NCBI RefSeq assembly: GCF_000297095.1
Contig: NZ_AEEA01000039.1
Location: 1 to 28,796, forward strand
Direction: 5' to 3'
DNA: 28,796 nucleotides
Source: Treponema primitia ZAS-1
GTDB taxonomy: Bacteria > Spirochaetota > Spirochaetia > Treponematales > Breznakiellaceae
Shown: one piece after another, positions 1 through 28,796 of the stretch
How positions within the stretch are numbered: the first letter of the stretch is position 1
How the letters are laid out: every line of letters begins with the position of its first letter
Notes under the pieces: model-generated
The model's input: the letters and a program-made list of their open reading frames with translations, nothing else
The model's database searches: none
Told to the model about the DNA's origin: nothing
Made by a program: the position numbers and the translations under genes

Positions 1-1
1 T

Positions 2-52
2 GCGGAAAAGATCGACGTAGACAACACCGGGAAGATCTCCGGGCTGTTCTAG
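2..52 (+). CDS. 3' end of an unidentified upstream CDS (partial, ...AEKIDVDNTGKISGLF*)
   Basis: Frame 2 is open from the window edge to TAG at 50..52. It is too short to identify. Confidence 0.25.
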   Translation, partial: AEKIDVDNTGKISGLF

Positions 53-207
53 GAGAATAGAAGAAGAAAAAACCACGAAGGACACCAAGGGACACTAAGG
101 GGGAAATAGTATAATGCATAATTCCAAATTCCTTCGTGTCCTTTGCGGTTAAAAATTCTTCATATTTATAAAAACAATTAGAAATATATAATGAGGAGAA
201 AAACAGT

Positions 208-1044
208 ATGGAAGCACGATCACCAGCGCAAATTCTGGAATACACCAGCGATGTAGGTTTGGCAAAGGTCCAACGGGGCATTCTCGGCCAATTGATTTTA
301 TCTTTTATGGCGGGGGTGTTTATTGCTTTTGCCTCGGAGGGCTCCAATATGGCGGCCTTTAACCTGTTCGCAAATCCGGATACCTACGGGCTGGGCAAGG
401 TTTTGGCGGGAGCGGTGTTCGGGACGGGGCTCATGCTGGTTGTGGTAGCCGGGGGTGAATTGTTCACCGGCAACACCCTGATCCTGGTCGGCGTGCTTGA
501 TCGCAAAGTCAAGATCCGCCAAATGCTTTCGAACTGGCTTGTAGTTTATATCGGCAACCTTATCGGCAGTGTGTTTATCGCCTATATGATGAACCGGTCC
601 ATGCTGTTCAACAGCAGTAATGGTGTGCTCGGCGGCCAGACCATCAAGATTGCGGCCTACAAAACTGCCCTTTCCTTTGAATCGGCTTTTTTCCTGGGGA
701 TTATGTGTAACTGGCTGGTTTGCCTGGCTGTGTGGGTTTCCTATGCGGCCAAGGATGTGACGGGCAAGCTCTTCGCCTGTTTTTTTATCATCTGTCTGTT
801 TATCACCTCCGGGTTTGAACACTCGGTGGCCAATATGTACTATATTCCGGCGGGTATTATGGCTAAGTCGAACCCGCTTTGGGTAGAGGCGTCCCATGTT
901 GGGGCAGAACAATTGGCCAACCTGAACTGGCTTAACTTTATAATTAAAAACGAGATTCCCGTAACCCTGGGAAATATCGTCGGCGGATCGGGGATGGTCG
1001 GTCTCCTATACTGGATATCCCTCAAGAAAAAGAAGGCGGTCTGA
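208..1044 (+). CDS. focA: Formate/nitrite transporter family protein (FocA-like formate channel)
   Basis: 278-aa hydrophobic ORF with FNT signatures (FEHSVANMY, CNWLVCLAVW). GAGGAG lies 9 nt upstream of the ATG. It sits immediately upstream of fdhF. Confidence 0.85.
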   Translation: MEARSPAQILEYTSDVGLAKVQRGILGQLILSFMAGVFIAFASEGSNMAAFNLFANPDTYGLGKVLAGAVFGTGLMLVVVAGGELFTGNTLILVGVLDRKVKIRQMLSNWLVVYIGNLIGSVFIAYMMNRSMLFNSSNGVLGGQTIKIAAYKTALSFESAFFLGIMCNWLVCLAVWVSYAAKDVTGKLFACFFIICLFITSGFEHSVANMYYIPAGIMAKSNPLWVEASHVGAEQLANLNWLNFIIKNEIPVTLGNIVGGSGMVGLLYWISLKKKKAV

Positions 1045-1064
1045 ACTTTTGAAAAGTTGTGAAC

Positions 1065-1099
1065 CGAATTATATTAATAAATAATTCGATATTTTTTTA
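1065..1099 (+). terminator. Possible intrinsic terminator after focA
   Basis: Inverted repeat CGAATTAT (1065-1072) / ATAATTCG (1081-1088) followed by a T-run at 1092-1099. The stem is AT-rich and therefore weak. Confidence 0.4.
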
Positions 1100-1109
1100 T
1101 TCATTTTTC

Positions 1110-1138
1110 TTGACCGTACCTTTCTTGAATGTTATACT
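1110..1138 (+). promoter_or_regulatory. Sigma70-like promoter for the fdhF(Cys) operon
   Basis: TTGACC (1110-1115), 17-nt spacer, TATACT (1133-1138), about 60 nt upstream of the fdhF ATG. Confidence 0.5.
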
Positions 1139-1197
1139 TTCCGTTACACATGGAAAGAACTTCTATGCGCTATTCCATATACCAGGAGAGGGGTTTT

Positions 1198-3393
1198 ATG
1201 GCAAAAAATTCAGTTAAGGAGATCCAGACAACCTGTTGTTACTGCGGGACAGGCTGCCAACTCCTGTTTACGGTTGATCAGGCTGCCAACAAGATTCTTG
1301 ATGTGCATCCGGTCTGGGGCAGAACCAACGAGGGGACCGCCTGTTTGAAGGGCTGGTACGGATGGGATTATCTGAATGATCCCCAGATCCTGACCAAGCG
1401 CCTGCGGGAACCGATGATTCGCAAAAACGGCAGGAAATCTCCCCTGGAAGTGGTCAGCTGGGATGAGGCTATCAAATTTGTGGCGGATAATTTCAAGCGG
1501 ATCAAAGAAAAGTGGGGGCCCGATTCATTTTTAGGCGCCGCTTCGGCTCGCGGACCGGGAAATGAAGCGGGCTACATTACTCAGAAATTCACCCGGGCGG
1601 TTATGGGGACGAATAATATTGATCACTGCGCCCGTATCTGCCACGCCGCTTCTGTTGCGGGTTCACGGCAGACCATAGGGGAGGGCGCCATGTCCCTGTC
1701 CATTCCGGAGATTGAGGACGCCGAGGTGATCTTCAACATCGGTTATAATGCTGCGGCTTCCCACCCCATCGTAGCCCGGCGCATTGTTAAGGCTAAGGAG
1801 AAGGGCGCCTTCATCATCTGCGCCGATCCCCGGATCACAGAGACCGCCCGTATCTCGGATCTGCATTTGCAGTTAAAGGGCGGATCAAATGTGGCCCTGG
1901 TGAATTCCCTGGCAAATGTTATCATCAGCGAAGATTTAATTGATCATGAATTTGTAAAGGCCCATACCAAGGGCTTTGACGAGTTCTGGGAAGTCGTCAA
2001 GGAATACACCCCCGAATACGCCGCAACAATCACCGGCCTTTCTGCGGAGGATATACGCTTTACCGCCCGGAAGTACGCAAGCTCCAAGCACTCGGTTATC
2101 CTTTGGGGCATGGGTATCACCCAGTTCTCCCAGGGGGTTGAAACGGTTAAATGCTGCTGCAGCCTTGCCATGCTCACCGGAAATTTTGGCCGGCCCAGCT
2201 GCGGTACCGGCCCTGTCCGGGGGCAGAACAATGTGCAGGGTACCTGCGACATGGGGGACCTTCCGGATGTCTATCCGGGTTATCAAAGCGTCACCGACCC
2301 GGAAATACAGGCAAAGTTCGAAAAAGCCTGGGGGGTAAAACTTTCCAATAAAGCAGGCATTCAGCTTACCCGGGTTCCGGAATTTGTTATCCACGAAAAA
2401 GACCCCGCAAAGCGGATCCACGCCTACTATATTACCGGTGAGGATCCGGCCCAGTCGGACCCTGATCTGGAAGAAATCCGGGAGACCCTGGACCAGGTCG
2501 ACTTTGTGGTGGTTCAGGATATTTTCTGGAACAAGACCGCCGAACACGCGGACGCCATCCTGCCGGCCACCGCCTGGGGCGAGCATGACGGTTGTTACAC
2601 CAGTTCCGACCGGGGCTTCCAGCGTATCCGCAAAGTGCTGGAAGGCCAGGGCAATATCTTGCCGGATTGGGAAATTACCTGCCGTATCGCTACGGCCATG
2701 GGCTACCCCATGCACTACAACAATACTGAAGAAATCTGGAACGAGATGATCGATCTCTGTCCCAAGTTTACCGGCGCAACCTATGAAAAAATGGAGCGCC
2801 AGGGCAGCGTTCAATGGCCCTGCTGGGATAAGGGACCCGGGGACAAGGGGACCATGTTCCTCCACAAGGATGGCCGCTTTGCCACCCCGGATGGTATCGG
2901 CATACTAAAGACCTCTCCCTATCATCCGCCCACAGAGGTGGAGAACAAGGAATTCCCCCTTGCCCTGTGTACGGTCCGTGAGGTGGGGCACTATTCGGTG
3001 CGCACCATGACGGGGAATTGCCGTATGCTGCGCAACTTGGAGGATGAGCCCGGCTGGGTCGAAATGTCACCGGAGGATTGCGCCGAGCTGGGTCTCCGTG
3101 AAGGGGAGATCGTAAAGGTCCTTTCCAAGCGGGGCAGTGTCTACACCCGCTGCAAGCCCACCGAGCGGGTAAAGCCGGGGGCGGTGTACATGACCTACCA
3201 GTGGTGGATAGGGGCGTGTAATGAACTGACCATTTCTTCCCTCGATCCTTCCAGTCGTACGCCGGAGTATAAATACTGCGCCGCCCGGGTAGAAAAGATC
3301 AAGGACCAGGCCTGGGCAAAACAAGAGGTTGCCCATATCTATGAGGATATCCGGTCACGGATGCACATTGTAAAAGAGGAGGTTTTAGCATGA
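1198..3393 (+). CDS. fdhF: Formate dehydrogenase H catalytic subunit, cysteine variant (Mo/W-bisPGD enzyme)
   Basis: N-terminal CxxCxxxC 4Fe-4S motif (CCYCGTGCQ). Active-site stretch HCARICHAASVAG has TGC (1639-1641) at the position that is UGA in the paralog at 17921. The start is trimmed to the ATG at 1198 (MAKNSVKEIQTT), which follows AGGAGAGGGG and aligns with the paralog N-terminus. Confidence 0.93.
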   Translation: MAKNSVKEIQTTCCYCGTGCQLLFTVDQAANKILDVHPVWGRTNEGTACLKGWYGWDYLNDPQILTKRLREPMIRKNGRKSPLEVVSWDEAIKFVADNFKRIKEKWGPDSFLGAASARGPGNEAGYITQKFTRAVMGTNNIDHCARICHAASVAGSRQTIGEGAMSLSIPEIEDAEVIFNIGYNAAASHPIVARRIVKAKEKGAFIICADPRITETARISDLHLQLKGGSNVALVNSLANVIISEDLIDHEFVKAHTKGFDEFWEVVKEYTPEYAATITGLSAEDIRFTARKYASSKHSVILWGMGITQFSQGVETVKCCCSLAMLTGNFGRPSCGTGPVRGQNNVQGTCDMGDLPDVYPGYQSVTDPEIQAKFEKAWGVKLSNKAGIQLTRVPEFVIHEKDPAKRIHAYYITGEDPAQSDPDLEEIRETLDQVDFVVVQDIFWNKTAEHADAILPATAWGEHDGCYTSSDRGFQRIRKVLEGQGNILPDWEITCRIATAMGYPMHYNNTEEIWNEMIDLCPKFTGATYEKMERQGSVQWPCWDKGPGDKGTMFLHKDGRFATPDGIGILKTSPYHPPTEVENKEFPLALCTVREVGHYSVRTMTGNCRMLRNLEDEPGWVEMSPEDCAELGLREGEIVKVLSKRGSVYTRCKPTERVKPGAVYMTYQWWIGACNELTISSLDPSSRTPEYKYCAARVEKIKDQAWAKQEVAHIYEDIRSRMHIVKEEVLA

Positions 3394-3908
3394 ACTCTTT
3401 TATAAAAGCAAACCCGATCCGCTGTATAGGATGCAGAACCTGTTTGATAAGCTGCGTGGTTGCCCATGAGGGTAAACGGATATTCGAAATCGATCCCGAC
3501 GGCTATAACTTTAATCCTCGGCTTTTTATGGTTAAGACCGCCCGAGTCAGCGCCCCGGTCCATTGCCGGCACTGCGAAAATCCCGCCTGTAAGGCATCCT
3601 GTACTTCGGGGGCCATCTTCGTGAAGGACAATGTGGTGCTTGTGGACACAAAGAAGTGCATAGGCTGCAAGAATTGTGTCATAGCCTGTCCCTTCGGCGC
3701 GGTGGAAATCGTGGAAACCGCAGAGGTCCAGAACGACGGGTCCCCCAGGAAGATCGCCAATAAGTGCGATCTCTGCGTTGGGGTTGCGGATAGCCCCTCC
3801 TGTGTGAAGGTCTGTCCCACCGAAGCCCTGGCCCTGGTTACCGATGGTGACTTGAGCCAAAGCGTGGCGGATAAACGCAGAAATGCTGCGGCCGCTGCGG
3901 CGGTTTAA
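3390..3908 (+). CDS. hycB: HycB-like 4x[4Fe-4S] ferredoxin (electron-transfer subunit)
   Basis: Four CxxCxxCxxxCP-type cluster motifs (CIGCRTCLISC, CRHCENPACKASC, CIGCKNCVIACP, CDLC...CVKVCP). An ATGA start/stop overlap with fdhF indicates translational coupling. Confidence 0.85.
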   Translation: MNSFIKANPIRCIGCRTCLISCVVAHEGKRIFEIDPDGYNFNPRLFMVKTARVSAPVHCRHCENPACKASCTSGAIFVKDNVVLVDTKKCIGCKNCVIACPFGAVEIVETAEVQNDGSPRKIANKCDLCVGVADSPSCVKVCPTEALALVTDGDLSQSVADKRRNAAAAAAV

Positions 3909-3986
3909 GACCGGATTTGTGGGTCGGGGGTACATGAACATTTACAGCCACGGTGAACGGATTACCGAAGCAGAGGCGGAAACCTT

Positions 3987-4268
3987 ATGAGGGGCGCGGA
4001 AAAAACCGGGCCGATACTGGTACGGTGTGCGGACTGTGTCAGGGTTTCCTGTGTCCTTAATTGCGATAGTAATGCAATCGTCTGTGTCTGTGGAGATTTG
4101 TTGATAGAGCTTGATAAATGTGCTGTATGCGGGCAGTACACGGGCAACAGTATTCCTGACTGTGTTGTTTCCTGCGGATATTCCCGGGAGAAAACGGTTC
4201 TGGAAATCCTGGACGCCGGAATGAAACAGATCAGGGCGGCTGATGCCCTGTCTTTGCTGAAACTGTAA
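3987..4268 (+). CDS. Small Cys-rich hypothetical protein, possibly a degenerate ferredoxin
   Basis: 93-aa ORF with 13 Cys, including CxxCxxxxCxxxC and CxxCGx(9)CxxxC spacings. GAGGCGGA lies upstream of the ATG. It is wedged between the two hycB-like genes on the same strand, and the next gene's RBS follows its stop. Confidence 0.5.
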   Translation: MRGAEKTGPILVRCADCVRVSCVLNCDSNAIVCVCGDLLIELDKCAVCGQYTGNSIPDCVVSCGYSREKTVLEILDAGMKQIRAADALSLLKL

Positions 4269-4282
4269 GAGAGGAGTTTTCT

Positions 4283-4828
4283 ATGAGTGGAGAGGGAGCG
4301 TATTTTGTACTGGCCGACCCGGAAAAGTGTACCGGGTGCAGAGCCTGCGAGGTGGCCTGTTTTGCGGCCCACCGGCAGGGTGTCCTGAAAACGGTTGGGA
4401 CGGTTACCACACCGCTGATTCCCAATTTATACCTAACCCGGACTGGAACTATTACGATGCCCATACAGTGTCACCACTGTGAGAATGCACCCTGCCTCCA
4501 GTCCTGCCTGACCGGCGCCCTGGAACGGAAAAACGGGTCCGTGGTGGTGAACGGTAATAAATGTATCGGCTGCCGGAACTGCGCCTTGGCCTGTCCCTTT
4601 GGGGCCATCCAGATTGCGGGGGCGGAGATCCTGCCGGAACTGGCCGGCGCAGCATCGGTGTTCAAGTGCGACCTCTGCCCGGATCGGGAGGGCGGCCCTG
4701 CCTGTGTGGCCACCTGCCCCAACGAAGCGCTGCGGGTGGTTGACACCGAAGAAGAACTGCGGGAAAAGCGGATCAGGTCAAGTGAAGCGGCGGAAGCCAT
4801 TCAGGTCAGCGGCAAGGGGGTGCAGTAA
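4283..4828 (+). CDS. hycB: HycB-like 4x[4Fe-4S] ferredoxin (second copy)
   Basis: Cluster motifs CTGCRACEVAC, CHHCENAPCLQSC, CIGCRNCALACP and CDLC...CVATCP. GAGGAG lies 6 nt upstream of the ATG. Confidence 0.85.
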   Translation: MSGEGAYFVLADPEKCTGCRACEVACFAAHRQGVLKTVGTVTTPLIPNLYLTRTGTITMPIQCHHCENAPCLQSCLTGALERKNGSVVVNGNKCIGCRNCALACPFGAIQIAGAEILPELAGAASVFKCDLCPDREGGPACVATCPNEALRVVDTEEELREKRIRSSEAAEAIQVSGKGVQ

Positions 4829-4830
4829 TC

Positions 4831-6195
4831 ATGGCGGTAATTCAGATAGATAAGGATATTTGTACGGGGTGTCAGGAATGTACCAAGGTTTGTCCGGTCT
4901 ATGCCATTGAGGGAAACCCCGGTGAAGCCCAGACTGTGGTAGCTGAGCGCTGCGTCATGTGCGGCCAATGTGTGCAGAAATGCAAGTCCTATGTTTCCCT
5001 GATCGATCACGGCCCGGAAATGTACAATAAAAAGCGGGAGGAGCGGATGCTGCCGGAAACGGTGCGGGAGCCCCTTTTTGCAGCCCATAACGTGAGCCAC
5101 CTGGCGGAACTTATCAAGGTCCTGGATGATCCATCCCTATTCACGATTGTGCAGGCCGCTCCGGCGGTGCGTGTGGGCATTGCGGAAGACTTCGGGCTGC
5201 CCCTGGGCTCCCTAGCCTCGGGCAAGATGGCCGCTGGCCTGCGGCGGCTCGGGTTCAAAAAAGTCTACGACACGAATTTTTCTGCGGACCTTACCATTAT
5301 GGAAGAGGGCACAGAGCTGGTAAAGCGGGTTACCGAAAAAGGCGTCCTGCCCATGTTTACCTCCTGCTGCCCCGGCTGGGTCAGATATATGGAGAACACC
5401 CATCCTGAACTTACCAAACACCTTTCCTCCTGCAAGAGTCCTCAGCAGATGGCCGGGGCGGTGTTTAAAACCTACGGGGCAAAGCTCGACGCAGTGGAGG
5501 GCGCCAAGGTTTATAACGTGTCGGTCATGCCCTGTACCTGCAAGACCTTTGAGGCCGCCCGGGAGGAGATGAACTCCTCCGGTTGGCAGGATATCGATGT
5601 GGTGATCACCACCCGGGAACTGGGTTACCTTCTTAAGTACAAGGGCATAGATCTGGCCACCATGCCCGATGAGGAATTTGATATGCCCCTGGGTGAGTAT
5701 ACCGGGGCCGGCGCCATCTTCGGCGTAACCGGCGGGGTTATGGAGGCGGCCATCAGGACCGGCTATACCCTGATCACCGGCAAGGAATTGAAGGATGTGG
5801 ACATCAATGCTGTGCGGGGAAACGAAGGGTTTCGGCGTGCGGAGATCAAAGCCGGGGATCTTACCCTCAAGGTGGGGGTGGTTACTAACCTCAAGAACAT
5901 AGACCCGGTGATAGAACAGCTCCAAGCGGGAACCCTGGACGCCCACTTTGTGGAAGTCATGACCTGCCCCGAAGGTTGCATCTCCGGCGGAGGCCAGCCG
6001 AAACTTCTGTCGGATACTGATACGGCGGAGGCATACCAGAGCCGGCGCAAGGCAACCTATGACCATGACAAGGCCCTGCCGAAGCGGAAATCCCACGAGA
6101 GCGGGGCTATAAAAAAGATCTACGCCGAATTCCTGGAGAAGCCCAACGGACACAAATCCCACGAGCTTCTGCACACGAGCTATAAGAGTGAATGA
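4831..6195 (+). CDS. hydA: [FeFe]-hydrogenase catalytic subunit with N-terminal 2x[4Fe-4S] domain
   Basis: H-cluster motifs TSCCPGW, MPCTCKTFE and EVMTCPEGCISGGGQP, plus N-terminal CTGCQECTKVCP / CVMCGQCVQKC. The gene starts 2 nt after the hycB stop. Confidence 0.92.
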   Translation: MAVIQIDKDICTGCQECTKVCPVYAIEGNPGEAQTVVAERCVMCGQCVQKCKSYVSLIDHGPEMYNKKREERMLPETVREPLFAAHNVSHLAELIKVLDDPSLFTIVQAAPAVRVGIAEDFGLPLGSLASGKMAAGLRRLGFKKVYDTNFSADLTIMEEGTELVKRVTEKGVLPMFTSCCPGWVRYMENTHPELTKHLSSCKSPQQMAGAVFKTYGAKLDAVEGAKVYNVSVMPCTCKTFEAAREEMNSSGWQDIDVVITTRELGYLLKYKGIDLATMPDEEFDMPLGEYTGAGAIFGVTGGVMEAAIRTGYTLITGKELKDVDINAVRGNEGFRRAEIKAGDLTLKVGVVTNLKNIDPVIEQLQAGTLDAHFVEVMTCPEGCISGGGQPKLLSDTDTAEAYQSRRKATYDHDKALPKRKSHESGAIKKIYAEFLEKPNGHKSHELLHTSYKSE

Positions 6196-6799
6196 GGATT
6201 CCCCGCCCCTGACCGGCAGCGCCCTGATTTTGGCCGGGGGCCGGGGAACCAGGATCGGTTATGACAAAAAGAAGCTGGAACTGGCCGGGGAGCGGGTGCT
6301 GTCCAGCCTTGCGGAACGGCTGGGGAAACTGTTCAATGAGGTACTCATCTCCTCCAATAACCCTACGGGGTTGATGGATCTCATTACCCTCCCCGACAGC
6401 ATTGGTGAGGGGCCTATGGCGGGCATCTATCAGGGCTTGCTGCGTTGTACCAGCGAGTACCTCTACGTGGTTGCCTGCGATATGCCCTTTATCAATGTTG
6501 ACTACATCGCCTATATGCGGGAACTCCTTGTCCGGGAAGGGCCGGATGTGTGTATTGCCCGCCACGAAAACGGCGACCTGGAACTTTTTAATTCCTTTTA
6601 CAAAAAAAGCTGCGCTGCACCCATGGGGGAAGCCCTGTCCCGGAGTATATACAAGATACGCCTGGCTTTCGATACTCTGAAAGTAACCATGATCGATGAT
6701 GGAACGATACAAAAATTTGATAATGGGGAAATGTTTTTCAACATCAACTATAAGGAAGACCTGGAGCAGGCGGAACGCAGGACCGGGGGGACACTTTGA
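6188..6799 (+). CDS. mobA: Molybdenum cofactor guanylyltransferase (MobA-like)
   Basis: LILAGGRGTRIGYDKKKL nucleotide-binding motif, GPMAGIYQGL, and VVACDMPFI. A GTG start overlaps the hydA stop by 8 nt. Confidence 0.8.
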   Translation: MNEDSPPLTGSALILAGGRGTRIGYDKKKLELAGERVLSSLAERLGKLFNEVLISSNNPTGLMDLITLPDSIGEGPMAGIYQGLLRCTSEYLYVVACDMPFINVDYIAYMRELLVREGPDVCIARHENGDLELFNSFYKKSCAAPMGEALSRSIYKIRLAFDTLKVTMIDDGTIQKFDNGEMFFNINYKEDLEQAERRTGGTL

Positions 6800-6823
6800 C
6801 CGCCGCAAGGTGCAGCGGATTTT
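6800..6823 (+). terminator. Possible intrinsic terminator after mobA
   Basis: CCGCCGC (6800-6806) / GCAGCGG (6812-6818) stem with one mismatch, 5-nt loop, then ATTTT. It lies in the convergent gap with the activase gene. Confidence 0.35.
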
Positions 6824-6840
6824 CCCGCGCAGTATTCCTA

Positions 6841-7638
6841 TTAGAACCCCCCGATACAAGCGGCCCCGATGGCGCCTGCGTAGATTCCCTGGGGTAAAAA
6901 TTGCACCTCAACCTTGAGTACCTGTGAAAGCGCCTTACGGATACCGGAACTTTCCGCAAGCCCACCGGTTAATACCACCGGGGGGCGGAGGCCGACCCTG
7001 GCAGAAAGGCTGCTTATCTTTACTGCCATGGACAGCGCCACCCCTCCTACAATTTCCTCCCGGCTATAACCCTTTGCCAGGAGTCCGATGATCTCCGATT
7101 CAGCAAATACCGCACAGGTGCTGTTTAGTTGAATGATTTTTTCGGCGGCAAGTAAAGTATCCATGAGGTTTATGTCCGCGTTGAACCGTTCCAGGACCAT
7201 CTGTACAAAGCGGCCTGTACCGGCGGCGCATTTGTCGTTCATCTGAAAGGATAGCACCCTGCCGTTCTCCACTGCAATGACCTTGCAGTCCTGGCCGCCT
7301 ATATCGATAACCGTCCTGACCCCCGGCATCAGGTATTCTGCGCCCCGTGCGTGGGCGCTTATTTCGGTGACGGCCTTAGTCTTTTCCGTCGCCATGTCCC
7401 GGCCGTACCCGGTGGCAATAATCGGCATATTGCCAACCATATCATTATCAGCTGTGTTAGGGGCAATGTCGGCGGCGTTACCCCTGAGGTTCGCCAAAAC
7501 ACGGGCGGCGCTTTCCTGCAAATTCCACCCGGTGGGCTGCAGAGAAAAAGCTGCAACCCCATGCCGGTTCAGTAACACTCCCTTGCAGAGTGTGGAGCCG
7601 CAGTCTATGCCGATGACGTATTCAGCTTCCCCATCCAT
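6841..7638 (-). CDS. BcrA/BadF/HgdC-type ATPase (CoA-substrate-specific enzyme activase)
   Basis: ASKHA N-terminus IGIDCGSTLCKGV. Cluster-bridging cysteines sit in DKCAAGTGRF and STCAVFAESE. Its start abuts the stop of the upstream dehydratase-family gene with no gap. Confidence 0.85.
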   Translation of the reverse strand: MDGEAEYVIGIDCGSTLCKGVLLNRHGVAAFSLQPTGWNLQESAARVLANLRGNAADIAPNTADNDMVGNMPIIATGYGRDMATEKTKAVTEISAHARGAEYLMPGVRTVIDIGGQDCKVIAVENGRVLSFQMNDKCAAGTGRFVQMVLERFNADINLMDTLLAAEKIIQLNSTCAVFAESEIIGLLAKGYSREEIVGGVALSMAVKISSLSARVGLRPPVVLTGGLAESSGIRKALSQVLKVEVQFLPQGIYAGAIGAACIGGF

Positions 7639-8793
7639 TTACAGCATCTCAATAAAGGCGGATATACGGGTTTTAAGCTGCTCCGTGTCTCCGGAGGAAT
7701 AATCGGTCTCCAGGCTCATAAAGGGTATGCTGCGGGTCTTAAGAAATTCTCCAATGGTATAGGATTCTATGGCGTAGGTATGGCAGGATTGCAACACCAT
7801 TTCCAGCACCCCGTCGGCCTTGAATTGATCGCAGAGCCGTCCCAGCAGTTCAAGCCGGTTTGGGTTGGGACTCATCACGCTGCATCCTATATTGAGATAG
7901 TAGTCGCAGAGGGCATCGTAGGGGTCGGCGGACTCATCAATCTGCCGATCAAACTGTTTTGCCCCGGTGCAGTTTTCATAGGCCACCACCACAGCCCCGC
8001 TCTCTTCAATGACCCGGGTGAATTTTTCCGTAACTCCCCCTATGGGACAGCCGGTAACAATAATGCGCTTCGCAGCGGCGGGAATTGGATGCCTGCCGTT
8101 TTGGTATTCTTCAGTAATTCTGCTGATGGTCTCTTCCAGTTCCTGTACTTTTTTTTCATGGTCGAATTTGAACTGGGCGCCGAATAGTATCTGAAGCTGC
8201 TGTAAACCAGAGAGGGGGGCGGGGCTCATCACCGATAGTTCATACACTTTTTTTAAAAGAGCGCGTTCCCTGTTCCGTTCCCGTATAGCCTGGTGTAGTT
8301 TTTCTACCGTAATGGTTACGCCGAATTTTTCTTCCACCCTGTTCTTTAAGCGTTTAATTTCTTCCATCCAGATTGCCCGGGAAGCGGGCCTGTCCTGGTT
8401 ATGGGGAAGATCCATCACATGGACATCTTTAATTTTTCCCAAGAGTTCGTACATTTTTGTTTTCCCGTCACAGGTAGTCTCGCCAACCACCAGATCGGAA
8501 AAATACATATAGGGGCATTTATCGGCGGCGGCGAATCCGTAGGAAGCCTTAATGAGGGGGCAGAGGTTGCGGGGGAGGACCTTTTCCGCCTCGCCTATGG
8601 TTTCATCGCTGGTTGAACAAAGACCCACCGGCACAAGACCGACTGCCAAAAAAAGCTCTACCGGCACATAGGTGCAAAAGGTTCCAACCACTCCCTTACC
8701 CTGTTCCTTCAGGTTTTTCATGGCCATAAAACCCTGTTTACGGGCATCAGAAAAGGATTCAAAAATCTCGGGCAGCTCTCTTTGTTCAATCAT
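7639..8793 (-). CDS. 2-hydroxyacyl-CoA dehydratase / BcrC-BadD family protein, single-subunit (double-cubane-cluster-protein-like)
   Basis: 384-aa Cys-rich protein (FCTY, LCSTS, NLCPL, KCPY, TTCDGK, TGCPIGG, SCHTY) paired with a single activase rather than an alpha/beta dehydratase pair. Confidence 0.7.
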   Translation of the reverse strand: MIEQRELPEIFESFSDARKQGFMAMKNLKEQGKGVVGTFCTYVPVELFLAVGLVPVGLCSTSDETIGEAEKVLPRNLCPLIKASYGFAAADKCPYMYFSDLVVGETTCDGKTKMYELLGKIKDVHVMDLPHNQDRPASRAIWMEEIKRLKNRVEEKFGVTITVEKLHQAIRERNRERALLKKVYELSVMSPAPLSGLQQLQILFGAQFKFDHEKKVQELEETISRITEEYQNGRHPIPAAAKRIIVTGCPIGGVTEKFTRVIEESGAVVVAYENCTGAKQFDRQIDESADPYDALCDYYLNIGCSVMSPNPNRLELLGRLCDQFKADGVLEMVLQSCHTYAIESYTIGEFLKTRSIPFMSLETDYSSGDTEQLKTRISAFIEML

Positions 8794-8939
8794 TGTTACA
8801 TTGCTCCCTTTCGGACCGATGGGTTTACATGATTTTTTGATAGACTATCGGGAATAGTACATGCTGTCAAGCCTCGGTGGGGTTTTGTTCAGTTTTGTTC
8901 CATCATGTTTTATTTTTAGACTTTTGGATAGTACGGAAC

Positions 8940-8968
8940 TTTACATAAGCAGTTTTATCCCCTACAAT
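8940..8968 (+). promoter_or_regulatory. Sigma70-like promoter for selAB
   Basis: TTTACA (8940-8945), 17-nt spacer, TACAAT (8963-8968). A second TACAATA copy lies 10 bp downstream at 8973-8979. Confidence 0.45.
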
Positions 8969-8989
8969 ATCTTACAATAAGGAATGATT

Positions 8990-10492
8990 ATGACACTTTC
9001 CGATGCAAACGCTTTGCTGCGGTCCATCCCGGCAATGGATGACCTGCTTAACGCGCCATGGGCCGCCGAATTTTCCAGCTCTCTGGGCAGGGAAAATGTA
9101 AAAAAAATAATAGAAGAGACTCTGGATGAAATAAGGCGTGAAATAGGCGCGGGGAACTCTCCGACTAAAGTCGGCGTTACAAGCGGTGGTGTAAAGGCCG
9201 GCCTGCCGGTGGAAGAGCTTGTGGTGATCCGCGCGACAACCCTGCTCCGTTTAAAATCGTCGAGCACCCTGAAACCAGTGGTCAATGCCACCGGGGTAGT
9301 CATTCACACAAACCTCGGCCGCGCCCCTCTTGCCGATGAAGCGATTGCTGCGGTCAATGAAATAGCGGGAACCTATAGTACCCTGGAATATGATCCCGGA
9401 AAAGGCGGACGGGGTGGGCGCAATGTTCATGTTGAGTGGCTTCTCTGCCGCCTGACCGGTGCAGAAGCGGCGCTGGTGGTCAACAACAATGCTGCCGCAG
9501 TTCTCTTGGCGCTGTCGGCGACAGCCTCCGGCCGGGAGCTCATCGTCTCCTCCGGGGAACTCGTTGAAATAGGCGACTCCTTCAGAATCCCGGAAATACT
9601 TTCCTTTTCGGGTGCGAAAATGATCGCGGTGGGCTGCACCAATTCTACGCGCATAAGCGACTACCGCAATGCAATCACGGAAAACACCGCTGTGCTGCTT
9701 AAAGTACACCCTTCAAACTACAGGATAGAGGGTTTTGTCAAAACCACGGCCCGCGAAGAACTGGCGGAACTCGCCGCTGAGCGGGGACTGGTGTTTATGG
9801 AGGATCTCGGCAGCGGACTCCTCGGCCTACTTGGGGTGCCCGGTCCGCTTGGAGCGGATTTGGCAAACCGGGAATGTTCAGTCCGGAATTGTCTGGAAGC
9901 AGGCTCCGGCATCGTAACGTTTTCCGGGGACAAATTGCTCGGCGGCCCTCAGATTGGGGTGATTGCCGGGTCAAAGAAGCTTATAGACAAGATGAAGTCC
10001 CACCAACTGCTCCGGGCCCTGCGGGTAGATAAAATGACCCTGGCGGCTTTCGAGGCGACTCTCCGGCTCCATCTCTCGGGCAGGCAGGGAAGCATACCGG
10101 TAATCGGGATGATCGAAACGGACAAACCCGCCCTTCTCGAAATGGCCCGCCGTCTCTGCCGCATGTTGAAACGTACCGCTGCTTGCAACGCAGTTCCCCG
10201 CACAGTAAATCCTGGCGCCGGCGATTTCACCATTGCTGTCGTGGAGACGGAAGACGCCATAGGGGGCGGCTCTTTCCCCACCGACCTGCTTCCCGGTTTC
10301 GGTGTGGCCATAAGCTCGCCTTCATTCAGCGCAGAAACATTGGCGGCGGGACTGCGGACCGCATTTGTCCCGGTGATCCCGGCTATCCGTGAAGGTCGGG
10401 TGATCCTCCACGTCCGTACCCTTTTGCCCGGGGATGAGAAATTAATTGCCGCCTCATTCGTGTCTGCCCTTAGCAGGGATGTGGCTGGGTAA
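8990..10492 (+). CDS. selA: L-seryl-tRNA(Sec) selenium transferase
   Basis: VIHTNLGRAPL and the PLP-lysine motif FSGDKLLGGPQ. The ORF opens at the ATG at 8984, but the ATG at 8990 has better spacing from AAGGA, so the start is ambiguous by 2 codons. Confidence 0.9.
   Translation: MTLSDANALLRSIPAMDDLLNAPWAAEFSSSLGRENVKKIIEETLDEIRREIGAGNSPTKVGVTSGGVKAGLPVEELVVIRATTLLRLKSSSTLKPVVNATGVVIHTNLGRAPLADEAIAAVNEIAGTYSTLEYDPGKGGRGGRNVHVEWLLCRLTGAEAALVVNNNAAAVLLALSATASGRELIVSSGELVEIGDSFRIPEILSFSGAKMIAVGCTNSTRISDYRNAITENTAVLLKVHPSNYRIEGFVKTTAREELAELAAERGLVFMEDLGSGLLGLLGVPGPLGADLANRECSVRNCLEAGSGIVTFSGDKLLGGPQIGVIAGSKKLIDKMKSHQLLRALRVDKMTLAAFEATLRLHLSGRQGSIPVIGMIETDKPALLEMARRLCRMLKRTAACNAVPRTVNPGAGDFTIAVVETEDAIGGGSFPTDLLPGFGVAISSPSFSAETLAAGLRTAFVPVIPAIREGRVILHVRTLLPGDEKLIAASFVSALSRDVAG
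9146..9178 (+). repeat. 33-bp codon-aligned repeat copy A, encoding GAGNSPTKVGV inside selA
   Basis: GGCGCGGGGAACTCTCCGACTAAAGTCGGCGTT is identical to the reverse complement of 13117-13149. It contains the small palindrome CCGAC-TAAA-GTCGG. Confidence 0.95.
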
Positions 10493-10493
10493 G

Positions 10494-12452
10494 ATGGAGG
10501 AGTATCCTTTCATATTGGGGACAGCCGGGCATATCGACCATGGCAAAACAGCCCTTGTGCGCGCCATGACCGGCATTGACTGTGACCGCCTTGATGAAGA
10601 AAAACGCCGGGGTATAACCATCGAACTCGGATTTGCCCCCTTGAATTTGCCCAACGGTAAGACCGTCAGCATCGTTGATGTTCCCGGACACGAACGCTTC
10701 ATACGGACAATGGCCGCAGGCGCCGCCGGCATGGATGCCGCCATGCTGGTAATAGCGGCAACCGAAGGGGTCATGCCCCAGACCAGGGAGCATCTTGATA
10801 TTCTGAATATTCTTGGAGTTAGATTCGGCCTCGTGGCGTTGACAAAGAAAGATTTGGCGGATGATGAAACCCTTGAACTGGCAACTGCGGAGGTGGTCGA
10901 ATTAACCCGGGGGACCTGTCTTGATGGAGCGCCGATCATACCGGTTTCATCGGTAACGGGCGAAGGTGTTTCACGCATCGTGGAGGAAATAGAAAAGATA
11001 ATTGATAAAATACCCCCCAGAGATGGCCGGGGCGCATTTTTCCTCCCCATTGACCGGGTCTTCAGCAAAAAAGGCTTCGGAAGCGTGGTAACCGGGACAT
11101 CCTATCAGGGGAGTATTTCCGAGGGCGATGAAGTGGAAATAATGCCTTCAGGTGTGGGAGGAAGGGTGCGTTCCCTCCAGACACATGGAGCGAAAGTCAG
11201 TTCCGCTACCGCTGGGCAGCGGGTAGCCGTTAACCTGGCCGGCATTTCCCATGACCAAATAGAGCGGGGAGCCGCGGTCTGCGAAAAAGGGGCTTTCGTT
11301 GCCACCGACTGCATAAGCGCATGGCTTGATATATTGCCTTCCGCGCATGAAGGCGTGGCCCACTGGCAGCGGGTACGGTTCCATGTGGGGACAACTGATG
11401 TGGTCGCCAGAATATCGCTTCTGCGATTGAACGCTGATATGAAAAAATCAGGCATACTTCCGGGAAACAGCGGACCGGTGCAGCTTTTGTGCGAATCAAA
11501 AATAACGGTTGCAGCCGGACAAAGGTTTGTGATACGTTTTTACAGCCCCCTCATTACCATAGGCGGCGGGCGGGTTATGCTGCCCAACGCCGAACTGGCG
11601 CGGGGCAAAGCGGATCGGGAAGCTAAAGCCAGGATAGTTGAAGGCCTTGCCGCCGACTTCAGCCCCGTCACCCTGCTTGCGGCAATTATCCATGATAAAG
11701 GAATTCTCAGCGTATCCGGCCTATCCGAGCTTTCCCAGATGGGCAAGGACCCCTTTACTGAGTCTTTAAGCGTACTGTCCTCAACACCGGACACATACGG
11801 ATTTTTGGAATTCGGGACCCCGCAGAATTTTATCTCCAGCGAAGCCTTCGACACGGTAACCCGATCAGCCCTGCGTATTCTCCATGAGTTCCATACAAAA
11901 TCCCCCGAACTCTCCGGGCTGGATGCAGAAAAACTATTTACATCCCTGGATAGCGTTCACGGCTCAGGCCTGGTTAAAGTCGGGGATTTCAAAGTCCTCA
12001 TCGACATAATGGCGGCAAGAAATGCTATAACCCCGGTCGCCGTGCAGGGGAAAACCTGTTACCGGGCGGCGGATTACCGCCAATCCGTGGATAGCAAATT
12101 GATGGATCTTGCGGGACGTATCAGGGATGAGATCGCATCTGCGGGCTTCAATCTTTTAAAACTGCCGGAACTGGAAGAAAAACTGGGCGCCACATCTTCC
12201 GATATGAAACGAGCGGCAGCATATCTGCGGGAACAAGACGATCTCAGGACGATAGAAGGGGGTCTGCTGTTTTCCCGGGAGATGCGGGATAAACTGCTTA
12301 AGGCGCTTTCTTCGATGAGCGGCGATATAACGGTTGCTTCTTTACGGGATTCCATCGGTGTGAATAGGAAAGAAAGCCTCGCGATGCTGGACTTTCTGGA
12401 CTCCCAGGGATTGACGAAGCGGGTCGGGGATACGCGGGTGCTTGTGGGGTAG
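10494..12452 (+). CDS. selB: Selenocysteine-specific translation elongation factor
   Basis: GTPase motifs GTAGHIDHGKT, DVPGHERF and TKKD, with a long C-terminal winged-helix-type extension. The ATG is 1 nt after the selA stop; the longer ORF start at 10446 lies inside selA. Confidence 0.9.
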   Translation: MEEYPFILGTAGHIDHGKTALVRAMTGIDCDRLDEEKRRGITIELGFAPLNLPNGKTVSIVDVPGHERFIRTMAAGAAGMDAAMLVIAATEGVMPQTREHLDILNILGVRFGLVALTKKDLADDETLELATAEVVELTRGTCLDGAPIIPVSSVTGEGVSRIVEEIEKIIDKIPPRDGRGAFFLPIDRVFSKKGFGSVVTGTSYQGSISEGDEVEIMPSGVGGRVRSLQTHGAKVSSATAGQRVAVNLAGISHDQIERGAAVCEKGAFVATDCISAWLDILPSAHEGVAHWQRVRFHVGTTDVVARISLLRLNADMKKSGILPGNSGPVQLLCESKITVAAGQRFVIRFYSPLITIGGGRVMLPNAELARGKADREAKARIVEGLAADFSPVTLLAAIIHDKGILSVSGLSELSQMGKDPFTESLSVLSSTPDTYGFLEFGTPQNFISSEAFDTVTRSALRILHEFHTKSPELSGLDAEKLFTSLDSVHGSGLVKVGDFKVLIDIMAARNAITPVAVQGKTCYRAADYRQSVDSKLMDLAGRIRDEIASAGFNLLKLPELEEKLGATSSDMKRAAAYLREQDDLRTIEGGLLFSREMRDKLLKALSSMSGDITVASLRDSIGVNRKESLAMLDFLDSQGLTKRVGDTRVLVG

Positions 12453-12540
12453 ATCGAATCTGATAGCTGGCCATTTACACAAAATTTCTGATAGTCCTAA
12501 TATCCCGCTGTTGTAATCCGTGGGAAAGTTTAACCTTCCC

Positions 12541-13710
12541 CTACACCCCATCCAGCGCCTCAAGTATCGCGTCAATATCCCCGTTGCTTGTTCTGCTCCC
12601 AAAGCTGAAGCGGATCGTCCCCCCCGGAAATGTTCCGGCGGTCCGGTGTGCCAAGGGTGAGCAGTGCAGCCCGCTGCGGGTAATTATGCTGTGGTTCTCA
12701 AACAGAAACCGTGAGACCTCTCCGGCATCGTGTCCTGGGATAGCAACTGAAACGACGGATACGCAGCGATCCGGATCAAGGGTCCCGCAGACGGCAATCT
12801 TTTTTATTTGTCCCAGCCCCGCTATAAAACGCGCCGTGGAAGCGCGTTCACGCTCCCGTATCGTTTCAACTCCTGTGCGCAAAATCTCCTCCACCGATGC
12901 GGCAAGGCTTAAGATGCCTATGGTGTTTTGTGTACCCGGCTCGAACTTGTCCGGCATGAACTCAGGCATGTCCAAGGATTGGGACACGCTGCCGGTACCG
13001 CCGCTTATCCATGGTCGCATCTGCCCTGCAGCCGCTTCTCCAATGACAAACCCTCCTGTGCCCGCAAGGCCCCGCAGCCCCTTATGGCCCGCAAACGCAA
13101 CAACATCGCTATTTGCAACGCCGACTTTAGTCGGAGAGTTCCCCGCGCCGTAATCTTCCATGGTAAACGGTAGGACGCCACCGGTCTGGGCCATGTCCAG
13201 GATGGTCAGGACGCCGTATTCATGGGCAATCCTAAAACATTCCGTTACGGGTAATATCGTACCAAGGACATTTGACGCATGGGTCATGACGAGCAGTCTT
13301 GTGTTTTTCCGTATTGCACCGCGGATTTTTTCAGGGTCCAGTGAACCATCCGGATCGCATTGGAGCCACTCAAGTTCTATCACACCATTTTTGCGGAGCG
13401 CTTCAAGTGGGCGGGCCGCCGCGTTGTGTTCCACGCTCGTGGACAGCACGTGATCCCCCTCTCTGACAAGGCCGTTTATAGCCATGTTCAGGGATTGTGT
13501 GGCGCCGCTGGTGAATATCACCCGCAGGGGATCGGCTACCCCAAGGAGCTTTGCTACAGCCCTACGGGCCCTCAGGGCAATGGCCCCTGCCTCCAGGCCT
13601 TCAAAATTCCGTCCGGCGTTGAGATGCGTCTCCCCTAAATATCCGTGCAGTTCTTGAACTACCACCGGGGATAATGCAGGAGAAGTGGCGGCGTAATTTG
13701 CGTATATCAT
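12541..13710 (-). CDS. Class-V aminotransferase-fold cysteine desulfurase / probable selenocysteine lyase
   Basis: PLP-lysine context AFAGHKGLRGLAGTGG and catalytic-Cys loop RSGLHCSPLAH. It is the last gene of the selC-DUF3343-selD-yedF string. Confidence 0.8.
   Translation of the reverse strand: MIYANYAATSPALSPVVVQELHGYLGETHLNAGRNFEGLEAGAIALRARRAVAKLLGVADPLRVIFTSGATQSLNMAINGLVREGDHVLSTSVEHNAAARPLEALRKNGVIELEWLQCDPDGSLDPEKIRGAIRKNTRLLVMTHASNVLGTILPVTECFRIAHEYGVLTILDMAQTGGVLPFTMEDYGAGNSPTKVGVANSDVVAFAGHKGLRGLAGTGGFVIGEAAAGQMRPWISGGTGSVSQSLDMPEFMPDKFEPGTQNTIGILSLAASVEEILRTGVETIRERERASTARFIAGLGQIKKIAVCGTLDPDRCVSVVSVAIPGHDAGEVSRFLFENHSIITRSGLHCSPLAHRTAGTFPGGTIRFSFGSRTSNGDIDAILEALDGV
13117..13149 (-). 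repeat. 33-bp codon-aligned repeat copy B, encoding GAGNSPTKVGV inside the desulfurase gene
   Basis: The reverse complement is identical to 9146-9178. It is in-frame on the coding (-) strand, just upstream of the PLP-lysine region. Confidence 0.95.
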
Positions 13711-13717
13711 ATCACAA

Positions 13718-14341
13718 TTATAGTGTGATAACCCCGGACGCCTTTGCCAGGGTGTTTGTTATTTTCATCATGTCAACGATACTTCCTACGGCGAGGGATT
13801 CGGTCAACTTATAGTAATTGGCGCAGGTACCGCAGGTATATACTTCCGTGCCTTTTTCCTGGAGAACTTTTAGATCAGGCACGGTGTTTGCCCCTTCGGT
13901 GGTGAGATGTGCACCGCCATTCAAAAATATAACCGCTTCCGGCAGGGGATTTAATTGGGTCAGGGAAAATATGAAACCCTTGATGAGCAGTTTCCCAAGA
14001 TCCTCCGCCCCCCTGCCCATGCTGTCCGCAGTGATGAGAACCACCGGCCCCTTCTTCACGCTCCCCACAGCGGGCGCATCAGATGCAGTTGCGGGAGCTT
14101 CCGGGGGCTCGTTAAAAGCCTTGTTGGGGTCCTTGAGGATAGTCACCTTATAGAGCGATGCCCCCTCCTCGGTGTACGAAAAACCGCAGTCTGTTCCTTT
14201 AGCCATCTTCTCAAGGTTCTGCACCGCAACAAAATTGTCTACCAAAACCACCACACCATCCGCGCCCGGTTCGGCAAGGGCTTTCTTGGCGTTTACCACA
14301 GGAATCGGGCAGGGATTTCCCTGCATATCCAATGTTTTCAT
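13718..14341 (-). CDS. yedF: Selenium metabolism protein YedF (TusA/SirA-like N-domain + DsrE-like C-domain)
   Basis: N-terminal MQGNPCPIPV (the TusA-type CP motif). About 200 aa, with a C-terminal region carrying CGTC. It lies between selD and the desulfurase gene. Confidence 0.75.
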   Translation of the reverse strand: MKTLDMQGNPCPIPVVNAKKALAEPGADGVVVLVDNFVAVQNLEKMAKGTDCGFSYTEEGASLYKVTILKDPNKAFNEPPEAPATASDAPAVGSVKKGPVVLITADSMGRGAEDLGKLLIKGFIFSLTQLNPLPEAVIFLNGGAHLTTEGANTVPDLKVLQEKGTEVYTCGTCANYYKLTESLAVGSIVDMMKITNTLAKASGVITL

Positions 14342-14374
14342 ATATAACTCCTATTTAGTGCAAGGATCTTCACC

Positions 14375-15439
14375 TTATCTGAATAGTATCACCTTTCCCG
14401 CCCTCGGCGCAACTTCCCCTATGATTGCGGCGTGTTCATCCCCGGCTTCCCTGATGCGGGCAGTAAGCGTCTCTGCCTCGTCGGGGGGCACGGCTATCAA
14501 AAGTCCTCCGGATGTCTGGGGATCGAATAACAGTTCCTGGGTGGCAAAGGGGAGCGCGCTTACATCGGCGTATTTGCTTCCACGGTTGCGGTTACGCTGG
14601 CCCGCGGCGGTCAGCAGATATTCGTTTGCATAGGTTACTGCCTCCGGGATAAGGGGCAAGGCATCGGGGTACAGTAGTATTGCCGCCTGATCCCCCGCCA
14701 TCTCCAGGGCATGGACAAGCAGCCCGAAACCGGTAACATCCGTACAGGCGCTTACGTTAAAACCCGCCATGCTCTCACAGGCATAGCGGTTGAGCCGCTC
14801 CATGGAGGCTATGGCCTGCCGAACCGCCCCCTCACCGGCCATCTCAACCCGCAGAGCAGCCATCACAATCCCTACGCCCAGGGGTTTGGTCAATATTATT
14901 TTATGCCCAATCTTTGGGGTGTTGTTGCGTATCACCTTTGCTGTCTCGACCATGCCGGTGACGGCCAGCCCATACTTTGGCTCCCTGTCGTATATAGAGT
15001 GTCCACCGCCCAAGACGGCCCCTGCCTCTGCGATTTTCTCCGCACCTCCAGCCAGTATATCTGCGAGGACACTTTTCTCCATGGCCTCGGGAAAACATAC
15101 CAGGTTCAGCGCCACCATGGGTTTGCCGCCCATGGCCCATACATCGCTCAAGGCGTTTGCGGCAGCGATACGCCCAAAGGTACGGGCATCGTCGACCATA
15201 GGGGGGAAAAAGTCCGCAGTAAAGATAAGCGAGTTTTTCTCATCAAGCATATAAACTGCGGCATCATCGGAAGTGTCGTAGCCGACCAGCAGTCGTTTGT
15301 CGCCGCTTGCAGGCAGCCCCGCCAACAGGCGGGCAAGCCCATCGCTTTCTATCTTCGCCCCGCATCCACCGCTTGTGCAGGAGGACAGTAGTCCTTTTGA
15401 CAGCAGGGACTCAGTGTTCTTACCCATCCCTTCCTCCAT
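14375..15439 (-). CDS. selD: Selenide, water dikinase (selenophosphate synthetase), Cys-type
   Basis: N-terminal glycine-rich loop TSGGCGAKI, with Cys rather than Sec at the catalytic position, and a PurM-like body. The start could instead be the ATG at 15427 (MGKNTE). Confidence 0.9.
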   Translation of the reverse strand: MEEGMGKNTESLLSKGLLSSCTSGGCGAKIESDGLARLLAGLPASGDKRLLVGYDTSDDAAVYMLDEKNSLIFTADFFPPMVDDARTFGRIAAANALSDVWAMGGKPMVALNLVCFPEAMEKSVLADILAGGAEKIAEAGAVLGGGHSIYDREPKYGLAVTGMVETAKVIRNNTPKIGHKIILTKPLGVGIVMAALRVEMAGEGAVRQAIASMERLNRYACESMAGFNVSACTDVTGFGLLVHALEMAGDQAAILLYPDALPLIPEAVTYANEYLLTAAGQRNRNRGSKYADVSALPFATQELLFDPQTSGGLLIAVPPDEAETLTARIREAGDEHAAIIGEVAPRAGKVILFR

Positions 15440-15707
15440 CCGCCCCGTTTATACCGATCTTCCTGTATCCATCCCCGGATTTCTCCCAGGCCTCTTTTAT
15501 AGCAAGTCCCCGCTCCGACAGAAACGAGGCGGCCCGTTCCAGATCTTCCGGTACAAACCTGAGGCAAAAACCGCATCCCGTTCGTATGCCCGCAGGCATG
15601 GGCATGACCCGGACATAAAACCCCTGCTCCACCAACGCCTGCTCCGCCATAATGGCCTGGGTGACACTATCGAAACCGATGATTAGTTCTTTGCTGTTAC
15701 TTTCCAT
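15420..15707 (-). CDS. DUF3343-like small protein (putative Se/S carrier)
   Basis: 95 aa counted from MESNSKELIIGFDS, with a conserved-looking GCGFCLRF. The listed ORF extends to 15893, but that extension runs through the tRNA-Sec gene, so I trimmed the start to the ATG at 15705-15707. Confidence 0.65.
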   Translation of the reverse strand: MESNSKELIIGFDSVTQAIMAEQALVEQGFYVRVMPMPAGIRTGCGFCLRFVPEDLERAASFLSERGLAIKEAWEKSGDGYRKIGINGADGGRDG

Positions 15708-15758
15708 GCGAGCTGCTATCGTACGGGGTAATGGGCTGCGCTTTTGACAACAAAAAAA

Positions 15759-15852
15759 TGGCGGAGGCGTGTGAGAATCGAACTCACCAAGGACGTTTCC
15801 ACCCTTTGACGGATTTGAAGTCCGCAGCCGCCACCAGGCGACATTCACCTCC
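15759..15852 (-). tRNA. selC: tRNA-Sec (anticodon UCA)
   Basis: The 94-nt reverse complement is GGAGGTGAATGTCGCCTGGTGGCGGCTGCGGACTTCAAATCCGTCAAAGGGTGGAAACGTCCTTGGTGAGTTCGATTCTCACACGCCTCCGCCA. It has a long acceptor stem, a 6-bp D-stem with 4-nt loop (GTCGCC-TGGT-GGCGGC), anticodon loop CTTCAAA, a long variable arm, T-arm GTGAG-TTCGATT-CTCAC, and an encoded CCA. Confidence 0.9.
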
Positions 15853-15860
15853 ACAGAATA

Positions 15861-15889
15861 ATGATAAGATTGTGAAGCTTTGTTGTCAA
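15861..15889 (-). promoter_or_regulatory. Sigma70-like promoter for selC
   Basis: On the minus strand: TTGACA (15884-15889), 17-nt spacer, TATCAT (15861-15866). The -10 ends 8 nt before the mature tRNA 5' end. Confidence 0.6.
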
Positions 15890-15975
15890 TCACGGCGGTG
15901 GAAACTACGGATCGGAGCTCGGAAACCCTTTTTCGGGATATTAAACCGGGTATATTAATTTTTTTTGGAAAATGC

Positions 15976-16004
15976 TTGACTCTTTTTTCGCAGGCCGCTA
16001 CTAT
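15976..16004 (+). promoter_or_regulatory. Sigma70-like promoter for the permease gene
   Basis: TTGACT (15976-15981), 17-nt spacer, TACTAT (15999-16004). It is divergent from the selC promoter. Confidence 0.5.
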
Positions 16005-16013
16005 TATTTTATC

Positions 16014-16031
16014 ATACTATTTATATAGTAT
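16014..16031. promoter_or_regulatory. Candidate operator palindrome just downstream of the permease promoter
   Basis: ATACTAT-TTAT-ATAGTAT: 7-bp inverted repeat with a 4-bp spacer, positioned around the expected transcription start. Confidence 0.35.
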
Positions 16032-16094
16032 TTATAGGATACTTGCTTAAAAAGCGCTTGCATTATGGGCGGTTATATGCTGCAGGAGGGTTTT

Positions 16095-17264
16095 ATGAAA
16101 AAAAGCGCTATGTTTTTACTCTGGGTTGGGGCGGCAATTTCCGTTTCGGAAATATTTACCGGGGGCCTGCTTGCTCCCTTGGGTTTTGTCCAAGGGCTGA
16201 TTGTAATAATTATCGGACATATAATCGGAACAGCGCTTTTTGCGGGGGGCGCTTATGTTTCTTATTGCCGGAAAGTTAATGCCATGGACAGCGTGGCTTT
16301 TTCTTTTGGTAAACTCGGAGGAAAATTAGTCGCCCTGTGTAATTTGGTACAACTTGTGGGCTGGATTATCATTTTAGTTGTACAGGCAGGGGGCGCTATT
16401 GCCGGTGTATTTCCTAATCTGCCTTTCTGGACAGTAACACTGACGCTGTCTATACTTCAAATAGTATGGGCTGTGATTTTTGGTACTCCGGGAGGCCGCA
16501 TAAACGATATAGCGGTTGTTCTCTTGGCAGGACTTTGTGTTTTATTTCTCGTTGAATCATTTGGATACAACGCCGGATCCTTATCCATTTCAACTAACAT
16601 GAGCATAATGTTAGGAATAGAATTGTCCATAGCCATGCCGGTTTCCTGGCTGCCATTGGTGGGAGACTATTCCTGCAAAGCAAATGACAAAATTGGCGCT
16701 ACGCTAATGCCCTTTCTTGGATATTTTTTGGGGAGTTGCTTTATGTATATCATTGGGCTTTCCATTGCGGTTTCAAGCGGGAATGATATTTTCGCTTTTA
16801 TCGCATCAAGCAGGTTTCGATATGTCGCCTGTGGTATAGTTTTATTGTCTACCATAACCACCAACTTTGTCGCTATTTATTCCGCAGCGGTTTCATCAAC
16901 ACAATGGATAAAAATCAAAAACATCAGGACATCAATTCTGATGGTTGGGATATTTACACTGGTTGTTTCTGTGTTTTTTCCGGTCAGCCGCTTTGAGTTA
17001 ATTCTGGAGAAATTCCTTACCTCTATCACCATGGTATTTGTGCCGATATTTACGCTTATTTTGCTTGAGTTCTTCATGAAAAAACAAACGACTGAAAAAC
17101 ACAATAATTGGGGGCAGTTGTTTATTGTGCTTATCGGCATAGCCGGTAATTGGCTGTTTAATAAATACGGTATTTTTATCCCCACGGTTATGACCATCCT
17201 GTTGGTTTCAACTTTATTTGTCATTAAATATATTATTGGTGGAAATAAAGCATGGAGAAAATGA
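16095..17264 (+). CDS. Polytopic membrane permease, NCS1 / CytX-like (family assignment tentative)
   Basis: About 390 aa, highly hydrophobic, roughly 11-12 predicted helices. The N-terminus LWVGAAISVSEIFTGG resembles purine-cytosine/CytX permeases from memory. AGGAGG lies 6 nt before the ATG at 16095. The gene is visibly more AT-rich than its neighbours. Confidence 0.6.
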   Translation: MKKSAMFLLWVGAAISVSEIFTGGLLAPLGFVQGLIVIIIGHIIGTALFAGGAYVSYCRKVNAMDSVAFSFGKLGGKLVALCNLVQLVGWIIILVVQAGGAIAGVFPNLPFWTVTLTLSILQIVWAVIFGTPGGRINDIAVVLLAGLCVLFLVESFGYNAGSLSISTNMSIMLGIELSIAMPVSWLPLVGDYSCKANDKIGATLMPFLGYFLGSCFMYIIGLSIAVSSGNDIFAFIASSRFRYVACGIVLLSTITTNFVAIYSAAVSSTQWIKIKNIRTSILMVGIFTLVVSVFFPVSRFELILEKFLTSITMVFVPIFTLILLEFFMKKQTTEKHNNWGQLFIVLIGIAGNWLFNKYGIFIPTVMTILLVSTLFVIKYIIGGNKAWRK

Positions 17265-17419
17265 TATCGGAAAAATGGCGCCTAACAAGATTGTCGATTT
17301 AAGCAAGTATATCATTTAGGCGCATATACCCGTATCTGACCGGATACGTCCTATGATTTGGGCAGATTCACCCGCCTCATGCCCTCCATTGCCTGTAGCG
17401 CGTTCCGCGTAAAAAACAC

Positions 17420-17448
17420 TTGAGTTTTTCCAGTTCCCATAGTATTCT
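17420..17448 (+). promoter_or_regulatory. Candidate promoter for fdhF(Sec)
   Basis: TTGAGT (17420-17425), 17-nt spacer, TATTCT (17443-17448), 40 nt upstream of the ATG. Confidence 0.4.
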
Positions 17449-17488
17449 GTTAAGTATAAAAGCGTTAAACCTCATAGGAGGAGAAGAA

Positions 17489-19681
17489 ATGGCGGTAAAA
17501 GAAATCCAGACCACCTGTGCGTACTGCGGAGCGGGGTGCCAGCTATTGTTTACGGTAGACCAGGATGTGAACAAGATCCTTGATGTGCATCCTGTTCAGG
17601 GCAGAACCAACGAAGGCACGGCCTGTTTGAAAGGCTGGTACGGGTGGGATTACCTCAATGACCCCCAGATTATCTCTAAAAGGCTCGCCAAGCCCATGAT
17701 TCGCAAGGGCGGTAAAAATAGTCCCCTGGAAGAGGTAGAATGGGACGAAGCCATTGCCTATACGGCGGGCCGGCTCATGGAAATTAAGGAAAAATACGGC
17801 CCCAACGCCATCATGGGCACCGGTTCGGCCCGGGGCTCGGGCAACGAGTCCAACTATATCATGCAGAAATTTATGCGCGCAGCGGTGGGCACCAACAATG
17901 TCGACCACTGCGCGCGGATATGACACGCTCCTTCTGTAGCGGGTCTACAGTATTCACTAGGTTCAGGCGCCATGACCATGGGAGTGCCTGAAATAGAAGA
18001 TGCAGCTCTTTTGTTTGTTTTCGGCTATAACGGCGCTGATTCTCACCCCATAGTCGCTCGCCGCATTGTGCGCGCCAAGGAAAAGGGCGCCAAGATAATC
18101 TGCGTCGATCCCCGGATCATAGAGACCGCCCGTATTGCGGACATGCATCTCCAGCTTAAAGGCGGCTCAAACCTGCTGCTGGTCAACGCTCTGGCCAATG
18201 TTATCTTGGAAGAAGGGCTCTGTGATTATGACTTTATCGAAAAACACGCCAATGGATTCGACGAGTTTAAGGAAATTGTAAAGAAATATACCCCCGAAGG
18301 CGTGGCTGCCCAGACCCAGATCTCCGCCGAGGATATCAGAAAGGCCGCCCGGATGTATGCCGCCAGCGGACGTTCCATGATCCTGTACGGCATGGGGGTC
18401 TGCCAGTTCGGGCAGGCCGTGGACGTGGTCAAGGGTTTGGCCAACCTGGCCATCATGACCGGCAACCTGGGCCGTCCCTCCACGGGCATCGGCCCGGTGC
18501 GGGGCCAGAACAACGTGCAGGGCGCCTGCGATATGGGGGCCTTGCCCAATGTCTATCCGGGCTACCAGAGCGTCACCGTCCCGGCGATACAGGAAAAATT
18601 CGAAAAAGCCTGGGGGGTCAAACTGTCCGATAAGCCTGGCATTACCCTGACCGTGGTGCCCCACCATGTGCTGCACGAAACCGACCCTGCAAAACAGATC
18701 CACGCCTATTACATAATGGGGGAGGACCCGGTCCAATCCGACCCGGATTCGACGGAAGTGCGGGAGTCTCTGGAGAAATGCGACTTCGTGGTTATGCAGG
18801 ACATTTATATGAACAAAACCGGCCAGTACGCCGATGTTCTTCTGCCGGCCACGGGCTGGTGCGAGCATGACTCGGTTTTCTCCTGCTGCGACCGGGGCTT
18901 TCAGAAGGCCCGCAAGGTCATCGAGCCTTCGGGGGATGTGAAGAACGACTGGGAAATCATCAGCCTGATTTCTACGGCCATGGGCTACCCCATGAAGTAT
19001 AACAACACCGTAGAAATCTGGAACGAGCTGATCGAACTCTGCCCCAGTTTCGCCGGCGCCACCGACGAGAAGCTTGAAAGGAACCTCTCCATCCAGTGGC
19101 CCTGCCGGGACAAGGCAGCGAGCGATTTGGGTACGGTCTACCTGCACAGGGGCGGCAAATTCGCCAACGCCGACGGCAAGGCCAACTTTTTCGCCACCGA
19201 ATGGCGGCCGCCTCAGGAAGTGGAAAACAAAGAGTATCCCCTCACCCTGTGTACGGTCCGCGAAGTGGGCCACTATTCGGTGCGCACCATGACCGGTAAC
19301 TGCCGGACCCTCCGCAACCTTGAGGATGAGCCGGGCTGGGTACAGATTTCGGCGAGGGATGCGGAAAAGCTTGGCATAAAACACCAAGAGCTTGTCAGGA
19401 TAAGCTCAAAACGCGGCTCCGTTATTACCCGGGCCAATATTACCTCCCGGGTCAAGAAGGGCGCCGTGTACATGACCTACCAGTGGTGGGTCGGCGCCTG
19501 TAACGAACTGACGAATAGTTCCCTTGACCCCATAAGCAAGACCCCGGAGTACAAGTACTGCGCCTGCAAGGTGGAAAGGCTTCCGGATCAAAAAGCGGCC
19601 TGGGACGCGGTGAACAAGACCTTGGCGGATTTGAGAAACAAGATGTTCATCAGCGTTGAACGGGAGGGTGTCTCGGGGTAA
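17489..19681 (+). CDS. fdhF: Formate dehydrogenase H catalytic subunit, selenocysteine variant (UGA at 17921-17923 decoded as Sec)
   Basis: ORFs 17420-17923 and 17972-19681 share one frame and are separated only by a single TGA. Read through, the sequence is HCARI-U-HAPSVAGLQYSLGSGAMTMGVPEIEDA, colinear with HCARICHAASVAG... of the paralog at 1198. The N-terminus MAVKEIQTTCAYCGAGCQ follows GGAGGAG. Confidence 0.92.
17921..17923 (+). other. In-frame UGA selenocysteine codon of fdhF(Sec)
   Basis: It aligns with the catalytic Cys codon (TGC, 1639-1641) of the paralog. The full sel machinery is encoded within 10 kb. Confidence 0.9.
17934..17950 (+). promoter_or_regulatory. Bacterial SECIS-like hairpin
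   Basis: CTGTAG-CGGGT-CTACAG: 6-bp stem and 5-nt G/U-containing loop, beginning 10 nt after the UGA. This is the usual position for a bacterial SECIS. Confidence 0.7.
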
Positions 19682-19703
19682 GCGGTTTTGTAAAACCAAA
19701 CCA

Positions 19704-19732
19704 TTGACCCGTTCCGGCTCAGTCGGTACGAT
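19704..19732 (+). promoter_or_regulatory. Candidate promoter in front of the MoxR-like gene
   Basis: TTGACC (19704-19709), 17-nt spacer, TACGAT (19727-19732). The -10 ends only 8 nt before the ATG at 19741, implying a leaderless or near-leaderless transcript if it is used. Confidence 0.3.
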
Positions 19733-19740
19733 ATGGGGTA

Positions 19741-21174
19741 ATGAAGGGCCTTAACCGGATCCGTGACCGGATCGAAATAGCCATCGAGATTACCAGGGAC
19801 AGTAAGGTTCCCATCCTTTTGATGGCAAACCCGGGACTGGCCAAATCAACGGTGGTGTACAACTGGGCCGGACGCAACGGCTACCATATTGAAACCCTTA
19901 TCGGCTCCCGGTTTTCCCAGGAGGAGATCCTGGGTTTTCAGGTCAGGGCGGAGGACCGTGAAACCGGGGAGCACTATCTGGAACTTCTGGCCCCCCACTG
20001 GTACCGGAACATCCTGGATCAGGAAAATAACTTTCATGTGCCGTCGGTGCTGTTCCTGGACGAGCTGAGTACCGCCCAGGAAAATGTTCAAGGGGCTCTG
20101 CTGCAGTTGGTCTTTGAGCGGAAAATCGGAAACGGCCGGACCCTGCCCGAATCGACCCTGGTTATCGCCGCGGCAAACTACAAGCAGAATATCCCCTTTC
20201 AGTTCAATATCATGGCCCCCATCCTCAACCGTTTTTGTATCATCAACCTGTCCTACGAAAGCAACGATAGTTTTCTTGACGAGTTTCTCCAGGATGAAGC
20301 GGACCTTGCGAAGGACCCCGTGGTCTTTGCGGAAAAAGAAATTACGCTCTGGCAGAAAAACTACCTCCGGGACGGATTGAAGATGATGTTCAGGACTCTT
20401 TTCCGTTCCTTTGAGGAGGATAACCGGGATATGGATAAGGACCTTATCTACACCATGGACATCAATAATCAGGTCTACAATACCATGTACGATGACGACT
20501 CCCGGTATGTATACAACTTTATTTCCGGCCGTACCCTCTGGTATCTCTACAAGATAAGCCTGTCCTTCCTCCGCAAAGGCCTGACCTTGGAGGCGCACGA
20601 TGCTGCCATACTTAACATGGTCTATGGCCTCATCGGCCTTGGAACCAACACCTTTACTGAAAAACAACGCAAGGCGTATCTAAAGAGCGCAGAAACCCTG
20701 TACCGGCGGCTCTACGATGTCCTATCCTCCCGGAATGACACCGGAACGACCACGGCTGCCGGTGAAGCTCAGCGCGCATCCCTGGACTTCCGGGGCAAGA
20801 GCATAGCGGACGCCGTCAACGAATGGGTTCTCTTTCATGAATCTTCGATGCTCCACGACATCAAGGATCCGAACCTGGAAGCCCTGACTATCCACATCAG
20901 CGCATCCTATGGCCTTAACGCCGAAGACACCGAGCGTCTCCGCCAGAAGATCACCCATAACAAGGCGGATCTCTACACCTTTTCCAACGATATGCAGCGC
21001 CTGGACTACCTCATCGGTATCCTCGAGGAGGAACAGAATCTTTCGGAAAACGCTAAGGATACGCAAGAGAAGAACCGTGAAGGCGATCCCCTTAACCGGC
21101 TCCGCGGAATCCGTGAGGCTTATGCGGAACTTCGTGACGAAGCGGTGAAGCTTATGATGAAGAACACGGGGTAA
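19741..21174 (+). CDS. MoxR/AAA_5-like AAA+ ATPase with a ~290-aa helical C-terminal extension of unknown function
   Basis: P-loop-like LLMANPGLAKST, Walker B VLFLDELS, sensor-1 VIAAAN, and PILNRF (the MoxR-type xLLxRF arginine). I do not recognise the C-terminal half. Confidence 0.7.
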   Translation: MKGLNRIRDRIEIAIEITRDSKVPILLMANPGLAKSTVVYNWAGRNGYHIETLIGSRFSQEEILGFQVRAEDRETGEHYLELLAPHWYRNILDQENNFHVPSVLFLDELSTAQENVQGALLQLVFERKIGNGRTLPESTLVIAAANYKQNIPFQFNIMAPILNRFCIINLSYESNDSFLDEFLQDEADLAKDPVVFAEKEITLWQKNYLRDGLKMMFRTLFRSFEEDNRDMDKDLIYTMDINNQVYNTMYDDDSRYVYNFISGRTLWYLYKISLSFLRKGLTLEAHDAAILNMVYGLIGLGTNTFTEKQRKAYLKSAETLYRRLYDVLSSRNDTGTTTAAGEAQRASLDFRGKSIADAVNEWVLFHESSMLHDIKDPNLEALTIHISASYGLNAEDTERLRQKITHNKADLYTFSNDMQRLDYLIGILEEEQNLSENAKDTQEKNREGDPLNRLRGIREAYAELRDEAVKLMMKNTG

Positions 21175-21185
21175 AGGACTAAGCC

Positions 21186-22649
21186 TTGCCGGAAAATGGA
21201 GATTGGGAGCCTGCCCAATACCGGGTAACAAACAAACTGCTGGAACGGCTTAATATCCGCATCAGTTATATTGACGTCCCTGGGATAAAGGGGGCGCCGC
21301 TAAGTTTTTCCTACCGGGCCATGCGGGGTGAGTACTGTATCTACATTGACCGGAAAGCAGATAGGCCGACTTTTATGGCCCGGGATCTCCACGAGAAAGG
21401 GCATATCCTCTACAACCACTTTAACCGGCCCAGGGCGCACCGCCAGCAGTTTGAAGAATTTTTCCGGCGCAACCTCCACAGTTTTCTTGCGCGCCTTCCT
21501 CCGGAGCGGAACTTAAACTCCAAGCTGGGTACCTATTCTACGTATATCTACAACCGTTTTTCTGACATAGCCCAGGCCATGGAGATAAATACCAAGCTTT
21601 TCAAAGAGGATCGTAAGGTGTTGCAAGTTGCGCGGGAAACTTCGCTGCAAAATACGCCCGGCGGTCCTCTGGAGGGATTCATCTTCCCCCGGGAGACGTG
21701 GCCCGAGGGACTGGACTGGATGAGCTATATGAGCTTCCTCTGCACCGAGCTGAACTTCTTTCTGGACCATATAGGGGACGGGCCGGGCAAAAAAATTAAG
21801 TCGAGCGACGTCAGCGCCTATAACGCCATGCAGGCCGTTGAACGGCGTATACAGGATATCCAGGAAACCCGAAAGACCGCTGCGGATGCGGACAGCAACG
21901 CCGCCTACGAACCGGAAGTCATCAGGCACGGCAGGACCGATAATTATACCGATACCAAGACGGTCAACACCGTTACGGAATTAAACGATGTTAAGGACCT
22001 GGTACGAATACTGCGGGAACGGAGCCTCCTCCTTAAGCGGAACCGGCTCCACACGGACATTCTCTATAATATTAACCGTAATCGGTTTGGGGATATCCTC
22101 ATCCCCCGGCGTTACCGCATTGAAAACTACAACCTGAACAACCTGTGTATACTGCTGGATGTGTCCGGCAGCGTTCCTCCGGGCTTTGTTAAGCGGGTTA
22201 TCCAAACCATTATGCGTGCCGAAGGAGCCTTTTACAAAGGCGCCTTTAACAAACACCTGAGCCGCCTGGTCTGCTGGTCCGACAGCCTTTGTTCCGATAC
22301 CTCCTTGGCGGACATTGGCGCCATAACCTTAGGCGGGGGTACCGTGTTGGGTGCAGGTATCGAATACTGTAAACAGTACCTCAACGAGCGGTCCAGTTTC
22401 TTTATCATCAGCGATTTCCAGGATGACCTTAACGACTGGATCAGCGCCGCCCGAGACCTGGGCTGCCAAAAAACCGCCGTGGGATACGGCCGATTTGGCC
22501 GGGATACCTCGTTTGAACGGTGGTTTTCCGCCATAGGTTCCAATGCGGACTACCGTAAGAACCCCGTGGACATACGACGTTTTGTGTCGGTGTTTAACAC
22601 GGTGCTGCTGCGGGATGATGTGGTACAGCGGGAGGGCTTGACCGGGTAA
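21186..22649 (+). CDS. Putative zinc metallopeptidase (HExxH) fused to a C-terminal von Willebrand factor A domain
   Basis: The N-domain carries DLHEKGHILYNH. The C-domain has MIDAS-type residues ILLDVSGSV (DxSxS), LGGGTV and FIISDFQDD. A TTG start lies 11 nt after the upstream stop, preceded by AGGA. The architecture resembles Pfam DUF2201_N + DUF2201 from memory. Confidence 0.7.
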   Translation: MPENGDWEPAQYRVTNKLLERLNIRISYIDVPGIKGAPLSFSYRAMRGEYCIYIDRKADRPTFMARDLHEKGHILYNHFNRPRAHRQQFEEFFRRNLHSFLARLPPERNLNSKLGTYSTYIYNRFSDIAQAMEINTKLFKEDRKVLQVARETSLQNTPGGPLEGFIFPRETWPEGLDWMSYMSFLCTELNFFLDHIGDGPGKKIKSSDVSAYNAMQAVERRIQDIQETRKTAADADSNAAYEPEVIRHGRTDNYTDTKTVNTVTELNDVKDLVRILRERSLLLKRNRLHTDILYNINRNRFGDILIPRRYRIENYNLNNLCILLDVSGSVPPGFVKRVIQTIMRAEGAFYKGAFNKHLSRLVCWSDSLCSDTSLADIGAITLGGGTVLGAGIEYCKQYLNERSSFFIISDFQDDLNDWISAARDLGCQKTAVGYGRFGRDTSFERWFSAIGSNADYRKNPVDIRRFVSVFNTVLLRDDVVQREGLTG

Positions 22650-22661
22650 GGTAAATTGTTT

Positions 22662-22723
22662 ATACTTTAGTGTATTACGATACAGTGTAATATGATACAC
22701 TATATCATATTACACTAAAGTAT
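22662..22723. repeat. 62-bp imperfect palindrome carrying four AGTGTA/TACACT half-sites
   Basis: Symmetric about 22692/22693. Outer arms are ATACTTTAGTGTA (22662-22674) / TACACTAAAGTAT (22711-22723). Inner arms are AGTGTAATATGAT (22684-22696) / ATCATATTACACT (22704-22716). About 26 of 31 positions pair overall. It lies 13 nt upstream of the ATPase ATG. Confidence 0.9.
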
Positions 22724-22736
22724 CCGGAGGCGTAGG

Positions 22737-24146
22737 ATGTTTGTGGGAAGAAAACGGGAACTGGAAGCTCTGGAAAAGCAATATGCCGGGAACGATTTTG
22801 AATTTGCGGTCATATACGGACGCCGGAGGGTGGGAAAAACATCCCTCATAGTTGAATTTATTAAGGATAAGCCGGCGGTATTTTTTACCGGCCGGGAAAC
22901 CAACCTGGCGGAAAATCTGGTGCTGCTCAGTGGGAGTATTCAGGCCTCCCGGTTTGGGGTAGAAAAGGCGCCGGTTTATCAGTCTATCGACGATGCCCTG
23001 GACCGGGTCTTCAGCGCCGCTGATGGCAAGCGGCTTATCTTTGTGATTGACGAGTACCCCTACCTGGCAGGGGCTTGGCGGGGAATATCTTCGACCCTCC
23101 AGGAAAAGATCGATCACCGTTCAAAAAAATGCAGGCTTTTTTTAATCCTCTGCGGATCATCCCTTTCCTTTATGGAAAACCAGGTGCTGGGGTACCAAAG
23201 TCCTCTGTACGGAAGACGAACCGCTCAGTATAAGATTGAGCCCTTTGATTTTTTTGAGGCCGGAGAATTTTTTCCCAACCTAAACAGCCAGGACAGCGCC
23301 GCTATCTATGCCATGGCCGGGGGTATTCCCTCATACCTGAACCGGTTTATCGGCTCTGCACCCCTCAAAGAAAAGGTGATCGCCAACTTCCTTAGTCCCC
23401 AGGGTTTTCTTTTTGAGGAGCCGGAAAATCTCCTGAAACAGGAACTGCGGGATCCGGCGAACTACAACGCCCTTATTCGGGAGATTGCCCGTGGAGCAAC
23501 CCGGGTTTCGGAGATCGCCTCTAAAACAGGTCTGGAAACCGGCGTAGCAAGCCACTACCTTGATACCCTCATACAGCTGGGAATTGTTGAACGGGAAATG
23601 CCCGTCACCGAGGAGGTTCAGGGAAAAACCCGCGGCAGGAAATCGCTCTACACGGTTAAGGATAATCTTTTCTGTTTTTGGTACCGATTTATCCCCGGCA
23701 TTATTGATATTATTCAGCATAACAACACGGAGAAAGCCTGGGACTTTATTGCCGAAGGGTTCAGCGCCTACATGGGCAGGGTATTTGAAGAAATTTGCCG
23801 ACAGTATCTCTGGCGGGAAAACACTGCAGGCAGACTACCCTTCTTTTTTCAGCAGGAGGGCCGCTGGTGGGGACATGATCCATTGCAGAAAATGGAATCC
23901 AAAATCGACATCCTGGCAATTCAGGGCAAGACCCATGCGCTGTTCTGCGAATGCAAGTGGAGAAACGAAGGAACCGGCAGGGACGTCCTTGAAGCCCTGT
24001 TACAAAAAGCGGATCATTTCCGGTTTGAACAGAAATACTACATCCTTTTTTCAAAGAGCCCCTTTACCGTGGGATGCAAAAAACTAGCCGCAGAGAGGGG
24101 GGGTGTCAGGCTGCTTAGCTTTAGGGAGATGAACGTAAACCGCTGA
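22737..24146 (+). CDS. P-loop ATPase (archaeal-ATPase/DUF234 family) with internal winged-helix and C-terminal PD-(D/E)xK-like module
   Basis: Walker A IYGRRRVGKTS, Walker B LIFVIDEYPYL, and wHTH-like REIARGATRVSEIASKTGLETGVASHYLDTLIQLGIVE. The C-terminal IDILAI...LFCECKW fits a D...ExK nuclease core. GGAGG lies 6 nt before the ATG. Confidence 0.75.
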   Translation: MFVGRKRELEALEKQYAGNDFEFAVIYGRRRVGKTSLIVEFIKDKPAVFFTGRETNLAENLVLLSGSIQASRFGVEKAPVYQSIDDALDRVFSAADGKRLIFVIDEYPYLAGAWRGISSTLQEKIDHRSKKCRLFLILCGSSLSFMENQVLGYQSPLYGRRTAQYKIEPFDFFEAGEFFPNLNSQDSAAIYAMAGGIPSYLNRFIGSAPLKEKVIANFLSPQGFLFEEPENLLKQELRDPANYNALIREIARGATRVSEIASKTGLETGVASHYLDTLIQLGIVEREMPVTEEVQGKTRGRKSLYTVKDNLFCFWYRFIPGIIDIIQHNNTEKAWDFIAEGFSAYMGRVFEEICRQYLWRENTAGRLPFFFQQEGRWWGHDPLQKMESKIDILAIQGKTHALFCECKWRNEGTGRDVLEALLQKADHFRFEQKYYILFSKSPFTVGCKKLAAERGGVRLLSFREMNVNR

Positions 24147-24160
24147 CAGTATTATTGTCC

Positions 24161-24787
24161 CTACAATTTCTCAAAATCCGCAGCGCCATGTTTGCATATG
24201 GGGCACACAAAATCCGGCGGGAGTACATCCCCTTCGTACACATATCCGCAAATTTTGCATATATACCCTTTCTTTTTGGAAGATTCTACCGGAGGCTTGG
24301 GTTTAATGTGATCAAAATAATACTGGTATGTTACGGACTGCACGGCGTTCAACACCGCCGCTTCGGTGACATCGGCAATAACCAAAGTGTGGGTATCGTA
24401 GTCGCTTGTGCTGATAATTTTACCGGAAATATAGCTATTGGCATAGCGGGGTTCATACAGTATGCCGTTAGGGCTGCGCTTTTTTTCCTGCGCACCGGCA
24501 AACTTATCAACGGTCCGGCCGCTCTGAAAGCCAAACTGCTGAAAAACAGAAAATGGTGTTTCAACACCTAAAACAGAAACATTAAAAATACCGGTTTTAA
24601 GTATCATGTCGTGGGTAAAATTGTTTTTGTTGACCGTAAGGGATATGCGTTTGGGTATATCCGTCATCTGGGAAACGGTGTTGATAATACAGCCGTTATC
24701 CTTATCGCCGTCCTTTGCCGTTAGAATGAAAAGTCCATAACTCAGCTTAAAAAATGCAGCATTATCAATACCGGTTAAATCAGACAT
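24161..24787 (-). CDS. Flavin reductase-like (FMN-binding split-barrel) protein fused to a C-terminal rubredoxin
   Basis: The C-terminus YICKICGYVYEGD...FVCPICKHG contains the two CxxC rubredoxin knuckles. The N-terminal ~160 aa resemble the flavin reductase domain (GLFILTAKDGDKDNGCIINTV). Confidence 0.8.
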   Translation of the reverse strand: MSDLTGIDNAAFFKLSYGLFILTAKDGDKDNGCIINTVSQMTDIPKRISLTVNKNNFTHDMILKTGIFNVSVLGVETPFSVFQQFGFQSGRTVDKFAGAQEKKRSPNGILYEPRYANSYISGKIISTSDYDTHTLVIADVTEAAVLNAVQSVTYQYYFDHIKPKPPVESSKKKGYICKICGYVYEGDVLPPDFVCPICKHGAADFEKL

Positions 24788-24796
24788 ACCTGCTCC

Positions 24797-24813
24797 TTTG
24801 TAAAATCTACAAA
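24797..24813. promoter_or_regulatory. Candidate operator palindrome TTTGTA-N5-TACAAA
   Basis: Perfect 6-bp arms located 10 nt upstream of the flavin reductase-rubredoxin start, in a divergent intergenic region. Confidence 0.35.
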
Positions 24814-24876
24814 ATTTCTAATATCTATTATAGTATAGCATAAAAAAATGAGTTGGCTAGTTTTTTTTGATAAATT

Positions 24877-24890
24877 TTTGTAAAATTTAC
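24877..24890. promoter_or_regulatory. Second, imperfect copy of the TTTGTAAAAT-TAC motif
   Basis: TTTGTAAAATTTAC shares TTTGTAAAAT and TAC with the site at 24797, 80 bp away. Confidence 0.3.
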
Positions 24891-24951
24891 CTGAGGGTAT
24901 CCAAATTTGACTTTATTCACCGCTTCTCCGTACATTTAATGACGTAGCGCT

Positions 24952-26211
24952 ATGTATAAAAATTGGAAAAGAAATACCGTCCTGTTTTTAACCGGACAGG
25001 CCATCTCCCTTTTCGGTTCAGCCCTGGTCCATTACGCAATCGTCTGGTATATCACCCTCCATACCCGGTCAGGGGCAATGATGACCGTTGCGATCATCTG
25101 CGGCAGCTTACCGACTTTTTTTATATCCCCCTTCGGCGGGGTGTGGGCGGATCGGTATAACCGTAAACTCCTCATCAACATTGCCGACGGGATCATCGCG
25201 TTAAGTACCCTTGCTATGGCGTTGTTTTTTATTCTGCACGGCAAAATCGATCTTATCTGGCTTTTGTTTCTGAACCTCGGTATCCGGGCCCTGGGAACCG
25301 GTGTGCAGACACCGGCGGTAAACGCCCTCATCCCCCAGCTGGTACCGGATGAACACCTGACCCGGGTGAACGGTATCAATAGTTCCGTCAATTCCCTGTC
25401 TTCCCTGCTGGCCCCCATGCTCAGCGGGGCACTCCTCAGCTTTTCACGGATAGAGTATATCTTTTTTATTGATGTGGCCACCGCCGTCATCGGTATCAAT
25501 ATTGTGTTTATTTTTGTCCATATTCCCGGTGAAACACAATCGCTGTGGAAAAAAGCAGCCGGTACAAATTCCCGGTCATATTTTGAGGATCTTAAAAAAG
25601 GCTGCCGTTATATGTTGGATCATGGGTTTATCAAAAGGATGTTCATCTTTTCTGTTTTCTTTTTCCTGCTGATTACCCCGGGTGTTTTCTTAACGCCCCT
25701 TCAGATAGCCCGGAAATTCGGCGGCGAAGTATGGCGGCTTTCGGTAATGGAAATACTGTTTTCGGCGGGTATGATCCTGGGCGGCCTTTTAATTAGTGTT
25801 TGGGGCGGTTTTAAAAACCGTGTCCGGACCATGGCATTTGCCTGTTTCCTTTTTGGCTGCGGTGACATCTGTCTGGGACTCGTCCCCCATTACGGAATCT
25901 ACATCATGGTGATGGCCTTCTCCGGTATGATCGTACCCTTTTTCAACACCCCCTTCACCGTTTTATTACAGGAAAAAGTGGAAAGTCAATTTATGGGCCG
26001 GGTGTTCAGTTTCCAAAATATGATTTCCAGCATCATGATGCCCCTGGGGATGATCGTCTTTGGCCCCCTGGGTGACGTGATCCCCATCAGCCGGATTCTG
26101 GTTTTCTGCGGTTCAGGAACGATTATCCTTGGCGGCTTCTTTATAGGTAATCGGGTCTTGCGGGAAGGGGGGGAGCAGTTTGAGCTGGAGCGTATTGAAA
26201 ATGCGGATTGA
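24952..26211 (+). CDS. MFS transporter (efflux-type, 12 TM)
   Basis: 419 aa and hydrophobic. The GGVWADRYNRK loop between TM2 and TM3 is typical of MFS proteins. Confidence 0.8.
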   Translation: MYKNWKRNTVLFLTGQAISLFGSALVHYAIVWYITLHTRSGAMMTVAIICGSLPTFFISPFGGVWADRYNRKLLINIADGIIALSTLAMALFFILHGKIDLIWLLFLNLGIRALGTGVQTPAVNALIPQLVPDEHLTRVNGINSSVNSLSSLLAPMLSGALLSFSRIEYIFFIDVATAVIGINIVFIFVHIPGETQSLWKKAAGTNSRSYFEDLKKGCRYMLDHGFIKRMFIFSVFFFLLITPGVFLTPLQIARKFGGEVWRLSVMEILFSAGMILGGLLISVWGGFKNRVRTMAFACFLFGCGDICLGLVPHYGIYIMVMAFSGMIVPFFNTPFTVLLQEKVESQFMGRVFSFQNMISSIMMPLGMIVFGPLGDVIPISRILVFCGSGTIILGGFFIGNRVLREGGEQFELERIENAD

Positions 26212-26254
26212 CAGTACCGTGTATTAGGGTTTAAATTGATAAAATAATAACGAT

Positions 26255-28183
26255 ATGAGCAGCCAAAAAATAGTATTCAAAATTGAAGGCGGAGCTACCG
26301 TTTCCGCCCTTGCCCCTGAGGGGGAAACCCTCCTCGAAACTGCCCGGAAAGCCGGGGTTGATATAGACGCCCCCTGTTCGGGGAACGGGACCTGCGGAAA
26401 ATGCCGGGTTAAGGTGCTTGAAGGAACCGTGCTTGGGGAGGCGCCCCGGCAAATAAGCCCGGAGGACTATGCGGCTGGCTGGCGGCTGGCCTGCGGTATC
26501 AAAGCCGCGTCGAACCTTAGTGTAGAGGTTCCTCTTTCCGCCGGGGCTTTTAAAAACCGTATCAAGGTGACGACCCTCAGCGAAGGACGGGAACGGGCCG
26601 CCTTTGACGCCCTGGGCAAGGATTTGGACGAGTTGGGTTATCGTGGAGATAGCGGCTTGGAAACAACAGCCATCACCCTGACACTCCCTGCCCTGGACGA
26701 CGCCATGGCTGACCGTGAACGGCTTTTGGCTAAGTACGCCGAAGAGACCGGCCGGGAAGCCGGGATCGGCATTTTTGCCCTGCGGAAGCTTCCCGGTATC
26801 CTGCGGGAATCAGATTTTTCTATTATATGTGTTGCCCGGAAAGGCCCGGATAGGGACCTGATCCTGGATATACTCCCTGCCGCGGCCGGGGCTCAGGCGG
26901 TTCTGCCGGGGCTGGCGGTAGATATCGGGACCACCACGGTGGCCATGGTGCTTACGGACCTCCGCACGGGGAAGCTCTTGGCAGGGGGGTCCGGGGGGAA
27001 TGGGCAGATCCGCTTTGGGGCGGATGTGATCAGCCGGATCATCGAAAGTACCCGGCCTGGCGGTCTGGATAGACTGCGGAAGGCGGTGATTGAGGAGACC
27101 ATGCTCCCCCTGATCCGCGAGATTTGTACTAAAGCGGGAATCGAGCCTGCGGGTATATACCGGGCGGCGGTGGCTGCCAATACTACCATGACCCAGCTCT
27201 TTACCGGGGTTTACGCGGACTTCCTCCGTCTGGAGCCCTATGTGCCGGCCTTCTTCCACGGCGATGGCTTCCGGAGCAGCGACCTGGGTTTGAACCTCAA
27301 CCCCGATGCCGAAGTGATACTGGCCCCCAGCATAGGCAGCTATGTGGGGGGGGACATTAGCGCCGGGGTCTTTTCATCGGGAATATACAAAAAGGATAGT
27401 TTTTCTCTTTTCATAGATTTGGGAACCAACGGGGAACTGGTTTTTGGCAATTCGGAACTGCTCATGTCCTGCGCCTGTTCCGCCGGGCCTGCCTTTGAGG
27501 GCGGGGACATCAGCTGCGGTATGCGGGCCACCGACGGGGCGATAGAGGCATGCTCTATCGACGCCGAAACCATGGAGCCATCCCTTACCATTATCGGAGG
27601 GGTGGATCAGAAGGCTGCGGGGCTCTGCGGGTCCGGGCTTATCGATACCATTGGGGAGCTTTTCCGCTGCGGGATCATCAATGCCAAGGGGAAATTTATC
27701 CGGGAAGGCAAGCGGATTGGGCATGATGAGTACGGCGCGGCTAATTATATCCTGGCTTTTGCCGAAAATAGTGTTAGCGGACAGGATATTGCGTTAAACG
27801 AGACGGATATCGACAGTTTTATCCGGGCCAAGGGGGCAATTTTCTCCGCCATCAGGACCATGTTGGCGATCATGGACTTTTCCCCGGACGATATTGAGGA
27901 AGTTTATGTGGCCGGGGGTATTGGGAGCGGGATCAACGTAGAAAAAGCCATCCGTATTGGGATGTTCCCTAAAATTTCCCTGGAAAAATACCATTATATC
28001 GGTAATACCAGTCTGACCGGGGCCTACGCCATGGTTAATTCCTCCGGCGCCGCATCCAAGGTTATGGAAATCAGCGGGGGGATGACCTACCTGGAATTAT
28101 CGTCCCATCCGGGGTATATGGACGAATTTGTGGCAGCCTGTTTCCTGCCCCATACCAACGGAGCCCTCTTTGAAGACCGATAA
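26255..28183 (+). CDS. RACo-type corrinoid activation/regeneration protein (2Fe-2S ferredoxin domain + ASKHA ATPase)
   Basis: N-terminal plant-type ferredoxin motif CSGNGTCGKCRV...LACG. The ~640-aa length and ASKHA-like motifs (AVDIGTTTV, DLGTNGE, AGGIGS) match reductive activators of corrinoid proteins. Confidence 0.8.
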   Translation: MSSQKIVFKIEGGATVSALAPEGETLLETARKAGVDIDAPCSGNGTCGKCRVKVLEGTVLGEAPRQISPEDYAAGWRLACGIKAASNLSVEVPLSAGAFKNRIKVTTLSEGRERAAFDALGKDLDELGYRGDSGLETTAITLTLPALDDAMADRERLLAKYAEETGREAGIGIFALRKLPGILRESDFSIICVARKGPDRDLILDILPAAAGAQAVLPGLAVDIGTTTVAMVLTDLRTGKLLAGGSGGNGQIRFGADVISRIIESTRPGGLDRLRKAVIEETMLPLIREICTKAGIEPAGIYRAAVAANTTMTQLFTGVYADFLRLEPYVPAFFHGDGFRSSDLGLNLNPDAEVILAPSIGSYVGGDISAGVFSSGIYKKDSFSLFIDLGTNGELVFGNSELLMSCACSAGPAFEGGDISCGMRATDGAIEACSIDAETMEPSLTIIGGVDQKAAGLCGSGLIDTIGELFRCGIINAKGKFIREGKRIGHDEYGAANYILAFAENSVSGQDIALNETDIDSFIRAKGAIFSAIRTMLAIMDFSPDDIEEVYVAGGIGSGINVEKAIRIGMFPKISLEKYHYIGNTSLTGAYAMVNSSGAASKVMEISGGMTYLELSSHPGYMDEFVAACFLPHTNGALFEDR

Positions 28184-28796
28184 CGCGGAGGCGCCGGTAA
28201 AAAATCAGCAGTGCGATGTTCCGTTAGCCCATTATCAGGGGCTCTATGAAAGCTTGGATCCCCGGGCGGTTGCGGAACGGTGCGGCCTATTATTTGAGGA
28301 AACCCAGGCAGGGGGAGGCTTTTTCCTGCTGCGCCTTATGGGGACCGAATACCGGGCGGCATTTCCGGTTTTTGAACTACGCAGTCTCCAAGGGGACGAT
28401 GTTCGGGATCCCTATGAAAAGATACTCCTTATCCGGTATCTCTGCGAAGGAAAGTTCTTTGAAAGCCGGGGGAAAAGGCTTTCTTATAACGAAATCCCCT
28501 GGGGCGAGACCTATTACCGCAACTTCGAAGGGCGTTGTCTTAAGCGGGCAGCCCATAGCTTCGGAAACGATCTGGCGGCGTTCAGGTGGATGGTGGAGGG
28601 TCTTCCCGGACTCTGTTTTGAAGCCCTGGATACGGGGGACGCGGGTTACCGTTTTGAGTTTCTAAACGGGCTTTTCATAAGCCTTTTAATTTGGGCCGGA
28701 GATGAGGAGTTTCCGCCATCGGCTCAGATGCTTTTTGACGATAATTTTATCTTTGCCTTTACCGCTGAGGATCTGGCGGTGGTAGGTGAAGTTGTT
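28170..28796 (+). CDS. DUF3786-like protein (partial, runs off the window); start uncertain
   Basis: Frame 3 is open from 28086 to the window end and reads ...YESLDPRAVAERCGLLFEE...RLMGTEYRAAFPVFEL...EIPWGETYYRNFEGRC..., which is typical of DUF3786 proteins found next to corrinoid activators. There is no in-frame ATG or GTG; TTG at 28170 is the nearest candidate and overlaps the upstream stop. Confidence 0.55.
   Translation, partial: MKTDNAEAPVKNQQCDVPLAHYQGLYESLDPRAVAERCGLLFEETQAGGGFFLLRLMGTEYRAAFPVFELRSLQGDDVRDPYEKILLIRYLCEGKFFESRGKRLSYNEIPWGETYYRNFEGRCLKRAAHSFGNDLAAFRWMVEGLPGLCFEALDTGDAGYRFEFLNGLFISLLIWAGDEEFPPSAQMLFDDNFIFAFTAEDLAVVGEVV

Follow-up and report, generated by a model that had tools for sequence, protein, structure and literature searches.

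In the 28.8-kb stretch of the Treponema primitia ZAS-1 genome analysed here (the window), the genes of a double-cubane cluster protein (DCCP) and of its activase lie at 6841-8793(-) inside a selenium gene island, and their sequences identify them as a genuine two-component double-cubane system. In two independent samples (399 Clostridia, 151 Treponematales) DCCP is restricted to selD-positive genomes, and since this pairing recurs across several bacterial phyla, DCCPs probably help to make selenium usable. A preliminary description of the locus had suggested a role tied either to selenium or to formate/CO2 metabolism. The selenium part of this suggestion holds up as an association, the reaction connecting DCCP with selenium (in that description, an oxidised Se species being reduced or an enzyme being reactivated) being putative, whereas the formate/CO2 link looks secondary. 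The selenium link is not new: the phyletic pattern was already published by Haft 2022 (bioRxiv 10.1101/2022.07.06.499078), and the association is listed without comment in Table 1 of Lin et al. 2015 (PMC5322559).

The DCCP-activase pair and its locus

Table 1. Features of the window around the DCCP-activase pair
Feature	Position	Strand	Remarks
DCCP (double-cubane cluster protein)	7639..8793	-	384 aa, short YjiM-like class; NF040772, PF06050
Activase / DCCP-R, 'archerase', ATP-dependent electron-donor ATPase	6841..7638	-	265 aa; TIGR00241, PF01869
Divergent spacer, DCCP operon vs selAB	8794..8983	.	190 bp
selA + selB (selenocysteine synthase; Sec-specific elongation factor)	8984..12452	+	TIGR00474 489.6 bits; TIGR00475 328.2 bits
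SclA/EF2568-type class-V desulfurase, candidate selenocysteine lyase	12541..13710	-	TIGR01977, NF040779
YedF, selenium-metabolism sulfurtransferase-like	13718..14341	-	TIGR03527 187.4 bits vs cut-off 110
SelD (selenophosphate synthetase)	14375..15439	-	TIGR00476 369.6 bits
DUF3343 (PF11823 Se/S carrier) ORF	15420..15893	-	PF11823 72.1 bits, residues 70-136
tRNA-Sec	15759-15852	-	ARAGORN
HDCR-type block: fdhF(Cys), hycB, Cys-rich ORF, hycB, hydA, mobA	1129..6799	+	context only; convergent on activase

The larger protein of the pair matches PF06050 (HGD-D) with 402.6 bits and the equivalog model NF040772 ('double-cubane-cluster-containing anaerobic reductase') with 526.8 bits against a cut-off of 350 (526.6 bits in the genome-wide search). 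With the models of HadC (107 bits, cut-off 700), BzdN (60, 454) and BcrC (56, 421) it remains far under the cut-offs. Comparison with 6ENO by phmmer gives an E-value of 1e-79, and the AF2 model (pLDDT 89.1) has 6ENO as its top Foldseek match (TMq 0.90, rmsd 1.8 Å, 367 columns). The seven-cysteine motif, comprising the six [8Fe-9S] ligands and the equivalent of Cys94 beside the cluster, is complete, as C40, C59, C78, C108, C275, C304 and C337 align with conserved cysteines of 6ENO; their spacings (x18-x18-x29-x166-x28-x32) are close to the motif published in PMC7317905, and the ligand assignment is based on this review together with the alignment to 6ENO. Across 35 short and long DCCPs Cys40, 59, 78, 93, 108, 275, 304 and 337 are invariant. 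The idea that DCCP is itself a selenoprotein was dropped, since no DCCP match in the Clostridia and Treponematales samples contains an in-frame stop. Members of class I are long (CHY_0487-like, ~420 aa) and have an N-terminal extension by which the substrate channel is closed. The window DCCP has 384 residues, its residue 25 aligns with residue 61 of 6ENO so that this extension is missing, and the trees place it in the short clade; therefore, it belongs to class II (YjiM-like).

The activase is recognized by PF01869 (191.8 bits) and TIGR00241 (218.2 bits, cut-off 125.4) and resembles both HgdC (1HUX, E 1e-50) and DCCP-R (7YYL_E, E 4e-41). Both cysteines that ligate the [4Fe-4S] cluster of HgdC (1HUX) are retained, as C137 and C175. 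Among 79 ortholog loci the activase adjoins DCCP in 70. The preliminary description had seen here an orphan single-subunit member of the family with its own ATPase, and these results confirm it. The two genes are translationally abutted as it stated, the activase ATG following directly upon the DCCP stop (...CTG TAA ATG GAT..., a TAAATG junction). PF06050 and NF040772 detect this one gene only in the 99.99%-complete genome, thus no second dehydratase subunit is present, and neither CoA-transferase nor acyl-CoA genes occur in the 28.8-kb window. The count of cluster-ligand cysteines and the phylogenetic placement which it had recommended yield the full motif and the short DCCP clade.

Its view of the surroundings proved equally accurate. 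The pair is wedged between an HDCR module (FdhF, HycB, HydA, MobA) on one side and the selenocysteine genes (selA, selB, sclA-like, yedF, selD) on the other. Since mobA ends at 6799 and the activase gene at 6841 on opposite strands, the pair is not co-transcribed with the HDCR block. From selAB it diverges across the predicted 190-bp region (start of DCCP at 8793, of selA at 8984). On its minus strand this spacer shows TTGACA-17-TAGTCT and a GGGAG Shine-Dalgarno sequence ahead of the DCCP ATG, on its plus strand TTTACA-17-TACAAT ahead of selA, and an Rfam search of the spacer returned no riboswitch or known RNA. The SclA-like desulfurase scores 377.4 bits with TIGR01977 (cut-off 377) and 465.5 bits with the SclA model NF040779, which is under the cut-off of 525. 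The selD match contains no in-frame stop. As tRNA-Sec sits within the 5' part of the DUF3343 ORF, the true start of the latter is probably near 15690; a genome search located a single copy of this domain at 15486-15686. No LysR_Se regulator was found in the ZAS-1 genome.

Between ZAS-1 and a congener (G424) the pair is intact with 93% protein identity, the DNA having diverged to 86-89%. Unlike this congener, the window has no importer beside the DCCP pair. According to blastn, spacer positions 8808-8823 correspond to the junction of a 2.7-kb indel, and positions 10527-13240 (abcA, abcS, abcP) of the G424 locus (L156) have no counterpart in the window. Among termite Treponema loci an importer beside DCCP is found in this congener only.

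Co-occurrence with SelD and conservation of the neighbourhood

In the evenly drawn sample of 399 clostridial genomes, with DCCP counted above the cut-off, selD is present in all 32 genomes with DCCP and in 35 of the 367 others (background 17%; Fisher p 7e-29, a significance overstated by relatedness). Genomes that contain only non-DCCP homologues of HGD-D have selD in 4 of 16 cases, which is at background level. The Treponematales (n=151) show the same, with selD in 11/11 DCCP genomes vs 51/140 others (background 41%), and one Treponema congener lacks both DCCP and selD. On a larger scale Haft 2022 (bioRxiv 10.1101/2022.07.06.499078) reported SelD for 955 of 970 DCCP genomes and mentioned a few methanogens with DCCP but without SelD. 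DCCP is missing from about half of the selD-positive Clostridia and from most selD-positive Treponematales, which means that it is not required for selenium use.

Two genomes with DCCP lack selA. Both possess yqeB and yqeC, i.e., the selenium-molybdenum cofactor trait, and lack selU; one of them has yqeC-yqeB-yedF-selD-DCCP-activase in a single block. Thus, DCCP tracks SelD whichever selenium trait is used. The idea that an orphan SelD is explained by DCCP alone was dropped because of the yqeB and yqeC genes in these two genomes. Up to four DCCP paralogues occur per genome in different contexts, so several substrates fit better than one housekeeping step.

The neighbourhood survey proposed in the preliminary description used a strict set of selenium genes (selD, yedF, sclA, selAB or LysR_Se within 9 kb of DCCP). 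Such genes accompany DCCP in 30 of 79 ortholog loci, or in 20 of the 38 whose flanks are complete. Among unbiased DCCP loci they occur at 8 of 44, compared with none of 17 control loci (other HGD-D genes), a contrast that is weak on its own (p 0.06). DUF3343 was rejected as a selenium marker because 276 of the 399 Clostridia carry it; strict genes were therefore counted separately, which lowered the unbiased figure from 24/44 to 8/44. This cysteine carrier often completes the DCCP module, including yjiM-yjiL-ytiA of E. coli. Of the 44 sampled loci, 23 have a cysteine-bearing DUF3343 inside the DCCP operon or next to it, as does E. coli, and all 51 DUF3343 proteins linked to DCCP retain the CG cysteine.

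The DCCP-selenium linkage is not confined to this genome but occurs in 30 different gene orders and at least three phyla, the hosts being Spirochaetota, termite-gut Deltaproteobacteria, many families of Bacillota and a Candidatus Xenobia MAG. Elsewhere the sclA-type family is, together with yedF, the commonest strict selenium neighbour of DCCP (24 ortholog loci). Tight co-directional arrangements of yedF-sclA-DUF3343-DCCP-activase are found in Sporomusa, Anaerospora, Peptococcia and Peptoniphilaceae, and the order in Lachnospiraceae is ABC importer-DCCP-activase-selD-LysR_Se-sclA-yedF-DUF3343. A link of the orthologs with amino-acid fermentation or acyl-CoA genes, named in the preliminary description as the outcome that would speak against selenium, is not seen, as no such genes are among the recurrent DCCP neighbours. 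A cystine-type ABC importer is located immediately upstream of DCCP in 17 ortholog loci and also in congener G424; among DCCP neighbours only the activase is more frequent than this importer, whose ATPase occurs in 38/79 ortholog loci.

DCCP adjoins hydA or fdhF in the window, the congener, a Treponema MAG, termite deltaproteobacterial MAGs and an A. woodii-like genome, in which the pair lies directly behind hydA2 of the HDCR operon. Over the 79 loci fdhF and hydA are nearby in 2 and 4, respectively. In the trees, DCCPs of termite Treponema nest with those of termite Deltaproteobacteria and Peptococcaceae inside Bacillota, which means that the gene moves horizontally. The DCCPs of A. woodii-like Firmicutes and of Treponema belong to different subclades, and the idea that HDCR and DCCP were transferred together in one event between these groups was therefore rejected. 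The main text of a selenium RNA-seq study (PMC3892789) does not mention the genes of the DCCP pair. The formate link looks secondary because DCCP accompanies SelD even in genomes without selA and because DCCPs of two different subclades came to adjoin HDCR genes.

Possible roles in selenium metabolism

The structural definition of double-cubane cluster proteins dates from 2018, and their reducing power is nitrogenase-like. Selenocysteine lyase depends on a reductant for the release of selenide, and no physiological donor is known for the bacterial reaction. The reading we favour, with some reserve, is that the pair is a putative ATP-driven reductase which frees selenide for SelD. Judged by homology, an electron from ferredoxin or flavodoxin would first reach the [4Fe-4S] cluster that bridges the activase homodimer, and ATP hydrolysis would push this electron into the [8Fe-9S] cluster of the DCCP homodimer, the resulting reductant being presumably far stronger than the normal carriers of the cell. 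The substrate we propose is selenium in the oxidation state of Se(0) or of a perselenide, possibly held as Cys-S-Se by the DUF3343 carrier, YedF or the SclA-type lyase; alternatively an imported selenium compound such as selenocystine might be reduced. The product selenide would be converted by SelD to selenophosphate for selenocysteine or the selenium-molybdenum cofactor, and in ZAS-1 the selenocysteine would serve the Sec formate dehydrogenase. With this presumed direction of selenium flow the module would mobilise selenium in an accessory step driven by energy, which would be of use where little selenium is available or where it is tied up in reduced or insoluble forms, e.g., in the termite gut. 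Possibly, though this is more speculative, DCCP, activase and DUF3343 together represent the putative missing ATP-driven selenide-generating reductase of anaerobes. Against a selenide-releasing function it can be argued that selenite and perselenides are already within reach of thiols and thioredoxin systems, so that an ATP-driven reductant of very low potential looks like overkill. In addition, ZAS-1 has neither LysR_Se nor an ABC importer beside the pair, and a few methanogens have DCCP but no SelD (Haft 2022).

The same gene associations can be read otherwise. The pair could be a mere passenger in a horizontally acquired island with no functional link in ZAS-1, its co-occurrence with selenium genes reflecting anaerobic niche and phylogeny. 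The mobility of the gene, with Treponema DCCPs nested inside Bacillota, and the non-independence of related genomes as samples speak for this, but the pattern is not seen with other HGD-D enzymes, although these are strictly anaerobic as well (selD in 4/16 genomes, selenium genes at 0/17 loci), the linkage has survived rearrangement into 30 gene orders in several phyla, and the pair has stayed intact between congeners (93% protein identity, DNA 86-89%); we regard a passenger as unlikely. Rather unlikely, too, is that DCCP consumes selenium, e.g., with selenide in the place of the mu2-sulfide that bridges the double cubane. SelD, SclA, YedF and DUF3343 would then act as maturation factors of DCCP, in analogy to the selenium-dependent molybdenum hydroxylases, and the substrate would be an unrelated small molecule. 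The strict dependence of DCCP on SelD fits such a need, a common cofactor requirement would suit paralogues in varied contexts, and DUF3343 is found between DCCP and activase in most long-clade operons without any other selenium gene; Haft 2022 (bioRxiv 10.1101/2022.07.06.499078) raises the same possibility. However, the C. hydrogenoformans enzyme of known structure, which was produced in E. coli, is reported to contain [8Fe-9S] and to act on acetylene (PMC7317905), no dedicated maturase comparable to YqeB/YqeC co-occurs with DCCP, no orphan-SelD genome was found with DCCP as its only possible selenium user, and some methanogens have DCCP without SelD (Haft 2022).

A catabolic or energy-metabolism role as reductase of an imported organic or organometallic compound is improbable in our opinion. 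The compound would enter through the adjacent ABC importer of the polar-amino-acid type or through the SAO system, and the selenium association would stem from obligatory selenoproteins in the pathway or from a common niche. This agrees with the cystine/glutamine-type importer upstream (ATPase in 38/79 loci), with the enrichment of DCCPs beside the SAO transporter locus (Haft 2022, bioRxiv 10.1101/2022.07.06.499078) and with the short class being without N-terminal channel-closing helices, which makes larger substrates possible (PMC7317905), but it leaves the tight sclA, yedF, DUF3343 and selD operons without importer unexplained; the window pair has no importer, and no catabolic genes recur in DCCP neighbourhoods. 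Service to FDH/HDCR, in which ATP would drive the maturation or reductive reactivation of FdhF (at its Mo/W-bisPGD or Fe-S sites) or of the hydrogenase, is very improbable. It is suggested by the adjacency of DCCP to hydA or fdhF in the five settings listed above, yet these genes are rare near DCCP in general (2 and 4 of 79 loci), DCCP and selD coexist in genomes without selA and hence without Sec-FDH, and the pair is convergent to the HDCR operon instead of being co-transcribed with it. That the two HDCR-adjacent DCCPs fall into different subclades is as expected if both sit in selenium islands which hold the main selenoprotein gene.

If the release of selenide by DCCP is true, it would be the first physiological function for [8Fe-9S] double-cubane enzymes and would add an energy-dependent step to bacterial selenium assimilation. 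The locus and its relatives join two questions, namely the substrate of DCCP and the source of selenide for SelD with the roles of YedF and DUF3343, and make them testable in tractable organisms such as E. coli (yjiM-yjiL-ytiA) and the A. woodii-like genome. In termite-gut acetogens a pair of Sec and Cys formate dehydrogenases responds to selenium supply. For these acetogens it would be of ecological significance if gut spirochaetes, Adiutrix-type deltaproteobacteria and Firmicutes shared, by horizontal transfer, an energy-driven module for selenium scavenging.

Comparison with known systems

The closest characterized counterpart is DCCP/DCCP-R of C. hydrogenoformans (CHY_0487/0488; 6ENO, 7YYL; Jeoung and Dobbek). 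It has in common with the window pair NF040772, ~40% identity, the seven cysteines, the fold (TM 0.90) and an adjacent partner ATPase with both cluster cysteines conserved, but the window DCCP is ~36 residues shorter at its N-terminus and located in a selenium island. In vitro, DCCP reduces acetylene, azide and hydrazine (PMC7317905, PMC9351452), and the short YjiM-like class is said to lack the channel-closing helices (PMC7317905). YjiM-YjiL-YtiA of E. coli is likewise a short-class DCCP followed by an activase in a selD-positive host, and its operon ends with an 85-aa PF11823/DUF3343 protein (YtiA). In contrast with the window, where DUF3343 is 6.6 kb off and inside the selD operon, the yjiM operon lies away from sel genes, and in the tree the two DCCPs belong to different subgroups of the short clade.

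HgdAB/HadBC (with HgdC/HadI) and Bcr/Bzd/Mbd have the superfamily fold (TM ~0.8 to HadC, BzdN and MbdN) and the archerase-type ATP-driven electron injection in common with the window pair. They are heterodimers of two HGD-D-type subunits with a [4Fe-4S] cluster on three cysteines per subunit and act on CoA-thioesters, whereas the window has one subunit with the double-cubane cysteine set and no CoA-pathway genes. Nitrogenase works alike without being a member of this superfamily, as an ATP-coupled one-electron donor (Fe protein) feeds a large Fe-S cluster (MoFe protein) at which small molecules resistant to reduction are reduced; the MinD/P-loop ATPase and the ASKHA activase have unrelated folds, and the clusters are different. 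The systems for selenium delivery to SelD (NifS/CsdB/SclA-type lyases, and YedF, DUF3343 and LysR_Se as a proposal of Lin et al. 2015) have the same gene neighbours and presumably serve the same end, to supply SelD with selenide or perselenide. HGD-D and activase genes already sit, undiscussed, in the STRING table of Lin et al. 2015 (PMC5322559), and none of the published delivery models includes an ATP-driven reductase such as the one that the window pair may provide.

Identity and surroundings of the double-cubane protein

As judged from its sequence, the 384-aa product belongs to the double-cubane cluster proteins (DCCPs) of the HGD-D superfamily (PF06050) and is not a dehydratase subunit. 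It reaches 526.8 bits with the DCCP equivalog model NF040772 (cut-off 350), whereas its scores with HadC (107 bits, cut-off 700), BzdN (60, cut-off 454) and BcrC (56, cut-off 421) stay far below threshold. The solved C. hydrogenoformans DCCP (6ENO) is matched with E 1e-79, and the AlphaFold model (pLDDT 89.1) superimposes on it with TM 0.90 and 1.8 A, the next-best structures being HadC, BzdN and MbdN (~0.8). When 35 DCCPs of the short and long classes are aligned, eight cysteines prove invariant (C40, C59, C78, C93, C108, C275, C304 and C337), including all seven of the published 7-Cys motif, i.e. six cluster ligands and the Cys94 equivalent (PMC7317905). In contrast with the C. hydrogenoformans enzyme some 36 N-terminal residues are absent; by sequence the protein falls in the short, YjiM-like class, which may admit larger substrates (PMC7317905). 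Close homologues are already annotated by NCBI as double-cubane reductases. Both cysteine ligands of the [4Fe-4S] cluster are conserved in the activase, which matches HgdC, HadI, MbdQ and DCCP-R.

The preliminary description had seen a single-subunit double-cubane protein that is translationally abutted to its own HgdC/BcrA-type ATPase and diverges from selAB across 190 bp. All of this is borne out: the junction reads TAAATG, with the activase ATG directly after the DCCP stop, and the ORF positions confirm the spacer. The DCCP is the only HGD-D gene in this 3.79-Mb, 99.99% complete genome, of which the window is an entire 28.8-kb contig, and this rules out a heterodimeric dehydratase or reductase. 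Two proteins of ~1500 aa elsewhere in the genome (C163:36656-38422 and C171:30747-32429), each with two BcrAD/BadFG ATPase domains, have no relation to the DCCP locus.

Features of the DCCP and selenium region (window positions)
Feature	Position	Strand	Remark
DCCP, 384-aa HGD-D protein	7639-8793	-	ORF and domain match
Activase, 265-aa BcrAD/BadFG ATPase	6841-7638	-	ORF and domain match
Spacer between DCCP and selA	8794-8983		190 bp
SelD	14375-15439		in-frame stop absent, Cys-type
DUF3343 ORF, 157 aa	15420-15893		PF11823 domain only from residue 70
tRNA-Sec	15759-15852	-	inside 5' third of DUF3343 ORF

An opposite-strand block (focA, fdhF(Cys), hycB, a Cys-rich ORF, hycB, hydA, mobA) precedes the activase; mobA is convergent with it and ends 41 bp from its stop. 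Beyond selA-selB lies a convergent string of DUF3343, selD, yedF and an SclA-type desulfurase with tRNA-Sec upstream, followed by a transporter gene and a Sec-type fdhF. The real DUF3343 gene, single-copy in the genome and within the selD operon, probably encodes about 90 aa and starts near 15690, with selC just upstream. Unlike the window selD, that of most Clostridia and many Treponematales has one in-frame TGA (Sec-type).

Selenium genes in other DCCP genomes

Among 399 evenly drawn genomes of the class Clostridia, 32 contain a DCCP that passes the NF040772 threshold, and no score falls between 455 and 270 bits. selD is present in all 32, compared with 67/399 overall and with 4/16 (background) of those having only other HGD-D homologues. 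Of 151 Treponematales genomes 11 contain a DCCP, always with selD (62/151 overall), and one congener lacks both. These counts reproduce the pattern of Haft 2022 (955/970 DCCP genomes with selD; bioRxiv 10.1101/2022.07.06.499078); relatedness of genomes inflates p-values of the co-occurrence, which is nonetheless seen in two phyla. Of the control genomes only E. coli and M. jannaschii have a DCCP, both together with selD and DUF3343.

For gene neighbourhoods, 80 ortholog loci (54-89% identity; 79 scored), an unbiased sample of 43 stretches with 45 DCCP matches (44 genes scored) and 17 control loci whose HGD-D genes fall below the cut-off were scored with HMMs built from neighbour clusters. Strict selenium genes (selD, selA, selB, yedF, SclA-type desulfurase, LysR_Se) lie within 9 kb in 30/79 ortholog loci (20/38 with full flanks) and in 8/44 unbiased DCCP genes versus 0/17 controls, so that sel-gene linkage extends beyond this genome. 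They occur with the DCCP in 30 different gene orders. One example, yedF-sclA-DUF3343-DCCP-activase, is tight and co-directional and occurs in Negativicutes, Peptococcia and Peptoniphilaceae; Lachnospiraceae, as another example, have abcP-abcS-abcA-DCCP-activase-selD-LysR_Se-sclA-yedF-DUF3343, in which the regulator is the curated selenium-metabolism LysR (NF040786, 349.8 bits).

A 630-660-aa Fe-S flavoenzyme (OYE plus pyridine-nucleotide-disulfide oxidoreductase, BaiCD / 2,4-dienoyl-CoA-reductase-like) adjoins the yedF/DUF3343 end of selenium clusters in eight Lachnospiraceae loci (e.g. L065 18035-20029) and in the Clostridia locus L106 (13590-15479, minus strand). Closed 2.8-Mb genomes of another Treponematales family carry one long and one short DCCP (L151, G412:C1:2661000-2680900) beside activase, DUF3343 and a LysR_Se-type regulator, with selD far off; in the sister genome G479 the only DCCP match is truncated (positions 2-247 of 372, 315 bits).

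DUF3343 lies within 9 kb in 23/44 sampled DCCP loci. Most long-class loci (~425-aa DCCP; L095-L130, Clostridia sample) show the order DCCP-DUF3343-activase (PF11823 at 53-85 bits), and sclA, yedF or selD are commoner in short-class loci. The last gene of the E. coli K-12 yjiM-yjiL operon (NC_000913.3 4563668-4565850) is ytiA, which overlaps the yjiL end by 4 nt and encodes an "uncharacterized protein" of 85 aa; since this is a PF11823 member (48.9 bits), E. coli has a three-gene DCCP-activase-carrier module. Cys-Gly is invariant in 51/51 DCCP-linked DUF3343 proteins. As the family is present in 276/399 Clostridia and is not selenium-specific, as also stated by Lin et al. 2015 (PMC5322559), this points to a chalcogen carrier working through cysteine as partner, and not to a mark of selenium per se.

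Transfer and rearrangement of the locus

The phylogenetic placement proposed earlier puts the window DCCP in one clade of termite Treponema sequences (SH-aLRT 97), sister to termite-gut Deltaproteobacteria/Adiutrix; the clade joins Peptococcaceae (99) and is nested within Bacillota. On the basis of the tree, this nesting indicates that the gene was transferred horizontally among members of the gut community. DCCPs of another Treponematales family branch elsewhere.

The closed genome of a congener (4,059,867 bp; DNA identity 86-89% over 16 kb compared) has a five-gene operon abcP-abcS-abcA-DCCP-activase divergent from selA. Its ABC importer, of the cystine type (permease, binding protein, ATPase), lies immediately upstream of the DCCP and overlaps it, as in no other termite Treponema locus. 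These 2.7 kb (L156 10527-13240) are absent from the window, where the junction lies at 8808-8823 in the spacer and the DCCP now adjoins the congener's importer-selA spacer. The difference may be an insertion in the congener or a deletion in the window lineage.

Possible role and relation to known systems

By homology, the activase dimer would drive an electron of low potential into the double cubane at the expense of ATP (PMC9351452). We tentatively propose, at somewhat less than even odds, that the DCCP reduces Se(0)-level selenium, in the form of perselenide on a carrier or of a selenium compound that has been imported, to selenide for SelD. Two neighbours, a cystine-type importer upstream of the DCCP in many loci (that of the congener among them) and the frequent SclA, suggest a salvage route in which an imported seleno-amino acid would be cleaved by the lyase, its selenium held by the carrier, reduced by the DCCP and consumed by SelD. 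Against this count the many selD genomes without DCCP and the coexistence of several DCCP paralogues in one genome. Ordinary thiol chemistry, moreover, can reduce perselenides.

The absence of any functional link to the selenium genes is an unlikely alternative; phyletic pattern and gene neighbourhood are two independent kinds of evidence that the selenium placement is more than chance. A little less likely still is a DCCP with a selenium-containing cofactor, as suggested by Haft 2022; the tie to selD is compatible with it. Reduction of an imported non-selenium compound would use the same importer and appears improbable. A service to FDH/HDCR, the formate/CO2 half of the earlier proposal, is very improbable. 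Adjacency to HDCR does recur in the congener, a Treponema MAG, termite deltaproteobacterial MAGs and one Clostridia genome. selA is present in 30/32 DCCP Clostridia, and the two others lack selU but have yqeB and yqeC, the selenium-molybdenum cofactor trait, with yqeC-yqeB-yedF-selD-DCCP-activase forming a single block in one genome; therefore the DCCP tracks SelD, not formate dehydrogenase or any single downstream use. The selenium half stands as an association. Most simply, the adjacency would mean that a DCCP and the principal selenoprotein gene tend to be housed together in selenium islands.

That Clostridia genome (a single 4,044,777-bp contig, G318:C1:944400-964300) has fdhF1-hycB1-fdhF2(Sec)-hycB2-fdhD-hycB3-hydA2, the order described for Acetobacterium woodii (PMC3315566). 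DCCP-activase-sclA come directly after hydA2 and are followed by DUF3343 and yedF in the opposite orientation, while selD and selA lie upstream of fdhF1. The HDCR operon of an A. woodii-like model acetogen is thus embedded in a DCCP-containing selenium island; in the tree its DCCP is placed with E. coli YjiM and well away from the Treponema sequences. The DCCP-activase pair of the window is unexceptional within a known family, whose selenium association was published as phyletic pattern (Haft 2022) and appears, undiscussed, in the STRING table of Lin et al. 2015. What the window contributes beyond this is a setting in a termite acetogen and beside HDCR genes, a test of trait independence, a set of negative controls and the congener comparison.

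Follow-up and report, generated by a model that had tools for sequence, protein, structure and literature searches.

Two genes of selenium metabolism in Treponema primitia, selA and a nearby desulfurase gene, carry the same 33-nt segment in the same reading frame, and this raises the question of whether the shared sequence has a selenium-specific meaning or another origin. Our analysis of the locus covers the whole 28.8-kb stretch of DNA, which is referred to here as the window, together with the syntenic region of a second T. primitia strain, ZAS-2. We think it likely that the two 33-mer copies belong to a family of short, modular and imperfectly palindromic repeats which is specific to T. 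primitia and is RPE-like or REP/BIME-mosaic-like, with smaller modules. The tempting reading of a selenium-specific shared motif is then replaced by one of palindromic repeats spreading into coding loops.

The segment shared by selA and the desulfurase gene

The first of the two genes, selA (8984..10492, + strand), encodes L-seryl-tRNA(Sec) selenium transferase (TIGR00474, E 9e-147) and hosts two copies of the repeat. The second (12541..13710, − strand) encodes an SclA-like class V PLP desulfurase / selenocysteine lyase (NF040779 and TIGR01977), hosts the putative donor copy, and is referred to below as sclA. The identities originally given to both genes hold, and it should be noted that the desulfurase match to the SclA model NF040779 (E 1e-139, 465.5 bits) is under the 525-bit cutoff of the model and that the match to TIGR01977 (377.4 bits) is just above the 377-bit cutoff. 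Nearby genes in the window include selB, yedF, selD, a DUF3343 gene and selC, and both fdhF-Sec and fdhF-Cys are present, with the window's own fdhF SECIS (CUGUAG-CGGGU-CUACAG) found at 17921–17960.

The 33-mer GGCGCGGGGAACTCTCCGACTAAAGTCGGCGTT has exactly two occurrences in the window, at 9146–9178 (+) and 13117–13149 (−), and was found 0 times in 100 dinucleotide shuffles; the 33/33 identity first reported for these positions is therefore reproduced, and with a repeat finder the selA/sclA match is 37 nt long and includes one mismatch. Translation of both ORFs confirmed that in each gene the segment is in sense orientation, starts on a codon boundary and encodes GAGNSPTKVGV (SelA residues 55–65 in ORF 8984–10492, and desulfurase residues 188–198 in ORF 12541–13710 on the − strand), and the mini-palindrome CCGAC-TAAA-GTCGG was found inside the 33-mer. 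Two parts of the original prediction need to be corrected. The sequences flanking the segment had been considered unrelated, but this is not wholly so, as the desulfurase copy is extended by a right arm (GTTGCAAATAGCG), and selA keeps GTTACA from it. The two proteins had also been assigned different folds, which is wrong, as both are fold-type I PLP enzymes, and there is a weak SelA Pfam match on the desulfurase. The insertion positions are non-homologous between the enzymes, lying in the N-terminal domain of SelA and in the loop preceding the PLP lysine of the desulfurase, and alignments with SelA and desulfurase orthologs bear out the earlier view that both copies are insertions compared with relatives.

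In AlphaFold models, all three of the coding copies tested were found in coil, with pLDDT values mostly below 50–55. The insert at the first SelA site begins at the last residue of a helix (residues 36–55) and then continues as coil (low pLDDT for residues 56–75, with values <50 at residues 64–72), residues 402–415 at the second SelA site are predicted to be coil with low pLDDT, and the same is seen for SclA residues 186–198 (pLDDT <50). In these models the copies occupy permissive positions of the kind used by in-frame insertion elements.

Modules and sites of the repeat family

The repeat family is previously undescribed, and in our literature searches the core sequence was not found and no link of T. 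primitia with palindromic repeats was found. It is composed of three modules, which we refer to as L ([T/A]GCGCGGGGAACTT[G/C], 15 nt), C (CCGACTAAAGTCGG[C/T], 15 nt, with the hairpin core CCGAC-TAAA-GTCGG, doubled in some copies) and R (GTTGCAAGT, 9 nt). The tandem units are 24 nt long for L and R together and 15 nt long for C, so that both periods are multiples of three, and the arms are partly complementary. Five family sites are found in the window (two in selA and one each in sclA, an unrelated gene and a gene end) with a further four in 21 kb of syntenic ZAS-2 DNA, and all of the known copies are located within ~20 kb around one locus in the two T. primitia strains.

The copy at selA site 1 (9146..9181, +; nhmmer E 3e-13) adds 12 codons in frame (36 nt, GAGNSPTKVGVT), which encode SelA residues 55–66, and is made up of L (9146–9160), C (9161–9175) and a truncated R (9176–9181). 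The sclA copy (13106..13149, −; nhmmer E 1e-15) is a full L-C-R arrangement (L at 13135–13149, C at 13120–13134, and R plus a tail at 13106–13119) which encodes GAGNSPTKVGVANS immediately before AFAGHK. At selA site 2 (10176..10204, −) the copy is antisense and consists of L and R, with the core missing (TGTGCGGGGAACTGC GTTGCAAGCAGCGG), and it gives SelA ~8 residues, CNAVPRTV, at about 400–407. An R-L-R' copy (21620..21653, +) contributes eight residues, LQVARETS, to the product of an unrelated gene (21186–22649) which has no Pfam match and an AAA_5/MoxR-like gene upstream, and a degenerate copy (6781..6831, −), corresponding to an array in ZAS-2 and consisting of L TGCGCGGGAAAATCC, R GCTGCACCT and then decayed sequence, spans the 3' end of an NTP_transf_3 gene and the spacer before a BcrAD-type ATPase gene. 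Family copies in coding DNA are read in four different frames, and gene-end and spacer DNA is also occupied.

The HMM used with nhmmer was built from six copies and the strongest matches thus include its own training copies; it recovers the known sites at E-values of 1e-15 to 0.4, the upper end applying to the two arm-only copies in the window. No family copies were found with this HMM in five related termite Treponema loci (76 kb), where nothing scored better than E = 1.8. Genome and metagenome scans with the 20-mer TCTCCGACTAAAGTCGGCGT each returned one unrelated match with different flanks (L002, in a Bryobacteraceae MAG, and L003), where ~1 chance match was expected for the genome scan, and because this 20-mer is specific to the sclA variant (TCTCC compared with TTGCC in the family), the scans are silent on family abundance. 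A protein search with the concatenated peptides of the four open frames (E ≤ 10) produced 39 candidates, none of which scored, and missed the known carriers too. The element had no match amongst viral contigs, plasmids and phages.

Strain differences and copying from sclA to selA

Copies of the repeat in ZAS-2 are found in selA (antisense, at the site 2 position), sclA, a spacer array and the start of an ABC-transporter gene. In our alignment, neither ZAS-2 selA nor any of 58 additional SelA orthologs has the site-1 insert, and the LQVARETS insert of gene 21186–22649 is missing in the ZAS-2 ortholog; at these two sites the window strain carries a copy and ZAS-2 has the empty state. For selA site 2 and sclA, both strains have a copy and the closest other species have none. 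At site 2, ZAS-2 has an L-C-R arrangement that is 15 nt longer, and this position is a gap in the closest orthologs with unrelated extra residues in a few more distant ones. The orthologous copy in ZAS-2 sclA is arranged as L-R'-L-C-R and is 24 nt longer than the window copy, giving a desulfurase loop of SAENSPTKVGV plus eight extra residues, and most desulfurase orthologs are without any loop. The ZAS-2 equivalent of 6781–6831 is a 108-nt array with periods of 24 and 15 (TRF). The repeat sites are length-variable across orthologs, and between the two strains the length differences of the copies correspond to entire modules (15, 24 or 36 nt, all multiples of three), so that reading frames are preserved.

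The sclA copy is common to the window strain and ZAS-2 and is therefore old, predating the split of the two strains, and judged by sequence comparison the selA site-1 copy is shown to have arisen after this split. A 5' G and CTCT (CTTG in the family consensus) are found only in the sclA copies of both strains and in selA site 1, and C30 is common to selA site 1 and the sclA allele of the window strain. These sclA-specific variants argue that selA site 1 was recently copied from sclA, which is 3.9 kb away, and a recent event is further suggested by the 33/33 identity of the two copies when the strains themselves are just 86–88% identical in these genes. Donor-lineage variants are present in the recipient, which is younger than the donor, as would be seen in ectopic copying, and recent copying between selA and sclA, one of the options of the original prediction, explains the perfect identity.

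We propose that the site-1 copy was templated on the sclA element in inverted orientation and would have been inserted where the N-terminal domain of SelA ends in a variable loop. The likeliest route would be replication template switching or short-patch ectopic conversion, which might have been initiated at short stretches of homeology shared by the target and the ends of the element, and a hairpin-specific single-strand transposase would be a less likely route. Homeology of this kind is seen as AAATA(A)GCG(G/A)TG around the target and at the right end of the donor, with GAAATA-(A)GGCG repeated at the left junction of selA site 1. The selA junctions could not be rebuilt exactly from the donor copy in sclA, as every single template-switch path fails at GTTACA|AGC, a junction with a truncated right arm that would need an extra 3-nt loss plus a G>A change. 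Comparison of the filled and empty selA site 1 revealed no target-site duplication (at most a 1-nt ambiguity, A), nor was one found at 21620, and there were no terminal inverted repeats at the compared copies and no transposase within the window. The copy may persist because the 12 additional residues form a flexible, stop-free loop. The repeat is probably selfish or neutral DNA that protein loops can accommodate, and the effect of the selA insert on selenocysteine synthesis would most likely be neutral. As the donor copy, the recipient copy and the empty orthologous site are all at hand, the copying mechanism can be studied directly.

A more speculative possibility, to which we give rather little credence, is that T. 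primitia has an active family of 'frame-neutral' micro-elements colonising surface loops and spacers, seeded from neighbouring copies, possibly by a Y1/RAYT-like enzyme targeting TTAC-like sites. TTAC or ATAC is found directly before the L arm at three independent sites, which is a weak lead, and there is no RAYT or Y1 (IS200-like) transposase gene in the 28.8-kb window. If true, the 15-nt and 24-nt modules, open in 4/6 frames, would allow loop remodelling, and selA and sclA would be a rare donor–recipient pair caught in the act with the empty site kept in the sister strain.

Alternative readings and known repeat systems

Amongst the explanations offered originally, a small in-frame insertion element comparable to those of Rickettsia provides the best fit, as the repeat is modular and apparently palindromic, has several copies around the locus, occurs in coding and non-coding DNA, and shows presence/absence differences between the two strains. 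It is improbable that the pair goes back to just one replication or repair accident, a templated insertion or gene conversion by which selA acquired 33–36 nt of sclA independently of any repeat family or mobility. The clear polarity of donor and recipient, a donor merely 3.9 kb distant and inverted, the lack of a target-site duplication and the truncation of the right side of the copy all agree with such an accident, but the sequence belongs to a family of at least nine sites in two strains (with antisense, arm-only and tandem copies, in unrelated genes and a spacer), and the recurrence of the same kind of event with this sequence is not predicted by a one-off accident. nhmmer E-values down to 6e-16 also oppose the dismissal of the other copies as chance matches, and this rival is largely refuted. 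An assembly or sequencing artefact, in which one copy was introduced by mis-assembly of the draft genome, seems very unlikely to us. The window is a 28.8-kb draft contig, and the selA insertion is known from one assembly (the exact SelA is found on one contig of the public protein collection), but the length of the insert is exactly divisible by three and the ORF stays open, its position is in a loop of variable length, and the sequence on either side is unique and continuous. A 36-nt internal insertion is not a normal product of mis-assembly, and the finished ZAS-2 genome has comparable differences of module size.

The presence of copies in an unrelated gene, a gene end/spacer and the start of an ABC-transporter gene removes any selenium-specific meaning, which was the outcome the original prediction had itself set for copies in such contexts. 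GAGNSPTKVGV had been suggested as a surface tag docking SelA and the desulfurase to a common selenium partner (SelD, YedF or DUF3343). In its favour, two enzymes that act in one pathway have the identical 11 residues read in one frame, and both loops are predicted to be exposed and flexible. We regard this as highly doubtful, as SelA from ZAS-2 and the 58 other orthologs function without the segment, the ZAS-2 desulfurase loop is different and most orthologs are loopless, the loops are low-confidence, and the same DNA is found in other frames at SelA site 2 and in gene 21186–22649 as well as in non-coding DNA; the same frame is in any case expected in ~1 of 4 surviving insertions because only 4/6 frames are open. 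The 33-mer had also been suggested as a nucleic-acid recognition site (SECIS-like for SelB, or an operator) which co-regulates the convergent selAB and sclA-yedF-selD units. In Escherichia coli, selAB is autoregulated via a SECIS-like element, and a small hairpin is present in both transcription units here, but there is little chance of this being correct: shuffled sequences fold as stably as both 33-mer copies (z between −0.3 and +0.2 for these, compared with a moderate −1.7 and −2.8 for consensus-like copies), Rfam gave no match to the element at its gathering thresholds or at E ≤ 1, site 1 of ZAS-2 selA is without it, and further copies are found in other, unrelated contexts. A bacterial SECIS or SelB-binding element was rejected specifically, as there is no UGA, z is near 0 and the sequence is unlike the window fdhF SECIS. 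Finally, the inverted copies might act as a recombination substrate, with inversion of 9179–13116 making in-frame SelA-N/SclA-C and SclA-N/SelA-C chimeras, switching selenocysteine synthesis off and leaving the Cys-type fdhF to take over. The genes are convergent and in the same frame, the 33 bp of perfect inverted identity is close to the minimal RecA length, and the window has fdhF-Sec as well as fdhF-Cys, but this is extremely unlikely, since there is no evidence of the inverted isomer, the arrangement is absent in ZAS-2, the chimeras would miss essential parts, and a by-product of repeat spread is the simpler explanation.

The insertion of palindromic repeats in frame in ORFs has been reviewed (PMC10969869), and passages of this review describe RPEs (Ogata et al. 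2000, 2002) as ~100–150 bp elements with a conserved peptide of 30–50 aa. Like RPEs as described in those passages, the Treponema repeats are species- or genus-restricted and appear palindromic, are inserted in frame in unrelated protein-coding genes, add peptide where the fold allows, also have non-coding copies, and show lineage-specific presence/absence; the ORFs that carry in-frame copies are unrelated to one another and have orthologs without the insert. They differ in having modules of 9–15 nt (24–45 nt and 8–15 aa per copy), in being mosaic or tandem and read in four frames, and in having a termite-gut spirochete as host. RPEs were compared by description, and sequence homology to RPE families is unlikely from size (24–45 nt vs ~150 nt). 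ERIC elements (Delihas 2007) are, in passages of the same review, ~127 bp with terminal inverted repeats and with intragenic cases as rare exceptions (PMC10969869), and on that account resemble the Treponema repeats as small, normally intergenic repeats which are at times in-frame additions making new peptide segments. In the sampled Treponema region, in contrast, the intragenic copies are in the majority. In-frame palindromic insertions are best known from the obligate intracellular Rickettsia, and a smaller, modular version in a free-living termite-gut spirochete would widen where and how such DNA shapes proteins.

Several other element types were considered and rejected: a MITE derived from a DDE transposon (no terminal inverted repeats, and no target-site duplication at selA site 1 or 21620), an integron attC site (the arms are by eye unlike RYYYAAC/GTTRRRY and the element is too short), and an origin from tRNA-Sec (the selC anticodon arm, GCGGACTTCAAATCCGT, differs from the core). 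REP sequences are short (20–40 nt) imperfect palindromes which are extragenic by definition and marked by GTAG, and in REP/BIME they form mosaic or tandem clusters with other short motifs, are species-specific and produce no target-site duplications. The Treponema repeats likewise appear to be short, imperfect palindromes, with mosaic or tandem clusters in ZAS-2, are species-specific and lack target-site duplications, and the consensus right arm has GTAG (the R-L junction is GCAAGTAGCGCGGGG), which might play the REP role. However, four of the five copies known in the window are intragenic and the other one extends over the 3' end of a gene, which is not the extragenic location that defines REPs, and the module periods are multiples of three. 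Classical template switches, associated with quasipalindrome mutations, have a range of tens to hundreds of bases; they share with the selA event a nearby, opposite-strand and hairpin-forming donor, a short copy and no long flanking homology, but here the donor is 3.9 kb distant and the same sequence has been copied repeatedly.

Repeats of this kind yield annotation artefacts and spurious 'shared motifs' between unrelated proteins. We note that in ZAS-2 a 39-aa ORF consists purely of repeats and is an annotation artefact, and that the start of the ABC-transporter gene has probably been extended through the repeat.

Identical segments in selA and sclA

The window has two exact copies of the 33-mer GGCGCGGGGAACTCTCCGACTAAAGTCGGCGTT and no third, at 9146–9178 (+) and 13117–13149 (–), while none of 100 dinucleotide shuffles has any, and the 33/33 identity originally noted is real and far from chance (in a repeat-finder analysis the match reaches 37 nt, one of them mismatched). 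The two copies lie in selA (8984–10492, +; TIGR00474, E = 9e-147) and in the gene for a class V PLP enzyme, an SclA-like desulfurase (sclA, 12541–13710, –; 465.5 bits against SclA NF040779, which falls short of the 525-bit cutoff, with TIGR01977 narrowly cleared), within a selenium cluster that also includes selB, yedF, selD, a DUF3343 carrier and selC. As noted, both copies begin on a codon boundary and encode GAGNSPTKVGV in sense orientation (SelA residues 55–65 and desulfurase residues 188–198). The accompanying claim that the two proteins have different folds was wrong as both are fold-type I PLP enzymes, with a weak SelA Pfam match found on the desulfurase, but despite the common fold type the insertion positions are non-homologous.

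Both proteins match T. primitia entries at 100% identity. The closest relatives are the T. primitia ZAS-2 proteins (85% identity for SelA and 88% for the desulfurase), and the selA and desulfurase genes of the two strains share just 86–88% identity. Among the 60 best SelA sequences, the insert at this position (site 1) is found in the window protein only, where EIRREI is followed by GAGNSPTKVGVT and SGGVK, compared to EIRREI followed by NGGTT in ZAS-2 (a 12-codon difference). The ZAS-2 desulfurase has the segment at the equivalent position, reading GAGNSMVSSAENSPTKVGVVNSD, and orthology is clear from the DNA, in which the ZAS-2 copy has three substitutions and is 24 nt longer, while in most other desulfurase orthologs E-D-C/Y runs directly into D-V-x-A-F-A-G-H-K. 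These alignments bear out the expectation that both copies fall where relatives are shorter, the eleven SelA residues being specific to the window strain and the desulfurase copy shared with ZAS-2. Because ZAS-2 has the orthologous desulfurase copy but lacks the selA insert, the former is old and the latter young. Comparison with solved structures indicates ~12 extra residues at the desulfurase insertion site, and SelA site 1 lies within the N-terminal domain, before the start of the Aquifex aeolicus core alignment.

A probable modular palindromic repeat

When mismatches were allowed, four related sequences were found at the syntenic locus of ZAS-2 (L001/L004; CP001843.1): one in the desulfurase gene, one antisense in selA at ~codons 387–401 (a different position from site 1), a 108-nt array where an NTP-transferase gene ends, and a copy with a doubled core at the start of an ABC-transporter gene. 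The building blocks are module L ([T/A]GCGCGGGGAACTT[G/C], 15 nt), module C (CCGACTAAAGTCGG[C/T], 15 nt), which is the hairpin core, and module R (GTTGCAAGT, 9 nt, then AGCGC of the next L), with partly complementary arms (GCGC/GCGC and ACTTGC/GCAAGT) and ZAS-2 periods of 24 (R+L) and 15 (C) according to Tandem Repeats Finder. Module searches, blastn-short and an HMM built from six copies identified five sites in the window. In addition to the 33-mer pair, these are selA site 2 (10176–10204, –), an L-R copy without the core which is orthologous to the ZAS-2 L-C-R copy; an R-L-R' copy (21620–21653, +) within the unrelated gene at 21186–22649, adding LQVARETS that is missing from the ZAS-2 ortholog; and a degenerate copy (6781–6831, –) in the same place as the long ZAS-2 array. 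No copies were found in 76 kb from five related termite-gut Treponema loci (L005–L009), no matches amongst Rfam families, viral contigs, or plasmid and phage records, and nothing in a literature search on the repeat sequence, and the family appears to be undescribed so far.

At the repeat sites the two strains differ by entire modules, which amount to 36 nt for selA site 1, 15 nt for selA site 2, and 24 nt in both sclA and gene 21186–22649, and reading frames are therefore kept. Four of the six frames of the consensus are open and all four are found translated, as GAGNSPTKVGV (frame F1; sclA and selA site 1), LQVARETS (frame F2; gene 21186–22649), and in reverse frames as ATCNTDFSRQVPCA (selA site 2) and ATPTLVG (the annotated ABC-transporter start). 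The multiple-of-three periods and open frames are suggestive of adaptation and no proof of it; both periods would be multiples of three by chance in ~1/9 of cases, and open frames are not rare. In AlphaFold models (~50 orthologs each; mean pLDDT 76.7 for SelA and 82.4 for SclA) all tested coding copies fall in low-confidence coil, at SelA residues 56–75 (pLDDT <50 at 64–72) and 402–415 and SclA residues 186–198, and these positions are also length-variable among orthologs.

We also note that the desulfurase loop of a T. primitia relative (P0123; L008 4257–5414) reads GAT TAC GGC GCA GGT AGC GAT GTT at the element site, which looks like fused element ends (L start plus R tail) and could represent a decayed copy or, alternatively, a target that resembled the ends before insertion. 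Exact matches to a 20-mer specific to the sclA variant were, in genome and metagenome collections, limited to a Bryobacteraceae MAG (L002 3465–3484) and a site just downstream of a gene (L003 1636–1655); these have 22 nt in common (TCTCCGACTAAAGTCGGCGTCA) and probably reflect chance or some unrelated hairpin, as the flanks differ from the Treponema element.

Origin of the selA copy

Members of the family usually diverge, with the ZAS-2 selA and sclA copies differing at 5/33 positions. The selA site-1 copy has a 5' G (not A/T) and CTCT (not CTTG), which are exclusive to the sclA lineage, and at position 30 it agrees with the window strain's own allele. The simplest account is that the sclA element was recently copied, inverted, into selA 3.9 kb away; alternatively, an independent insertion in selA may have been homogenised afterwards through conversion against the sclA element. 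The original suggestion of recent gene conversion fits the probable sclA-to-selA copying, with conversion itself one of the favoured routes: template switching or short-patch ectopic conversion would best suit the truncated R (GTTACA) following L-C, the lack of a target-site duplication when filled and empty sites are compared, and the short homeologies between the selA target and element ends, from which the exact junction could not be reconstructed. For the alternative of a hairpin-specific single-strand transposase, the only hint is that TTAC or ATAC directly precedes the L arm in three independent cases. At the left junction (9127–9149) there is also a direct near-repeat, TGAAATAAGGCG / TGAAATAGGCG, where the first four bases of the insert (GGCG) mimic the sequence after the upstream GAAATA, either as a possible trace of how the copy was made or by chance.

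Proposals specific to selenium, in which GAGNSPTKVGV is a shared docking peptide or the 33-mer a shared regulatory site, are contradicted by the absence of the selA copy from ZAS-2 and all other orthologs, by repeats in other frames and at non-coding sites, and by a hairpin no more stable than those of shuffles. Nor is this hairpin similar to the SECIS in fdhF-Sec of the window. An assembly artefact is unlikely: although one assembly only carries the selA insert, it is in frame, its flanks are unique, and differences of similar, module-sized length are seen in the finished genome of ZAS-2. In principle, 9179–13116 could be inverted by recombination between the two identical copies, which are in frame and in opposite orientations, but nothing points to such an event. 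The best explanation, which we consider probable, is a modular palindromic repeat specific to T. primitia, of which the sclA element was recently copied into selA and is tolerated there in a disordered loop.

The proposed small in-frame insertion element fits the modular repeat at five window and four ZAS-2 sites, which like the Rickettsia palindromic elements is in frame, loop-compatible and lineage-specific in unrelated genes (PMC10969869), but is far smaller. In size, modularity and lack of target duplications it also resembles REP/BIME mosaics. REPs are defined by extragenic location, to which this repeat is not confined, and unlike MITEs it lacks terminal repeats and target duplication. 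We file it among short interspersed palindromic repeats able to sit in frame in genes, the main caveat being that all copies observed come from one ~20-kb neighbourhood. This is not surprising in principle, but the repeat offers a clean trio of donor (sclA), recipient (selA) and empty site (ZAS-2 selA).

Neighbouring genes

The window includes two formate dehydrogenase H paralogs (1129–3393 and 17420–19681; 70–78% DNA identity), one with Cys (HCARICHAASVAG) and the other with an in-frame TGA at 17921–17923 (HCARI*HAPSVAG) followed by a hairpin that is SECIS-like by appearance (CUGUAG-CGGGU-CUACAG), matching the published T. primitia fdhF-Cys / fdhF-Sec pair (PMC3892789). The tRNA-Sec gene selC (15759–15852, –; anticodon TCA, Rfam 77.8 bits) lies immediately upstream of the gene for the DUF3343 carrier, which must be shorter than the mechanical ORF (15420–15893) as this overruns the tRNA; the ZAS-2 carrier is 98 aa. 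An AT-rich 28-nt inverted repeat (22662–22723; 89% complementary, 6-nt spacer) between gene 21186–22649 and an ATPase_2/DUF234 gene (22737–24146) could be a terminator or operator.

In ZAS-2, a 2.7-kb amino-acid ABC-transporter operon (L001 3098–5860) separates selA from the double-cubane reductase gene; the window strain lacks this operon (8794–8983). The annotated start of the ATPase gene is probably over-extended as it lies inside the doubled-core repeat copy, and an annotated 39-aa ORF (L001 1054–1173) consists wholly of repeat units. Restriction-modification genes are found directly 3' of selA in two of the related termite Treponema (L007 5066–8857 and L005 11756–14448); one locus has N6_Mtase/Eco57I/Methylase_S, and the other has fragments that are MmeI-like plus Type_ISP_C. 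Those in L007 part selA from selB, and L005 also contains several DDE transposase fragments.

What the first reader, a model, noticed from the sequence alone, without database searches (positions are those of the whole stretch)
19741..22649. Uncharacterised MoxR-like AAA+ ATPase plus HExxH-peptidase/vWA two-gene module directly behind the selenocysteine FDH
**Seen in the sequence**
- Gene 1 has AAA+ motifs of the MoxR/AAA_5 type: LLMANPGLAKST, VLFLDELS, VIAAAN and PILNRF. It also carries a ~290-aa extension I cannot place.
- Gene 2 starts 11 nt later at a TTG. It combines a zincin-like HEKGHILYNH motif with a vWA domain that retains MIDAS residues (DVSGS, GGGT, SDFQDD).
- The pair begins 59 nt after the fdhF(Sec) stop, on the same strand.

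**Established knowledge**
- MoxR-vWA pairs act as cofactor-insertion or remodelling chaperones for metalloenzymes. Examples are CoxD/CoxE for Mo-Cu CO dehydrogenase, NorQ/NorD for NO reductase, CbbQ/CbbO for Rubisco, RavA/ViaA, and the Mg/Co chelatases.
- Comparative genomics has also proposed MoxR-vWA cores in NTP-dependent conflict (defence) systems.

**Inference**
- The module could be a maturation or reactivation factor for the Mo/W-Sec formate dehydrogenase.
- Alternatively, it could be a protease-armed conflict module.
- As far as I know, the peptidase-vWA fusion has no experimentally defined function.
Basis: partly seen in the sequence, partly recalled or inferred. Interest (0 to 1): 0.8.

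Follow-up and report, generated by a model that had tools for sequence, protein, structure and literature searches.

The report
Jumbo-phage ATPase/vWA pair kept by spirochaete
The two genes behind the selenocysteine formate dehydrogenase are a real AAA+ ATPase and its vWA partner, but they are the chromosomal descendants of a gene pair typical of giant bacteriophages, their protease site is decaying, and there is little evidence that they serve the formate dehydrogenase.

Summary
Coordinates, spacings and all quoted motifs are exact, and both ORFs are real genes (dN/dS about 0.1, like the neighbouring RACo gene).

- **Gene 1** is a MoxR/AAA_5-clade AAA+ ATPase. Its C-terminal half is conserved across the whole family.
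- **Gene 2** is a vWA protein with an invariant MIDAS. Its N-terminal domain is a distant homologue of DUF2201_N, the zincin-like domain, although the Pfam DUF2201 models themselves do not hit.
- **Origin.** The window comes from a Treponema primitia-like termite-gut spirochaete. Among 185,579 species genomes the pair occurs only in termite-gut spirochaetes. All wider relatives with known context sit in jumbo-phage contigs, always as the same ATPase-then-vWA pair (for example Bacillus phage AR9 gp028/gp029). This phage pair was described computationally in 2021.
- **Protease site.** Every spirochaete copy has lost two conserved residues of the second zincin motif. The first His of HExxH was lost at least six times. 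The window protein still reads HEKGH.
- **Linkage.** Linkage to formate dehydrogenase genes exists only among close T. primitia relatives. Elsewhere the neighbours are unrelated, or are ATP-synthase genes.

Best reading: a domesticated phage-type ATP-driven remodelling pair with an unknown client.

The parts
19741..21174 (+). Gene 1: MoxR/AAA_5-clade AAA+ ATPase, 477 aa. AAA+ core about residues 1-190, lid and family-specific all-helical C-terminal half about residues 190-477.
   Evidence: Pfam AAA_5 25.6 bits (cut-off 22) and phrog_1297 'ATPase' at E 3e-23. AF2 model pLDDT 83.5, with Foldseek matches to MCM, NorQ (9qh8/9qhd/9qh4) and MoxR 2r44 at E 1e-8 to 1e-6. dN/dS 0.10-0.13.
19828..19851 (+). 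Walker A / P-loop NPGLAKST (K35). Ala replaces the usual Gly directly before the Lys.
   Evidence: P31, G32 and K35 are invariant in 34 family members. Coordinates verified.
20047..20070 (+). Walker B VLFLDELS (D107, E108).
   Evidence: Invariant in alignment A2. Coordinates verified.
20161..20178 (+). Sensor 1 region VIAAAN (N146).
   Evidence: A144 and N146 are invariant. Assignment as sensor 1 is by analogy with AAA+ proteins (inference).
20218..20235 (+). PILNRF with R164, the candidate arginine finger.
   Evidence: L162, N163, R164 and F165 are invariant. The arginine-finger role is inferred.
20515..20535 (+). NFISGRT with R264, the candidate sensor-2 arginine in the lid. Together with GLIGLGTN (20626-20649) it shows that the '290-aa extension' is conserved across the family.
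   Evidence: N259, F260, G263, R264, G296, L297, G299 and G301 are invariant down to 29-35% identity, phage members included.
21186..22649 (+). Gene 2: 487 aa, TTG start. DUF2201_N-like zincin-type N-domain (about residues 1-225), a low-confidence linker (about 226-262) and a vWA domain (about 263-487).
   Evidence: AF2 model pLDDT 77. Foldseek against PDB matches vWA folds. Foldseek against BFVD gives full-length matches to phage 'VWA-like/metallopeptidase' proteins, including PBS1 and ATV ORF892. hhalign against the phage DUF2201 proteins gives 99.5% for the vWA part and 95.9% for the N-domain. dN/dS 0.07-0.12.
21390..21419 (+). Zincin motif 1: HEKGHILYNH (H69, E70, H73, H78), of the form HExxHxxxxH.
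   Evidence: 125 of the 130 listed representatives of at least 380 aa in the wider family carry an HExxH motif. Within the spirochaete clade H69 is replaced by F, R, Q or C, and H73 by R, A or G, in most lineages. E70 is nearly invariant and H78 is invariant.
21564..21590 (+). Degenerate zincin motif 2: DIAQAMEIN. The wider family and phage DUF2201_N proteins read NIAMDxEVN / NIAMDCAIN here. N127 has become D and D131 has become A; E133 and N135 are kept.
   Evidence: N127 and D131 are at least 90% conserved in the 131-sequence family alignment and invariant in five phage DUF2201 proteins. Both are replaced in every spirochaete copy.
22158..22172 (+). MIDAS DxSxS: DVSGS (D325, S327, S329).
   Evidence: Invariant in A1 (30 sequences) and A3 (131 sequences). 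D[IV]S[GS]S is present in all 86 homologues.
22332..22343 (+). MIDAS threonine: GGGT (T386).
   Evidence: G383, G384 and T386 are invariant in A1.
22410..22427 (+). MIDAS aspartate: SDFQDD (D410, with D413).
   Evidence: S409, D410 and D413 are invariant in A1, and D410 is invariant in A3.
19682..19740 (+). 59-nt spacer between the fdhF(Sec) stop and gene 1. No terminator-like hairpin. A weak promoter-like match, TTGACC-17-TACGAT, lies at 19704-19732.
   Evidence: 9 of 12 matches, which is not evidence of function. Homology with strain ZAS-10 begins only at 19759.

Best explanation
**What it is**
- Gene 1 and gene 2 are a working, vertically inherited chromosomal copy of a two-gene module that is otherwise characteristic of jumbo bacteriophages.
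- The module is a MoxR-like AAA+ ATPase followed by its vWA partner, which carries an N-terminal DUF2201_N-type zincin domain. Bacillus phage AR9 gp028/gp029 is an example.
- The module entered an ancestor of termite-gut Treponema/Breznakiellaceae, most parsimoniously from a phage, and has been kept under purifying selection.

**How it probably works (inferred)**
- Gene 1 assembles into an ATP-hydrolysing ring.
- Gene 2 docks on the ring and uses its intact MIDAS metal site to grip an acidic residue of a client protein.
- ATP hydrolysis then remodels, assembles or releases that client, as in NorQ/NorD, CbbQ/CbbO, RavA/ViaA and the Acidianus two-tailed-virus p618/p892 pair.

**The protease domain**
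- In the phage ancestors the N-domain was probably an active zinc peptidase.
- In the spirochaete lineage the second zincin motif was lost at the base of the clade, and HExxH has eroded repeatedly.
- The domain is nonetheless still conserved, so it most likely now acts as a non-catalytic client-binding or scaffold domain. The T. primitia copy has merely not yet lost HExxH.

**The client**
- The client is unknown.
- The position behind fdhF(Sec) is best explained by shared ancestry within one genus-level clade, not by a dedicated FDH function.
For: **Shown**
- Real genes under purifying selection in all domains.
- ATPase motifs invariant, with the fold of the MCM/MoxR/NorQ clade.
- vWA fold and invariant MIDAS.
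- N-domain homologous to phage DUF2201_N: HExxHxxxxH and NIAMDxxIN align, 95.9% probability, E 5e-9. The vWA part aligns at 99.5%.
- AR9 gp029 itself hits Pfam DUF2201_N and DUF2201 and follows an AAA_5 ATPase.
- Of 185,579 species genomes, only 23 loci encode a relative, all in termite-gut spirochaetes.
- About 70 IMG/VR viral contigs, mostly 200-400 kb, encode relatives. So do phage-like contigs carrying tail-tube, DnaB, phiKZ-type and ClpP genes.
- In nearly every viral locus that includes upstream sequence, a full-length gene 1 homologue lies directly 5' of the gene 2 homologue.
- The spirochaete clade is monophyletic and sister to a phage-like clade.
- N127 and D131 are lost in all spirochaete copies, and H69 was lost at least six times.
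- Neighbourhoods differ between lineages.

**Literature**
- The phage pair is described as a MoxR-vWA chaperone/co-chaperone with an N-terminal metallopeptidase (PMC7824862).
Against: - No experiment exists for any member of the family. Ring formation, the gene 1-gene 2 interaction and the MIDAS-client contact are all inferred by analogy.
- The window protein keeps H69, E70, H73, H78 and E133, so a working zinc site cannot be excluded for this particular copy.
- The Walker A has Ala instead of Gly before the Lys.
- In one spirochaete clade the two genes are no longer adjacent. That would be unexpected if they were obligate partners.
- The direction of transfer (phage to host) rests on distribution and on an NJ tree rooted with one phage sequence.
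- The persistent placement in the FDH/HDCR-RACo neighbourhood in eight T. primitia-like loci, despite rearranged flanks, could still reflect function.
Confidence: 0.6

Rival explanations
1. Dedicated maturation or reactivation factor for the Mo/W-selenocysteine formate dehydrogenase or HDCR. The ATPase/vWA pair would insert or repair a cofactor, as CoxD/CoxE or NorQ/NorD do.
For: - The pair lies on the same strand, 59 nt after fdhF(Sec), with no terminator-like hairpin between them.
- In eight T. primitia-like loci it always lies in the acetogenesis neighbourhood, between FDH/HDCR genes (FdhF-Sec, MobA or FocA) and/or the RACo-ACS cluster, although the flanks have been rearranged.
- MoxR-vWA pairs are known metalloenzyme maturases (established knowledge; PMC7159879).
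Against: - ZAS-10 keeps the pair at 91-95% identity, but at this locus it lacks window 1054-19758, which holds both fdhF genes, the HDCR genes and the Sel genes.
- MS499-40 and MS499-44 have no FDH gene upstream.
- At 38-75% identity the neighbours are the atp operon, LysR/LUD, ABC/SbcCD, UvrA, XPB helicase, FBP aldolase and SBF transporter genes.
- The nearest relatives outside spirochaetes are phage genes.
- FDH-bearing acetogens in general lack the pair: only termite spirochaetes carry it among 185,579 species.
Confidence: 0.12
2. In T. primitia the module is still what it probably is in phages: an ATP-dependent, vWA-targeted zinc protease that cleaves a specific client.
For: - The window protein and its close relatives retain HEKGH...H78 and E133.
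- 30 of the 66 scorable homologues (86 in all) keep HEKGH.
- The N-domain has dN/dS 0.07-0.14.
Against: - N127 and D131 are at least 90% conserved in the wider family and invariant in phage DUF2201_N proteins. Both are replaced in every spirochaete copy, this one included.
- Sister lineages under the same purifying selection have lost H69 and/or H73 (REKGR, REKAR, FEKGH, RAKAG). Catalysis is therefore dispensable for whatever keeps the gene.
Confidence: 0.2
3. A conflict (anti-phage) module. Either it is an NTP-dependent MoxR-vWA defence system, or it is a captured, protease-dead copy of a jumbo-phage factor that interferes with infecting relatives of the donor phage, acting as a decoy or dominant-negative.
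For: - Phage origin, patchy distribution within termite spirochaetes, a self-contained cassette in differing chromosomal sites, and loss of catalytic residues with retention of binding and ATPase motifs.
- One locus lies next to type I R-M genes and one next to Rpn/HTH genes.
- A DUF234/PDC-S27 candidate defence gene is adjacent in the window.
Against: - No PADLOC hit for either gene.
- No third component (VMAP, beta-propeller) as in the described ternary systems, and bpMoxR is below threshold.
- The DUF234 gene is a strain-specific insertion.
- Most neighbours are housekeeping genes.
- dS and dN/dS match the neighbouring core genes, which points to long vertical inheritance rather than defence-island turnover.
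Confidence: 0.1
4. Inert remnant of a prophage with no present function.
For: The phage affinity of both genes.
Against: - Full-length intact ORFs are present in all spirochaete loci.
- dN/dS is about 0.1 in every domain, with dS up to about 1.
- No other phage gene lies nearby in the window.
Confidence: 0.02

Closest known systems
Jumbo-phage MoxR AAA+ ATPase plus metallopeptidase-vWA pair (Iyer et al. 2021, Viruses 13:63, PMC7824862; e.g. Bacillus phage AR9/PBS1 gp028-gp029, annotated 'zincin-like protease fused to vWA domain')
   Same: - Same two-gene order and orientation.
- Same architecture: AAA_5-type ATPase, then a zincin N-domain plus vWA.
- Shared signatures HExxHxxxxH, N-x-A-x-D-x-x-[IV]-N and DxSxS...GGT...D.
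- Profile-profile homology for both domains of gene 2, and hmmsearch hits of both family profiles on AR9 gp028 and gp029.
   Different: - Chromosomal, in a free-living spirochaete, with no phage genes around it.
- Zincin motif 2 is degenerate and HExxH is eroding across the clade.
- A roughly 35-residue helical insertion lies between the two zincin motifs.
- The Pfam DUF2201 and DUF2201_N models do not detect it.
- The small 77-aa ORF found between the two genes in the nearest phage clade is absent.
Acidianus two-tailed virus p618 (MoxR) / p892 (vWA) tail-development chaperones (Scheele et al. 2011, cited in PMC7824862 and PMC7159879)
   Same: A virus-encoded MoxR-vWA pair. ATV ORF892 is a structural match to the gene 2 model (BFVD rank 13, E 9.5e-6).
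   Different: ATV p892 has no peptidase domain, the virus is archaeal, and there is no detectable sequence relationship beyond the vWA fold.
Cellular MoxR-vWA maturases: NorQ/NorD, CbbQ/CbbO, CoxD/CoxE, RavA/ViaA
   Same: An AAA+ ring of the same clade (NorQ structures 9qh8/9qhd/9qh4 among the best fold matches) paired with a MIDAS-bearing vWA protein (NorD 9qhf_G). The mechanism is probably similar.
   Different: - No sequence membership in those families. There is only a sub-threshold VWA_CoxE hit (17.8 bits against 26.4) and no CbbQ_C or other family-specific domains.
- Gene 1 has a different, roughly 290-aa C-terminal half.
- Gene 2 carries a zincin-type N-domain.
- There is no conserved client gene next to the pair.
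MoxR-vWA ternary conflict systems (Kaur et al. 2020, eLife 9:e52696)
   Same: A MoxR plus vWA core. Some of those systems carry inactive peptidase 'effector' domains fused to the vWA component.
   Different: - No third component (VMAP, beta-propeller or FtsH).
- The bpMoxR model is below threshold (20.4 bits against 27).
- No PADLOC hit.
- Not located in a defence island.

Membership tests
AAA+ ATPase, MoxR/AAA_5 (helix-2-insert clade) | Pfam AAA_5 match above the gathering score | tested here: met
   PF07728 at 25.6 bits against a cut-off of 22, residues 25-148. Most homologues carry a precomputed PF07728 hit.
AAA+ ATPase, MoxR/AAA_5 (helix-2-insert clade) | Walker A Lys, Walker B Asp-Glu, sensor-1 Asn and Arg finger conserved | tested here: met
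   K35, D107, E108, N146 and R164 are invariant in 34 sequences. Caveat: Ala rather than Gly precedes K35.
AAA+ ATPase, MoxR/AAA_5 (helix-2-insert clade) | Fold similar to solved MoxR, NorQ and MCM structures | tested here: met
   Foldseek E 1e-8 to 1e-6 against MCM, NorQ (9qh8, 9qhd, 9qh4) and 2r44.
AAA+ ATPase, MoxR/AAA_5 (helix-2-insert clade) | Hexamer formation and ATP hydrolysis | not testable with these tools
   Requires biochemistry or a multimer prediction.
vWA domain with functional MIDAS | DxSxS ... T ... D metal-site residues present and conserved | tested here: met
   D325, S327, S329, T386 and D410 are invariant.
vWA domain with functional MIDAS | vWA (Rossmann-like) fold | tested here: met
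   Foldseek against PDB matches integrin I domains, CLCA1 vWA, CMG2 vWA and NorD. Pfam VWA_CoxE is only sub-threshold.
Pfam DUF2201_N (PF13203) + DUF2201 (PF09967) 'metallopeptidase-vWA' proteins | Direct match to the two Pfam models | tested here: not met
   No hit at E <= 10 for the window protein, nor for five further family members tested (L006, L008, L038, P0222, P0250). AR9 gp029 hits both models (1.5e-17 and 4.9e-15).
Pfam DUF2201_N (PF13203) + DUF2201 (PF09967) 'metallopeptidase-vWA' proteins | Remote homology of both domains by profile-profile comparison | tested here: met
   vWA part 99.5%, E 4.9e-23. N-domain 95.9%, E 5e-9, aligning both motifs.
Pfam DUF2201_N (PF13203) + DUF2201 (PF09967) 'metallopeptidase-vWA' proteins | Catalytic signature HExxHxxxxH plus N-x-A-x-D-x-x-[IV]-N intact | tested here: not met
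   Motif 1 is intact in the window protein. Motif 2 reads DIAQAMEIN, with N changed to D and D changed to A. In sister lineages motif 1 is lost as well.
Jumbo-phage MoxR + metallopeptidase-vWA module (PMC7824862) | AAA+ gene immediately 5' of the zincin-vWA gene on the same strand | tested here: met
   11-nt gap in the window. The same layout occurs in nearly every viral locus that includes upstream sequence and in AR9, BpSp and XaC1.
Jumbo-phage MoxR + metallopeptidase-vWA module (PMC7824862) | Located in a phage genome | tested here: not met
   The window neighbours are FdhF, Sel genes, DUF234, MFS and RACo. In ZAS-2 the pair lies in a 4.06-Mb chromosome between fdhF and the ACS cluster.
FDH / metalloenzyme maturase (CoxD/E-, NorQ/D-like) | Conserved linkage to the client enzyme genes across lineages | tested here: not met
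   Linkage occurs only in the clade at 83% identity or more. ZAS-10, MS499-40/44, SP9 and all lineages at 60% identity or less lack an adjacent FDH gene.
FDH / metalloenzyme maturase (CoxD/E-, NorQ/D-like) | Effect on enzyme activity or cofactor content | not testable with these tools
   Needs genetics and biochemistry in T. primitia.
MoxR-vWA ternary conflict systems / known defence systems | Third component (VMAP, beta-propeller, FtsH) or a match to defence-system models | tested here: not met
   No PADLOC hit, bpMoxR sub-threshold, and no such neighbour in any locus.

The most novel reading that the evidence does not exclude
A jumbo-phage ATPase/vWA module was captured by termite-gut spirochaetes and repurposed as an assembly or repair factor for large energy-conserving complexes. 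Three observations point that way. In T. primitia-like acetogens the pair sits at the junction of the FDH/HDCR and RACo-ACS clusters. In Breznakiellaceae SP9 it lies directly upstream of the F-type ATP synthase operon. In a third clade the ATPase alone always follows atpE-atpF-atpH, with no atpA, atpG or atpD behind it. The last arrangement even allows a hybrid in which the AAA+ ring associates with F-type stator or c-ring subunits.
Probability: 0.12. Interest if true: 0.75.

Novelty: new variant of a known kind. Interest (0 to 1): 0.45.

Why it matters
- **Where the module belongs.** The analysis moves an 'orphan' module from 'possible FDH maturase' to a defined evolutionary setting. It is a hallmark gene pair of jumbo phages that one bacterial lineage has kept for a long time, with its protease site decaying while the ATPase and the MIDAS site stay intact.
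- **A natural experiment.** This separates the catalytic role of the zincin domain from its non-catalytic role, for a widespread phage module that has never been studied experimentally.
- **A culturable host.** T. primitia can be grown in culture, so the family could be studied there.
- **A caution for annotators.** Proximity to fdhF(Sec) should not be read as functional linkage in the acetogenesis loci of termite symbionts.
- **A testable lead.** The repeated ATP-synthase neighbourhoods are a new lead on the client.

Tried and rejected
- **Pfam, NCBIfam and PADLOC on gene 2.** The only result was a sub-threshold VWA_CoxE hit. The PHROG hit phrog_1314 'HNH endonuclease' covers only the vWA part and the label is misleading. 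AR9 gp029 carries the same label although it is DUF2201_N + DUF2201.
- **tblastn of gene 2 against 50,697 GenBank phages.** No match. The relationship to phage proteins needed profiles.
- **PDB sequence searches with the family profiles.** Nothing. The N-domain also has no PDB fold match in the whole-chain search.
- **hhalign of the full profiles.** Only the vWA part was reported. The N-domain had to be cut out and compared separately.
- **The search for related loci with the 131-sequence alignment.** Failed for lack of a conserved stretch. Sub-family alignments worked.
- **RNA-seq study of T. primitia ZAS-2 (PMC3892789).** The supplementary tables are not held, so I could not check whether TREPR_3072/3073 respond to selenium. 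No paper mentions these locus tags.
- **Small ORFs upstream of solitary gene 2 copies.** They are not conserved and are not c-subunit-like.
- **Prophage remnant.** Rejected on dN/dS.
- **DUF234 ATPase as a third partner.** Rejected because it is absent from ZAS-2 and ZAS-10.

Full report
**1. The observation**

The two ORFs are exactly where the finding says. Gene 1 runs 19741-21174 (ATG, 477 aa) and gene 2 runs 21186-22649 (TTG, 487 aa), both on the + strand. Gene 1 begins 59 nt after the stop of the upstream gene, and gene 2 begins 11 nt after the stop of gene 1. An AAGGA lies 7 nt before the TTG. Every quoted motif is present at the positions listed under 'parts'. The upstream gene is a selenocysteine FdhF, with a single in-frame TGA in CARI*HAPS.

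The window is an acetogenesis and selenium region. In order it holds:
- FocA
- FdhF(Cys)-HycB-HycB-HydA (HDCR-like) and MobA
- SelA, SelB, tRNA-Sec, a SelD-like gene and selenium-carrier genes
- FdhF(Sec)
- the pair studied here
- a DUF234 ATPase, a flavin reductase and an MFS transporter
- RACo

**2. Source organism and reality of the genes**

The best hits are Treponema primitia proteins. ZAS-10 is 95% (gene 2) and 91% (gene 1) identical. ZAS-2 TREPR_3072 and TREPR_3073 are 83% and 81% identical. Against six orthologous loci dN/dS is 0.07-0.13 for both genes, with dS up to about 1. The neighbouring RACo gene gives the same range. Every domain is constrained, including the zincin-like N-domain (0.07-0.14) and the C-terminal half of gene 1 (0.15-0.20). 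These are functional, vertically inherited genes, not a decaying prophage.

**3. Gene 1**

Pfam AAA_5 is above threshold, while bpMoxR, AAA and AAA_3 are below. PHROG 1297 'ATPase' matches at E 3e-23. In 34 family members down to 29% identity the following are invariant:
- Walker A Lys (K35)
- Walker B D107 and E108
- N146
- R164
- a lid motif NF..GR (R264)
- GLxGxGT

The '290-aa extension' is therefore a conserved part of the family. The AF2 model (pLDDT 83.5) matches MCM, NorQ and MoxR structures. That places gene 1 in the helix-2-insert clade of AAA+ proteins.

**4. Gene 2**

The AF2 model (pLDDT 77) has three parts: an N-terminal beta-sheet plus helices, a disordered linker, and a C-terminal vWA fold. 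The vWA part matches integrin I domains, CLCA1 and NorD. The MIDAS residues D325, S327, S329, T386 and D410 are invariant in 30 close relatives and in 131 distant ones.

The Pfam models DUF2201 and DUF2201_N do not hit. Three results nonetheless tie the protein to that family:
- Bacillus phage AR9 gp029 hits both models and follows the AAA_5 ATPase gp028.
- A profile of the gene 2 family aligns to five phage DUF2201 proteins at 99.5% for the vWA part and at 95.9% (E 5e-9) for the N-domain alone. The N-domain alignment superposes HExxHxxxxH and N-x-A-x-D-x-x-[IV]-N.
- The BFVD fold search gives full-length matches to phage 'VWA-like/metallopeptidase' proteins, including the PBS1 orthologue of gp029 and ATV ORF892.

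**5. Distribution**

A pattern scan of one genome per 185,579 prokaryotic species found 23 loci, all in termite-gut Treponema or other Spirochaetia. An exhaustive HMM search of 1.84 billion representatives found 399 clusters at E <= 1e-3.

Wherever I could see context outside the spirochaete clade, it was phage-like:
- a 173-kb contig with tail-tube and DnaB genes
- a contig with phiKZ-type protease and internal-protein genes and a ribonucleotide reductase
- a 429-kb contig with DnaB, ClpP, a ligase and S21
- about 70 IMG/VR viral contigs, mostly 200-400 kb

In nearly all of these a full-length gene 1 homologue lies directly 5' of the gene 2 homologue. The few exceptions are loci with too little upstream sequence. 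The pair is thus a conserved jumbo-phage module. It was noted computationally by Iyer et al. 2021, who proposed a role in virion assembly with proteolytic processing (PMC7824862).

My neighbour survey in 13 phage loci found mostly replication-type genes. RNase H appeared in 7 loci, alongside DnaB and ClpP-like genes and a few structural genes. AR9 gp028 has an annotated early promoter. The phage function therefore remains open. I found no experimental work on the family.

An NJ tree shows the spirochaete copies as one clade, sister to a phage-like clade.

**6. The residue audit**

In the wider family 125 of the 130 listed representatives of at least 380 aa carry HExxH. H69, E70, G72, H73, H78, N127, D131, E133 and N135 are each at least 90% conserved. 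N and D of motif 2 are invariant in the phage DUF2201 proteins.

In every spirochaete copy N127 and D131 are replaced; the window reads DIAQAMEIN. H69 has been replaced by F, R, Q or C on at least six branches, and H73 is often replaced by R, A or G. Only the T. primitia-like clade and one other clade still read HEKGH.

The N-domain remains under purifying selection throughout, while MIDAS and the ATPase motifs never change. The parsimonious reading is that peptidase catalysis became dispensable after capture, and that the domain now serves binding or scaffolding. I cannot exclude residual activity in this particular copy.

**7. Neighbourhoods**

T. primitia-like clade, at 83% identity or more:

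| Locus | Arrangement |
|---|---|
| Window and ZAS-2 | FdhF-Sec > pair |
| ZAS-10 | FocA > pair |
| MS499-42 and Ncb351_bin77 | MobA > pair |
| MS499-40 and MS499-44 | unrelated genes > pair > small genes > RACo |

ZAS-10 lacks window 1054-19758 altogether at this locus. The DUF234 gene (22655-24105) is absent from both ZAS-10 and ZAS-2.

More distant lineages:

| Lineage | Arrangement |
|---|---|
| SP9 (75% identity) | pair > atpBEFHAGDC |
| 51-53% identity | LysR/LUD; ABC-F; XPB helicase/FBP aldolase; SBF/MBL |
| 38-40% identity | ABC/SbcCD; UvrA/Rpn |
| 47-50% clade | gene 2 stands alone; gene 1 follows atpE-atpF-atpH in three contigs with different downstream genes |

There is therefore no conserved FDH link, no other conserved metalloenzyme link, and no defence-island pattern. 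PADLOC is negative for both genes.

**8. Mechanism**

*Shown:* an intact AAA+ ATPase signature, an intact MIDAS vWA, a degenerate zincin site, strict pairing in phages, and purifying selection in the host.

*Inferred by analogy* with NorQ/NorD, CbbQ/CbbO, RavA/ViaA and ATV p618/p892: the ATPase forms a ring, the vWA protein is its adaptor, and ATP hydrolysis remodels a client that is held through the MIDAS site and the N-domain.

The client is unknown. The recurrent placement near bioenergetic clusters (FDH/HDCR-ACS, and ATP synthase twice) is a lead, not a result.

**9. Verdict**

- The domain reading is largely right, but the 'peptidase' is probably not catalytic in this lineage.
- The FDH-maturase and defence readings are weakly supported.
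- The module is a host-retained variant of a jumbo-phage pair that has been described, but only computationally.

Noticed in passing
L042, L132, L133 (gene 1 homologues P0144, P0149, P0138); L002 (SP9): In three Spirochaetaceae MAG contigs the gene 1 homologue directly follows atpE-atpF-atpH (F-type c, b and delta subunits). No atpA, atpG or atpD follows, and the downstream genes differ each time. In Breznakiellaceae SP9 the pair lies 137 nt upstream of a complete atpBEFHAGDC operon. This is a recurring and unexplained association with ATP-synthase genes.
   Followed up: partly
window 22655-24105 (gene at 22737-24146); palindrome at 22662-22723: The DUF234/ATPase_2 protein has an HTH and an Mrr_cat-like C-terminus and matches PADLOC PDC-S27 at E 3e-51. 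It is a strain-specific insertion, absent from ZAS-2 and ZAS-10. It is preceded by an AT-rich inverted repeat with 28-nt arms, 89% complementary, which overlaps the best promoter-like site in the region (TTGACC-17-TATACT).
   Followed up: partly
window 1054-19758 compared with L010 (T. primitia ZAS-10): In ZAS-10, FocA is followed within about 125 nt by gene 1. The 18.7-kb block carrying FdhF(Cys), the HDCR genes, MobA, the BadF/HgdD-like genes, SelA, SelB, SelD, tRNA-Sec and FdhF(Sec) is missing at this locus. In MS499-42 a single FdhF-HycB-HycB-HydA-MobA block abuts the pair. The locus seems to be a hotspot for gain and loss of FDH variants.
   Followed up: partly
window 15759-15852 (-) and 15420-15893 (-): A tRNA-Sec gene (Rfam 77.8 bits) lies inside the 5' part of the mechanically listed 157-aa Se/S-carrier ORF. 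The real carrier gene must start downstream of it; the ZAS-2 gene is 98 aa.
   Followed up: partly
window 16065-17264 (+): A 399-aa ORF with no Pfam hit lies in a low-GC stretch (0.40-0.47, against about 0.55 around it) directly upstream of fdhF(Sec). It is conserved in ZAS-2 at 91% identity.
   Followed up: no
window 3987-4268 (+): A 93-aa ORF with no Pfam hit lies between the two HycB-like genes of the HDCR cluster. An ORF of similar size (97 aa) occupies the same position in MS499-42 (L013).
   Followed up: no
L006 9742-9975; L044 9428-9664; L033/L035: In the phage clade closest to the spirochaete genes, a conserved-size ORF of 77-78 aa sits between the ATPase gene and the zincin-vWA gene. 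The spirochaete pairs have no such ORF.
   Followed up: no
window 6841-8793 (-): A BadF/BcrA-type ATPase and a 2-hydroxyglutaryl-CoA dehydratase D-component-like gene are wedged between the HDCR/MobA block and the selenocysteine-synthesis block.
   Followed up: no
GenBank phage records: DUF2201_N/DUF2201 proteins of many phages are annotated as 'HNH endonuclease' or 'anti-sigma factor', and PHROG 1314 carries the HNH label. For AR9 gp029, the one tested here, Pfam finds only the DUF2201_N and vWA-type domains, so the label looks like a propagated mis-annotation.
   Followed up: partly

What the first reader, a model, noticed from the sequence alone, without database searches (positions are those of the whole stretch)
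19741..24146. 4.4-kb block with defence-island-like domain content embedded among core acetogenesis genes
**Seen:** Three co-oriented genes sit between fdhF(Sec) and a redox-stress gene. Together they encode two different P-loop NTPases, a metallopeptidase-like domain, a vWA domain, a winged helix and a PD-(D/E)xK-like module. None of them has an obvious metabolic role. A 62-bp palindrome separates gene 2 from gene 3.

**Inference:** An NTPase sensor/switch combined with protease and nuclease effectors is the usual grammar of anti-phage or conflict systems, so the trio might operate as one unit.

**Caveats:** The 87-nt gap and the palindrome could equally mean that gene 3 is independent. I see no integrase, transposase, tRNA-flank or direct repeats that would mark a mobile island.
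Basis: inference. Interest (0 to 1): 0.7.

Follow-up and report, generated by a model that had tools for sequence, protein, structure and literature searches.

The report
Phage-type chaperone pair plus separate nuclease-ATPase
The three genes are real, but they are two unrelated units sitting side by side: a phage-type ATPase/protease-adaptor pair that this termite-gut spirochaete lineage has kept next to its formate and acetogenesis genes, and a stand-alone, probably self-regulated ATPase-nuclease gene that is only a candidate anti-phage gene. They are not one three-gene defence system.

Summary
Three co-oriented genes lie at 19741-24146, with the stated domains, an 11-nt and an 87-nt gap, and a 62-bp palindrome.

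- No relative of gene 3 occurs in 1.79 Mb around 121 loci that carry relatives of gene 1 or gene 2.
- No relative of gene 1 or gene 2 occurs in 649 kb around 82 loci that carry relatives of gene 3.

Genes 1 and 2 are a conserved pair: a MoxR-class AAA+ ATPase followed by a protein with an HExxH zincin-like domain and a vWA/MIDAS domain.
- The same pair is adjacent in many uncultivated phage genomes, mostly 125-400 kb.
- The architecture was already described in jumbo phages (PMC7824862).
- In the Treponema primitia clade the pair is chromosomal and inherited with its flanks (dS similar to neighbouring genes).
- It is under purifying selection (dN/dS about 0.1) and lies beside formate or Wood-Ljungdahl genes in all eight genomes compared.

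Gene 3 is a stand-alone ATPase_2-wHTH-DUF234 (PD-(D/E)xK) gene.
- It matches the untested PADLOC candidate PDC-S27.
- It has its own promoter-like site.
- The palindrome belongs to it. Similar operator-like repeats precede its relatives in unrelated contexts.
- It is strain-variable: strain ZAS-10 keeps only a 36-nt 3' remnant.

Both units are known kinds. Interest is modest.

The parts
19704..19732 (+). Promoter-like element upstream of g1 (TTGACC, 17-nt spacer, TACGAT). The second hexamer ends 8 nt before the ATG.
   Evidence: Consensus scan. A similar TTGAnn-17-TAnCAT element is aligned upstream of g1 in ZAS-2, ZAS-10 and Ncb351_bin77, although the upstream gene differs (fdhF-Sec, FNT, MobA). 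Function is inferred, not shown.
19741..21174 (+). g1: MoxR-class AAA+ ATPase, 477 aa. The AAA+ core covers about residues 20-190 (19798-20310). It is followed by a roughly 290-residue helical C-terminal region of unknown function.
   Evidence: Pfam AAA_5 at 25.6 bits against a cut-off of 22, plus weak bpMoxR. phrog_1297 ATPase 3e-23. AlphaFold model pLDDT 83.8. Foldseek matches to MCM, MoxR 2r44 and NorQ 9qhd/9qh4 at E about 1e-7. Family invariants: P31 G32 K35 (Walker A reads NPGLAKST), D107 E108 (Walker B), N146, R164.
21186..22649 (+). g2: zincin-like (HExxH) N-terminal domain plus C-terminal vWA/MIDAS domain, 487 aa, TTG start. HEKGHILYNH lies at residues 69-78 (21390-21419). The vWA domain covers about residues 300-487 (22083-22649). 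MIDAS DVSGS lies at residues 325-329 (22158-22172).
   Evidence: Weak VWA_CoxE hit in the window protein and in 46 of 55 relatives; Peptidase_M78 in 7 of 55; DUF2201 in 5 of 55. Invariant D325 S327 S329 T386 D410 H78 E133. Model pLDDT 81.6. vWA fold hits include integrin I-domains and NorD. Whole-length fold hits to phage 'Metallopeptidase' and 'VWA-like' proteins. g1 lies directly upstream in every relative of at least 50% identity that has flanking sequence.
22638..22666 (+). Promoter-like site for g3 (TTGACC, 17-nt spacer, TATACT, 10 of 12 matches). The -35 hexamer overlaps the last codons of g2.
   Evidence: Best-scoring site in the scan of 19400-25000. The same layout (TTGACA-like hexamer, TATAAT-like hexamer, repeats, GGAGG, start codon) is seen upstream of most g3 relatives.
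22662..22723 (.). The 62-bp palindrome, read here as an operator-like element of g3. It is built from three 15-nt units AGTGTAWTAYGATAC: 22669-22683 (+), 22684-22698 (+), 22702-22716 (-).
   Evidence: Inverted and direct repeats. The unit occurs 3 times in the window, only here, and 0 of 100 shuffles reach 3. Near-identical units precede the 88% and 72% g3 relatives in other genomic contexts. 31 of 58 non-redundant upstream regions in the family exceed the 95th percentile of shuffles for repeat length. No Rfam family matches it.
22726..22730 (+). GGAGG ribosome-binding site of g3, 6 nt before the ATG.
   Evidence: Read directly from the sequence.
22737..24146 (+). g3: stand-alone ATPase_2 (residues 2-203, 22740-23345), winged helix-turn-helix (about residues 246-292, 23472-23612) and DUF234 PD-(D/E)xK module (residues 315-463, 23679-24125). 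It matches the PADLOC candidate PDC-S27.
   Evidence: Pfam. PADLOC PDLC04984 3.3e-51 over residues 2-429. More than 8000 homologues at E < 1e-10. Invariant G28, G33 K34 T35, D105 E106, D391, C406 K407; nearly invariant E405. DUF234 is classed as PD-(D/E)xK in PMC3424549.
24106..24141 (+). The last 36 nt of the g3 coding sequence. Strain ZAS-10 retains this segment directly after the g2 stop codon, which marks a deletion of about 1.45 kb there.
   Evidence: Alignment of the window g2/g3 and g3/flavin-reductase junctions with the ZAS-10 g2/flavin-reductase spacer. Coordinates read.

Best explanation
The block holds two independent units.

Unit A (g1 + g2, 19741-22649) is a two-gene MoxR-type machine of a kind otherwise found mainly in large phages.
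- g1 would form an AAA+ ring.
- g2 would dock on that ring and hold a client protein through its vWA/MIDAS site.
- The N-terminal HExxH zincin-like domain of g2 would process the client.
- In short, this is ATP-driven remodelling coupled to site-specific proteolysis of one client.
- The T. primitia lineage keeps the pair as a chromosomal, selected gene pair with its own promoter-like element. The client is not identified.

Unit B (22638-24146) is a single-gene cassette: promoter, operator-like palindrome, and g3 (ATPase_2-wHTH-DUF234).
- g3 most likely binds its own operator through the winged helix and so represses itself.
- It would use ATP-dependent switching to license its PD-(D/E)xK nuclease on DNA.
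- This fits a stand-alone candidate defence or DNA-surveillance gene (PDC-S27).

Shown: gene structure, domain and fold assignments, co-occurrence patterns, synteny, purifying selection, and conservation of the upstream repeat architecture.

Inferred: ring formation, docking, proteolysis, autoregulation, nuclease activity, and any anti-phage role.
For: Independence of the two units:
- No g3-family gene occurs in 1.79 Mb around 121 g1/g2 loci.
- No g1/g2-family gene occurs in 649 kb around 82 g3 loci.
- ZAS-2 has fdhF-g1-g2-RACo with no g3.
- ZAS-10 has g1-g2 followed by a 36-nt remnant of g3.

Unit A:
- g1 lies directly upstream of g2 in all relatives of at least 50% identity that have flanking sequence.
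- 73 of 83 viral loci hold both genes. After clustering at 70% identity, 14 of 22 viral clusters hold both, and in 12 they are adjacent.
- Viral g2-like proteins keep HExGHxxxxH and DVSGS.
- Window and viral proteins hit the same PHROGs, 1297 and 1314.
- Folds: MoxR/NorQ/MCM class for g1 and vWA for g2. Phage 'metallopeptidase/VWA-like' proteins match g2 over the whole length.
- The architecture and a chaperone-cochaperone reading are published for group 2.2 jumbo phages (PMC7824862).
- dN/dS is 0.10-0.13 for g1 and 0.07-0.12 for g2, against 0.06-0.15 for RACo, with similar dS.

Unit B:
- PADLOC and Pfam hits.
- Catalytic and Walker residues are invariant.
- The promoter-plus-repeat architecture recurs upstream of relatives in unrelated contexts.
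Against: - No experiment bears on any activity.
- The first and second His of the HExxH motif are replaced (R, F, A) in several bacterial relatives. In one roughly 48% identity clade g2 lies without an adjacent g1. Proteolysis and obligate pairing are therefore not universal in the family.
- Walker A of g1 is non-canonical (NPGLAKST).
- The window g2 protein itself reaches no Pfam gathering threshold.
- For g3, operator binding by its own wHTH is inferred only from position and conservation. PDC-S27 is an untested candidate.
- Physical adjacency of a candidate defence gene to a phage-type pair could still reflect loose clustering of the defence-island kind.
Confidence: 0.7

Rival explanations
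1. All three genes form one conflict or anti-phage system, with NTPase switches controlling a protease and a nuclease effector.
For: The three genes are co-oriented and closely spaced. The domain 'grammar' resembles conflict systems. g3 hits the PADLOC candidate PDC-S27.
Against: There is no co-occurrence in either direction. The closest strains lack g3. g3 has its own promoter-like site and operator, which travel with it. g1 and g2 have no PADLOC hit.
Confidence: 0.03
2. g1-g2 is a dedicated maturation or assembly factor, analogous to CoxD/CoxE or NorQ/NorD. Its client would be a neighbouring metalloenzyme of formate or Wood-Ljungdahl metabolism: FDH/HDCR, CODH/ACS, or the corrinoid protein system.
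For: - In all eight T. primitia-clade genomes compared (at least 82% identity), the pair sits beside formate or WL genes, although the upstream neighbour differs.
- Upstream neighbours: fdhF-Sec in the window and ZAS-2; MobA after an fdhF-HycB-HydA cluster in L022 and L006; FNT after FTHFS in ZAS-10; a PFL region in L005/L012.
- RACo lies 46 bp to 3.6 kb downstream in the five genomes where it was found (window, ZAS-2, ZAS-10, L005, L012).
- The pair is on the same strand as the WL genes.
- dN/dS is about 0.1.
- Weak VWA_CoxE similarity.
- From general knowledge: bacterial MoxR-vWA pairs are usually encoded beside their client (NorQD, CbbQO, CoxDE). The systems are listed in PMC7159879.
Against: - The linkage disappears at 75% identity or below: next to ATP synthase in SP9, and in unrelated contexts in the roughly 55% clade.
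- L022 has no WL genes within 10 kb downstream.
- The synteny may therefore only reflect shared ancestry.
- The nearest relatives outside spirochaetes are phage genes.
- The pair carries its own conserved promoter-like element.
- To my knowledge, WL clusters of other acetogens have no MoxR-vWA pair.
Confidence: 0.17
3. g1-g2 is a stand-alone two-gene conflict module captured from phages. It might, for example, bind and cleave an invading phage's proteins (exclusion or defence), and it sits in a gene-flux hot spot.
For: - The pair has phage homologues, including a Mu-like prophage and viral contigs of up to 329 kb from samples in the same numeric accession series as the JGI samples (unnamed in the tool outputs) that hold most close g1/g2 relatives; the nearest named relatives are Treponema primitia and Termitinemataceae MAGs.
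- Genomic contexts vary at deeper divergence. In one locus an XPB-like helicase, and in another a UvrA-like protein and Xre-type HTH genes, lie nearby.
- The segment between g2 and RACo differs between strains, and in this window it holds a candidate defence gene.
Against: - No hit to any PADLOC model.
- The position is stable, inheritance follows the flanks, and selection is like that on core genes in the T. primitia clade.
- No toxin-like effector is present beyond the zincin-like domain.
- The published proposal for the phage pair is virion assembly, not conflict.
Confidence: 0.1
4. g1-g2 is an inert remnant of a decayed prophage that merely hitch-hikes next to the WL cluster.
For: The family is phage-type. 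No function is known.
Against: Both genes are intact in all eight T. primitia-clade genomes compared (at least seven distinct assemblies). dN/dS is 0.07-0.13 at dS up to about 1.0, equal to neighbouring core genes. No other phage genes lie in the window.
Confidence: 0.03

Closest known systems
MoxR AAA+ ATPase plus (N-terminal metallopeptidase)-vWA chaperone-cochaperone pair of group 2.2 jumbo phages (Iyer et al. 2021, Viruses 13:63, PMC7824862). The related MoxR-vWA system of Acidianus two-tailed virus is needed for tail assembly.
   Same: - Same gene order and domain architecture: MoxR-class ATPase, then an HExxH zincin domain fused to a vWA/MIDAS domain.
- Clear homologues of both genes lie adjacent in many IMG/VR phage contigs.
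- Cultured phages show a MoxR-like ATPase followed by a 'metallopeptidase' or vWA gene, with remote vWA similarity to g2.
- ATV ORF892 appears among the fold hits.
   Different: - Here the pair is chromosomal in a free-living spirochaete lineage, with no phage genes around it.
- It is inherited with its flanks (similar dS) and under purifying selection.
- A virion-assembly role cannot apply unless an unlinked prophage is served.
- Sequence identity to the nearest viral pair is only about 35%, or 25-37% for g2.
Bacterial MoxR-vWA maturation pairs: CoxD/CoxE, NorQ/NorD, CbbQ/CbbO, RavA/ViaA.
   Same: An AAA+ ring of the same structural class (NorQ and MoxR 2r44 among the fold hits). A vWA partner with an intact MIDAS site (NorD among the fold hits). 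Weak VWA_CoxE profile hits. Encoded beside metalloenzyme genes in the T. primitia clade.
   Different: - g2 has an extra N-terminal zincin-like domain.
- g1 has a long helical C-terminal extension.
- No profile hit reaches a curated threshold.
- Linkage to the putative client genes is limited to one shallow clade.
PDC-S27 (PADLOC phage-defence candidate), i.e. the ATPase_2 + DUF234 'ATP-binding protein' family. DUF234 belongs to the PD-(D/E)xK superfamily.
   Same: Full-length match to the PDC-S27 model (3.3e-51). Pfam ATPase_2 and DUF234 are above threshold. Walker and D...ExK residues are conserved. It is a single-gene unit.
   Different: Nothing structural differs. The family has no experimentally shown function. 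The lineage-specific operator-like repeats seen upstream of family members are not something I found described in the papers I read.
vWA-MoxR ternary conflict systems (Kaur et al. 2020, eLife, PMC7159879).
   Same: A MoxR-vWA core. Rare metallopeptidase effectors fused to the vWA domain are mentioned there. g1 has a weak bpMoxR hit.
   Different: No third component (VMAP, FtsH or beta-propeller) is present. The bpMoxR hit is below threshold (20.4 against 27 bits). g3 is unrelated to those third components and does not co-occur with the pair.

Membership tests
MoxR-class AAA+ ATPase (g1) | AAA+ core with Walker A and Walker B motifs, sensor 1 and an arginine finger. | tested here: met
   AAA_5 is above its gathering score (25.6 against 22). 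Invariant K35, D107 E108, N146 and R164. Walker A is atypical (NPGLAKST, with A in place of the second G).
MoxR-class AAA+ ATPase (g1) | Fold of the helix-2-insert clade (MoxR, NorQ, MCM, chelatase). | tested here: met
   Foldseek: MCM at 2e-8, MoxR-like 2r44 at 2.6e-7 (TM-score 0.51 on the target), NorQ 9qhd/9qh8/9qh4 at about 3e-7.
MoxR-class AAA+ ATPase (g1) | Encoded next to a vWA/MIDAS partner. | tested here: met
   g2 starts 11 nt downstream. The adjacency is conserved in bacterial and viral relatives.
Phage-type metallopeptidase-vWA cochaperone (g2; DUF2201-like, PMC7824862) | C-terminal vWA fold with a MIDAS site (DxSxS...T...D). | tested here: met
   Invariant D325 S327 S329 T386 D410. 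vWA fold hits.
Phage-type metallopeptidase-vWA cochaperone (g2; DUF2201-like, PMC7824862) | N-terminal zincin domain with HExxH. | tested here: inconclusive
   HEKGHILYNH is present in the window protein, and HExGHxxxxH is present in 13 of the 14 representative viral relatives inspected. H69 and H73 are not invariant in bacterial relatives. Only 7 of 55 relatives give weak Peptidase_M78 hits. The N-terminal domain alone could not be fold-searched. Whole-length BFVD hits to proteins named 'Metallopeptidase' support the assignment. Catalysis is untested.
Phage-type metallopeptidase-vWA cochaperone (g2; DUF2201-like, PMC7824862) | Match to Pfam DUF2201 / DUF2201_N at the curated threshold. | tested here: not met
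   The window protein has no such hit at E <= 0.1. DUF2201 matches weakly in 5 of 55 relatives, best E 0.0055.
CoxD/CoxE-like metalloenzyme maturation pair | VWA_CoxE profile match at the gathering score. | tested here: not met
   17.8 bits against a cut-off of 26.4. 46 of 55 relatives match only weakly.
CoxD/CoxE-like metalloenzyme maturation pair | Conserved linkage to the client's structural genes across lineages. | tested here: inconclusive
   Linked to formate or WL genes in the T. primitia clade. Not linked in relatives of 75% identity or less.
PDC-S27 / ATPase_2-DUF234 family (g3) | Full-length match to the family models. | tested here: met
   PDLC04984 3.3e-51 (residues 2-429), PDLC04985 2.8e-25. 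ATPase_2 at 85.3 bits and DUF234 at 86.9 bits, both above their cut-offs.
PDC-S27 / ATPase_2-DUF234 family (g3) | Intact P-loop and PD-(D/E)xK catalytic residues. | tested here: met
   G28..G33 K34 T35, D105 E106, D391 and K407 are invariant, and E405 is nearly invariant, in 26 sequences. DUF234 is listed in the PD-(D/E)xK superfamily (PMC3424549).
PDC-S27 / ATPase_2-DUF234 family (g3) | Protection against phage. | not testable with these tools
   The literature calls the PDCs untested candidates.
   0 of 121 g1/g2 loci (1.79 Mb) hold a g3 relative. 0 of 82 g3 loci (649 kb) hold a g1 or g2 relative.
   ZAS-2 and ZAS-10 keep g1-g2 but lack g3. ZAS-10 shows a deletion scar confined to g3.
vWA-MoxR ternary conflict systems (PMC7159879) | A third conserved component (VMAP, FtsH or beta-propeller) and bpMoxR-type ATPase. 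| tested here: not met
   No such gene lies in the block. bpMoxR scores 20.4 bits against a cut-off of 27.

The most novel reading that the evidence does not exclude
A MoxR/zincin-vWA chaperone pair of phage type has been taken over by acetogenic termite-gut treponemes. It would act as a dedicated assembly or processing factor for a formate or Wood-Ljungdahl metalloenzyme (FDH/HDCR or CODH/ACS). That would explain why the pair stays beside these genes through at least four different rearrangements and evolves like a core gene. A smaller second point: ATPase_2-DUF234 (PDC-S27) genes may in general be autoregulated through lineage-specific operators that co-vary with their winged helix.
Probability: 0.17. 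Interest if true: 0.65.

Novelty: new member of a known kind. Interest (0 to 1): 0.3.

Why it matters
- The result removes a false lead: this is not a new three-gene defence system inside the acetogenesis locus.
- It defines two clean units that can each be tested.
- It shows that a chaperone pair so far described in jumbo phages also exists as a selected chromosomal gene pair in termite-gut spirochaetes, placed next to the genes that make these bacteria acetogens. If its client were an FDH or Wood-Ljungdahl enzyme, this would be a new maturation factor for that pathway.
- The operator-like repeats found upstream of many DUF234 ATPase genes give a concrete handle (DNA binding, autoregulation) on a very common candidate defence family (PDC-S27) that has no tested function.

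Tried and rejected
- Exact-sequence look-up of g1 found nothing on record.
- PDB sequence searches gave nothing useful for g1 or for the g2 profile, and only weak Walker-type ATPase hits for g3.
- tblastn of g2 against 50,697 deposited phage genomes found nothing at 1e-3. The link to phages came only from profile searches of IMG/VR loci.
- hhalign of the g2 profile against the genes next to the MoxR-like ATPase in Vibrio phage phiKT1024, and against the 'homing endonuclease' of PA5oct, showed no similarity. Only the vWA part matched in the Alishewanella and Aeromonas phages.
- Searches for TREPR_3072/3073 in the literature, and in the supplements of the T. primitia transcriptome paper, gave nothing. 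The main text of that paper does not mention the genes downstream of fdhF-Sec.
- Rfam found no RNA family at the palindrome, and no terminator-like site was predicted there. I rejected the reading of the palindrome as a g2 terminator for three reasons: it is A+T-rich, it has no T-run, and it travels with g3.
- I first read g3 as an insertion in this strain. The 36-nt remnant in ZAS-10 shows that g3 was deleted there instead.
- A mobile-island reading was not pursued further. G+C content is not distinct, the only tRNA in the window is tRNA-Sec about 4 kb upstream of the block, and no integrase or transposase family appeared among the neighbouring genes that were scanned against Pfam. A search for direct repeats flanking the block was not run.

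Full report
**1. What is there**

The window comes from a close relative of Treponema primitia. The g2 protein is 95% identical to that of strain ZAS-10 and 83% identical to TREPR_3072 of ZAS-2.

The gene order in the window is as follows:
- formate/nitrite transporter
- fdhF(Cys) followed by two HycB-like ferredoxins, an [FeFe] hydrogenase and MobA
- a BcrAD/HGD-D pair
- selA and selB
- a cysteine desulfurase-like gene, TusA, selD and a Se/S carrier gene
- tRNA-Sec
- a membrane protein
- fdhF(Sec)
- g1, g2, g3
- flavin reductase-rubredoxin on the minus strand
- an MFS transporter
- RACo

**2. Domain content**

g1:
- It passes the Pfam AAA_5 threshold.
- Its model (pLDDT 83.8) matches MCM, the MoxR-like protein 2r44 and NorQ.
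- Walker B, sensor 1 and an arginine are invariant in 56 relatives. Walker A reads NPGLAKST.
- About 290 C-terminal residues are helical and have no assignment.

g2:
- It has HEKGHILYNH at residues 69-78.
- It has an invariant MIDAS set: D325, S327, S329, T386 and D410.
- Its model (pLDDT 81.6) has a C-terminal vWA fold. Hits include integrin I-domains, vWF A domains and NorD.
- Over its whole length the model resembles phage proteins named 'Metallopeptidase' or 'VWA-like domain protein'.
- Profile hits are weak: VWA_CoxE in 46 of 55 relatives, Peptidase_M78 in 7 and DUF2201 in 5.

g3:
- It is a textbook ATPase_2 + winged helix + DUF234 protein.
- The P-loop, the DE pair and D391 with K407 are invariant, and E405 is nearly invariant (D391...E405-x-K407).
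- DUF234 is listed in the PD-(D/E)xK superfamily (PMC3424549).

**3. Is the trio one unit? No.**

From the g2 side I collected 33 bacterial loci and 88 viral or phage loci, 1.79 Mb in all. None holds a g3-family gene.

From the g3 side I collected the two closest relatives (88% and 72% identity) and 80 metagenome loci, 649 kb in all. None holds a g1 or g2 relative.

Close strains separate the genes:
- ZAS-2 has fdhF(Sec)-g1-g2, then RACo after 46 bp.
- ZAS-10 has FTHFS-FNT-g1-g2, then flavin reductase, MFS and RACo.
- In ZAS-10 the spacer after g2 still carries the last 36 nt of the g3 coding sequence (window 24106-24141).
- g3 was therefore present in the common ancestor of these two strains and was later deleted, on its own, in ZAS-10.

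PADLOC models hit only g3 (PDC-S27, 3.3e-51). They do not hit g1 or g2.

**4. The g1-g2 pair**

g1 lies directly upstream of g2 in every relative of at least 50% identity that has flanking sequence.

The family is nearly confined to JGI metagenome proteins and to relatives named Treponema primitia, Breznakiellaceae and Termitinemataceae, i.e. termite-gut treponemes, with one large exception, which is phages:
- g1 matches phrog_1297 at 3e-23 and g2 matches phrog_1314.
- Distant g2 relatives sit in a Mu-like prophage and in a 174-kb phage-like contig next to an AAA_5 gene.
- IMG/VR holds 168 stretches related to g1.
- 73 of the 83 viral loci fetched, mostly genomes of 125-400 kb, carry a g2-like gene.
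- After clustering at 70% identity there are 22 viral clusters. Fourteen carry both genes, and in 12 the two genes are adjacent on one strand.
- In 13 of the 14 representative viral g2-like proteins inspected, HExGHxxxxH is intact; DVSGS or DISGS is present in all 14.
- They hit the same two PHROGs as the window proteins.

This architecture is already in the literature. Iyer et al. 2021 describe a MoxR AAA+ / vWA chaperone-cochaperone pair in group 2.2 jumbo phages, with an N-terminal metallopeptidase on the vWA protein. They propose a role in virion assembly with peptidolytic processing, by analogy with the MoxR-vWA system needed for tail assembly in Acidianus two-tailed virus (PMC7824862).

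Cultured phages show the same layout:
- Alishewanella phage has an ATPase gene followed by a gene annotated 'metallopeptidase'.
- Aeromonas phage has a MoxR ATPase gene followed by a vWA-like hypothetical gene.
- Only the vWA part of these neighbours is detectably similar to g2.

**5. The pair in the host lineage**

The T. primitia-clade copies are not prophage debris:
- No phage genes lie nearby.
- Both genes are intact in all eight genomes compared (at least seven distinct assemblies).
- dN/dS is 0.10-0.13 for g1 and 0.07-0.12 for g2. RACo gives 0.06-0.15 and has similar dS.

A promoter-like element (TTGAnn, 17-nt spacer, TAnCAT) ends 8 nt before the g1 start codon. It is conserved whether the upstream gene is fdhF(Sec), FNT or MobA. 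This suggests an autonomous transcription unit.

The upstream neighbour differs between genomes but is always formate-related:
- fdhF-Sec in the window and ZAS-2
- MobA at the end of an fdhF-HycB-HydA cluster in L022 and L006
- FNT after FTHFS in ZAS-10
- a PFL region in L005 and L012

RACo lies 46 bp to 3.6 kb downstream in five of the genomes. It is not found downstream in L022.

This pattern fits the general rule that MoxR-vWA pairs are encoded beside their client. It is also what shared ancestry alone would give. At 75% identity or below the linkage is gone:
- The pair lies next to ATP synthase in SP9.
- It lies between a LysR gene and a LUD-domain gene in another locus.
- An ABC-F ATPase or an XPB-like helicase lies nearby in others.

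In a clade at about 48% identity, g2 lies without g1 and has lost the first histidine of the HExxH motif.

I therefore treat 'maturation factor for FDH/WL enzymes' as a live but minority reading (about 0.17).

**6. g3 and the palindrome**

g3 belongs to a very large family, with more than 8000 hits at E < 1e-10. It corresponds to PADLOC candidate PDC-S27, one of 145 untested candidates derived by 'guilt by embedding'.

The palindrome is built from three 15-nt units, AGTGTAWTAYGATAC: two direct and one inverted. These units occur nowhere else in the window, and 0 of 100 shuffles reach three matches.

The palindrome sits between the best promoter-like site of the region (TTGACC, 17-nt spacer, TATACT, 22638-22666) and a GGAGG ribosome-binding site.

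Almost the same units precede the 88% and 72% relatives in quite different genomic contexts.

Across 58 non-redundant relatives, the 100 nt upstream of the start hold direct or inverted repeats beyond the 95th percentile of shuffles in 31 cases, where about 3 would be expected. The repeat sequence changes from lineage to lineage. Many repeats share a TTAGTAA / TTACTAA-like core.

The palindrome therefore belongs to g3. The simplest reading is an operator for its own winged helix. This is an inference, and no binding data exist.

**7. Verdict**

What remains is two units:
- (a) a new, host-fixed member of a phage-type MoxR / metallopeptidase-vWA pair, whose client is unknown;
- (b) an ordinary, strain-variable member of the DUF234 ATPase-nuclease family with a probable autoregulatory operator.

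Both are known kinds. The placement of (a) inside the formate/Wood-Ljungdahl region of acetogenic termite spirochaetes is the only part that might repay experiments.

Noticed in passing
Window 22638-22736; L034 5840-5935; L035 7925-8000; L036-L115 upstream of each match: Genes of the ATPase_2-DUF234 (PDC-S27) family are commonly preceded by a sigma-70-like promoter followed by lineage-specific 12-16-nt direct or inverted repeats, and then the ribosome-binding site. Many repeats have a TTAGTAA / TTACTAA-like core. 31 of 58 non-redundant upstream regions exceed the 95th percentile of shuffles. This suggests family-wide autoregulation through the winged helix.
   Followed up: partly
L002 (T. primitia ZAS-10) about 4229-4292, compared with window 24106-24141: ZAS-10 keeps the last 36 nt of the g3 coding sequence directly after the g2 stop codon. 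This is a clean deletion scar of about 1.45 kb that removed the promoter, the operator and 97% of g3.
   Followed up: yes
Window 22650-26254, compared with L001, L002, L026, L022: The segment between g2 and RACo differs in every strain compared: nothing in ZAS-2; flavin reductase + MFS in ZAS-10; g3 + flavin reductase + MFS here; BOF + ECF sigma factor + two unknown genes in MS499-40/44; MatE and ABC genes in MS499-42. It is a local hot spot of gene gain and loss next to the Wood-Ljungdahl cluster.
   Followed up: partly
Window 19704-19740; L001, L002, L006 upstream of g1: A promoter-like element is conserved immediately upstream of g1 whatever the upstream gene. Its second hexamer ends 8 nt before the ATG, so the g1 mRNA might be leaderless or have a very short leader.
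   Followed up: partly
Window 15759-15852 (- strand): A tRNA-Sec gene (anticodon TCA; Rfam 77.8 bits) lies inside the mechanical ORF 15420-15893. The real Se/S-carrier gene there must be shorter, as it is in ZAS-2 (98 aa).
   Followed up: partly
Window 208-6799 and 17420-19681: The window carries both formate dehydrogenase paralogues. fdhF(Cys) (1129-3393) lies in an HDCR-like cluster with two HycB-like ferredoxins, an [FeFe] hydrogenase and MobA. fdhF(Sec) has an in-frame TGA at 17921-17923. The complete selenocysteine machinery (selA, selB, selD, tRNA-Sec) lies between them.
   Followed up: partly
Window 6841-8793 (- strand): A BcrAD/BadFG-type activator ATPase and an HGD-D (2-hydroxyacyl-CoA dehydratase D-component-like) gene sit between the HDCR-like cluster and selA. 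Their role here is unclear.
   Followed up: no
L011, L013-L021, L030: In a clade of g2 relatives at about 48% identity, no adjacent g1 is found within the available flanks, and HExxH is replaced by RExxH or RExxR. g1 relatives at 50-53% identity are named 'Spirochaetaceae bacterium' and 'Treponema sp.' MAGs, the same source names as this g2 clade; whether they come from the same genomes was not checked. The pair may be unlinked, and the zincin site lost, in that clade.
   Followed up: partly
L116-L124 (IMG/VR contigs from samples 3300006226, 3300010162, 3300010167, 3300010049): The closest viral copies of the pair (g1 35-36%, g2 25-37% identity) lie on viral contigs of 54-329 kb. Their sample numbers fall in the same numeric accession series as the JGI samples that hold most g1/g2 relatives; no tool output names those samples, and that they are termite-gut samples is my guess. 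One 386-kb viral contig carries two g1 copies (L126, L130).
   Followed up: partly
L035 4912-12907: The 72% relative of g3 lies between a 996-aa SMC_N/AAA_15/AAA_23 ATPase gene and an 1150-aa UvrD-type helicase gene. This is a defence-island-like setting, and it fits the candidate status of the family.
   Followed up: no
L031 11555-12930: In the Mu-like prophage the gene order is reversed (g2-like, then g1-like). The g1-like gene appears split into a 316-aa AAA part and a 125-aa piece that matches the g1 C-terminal region.
   Followed up: no
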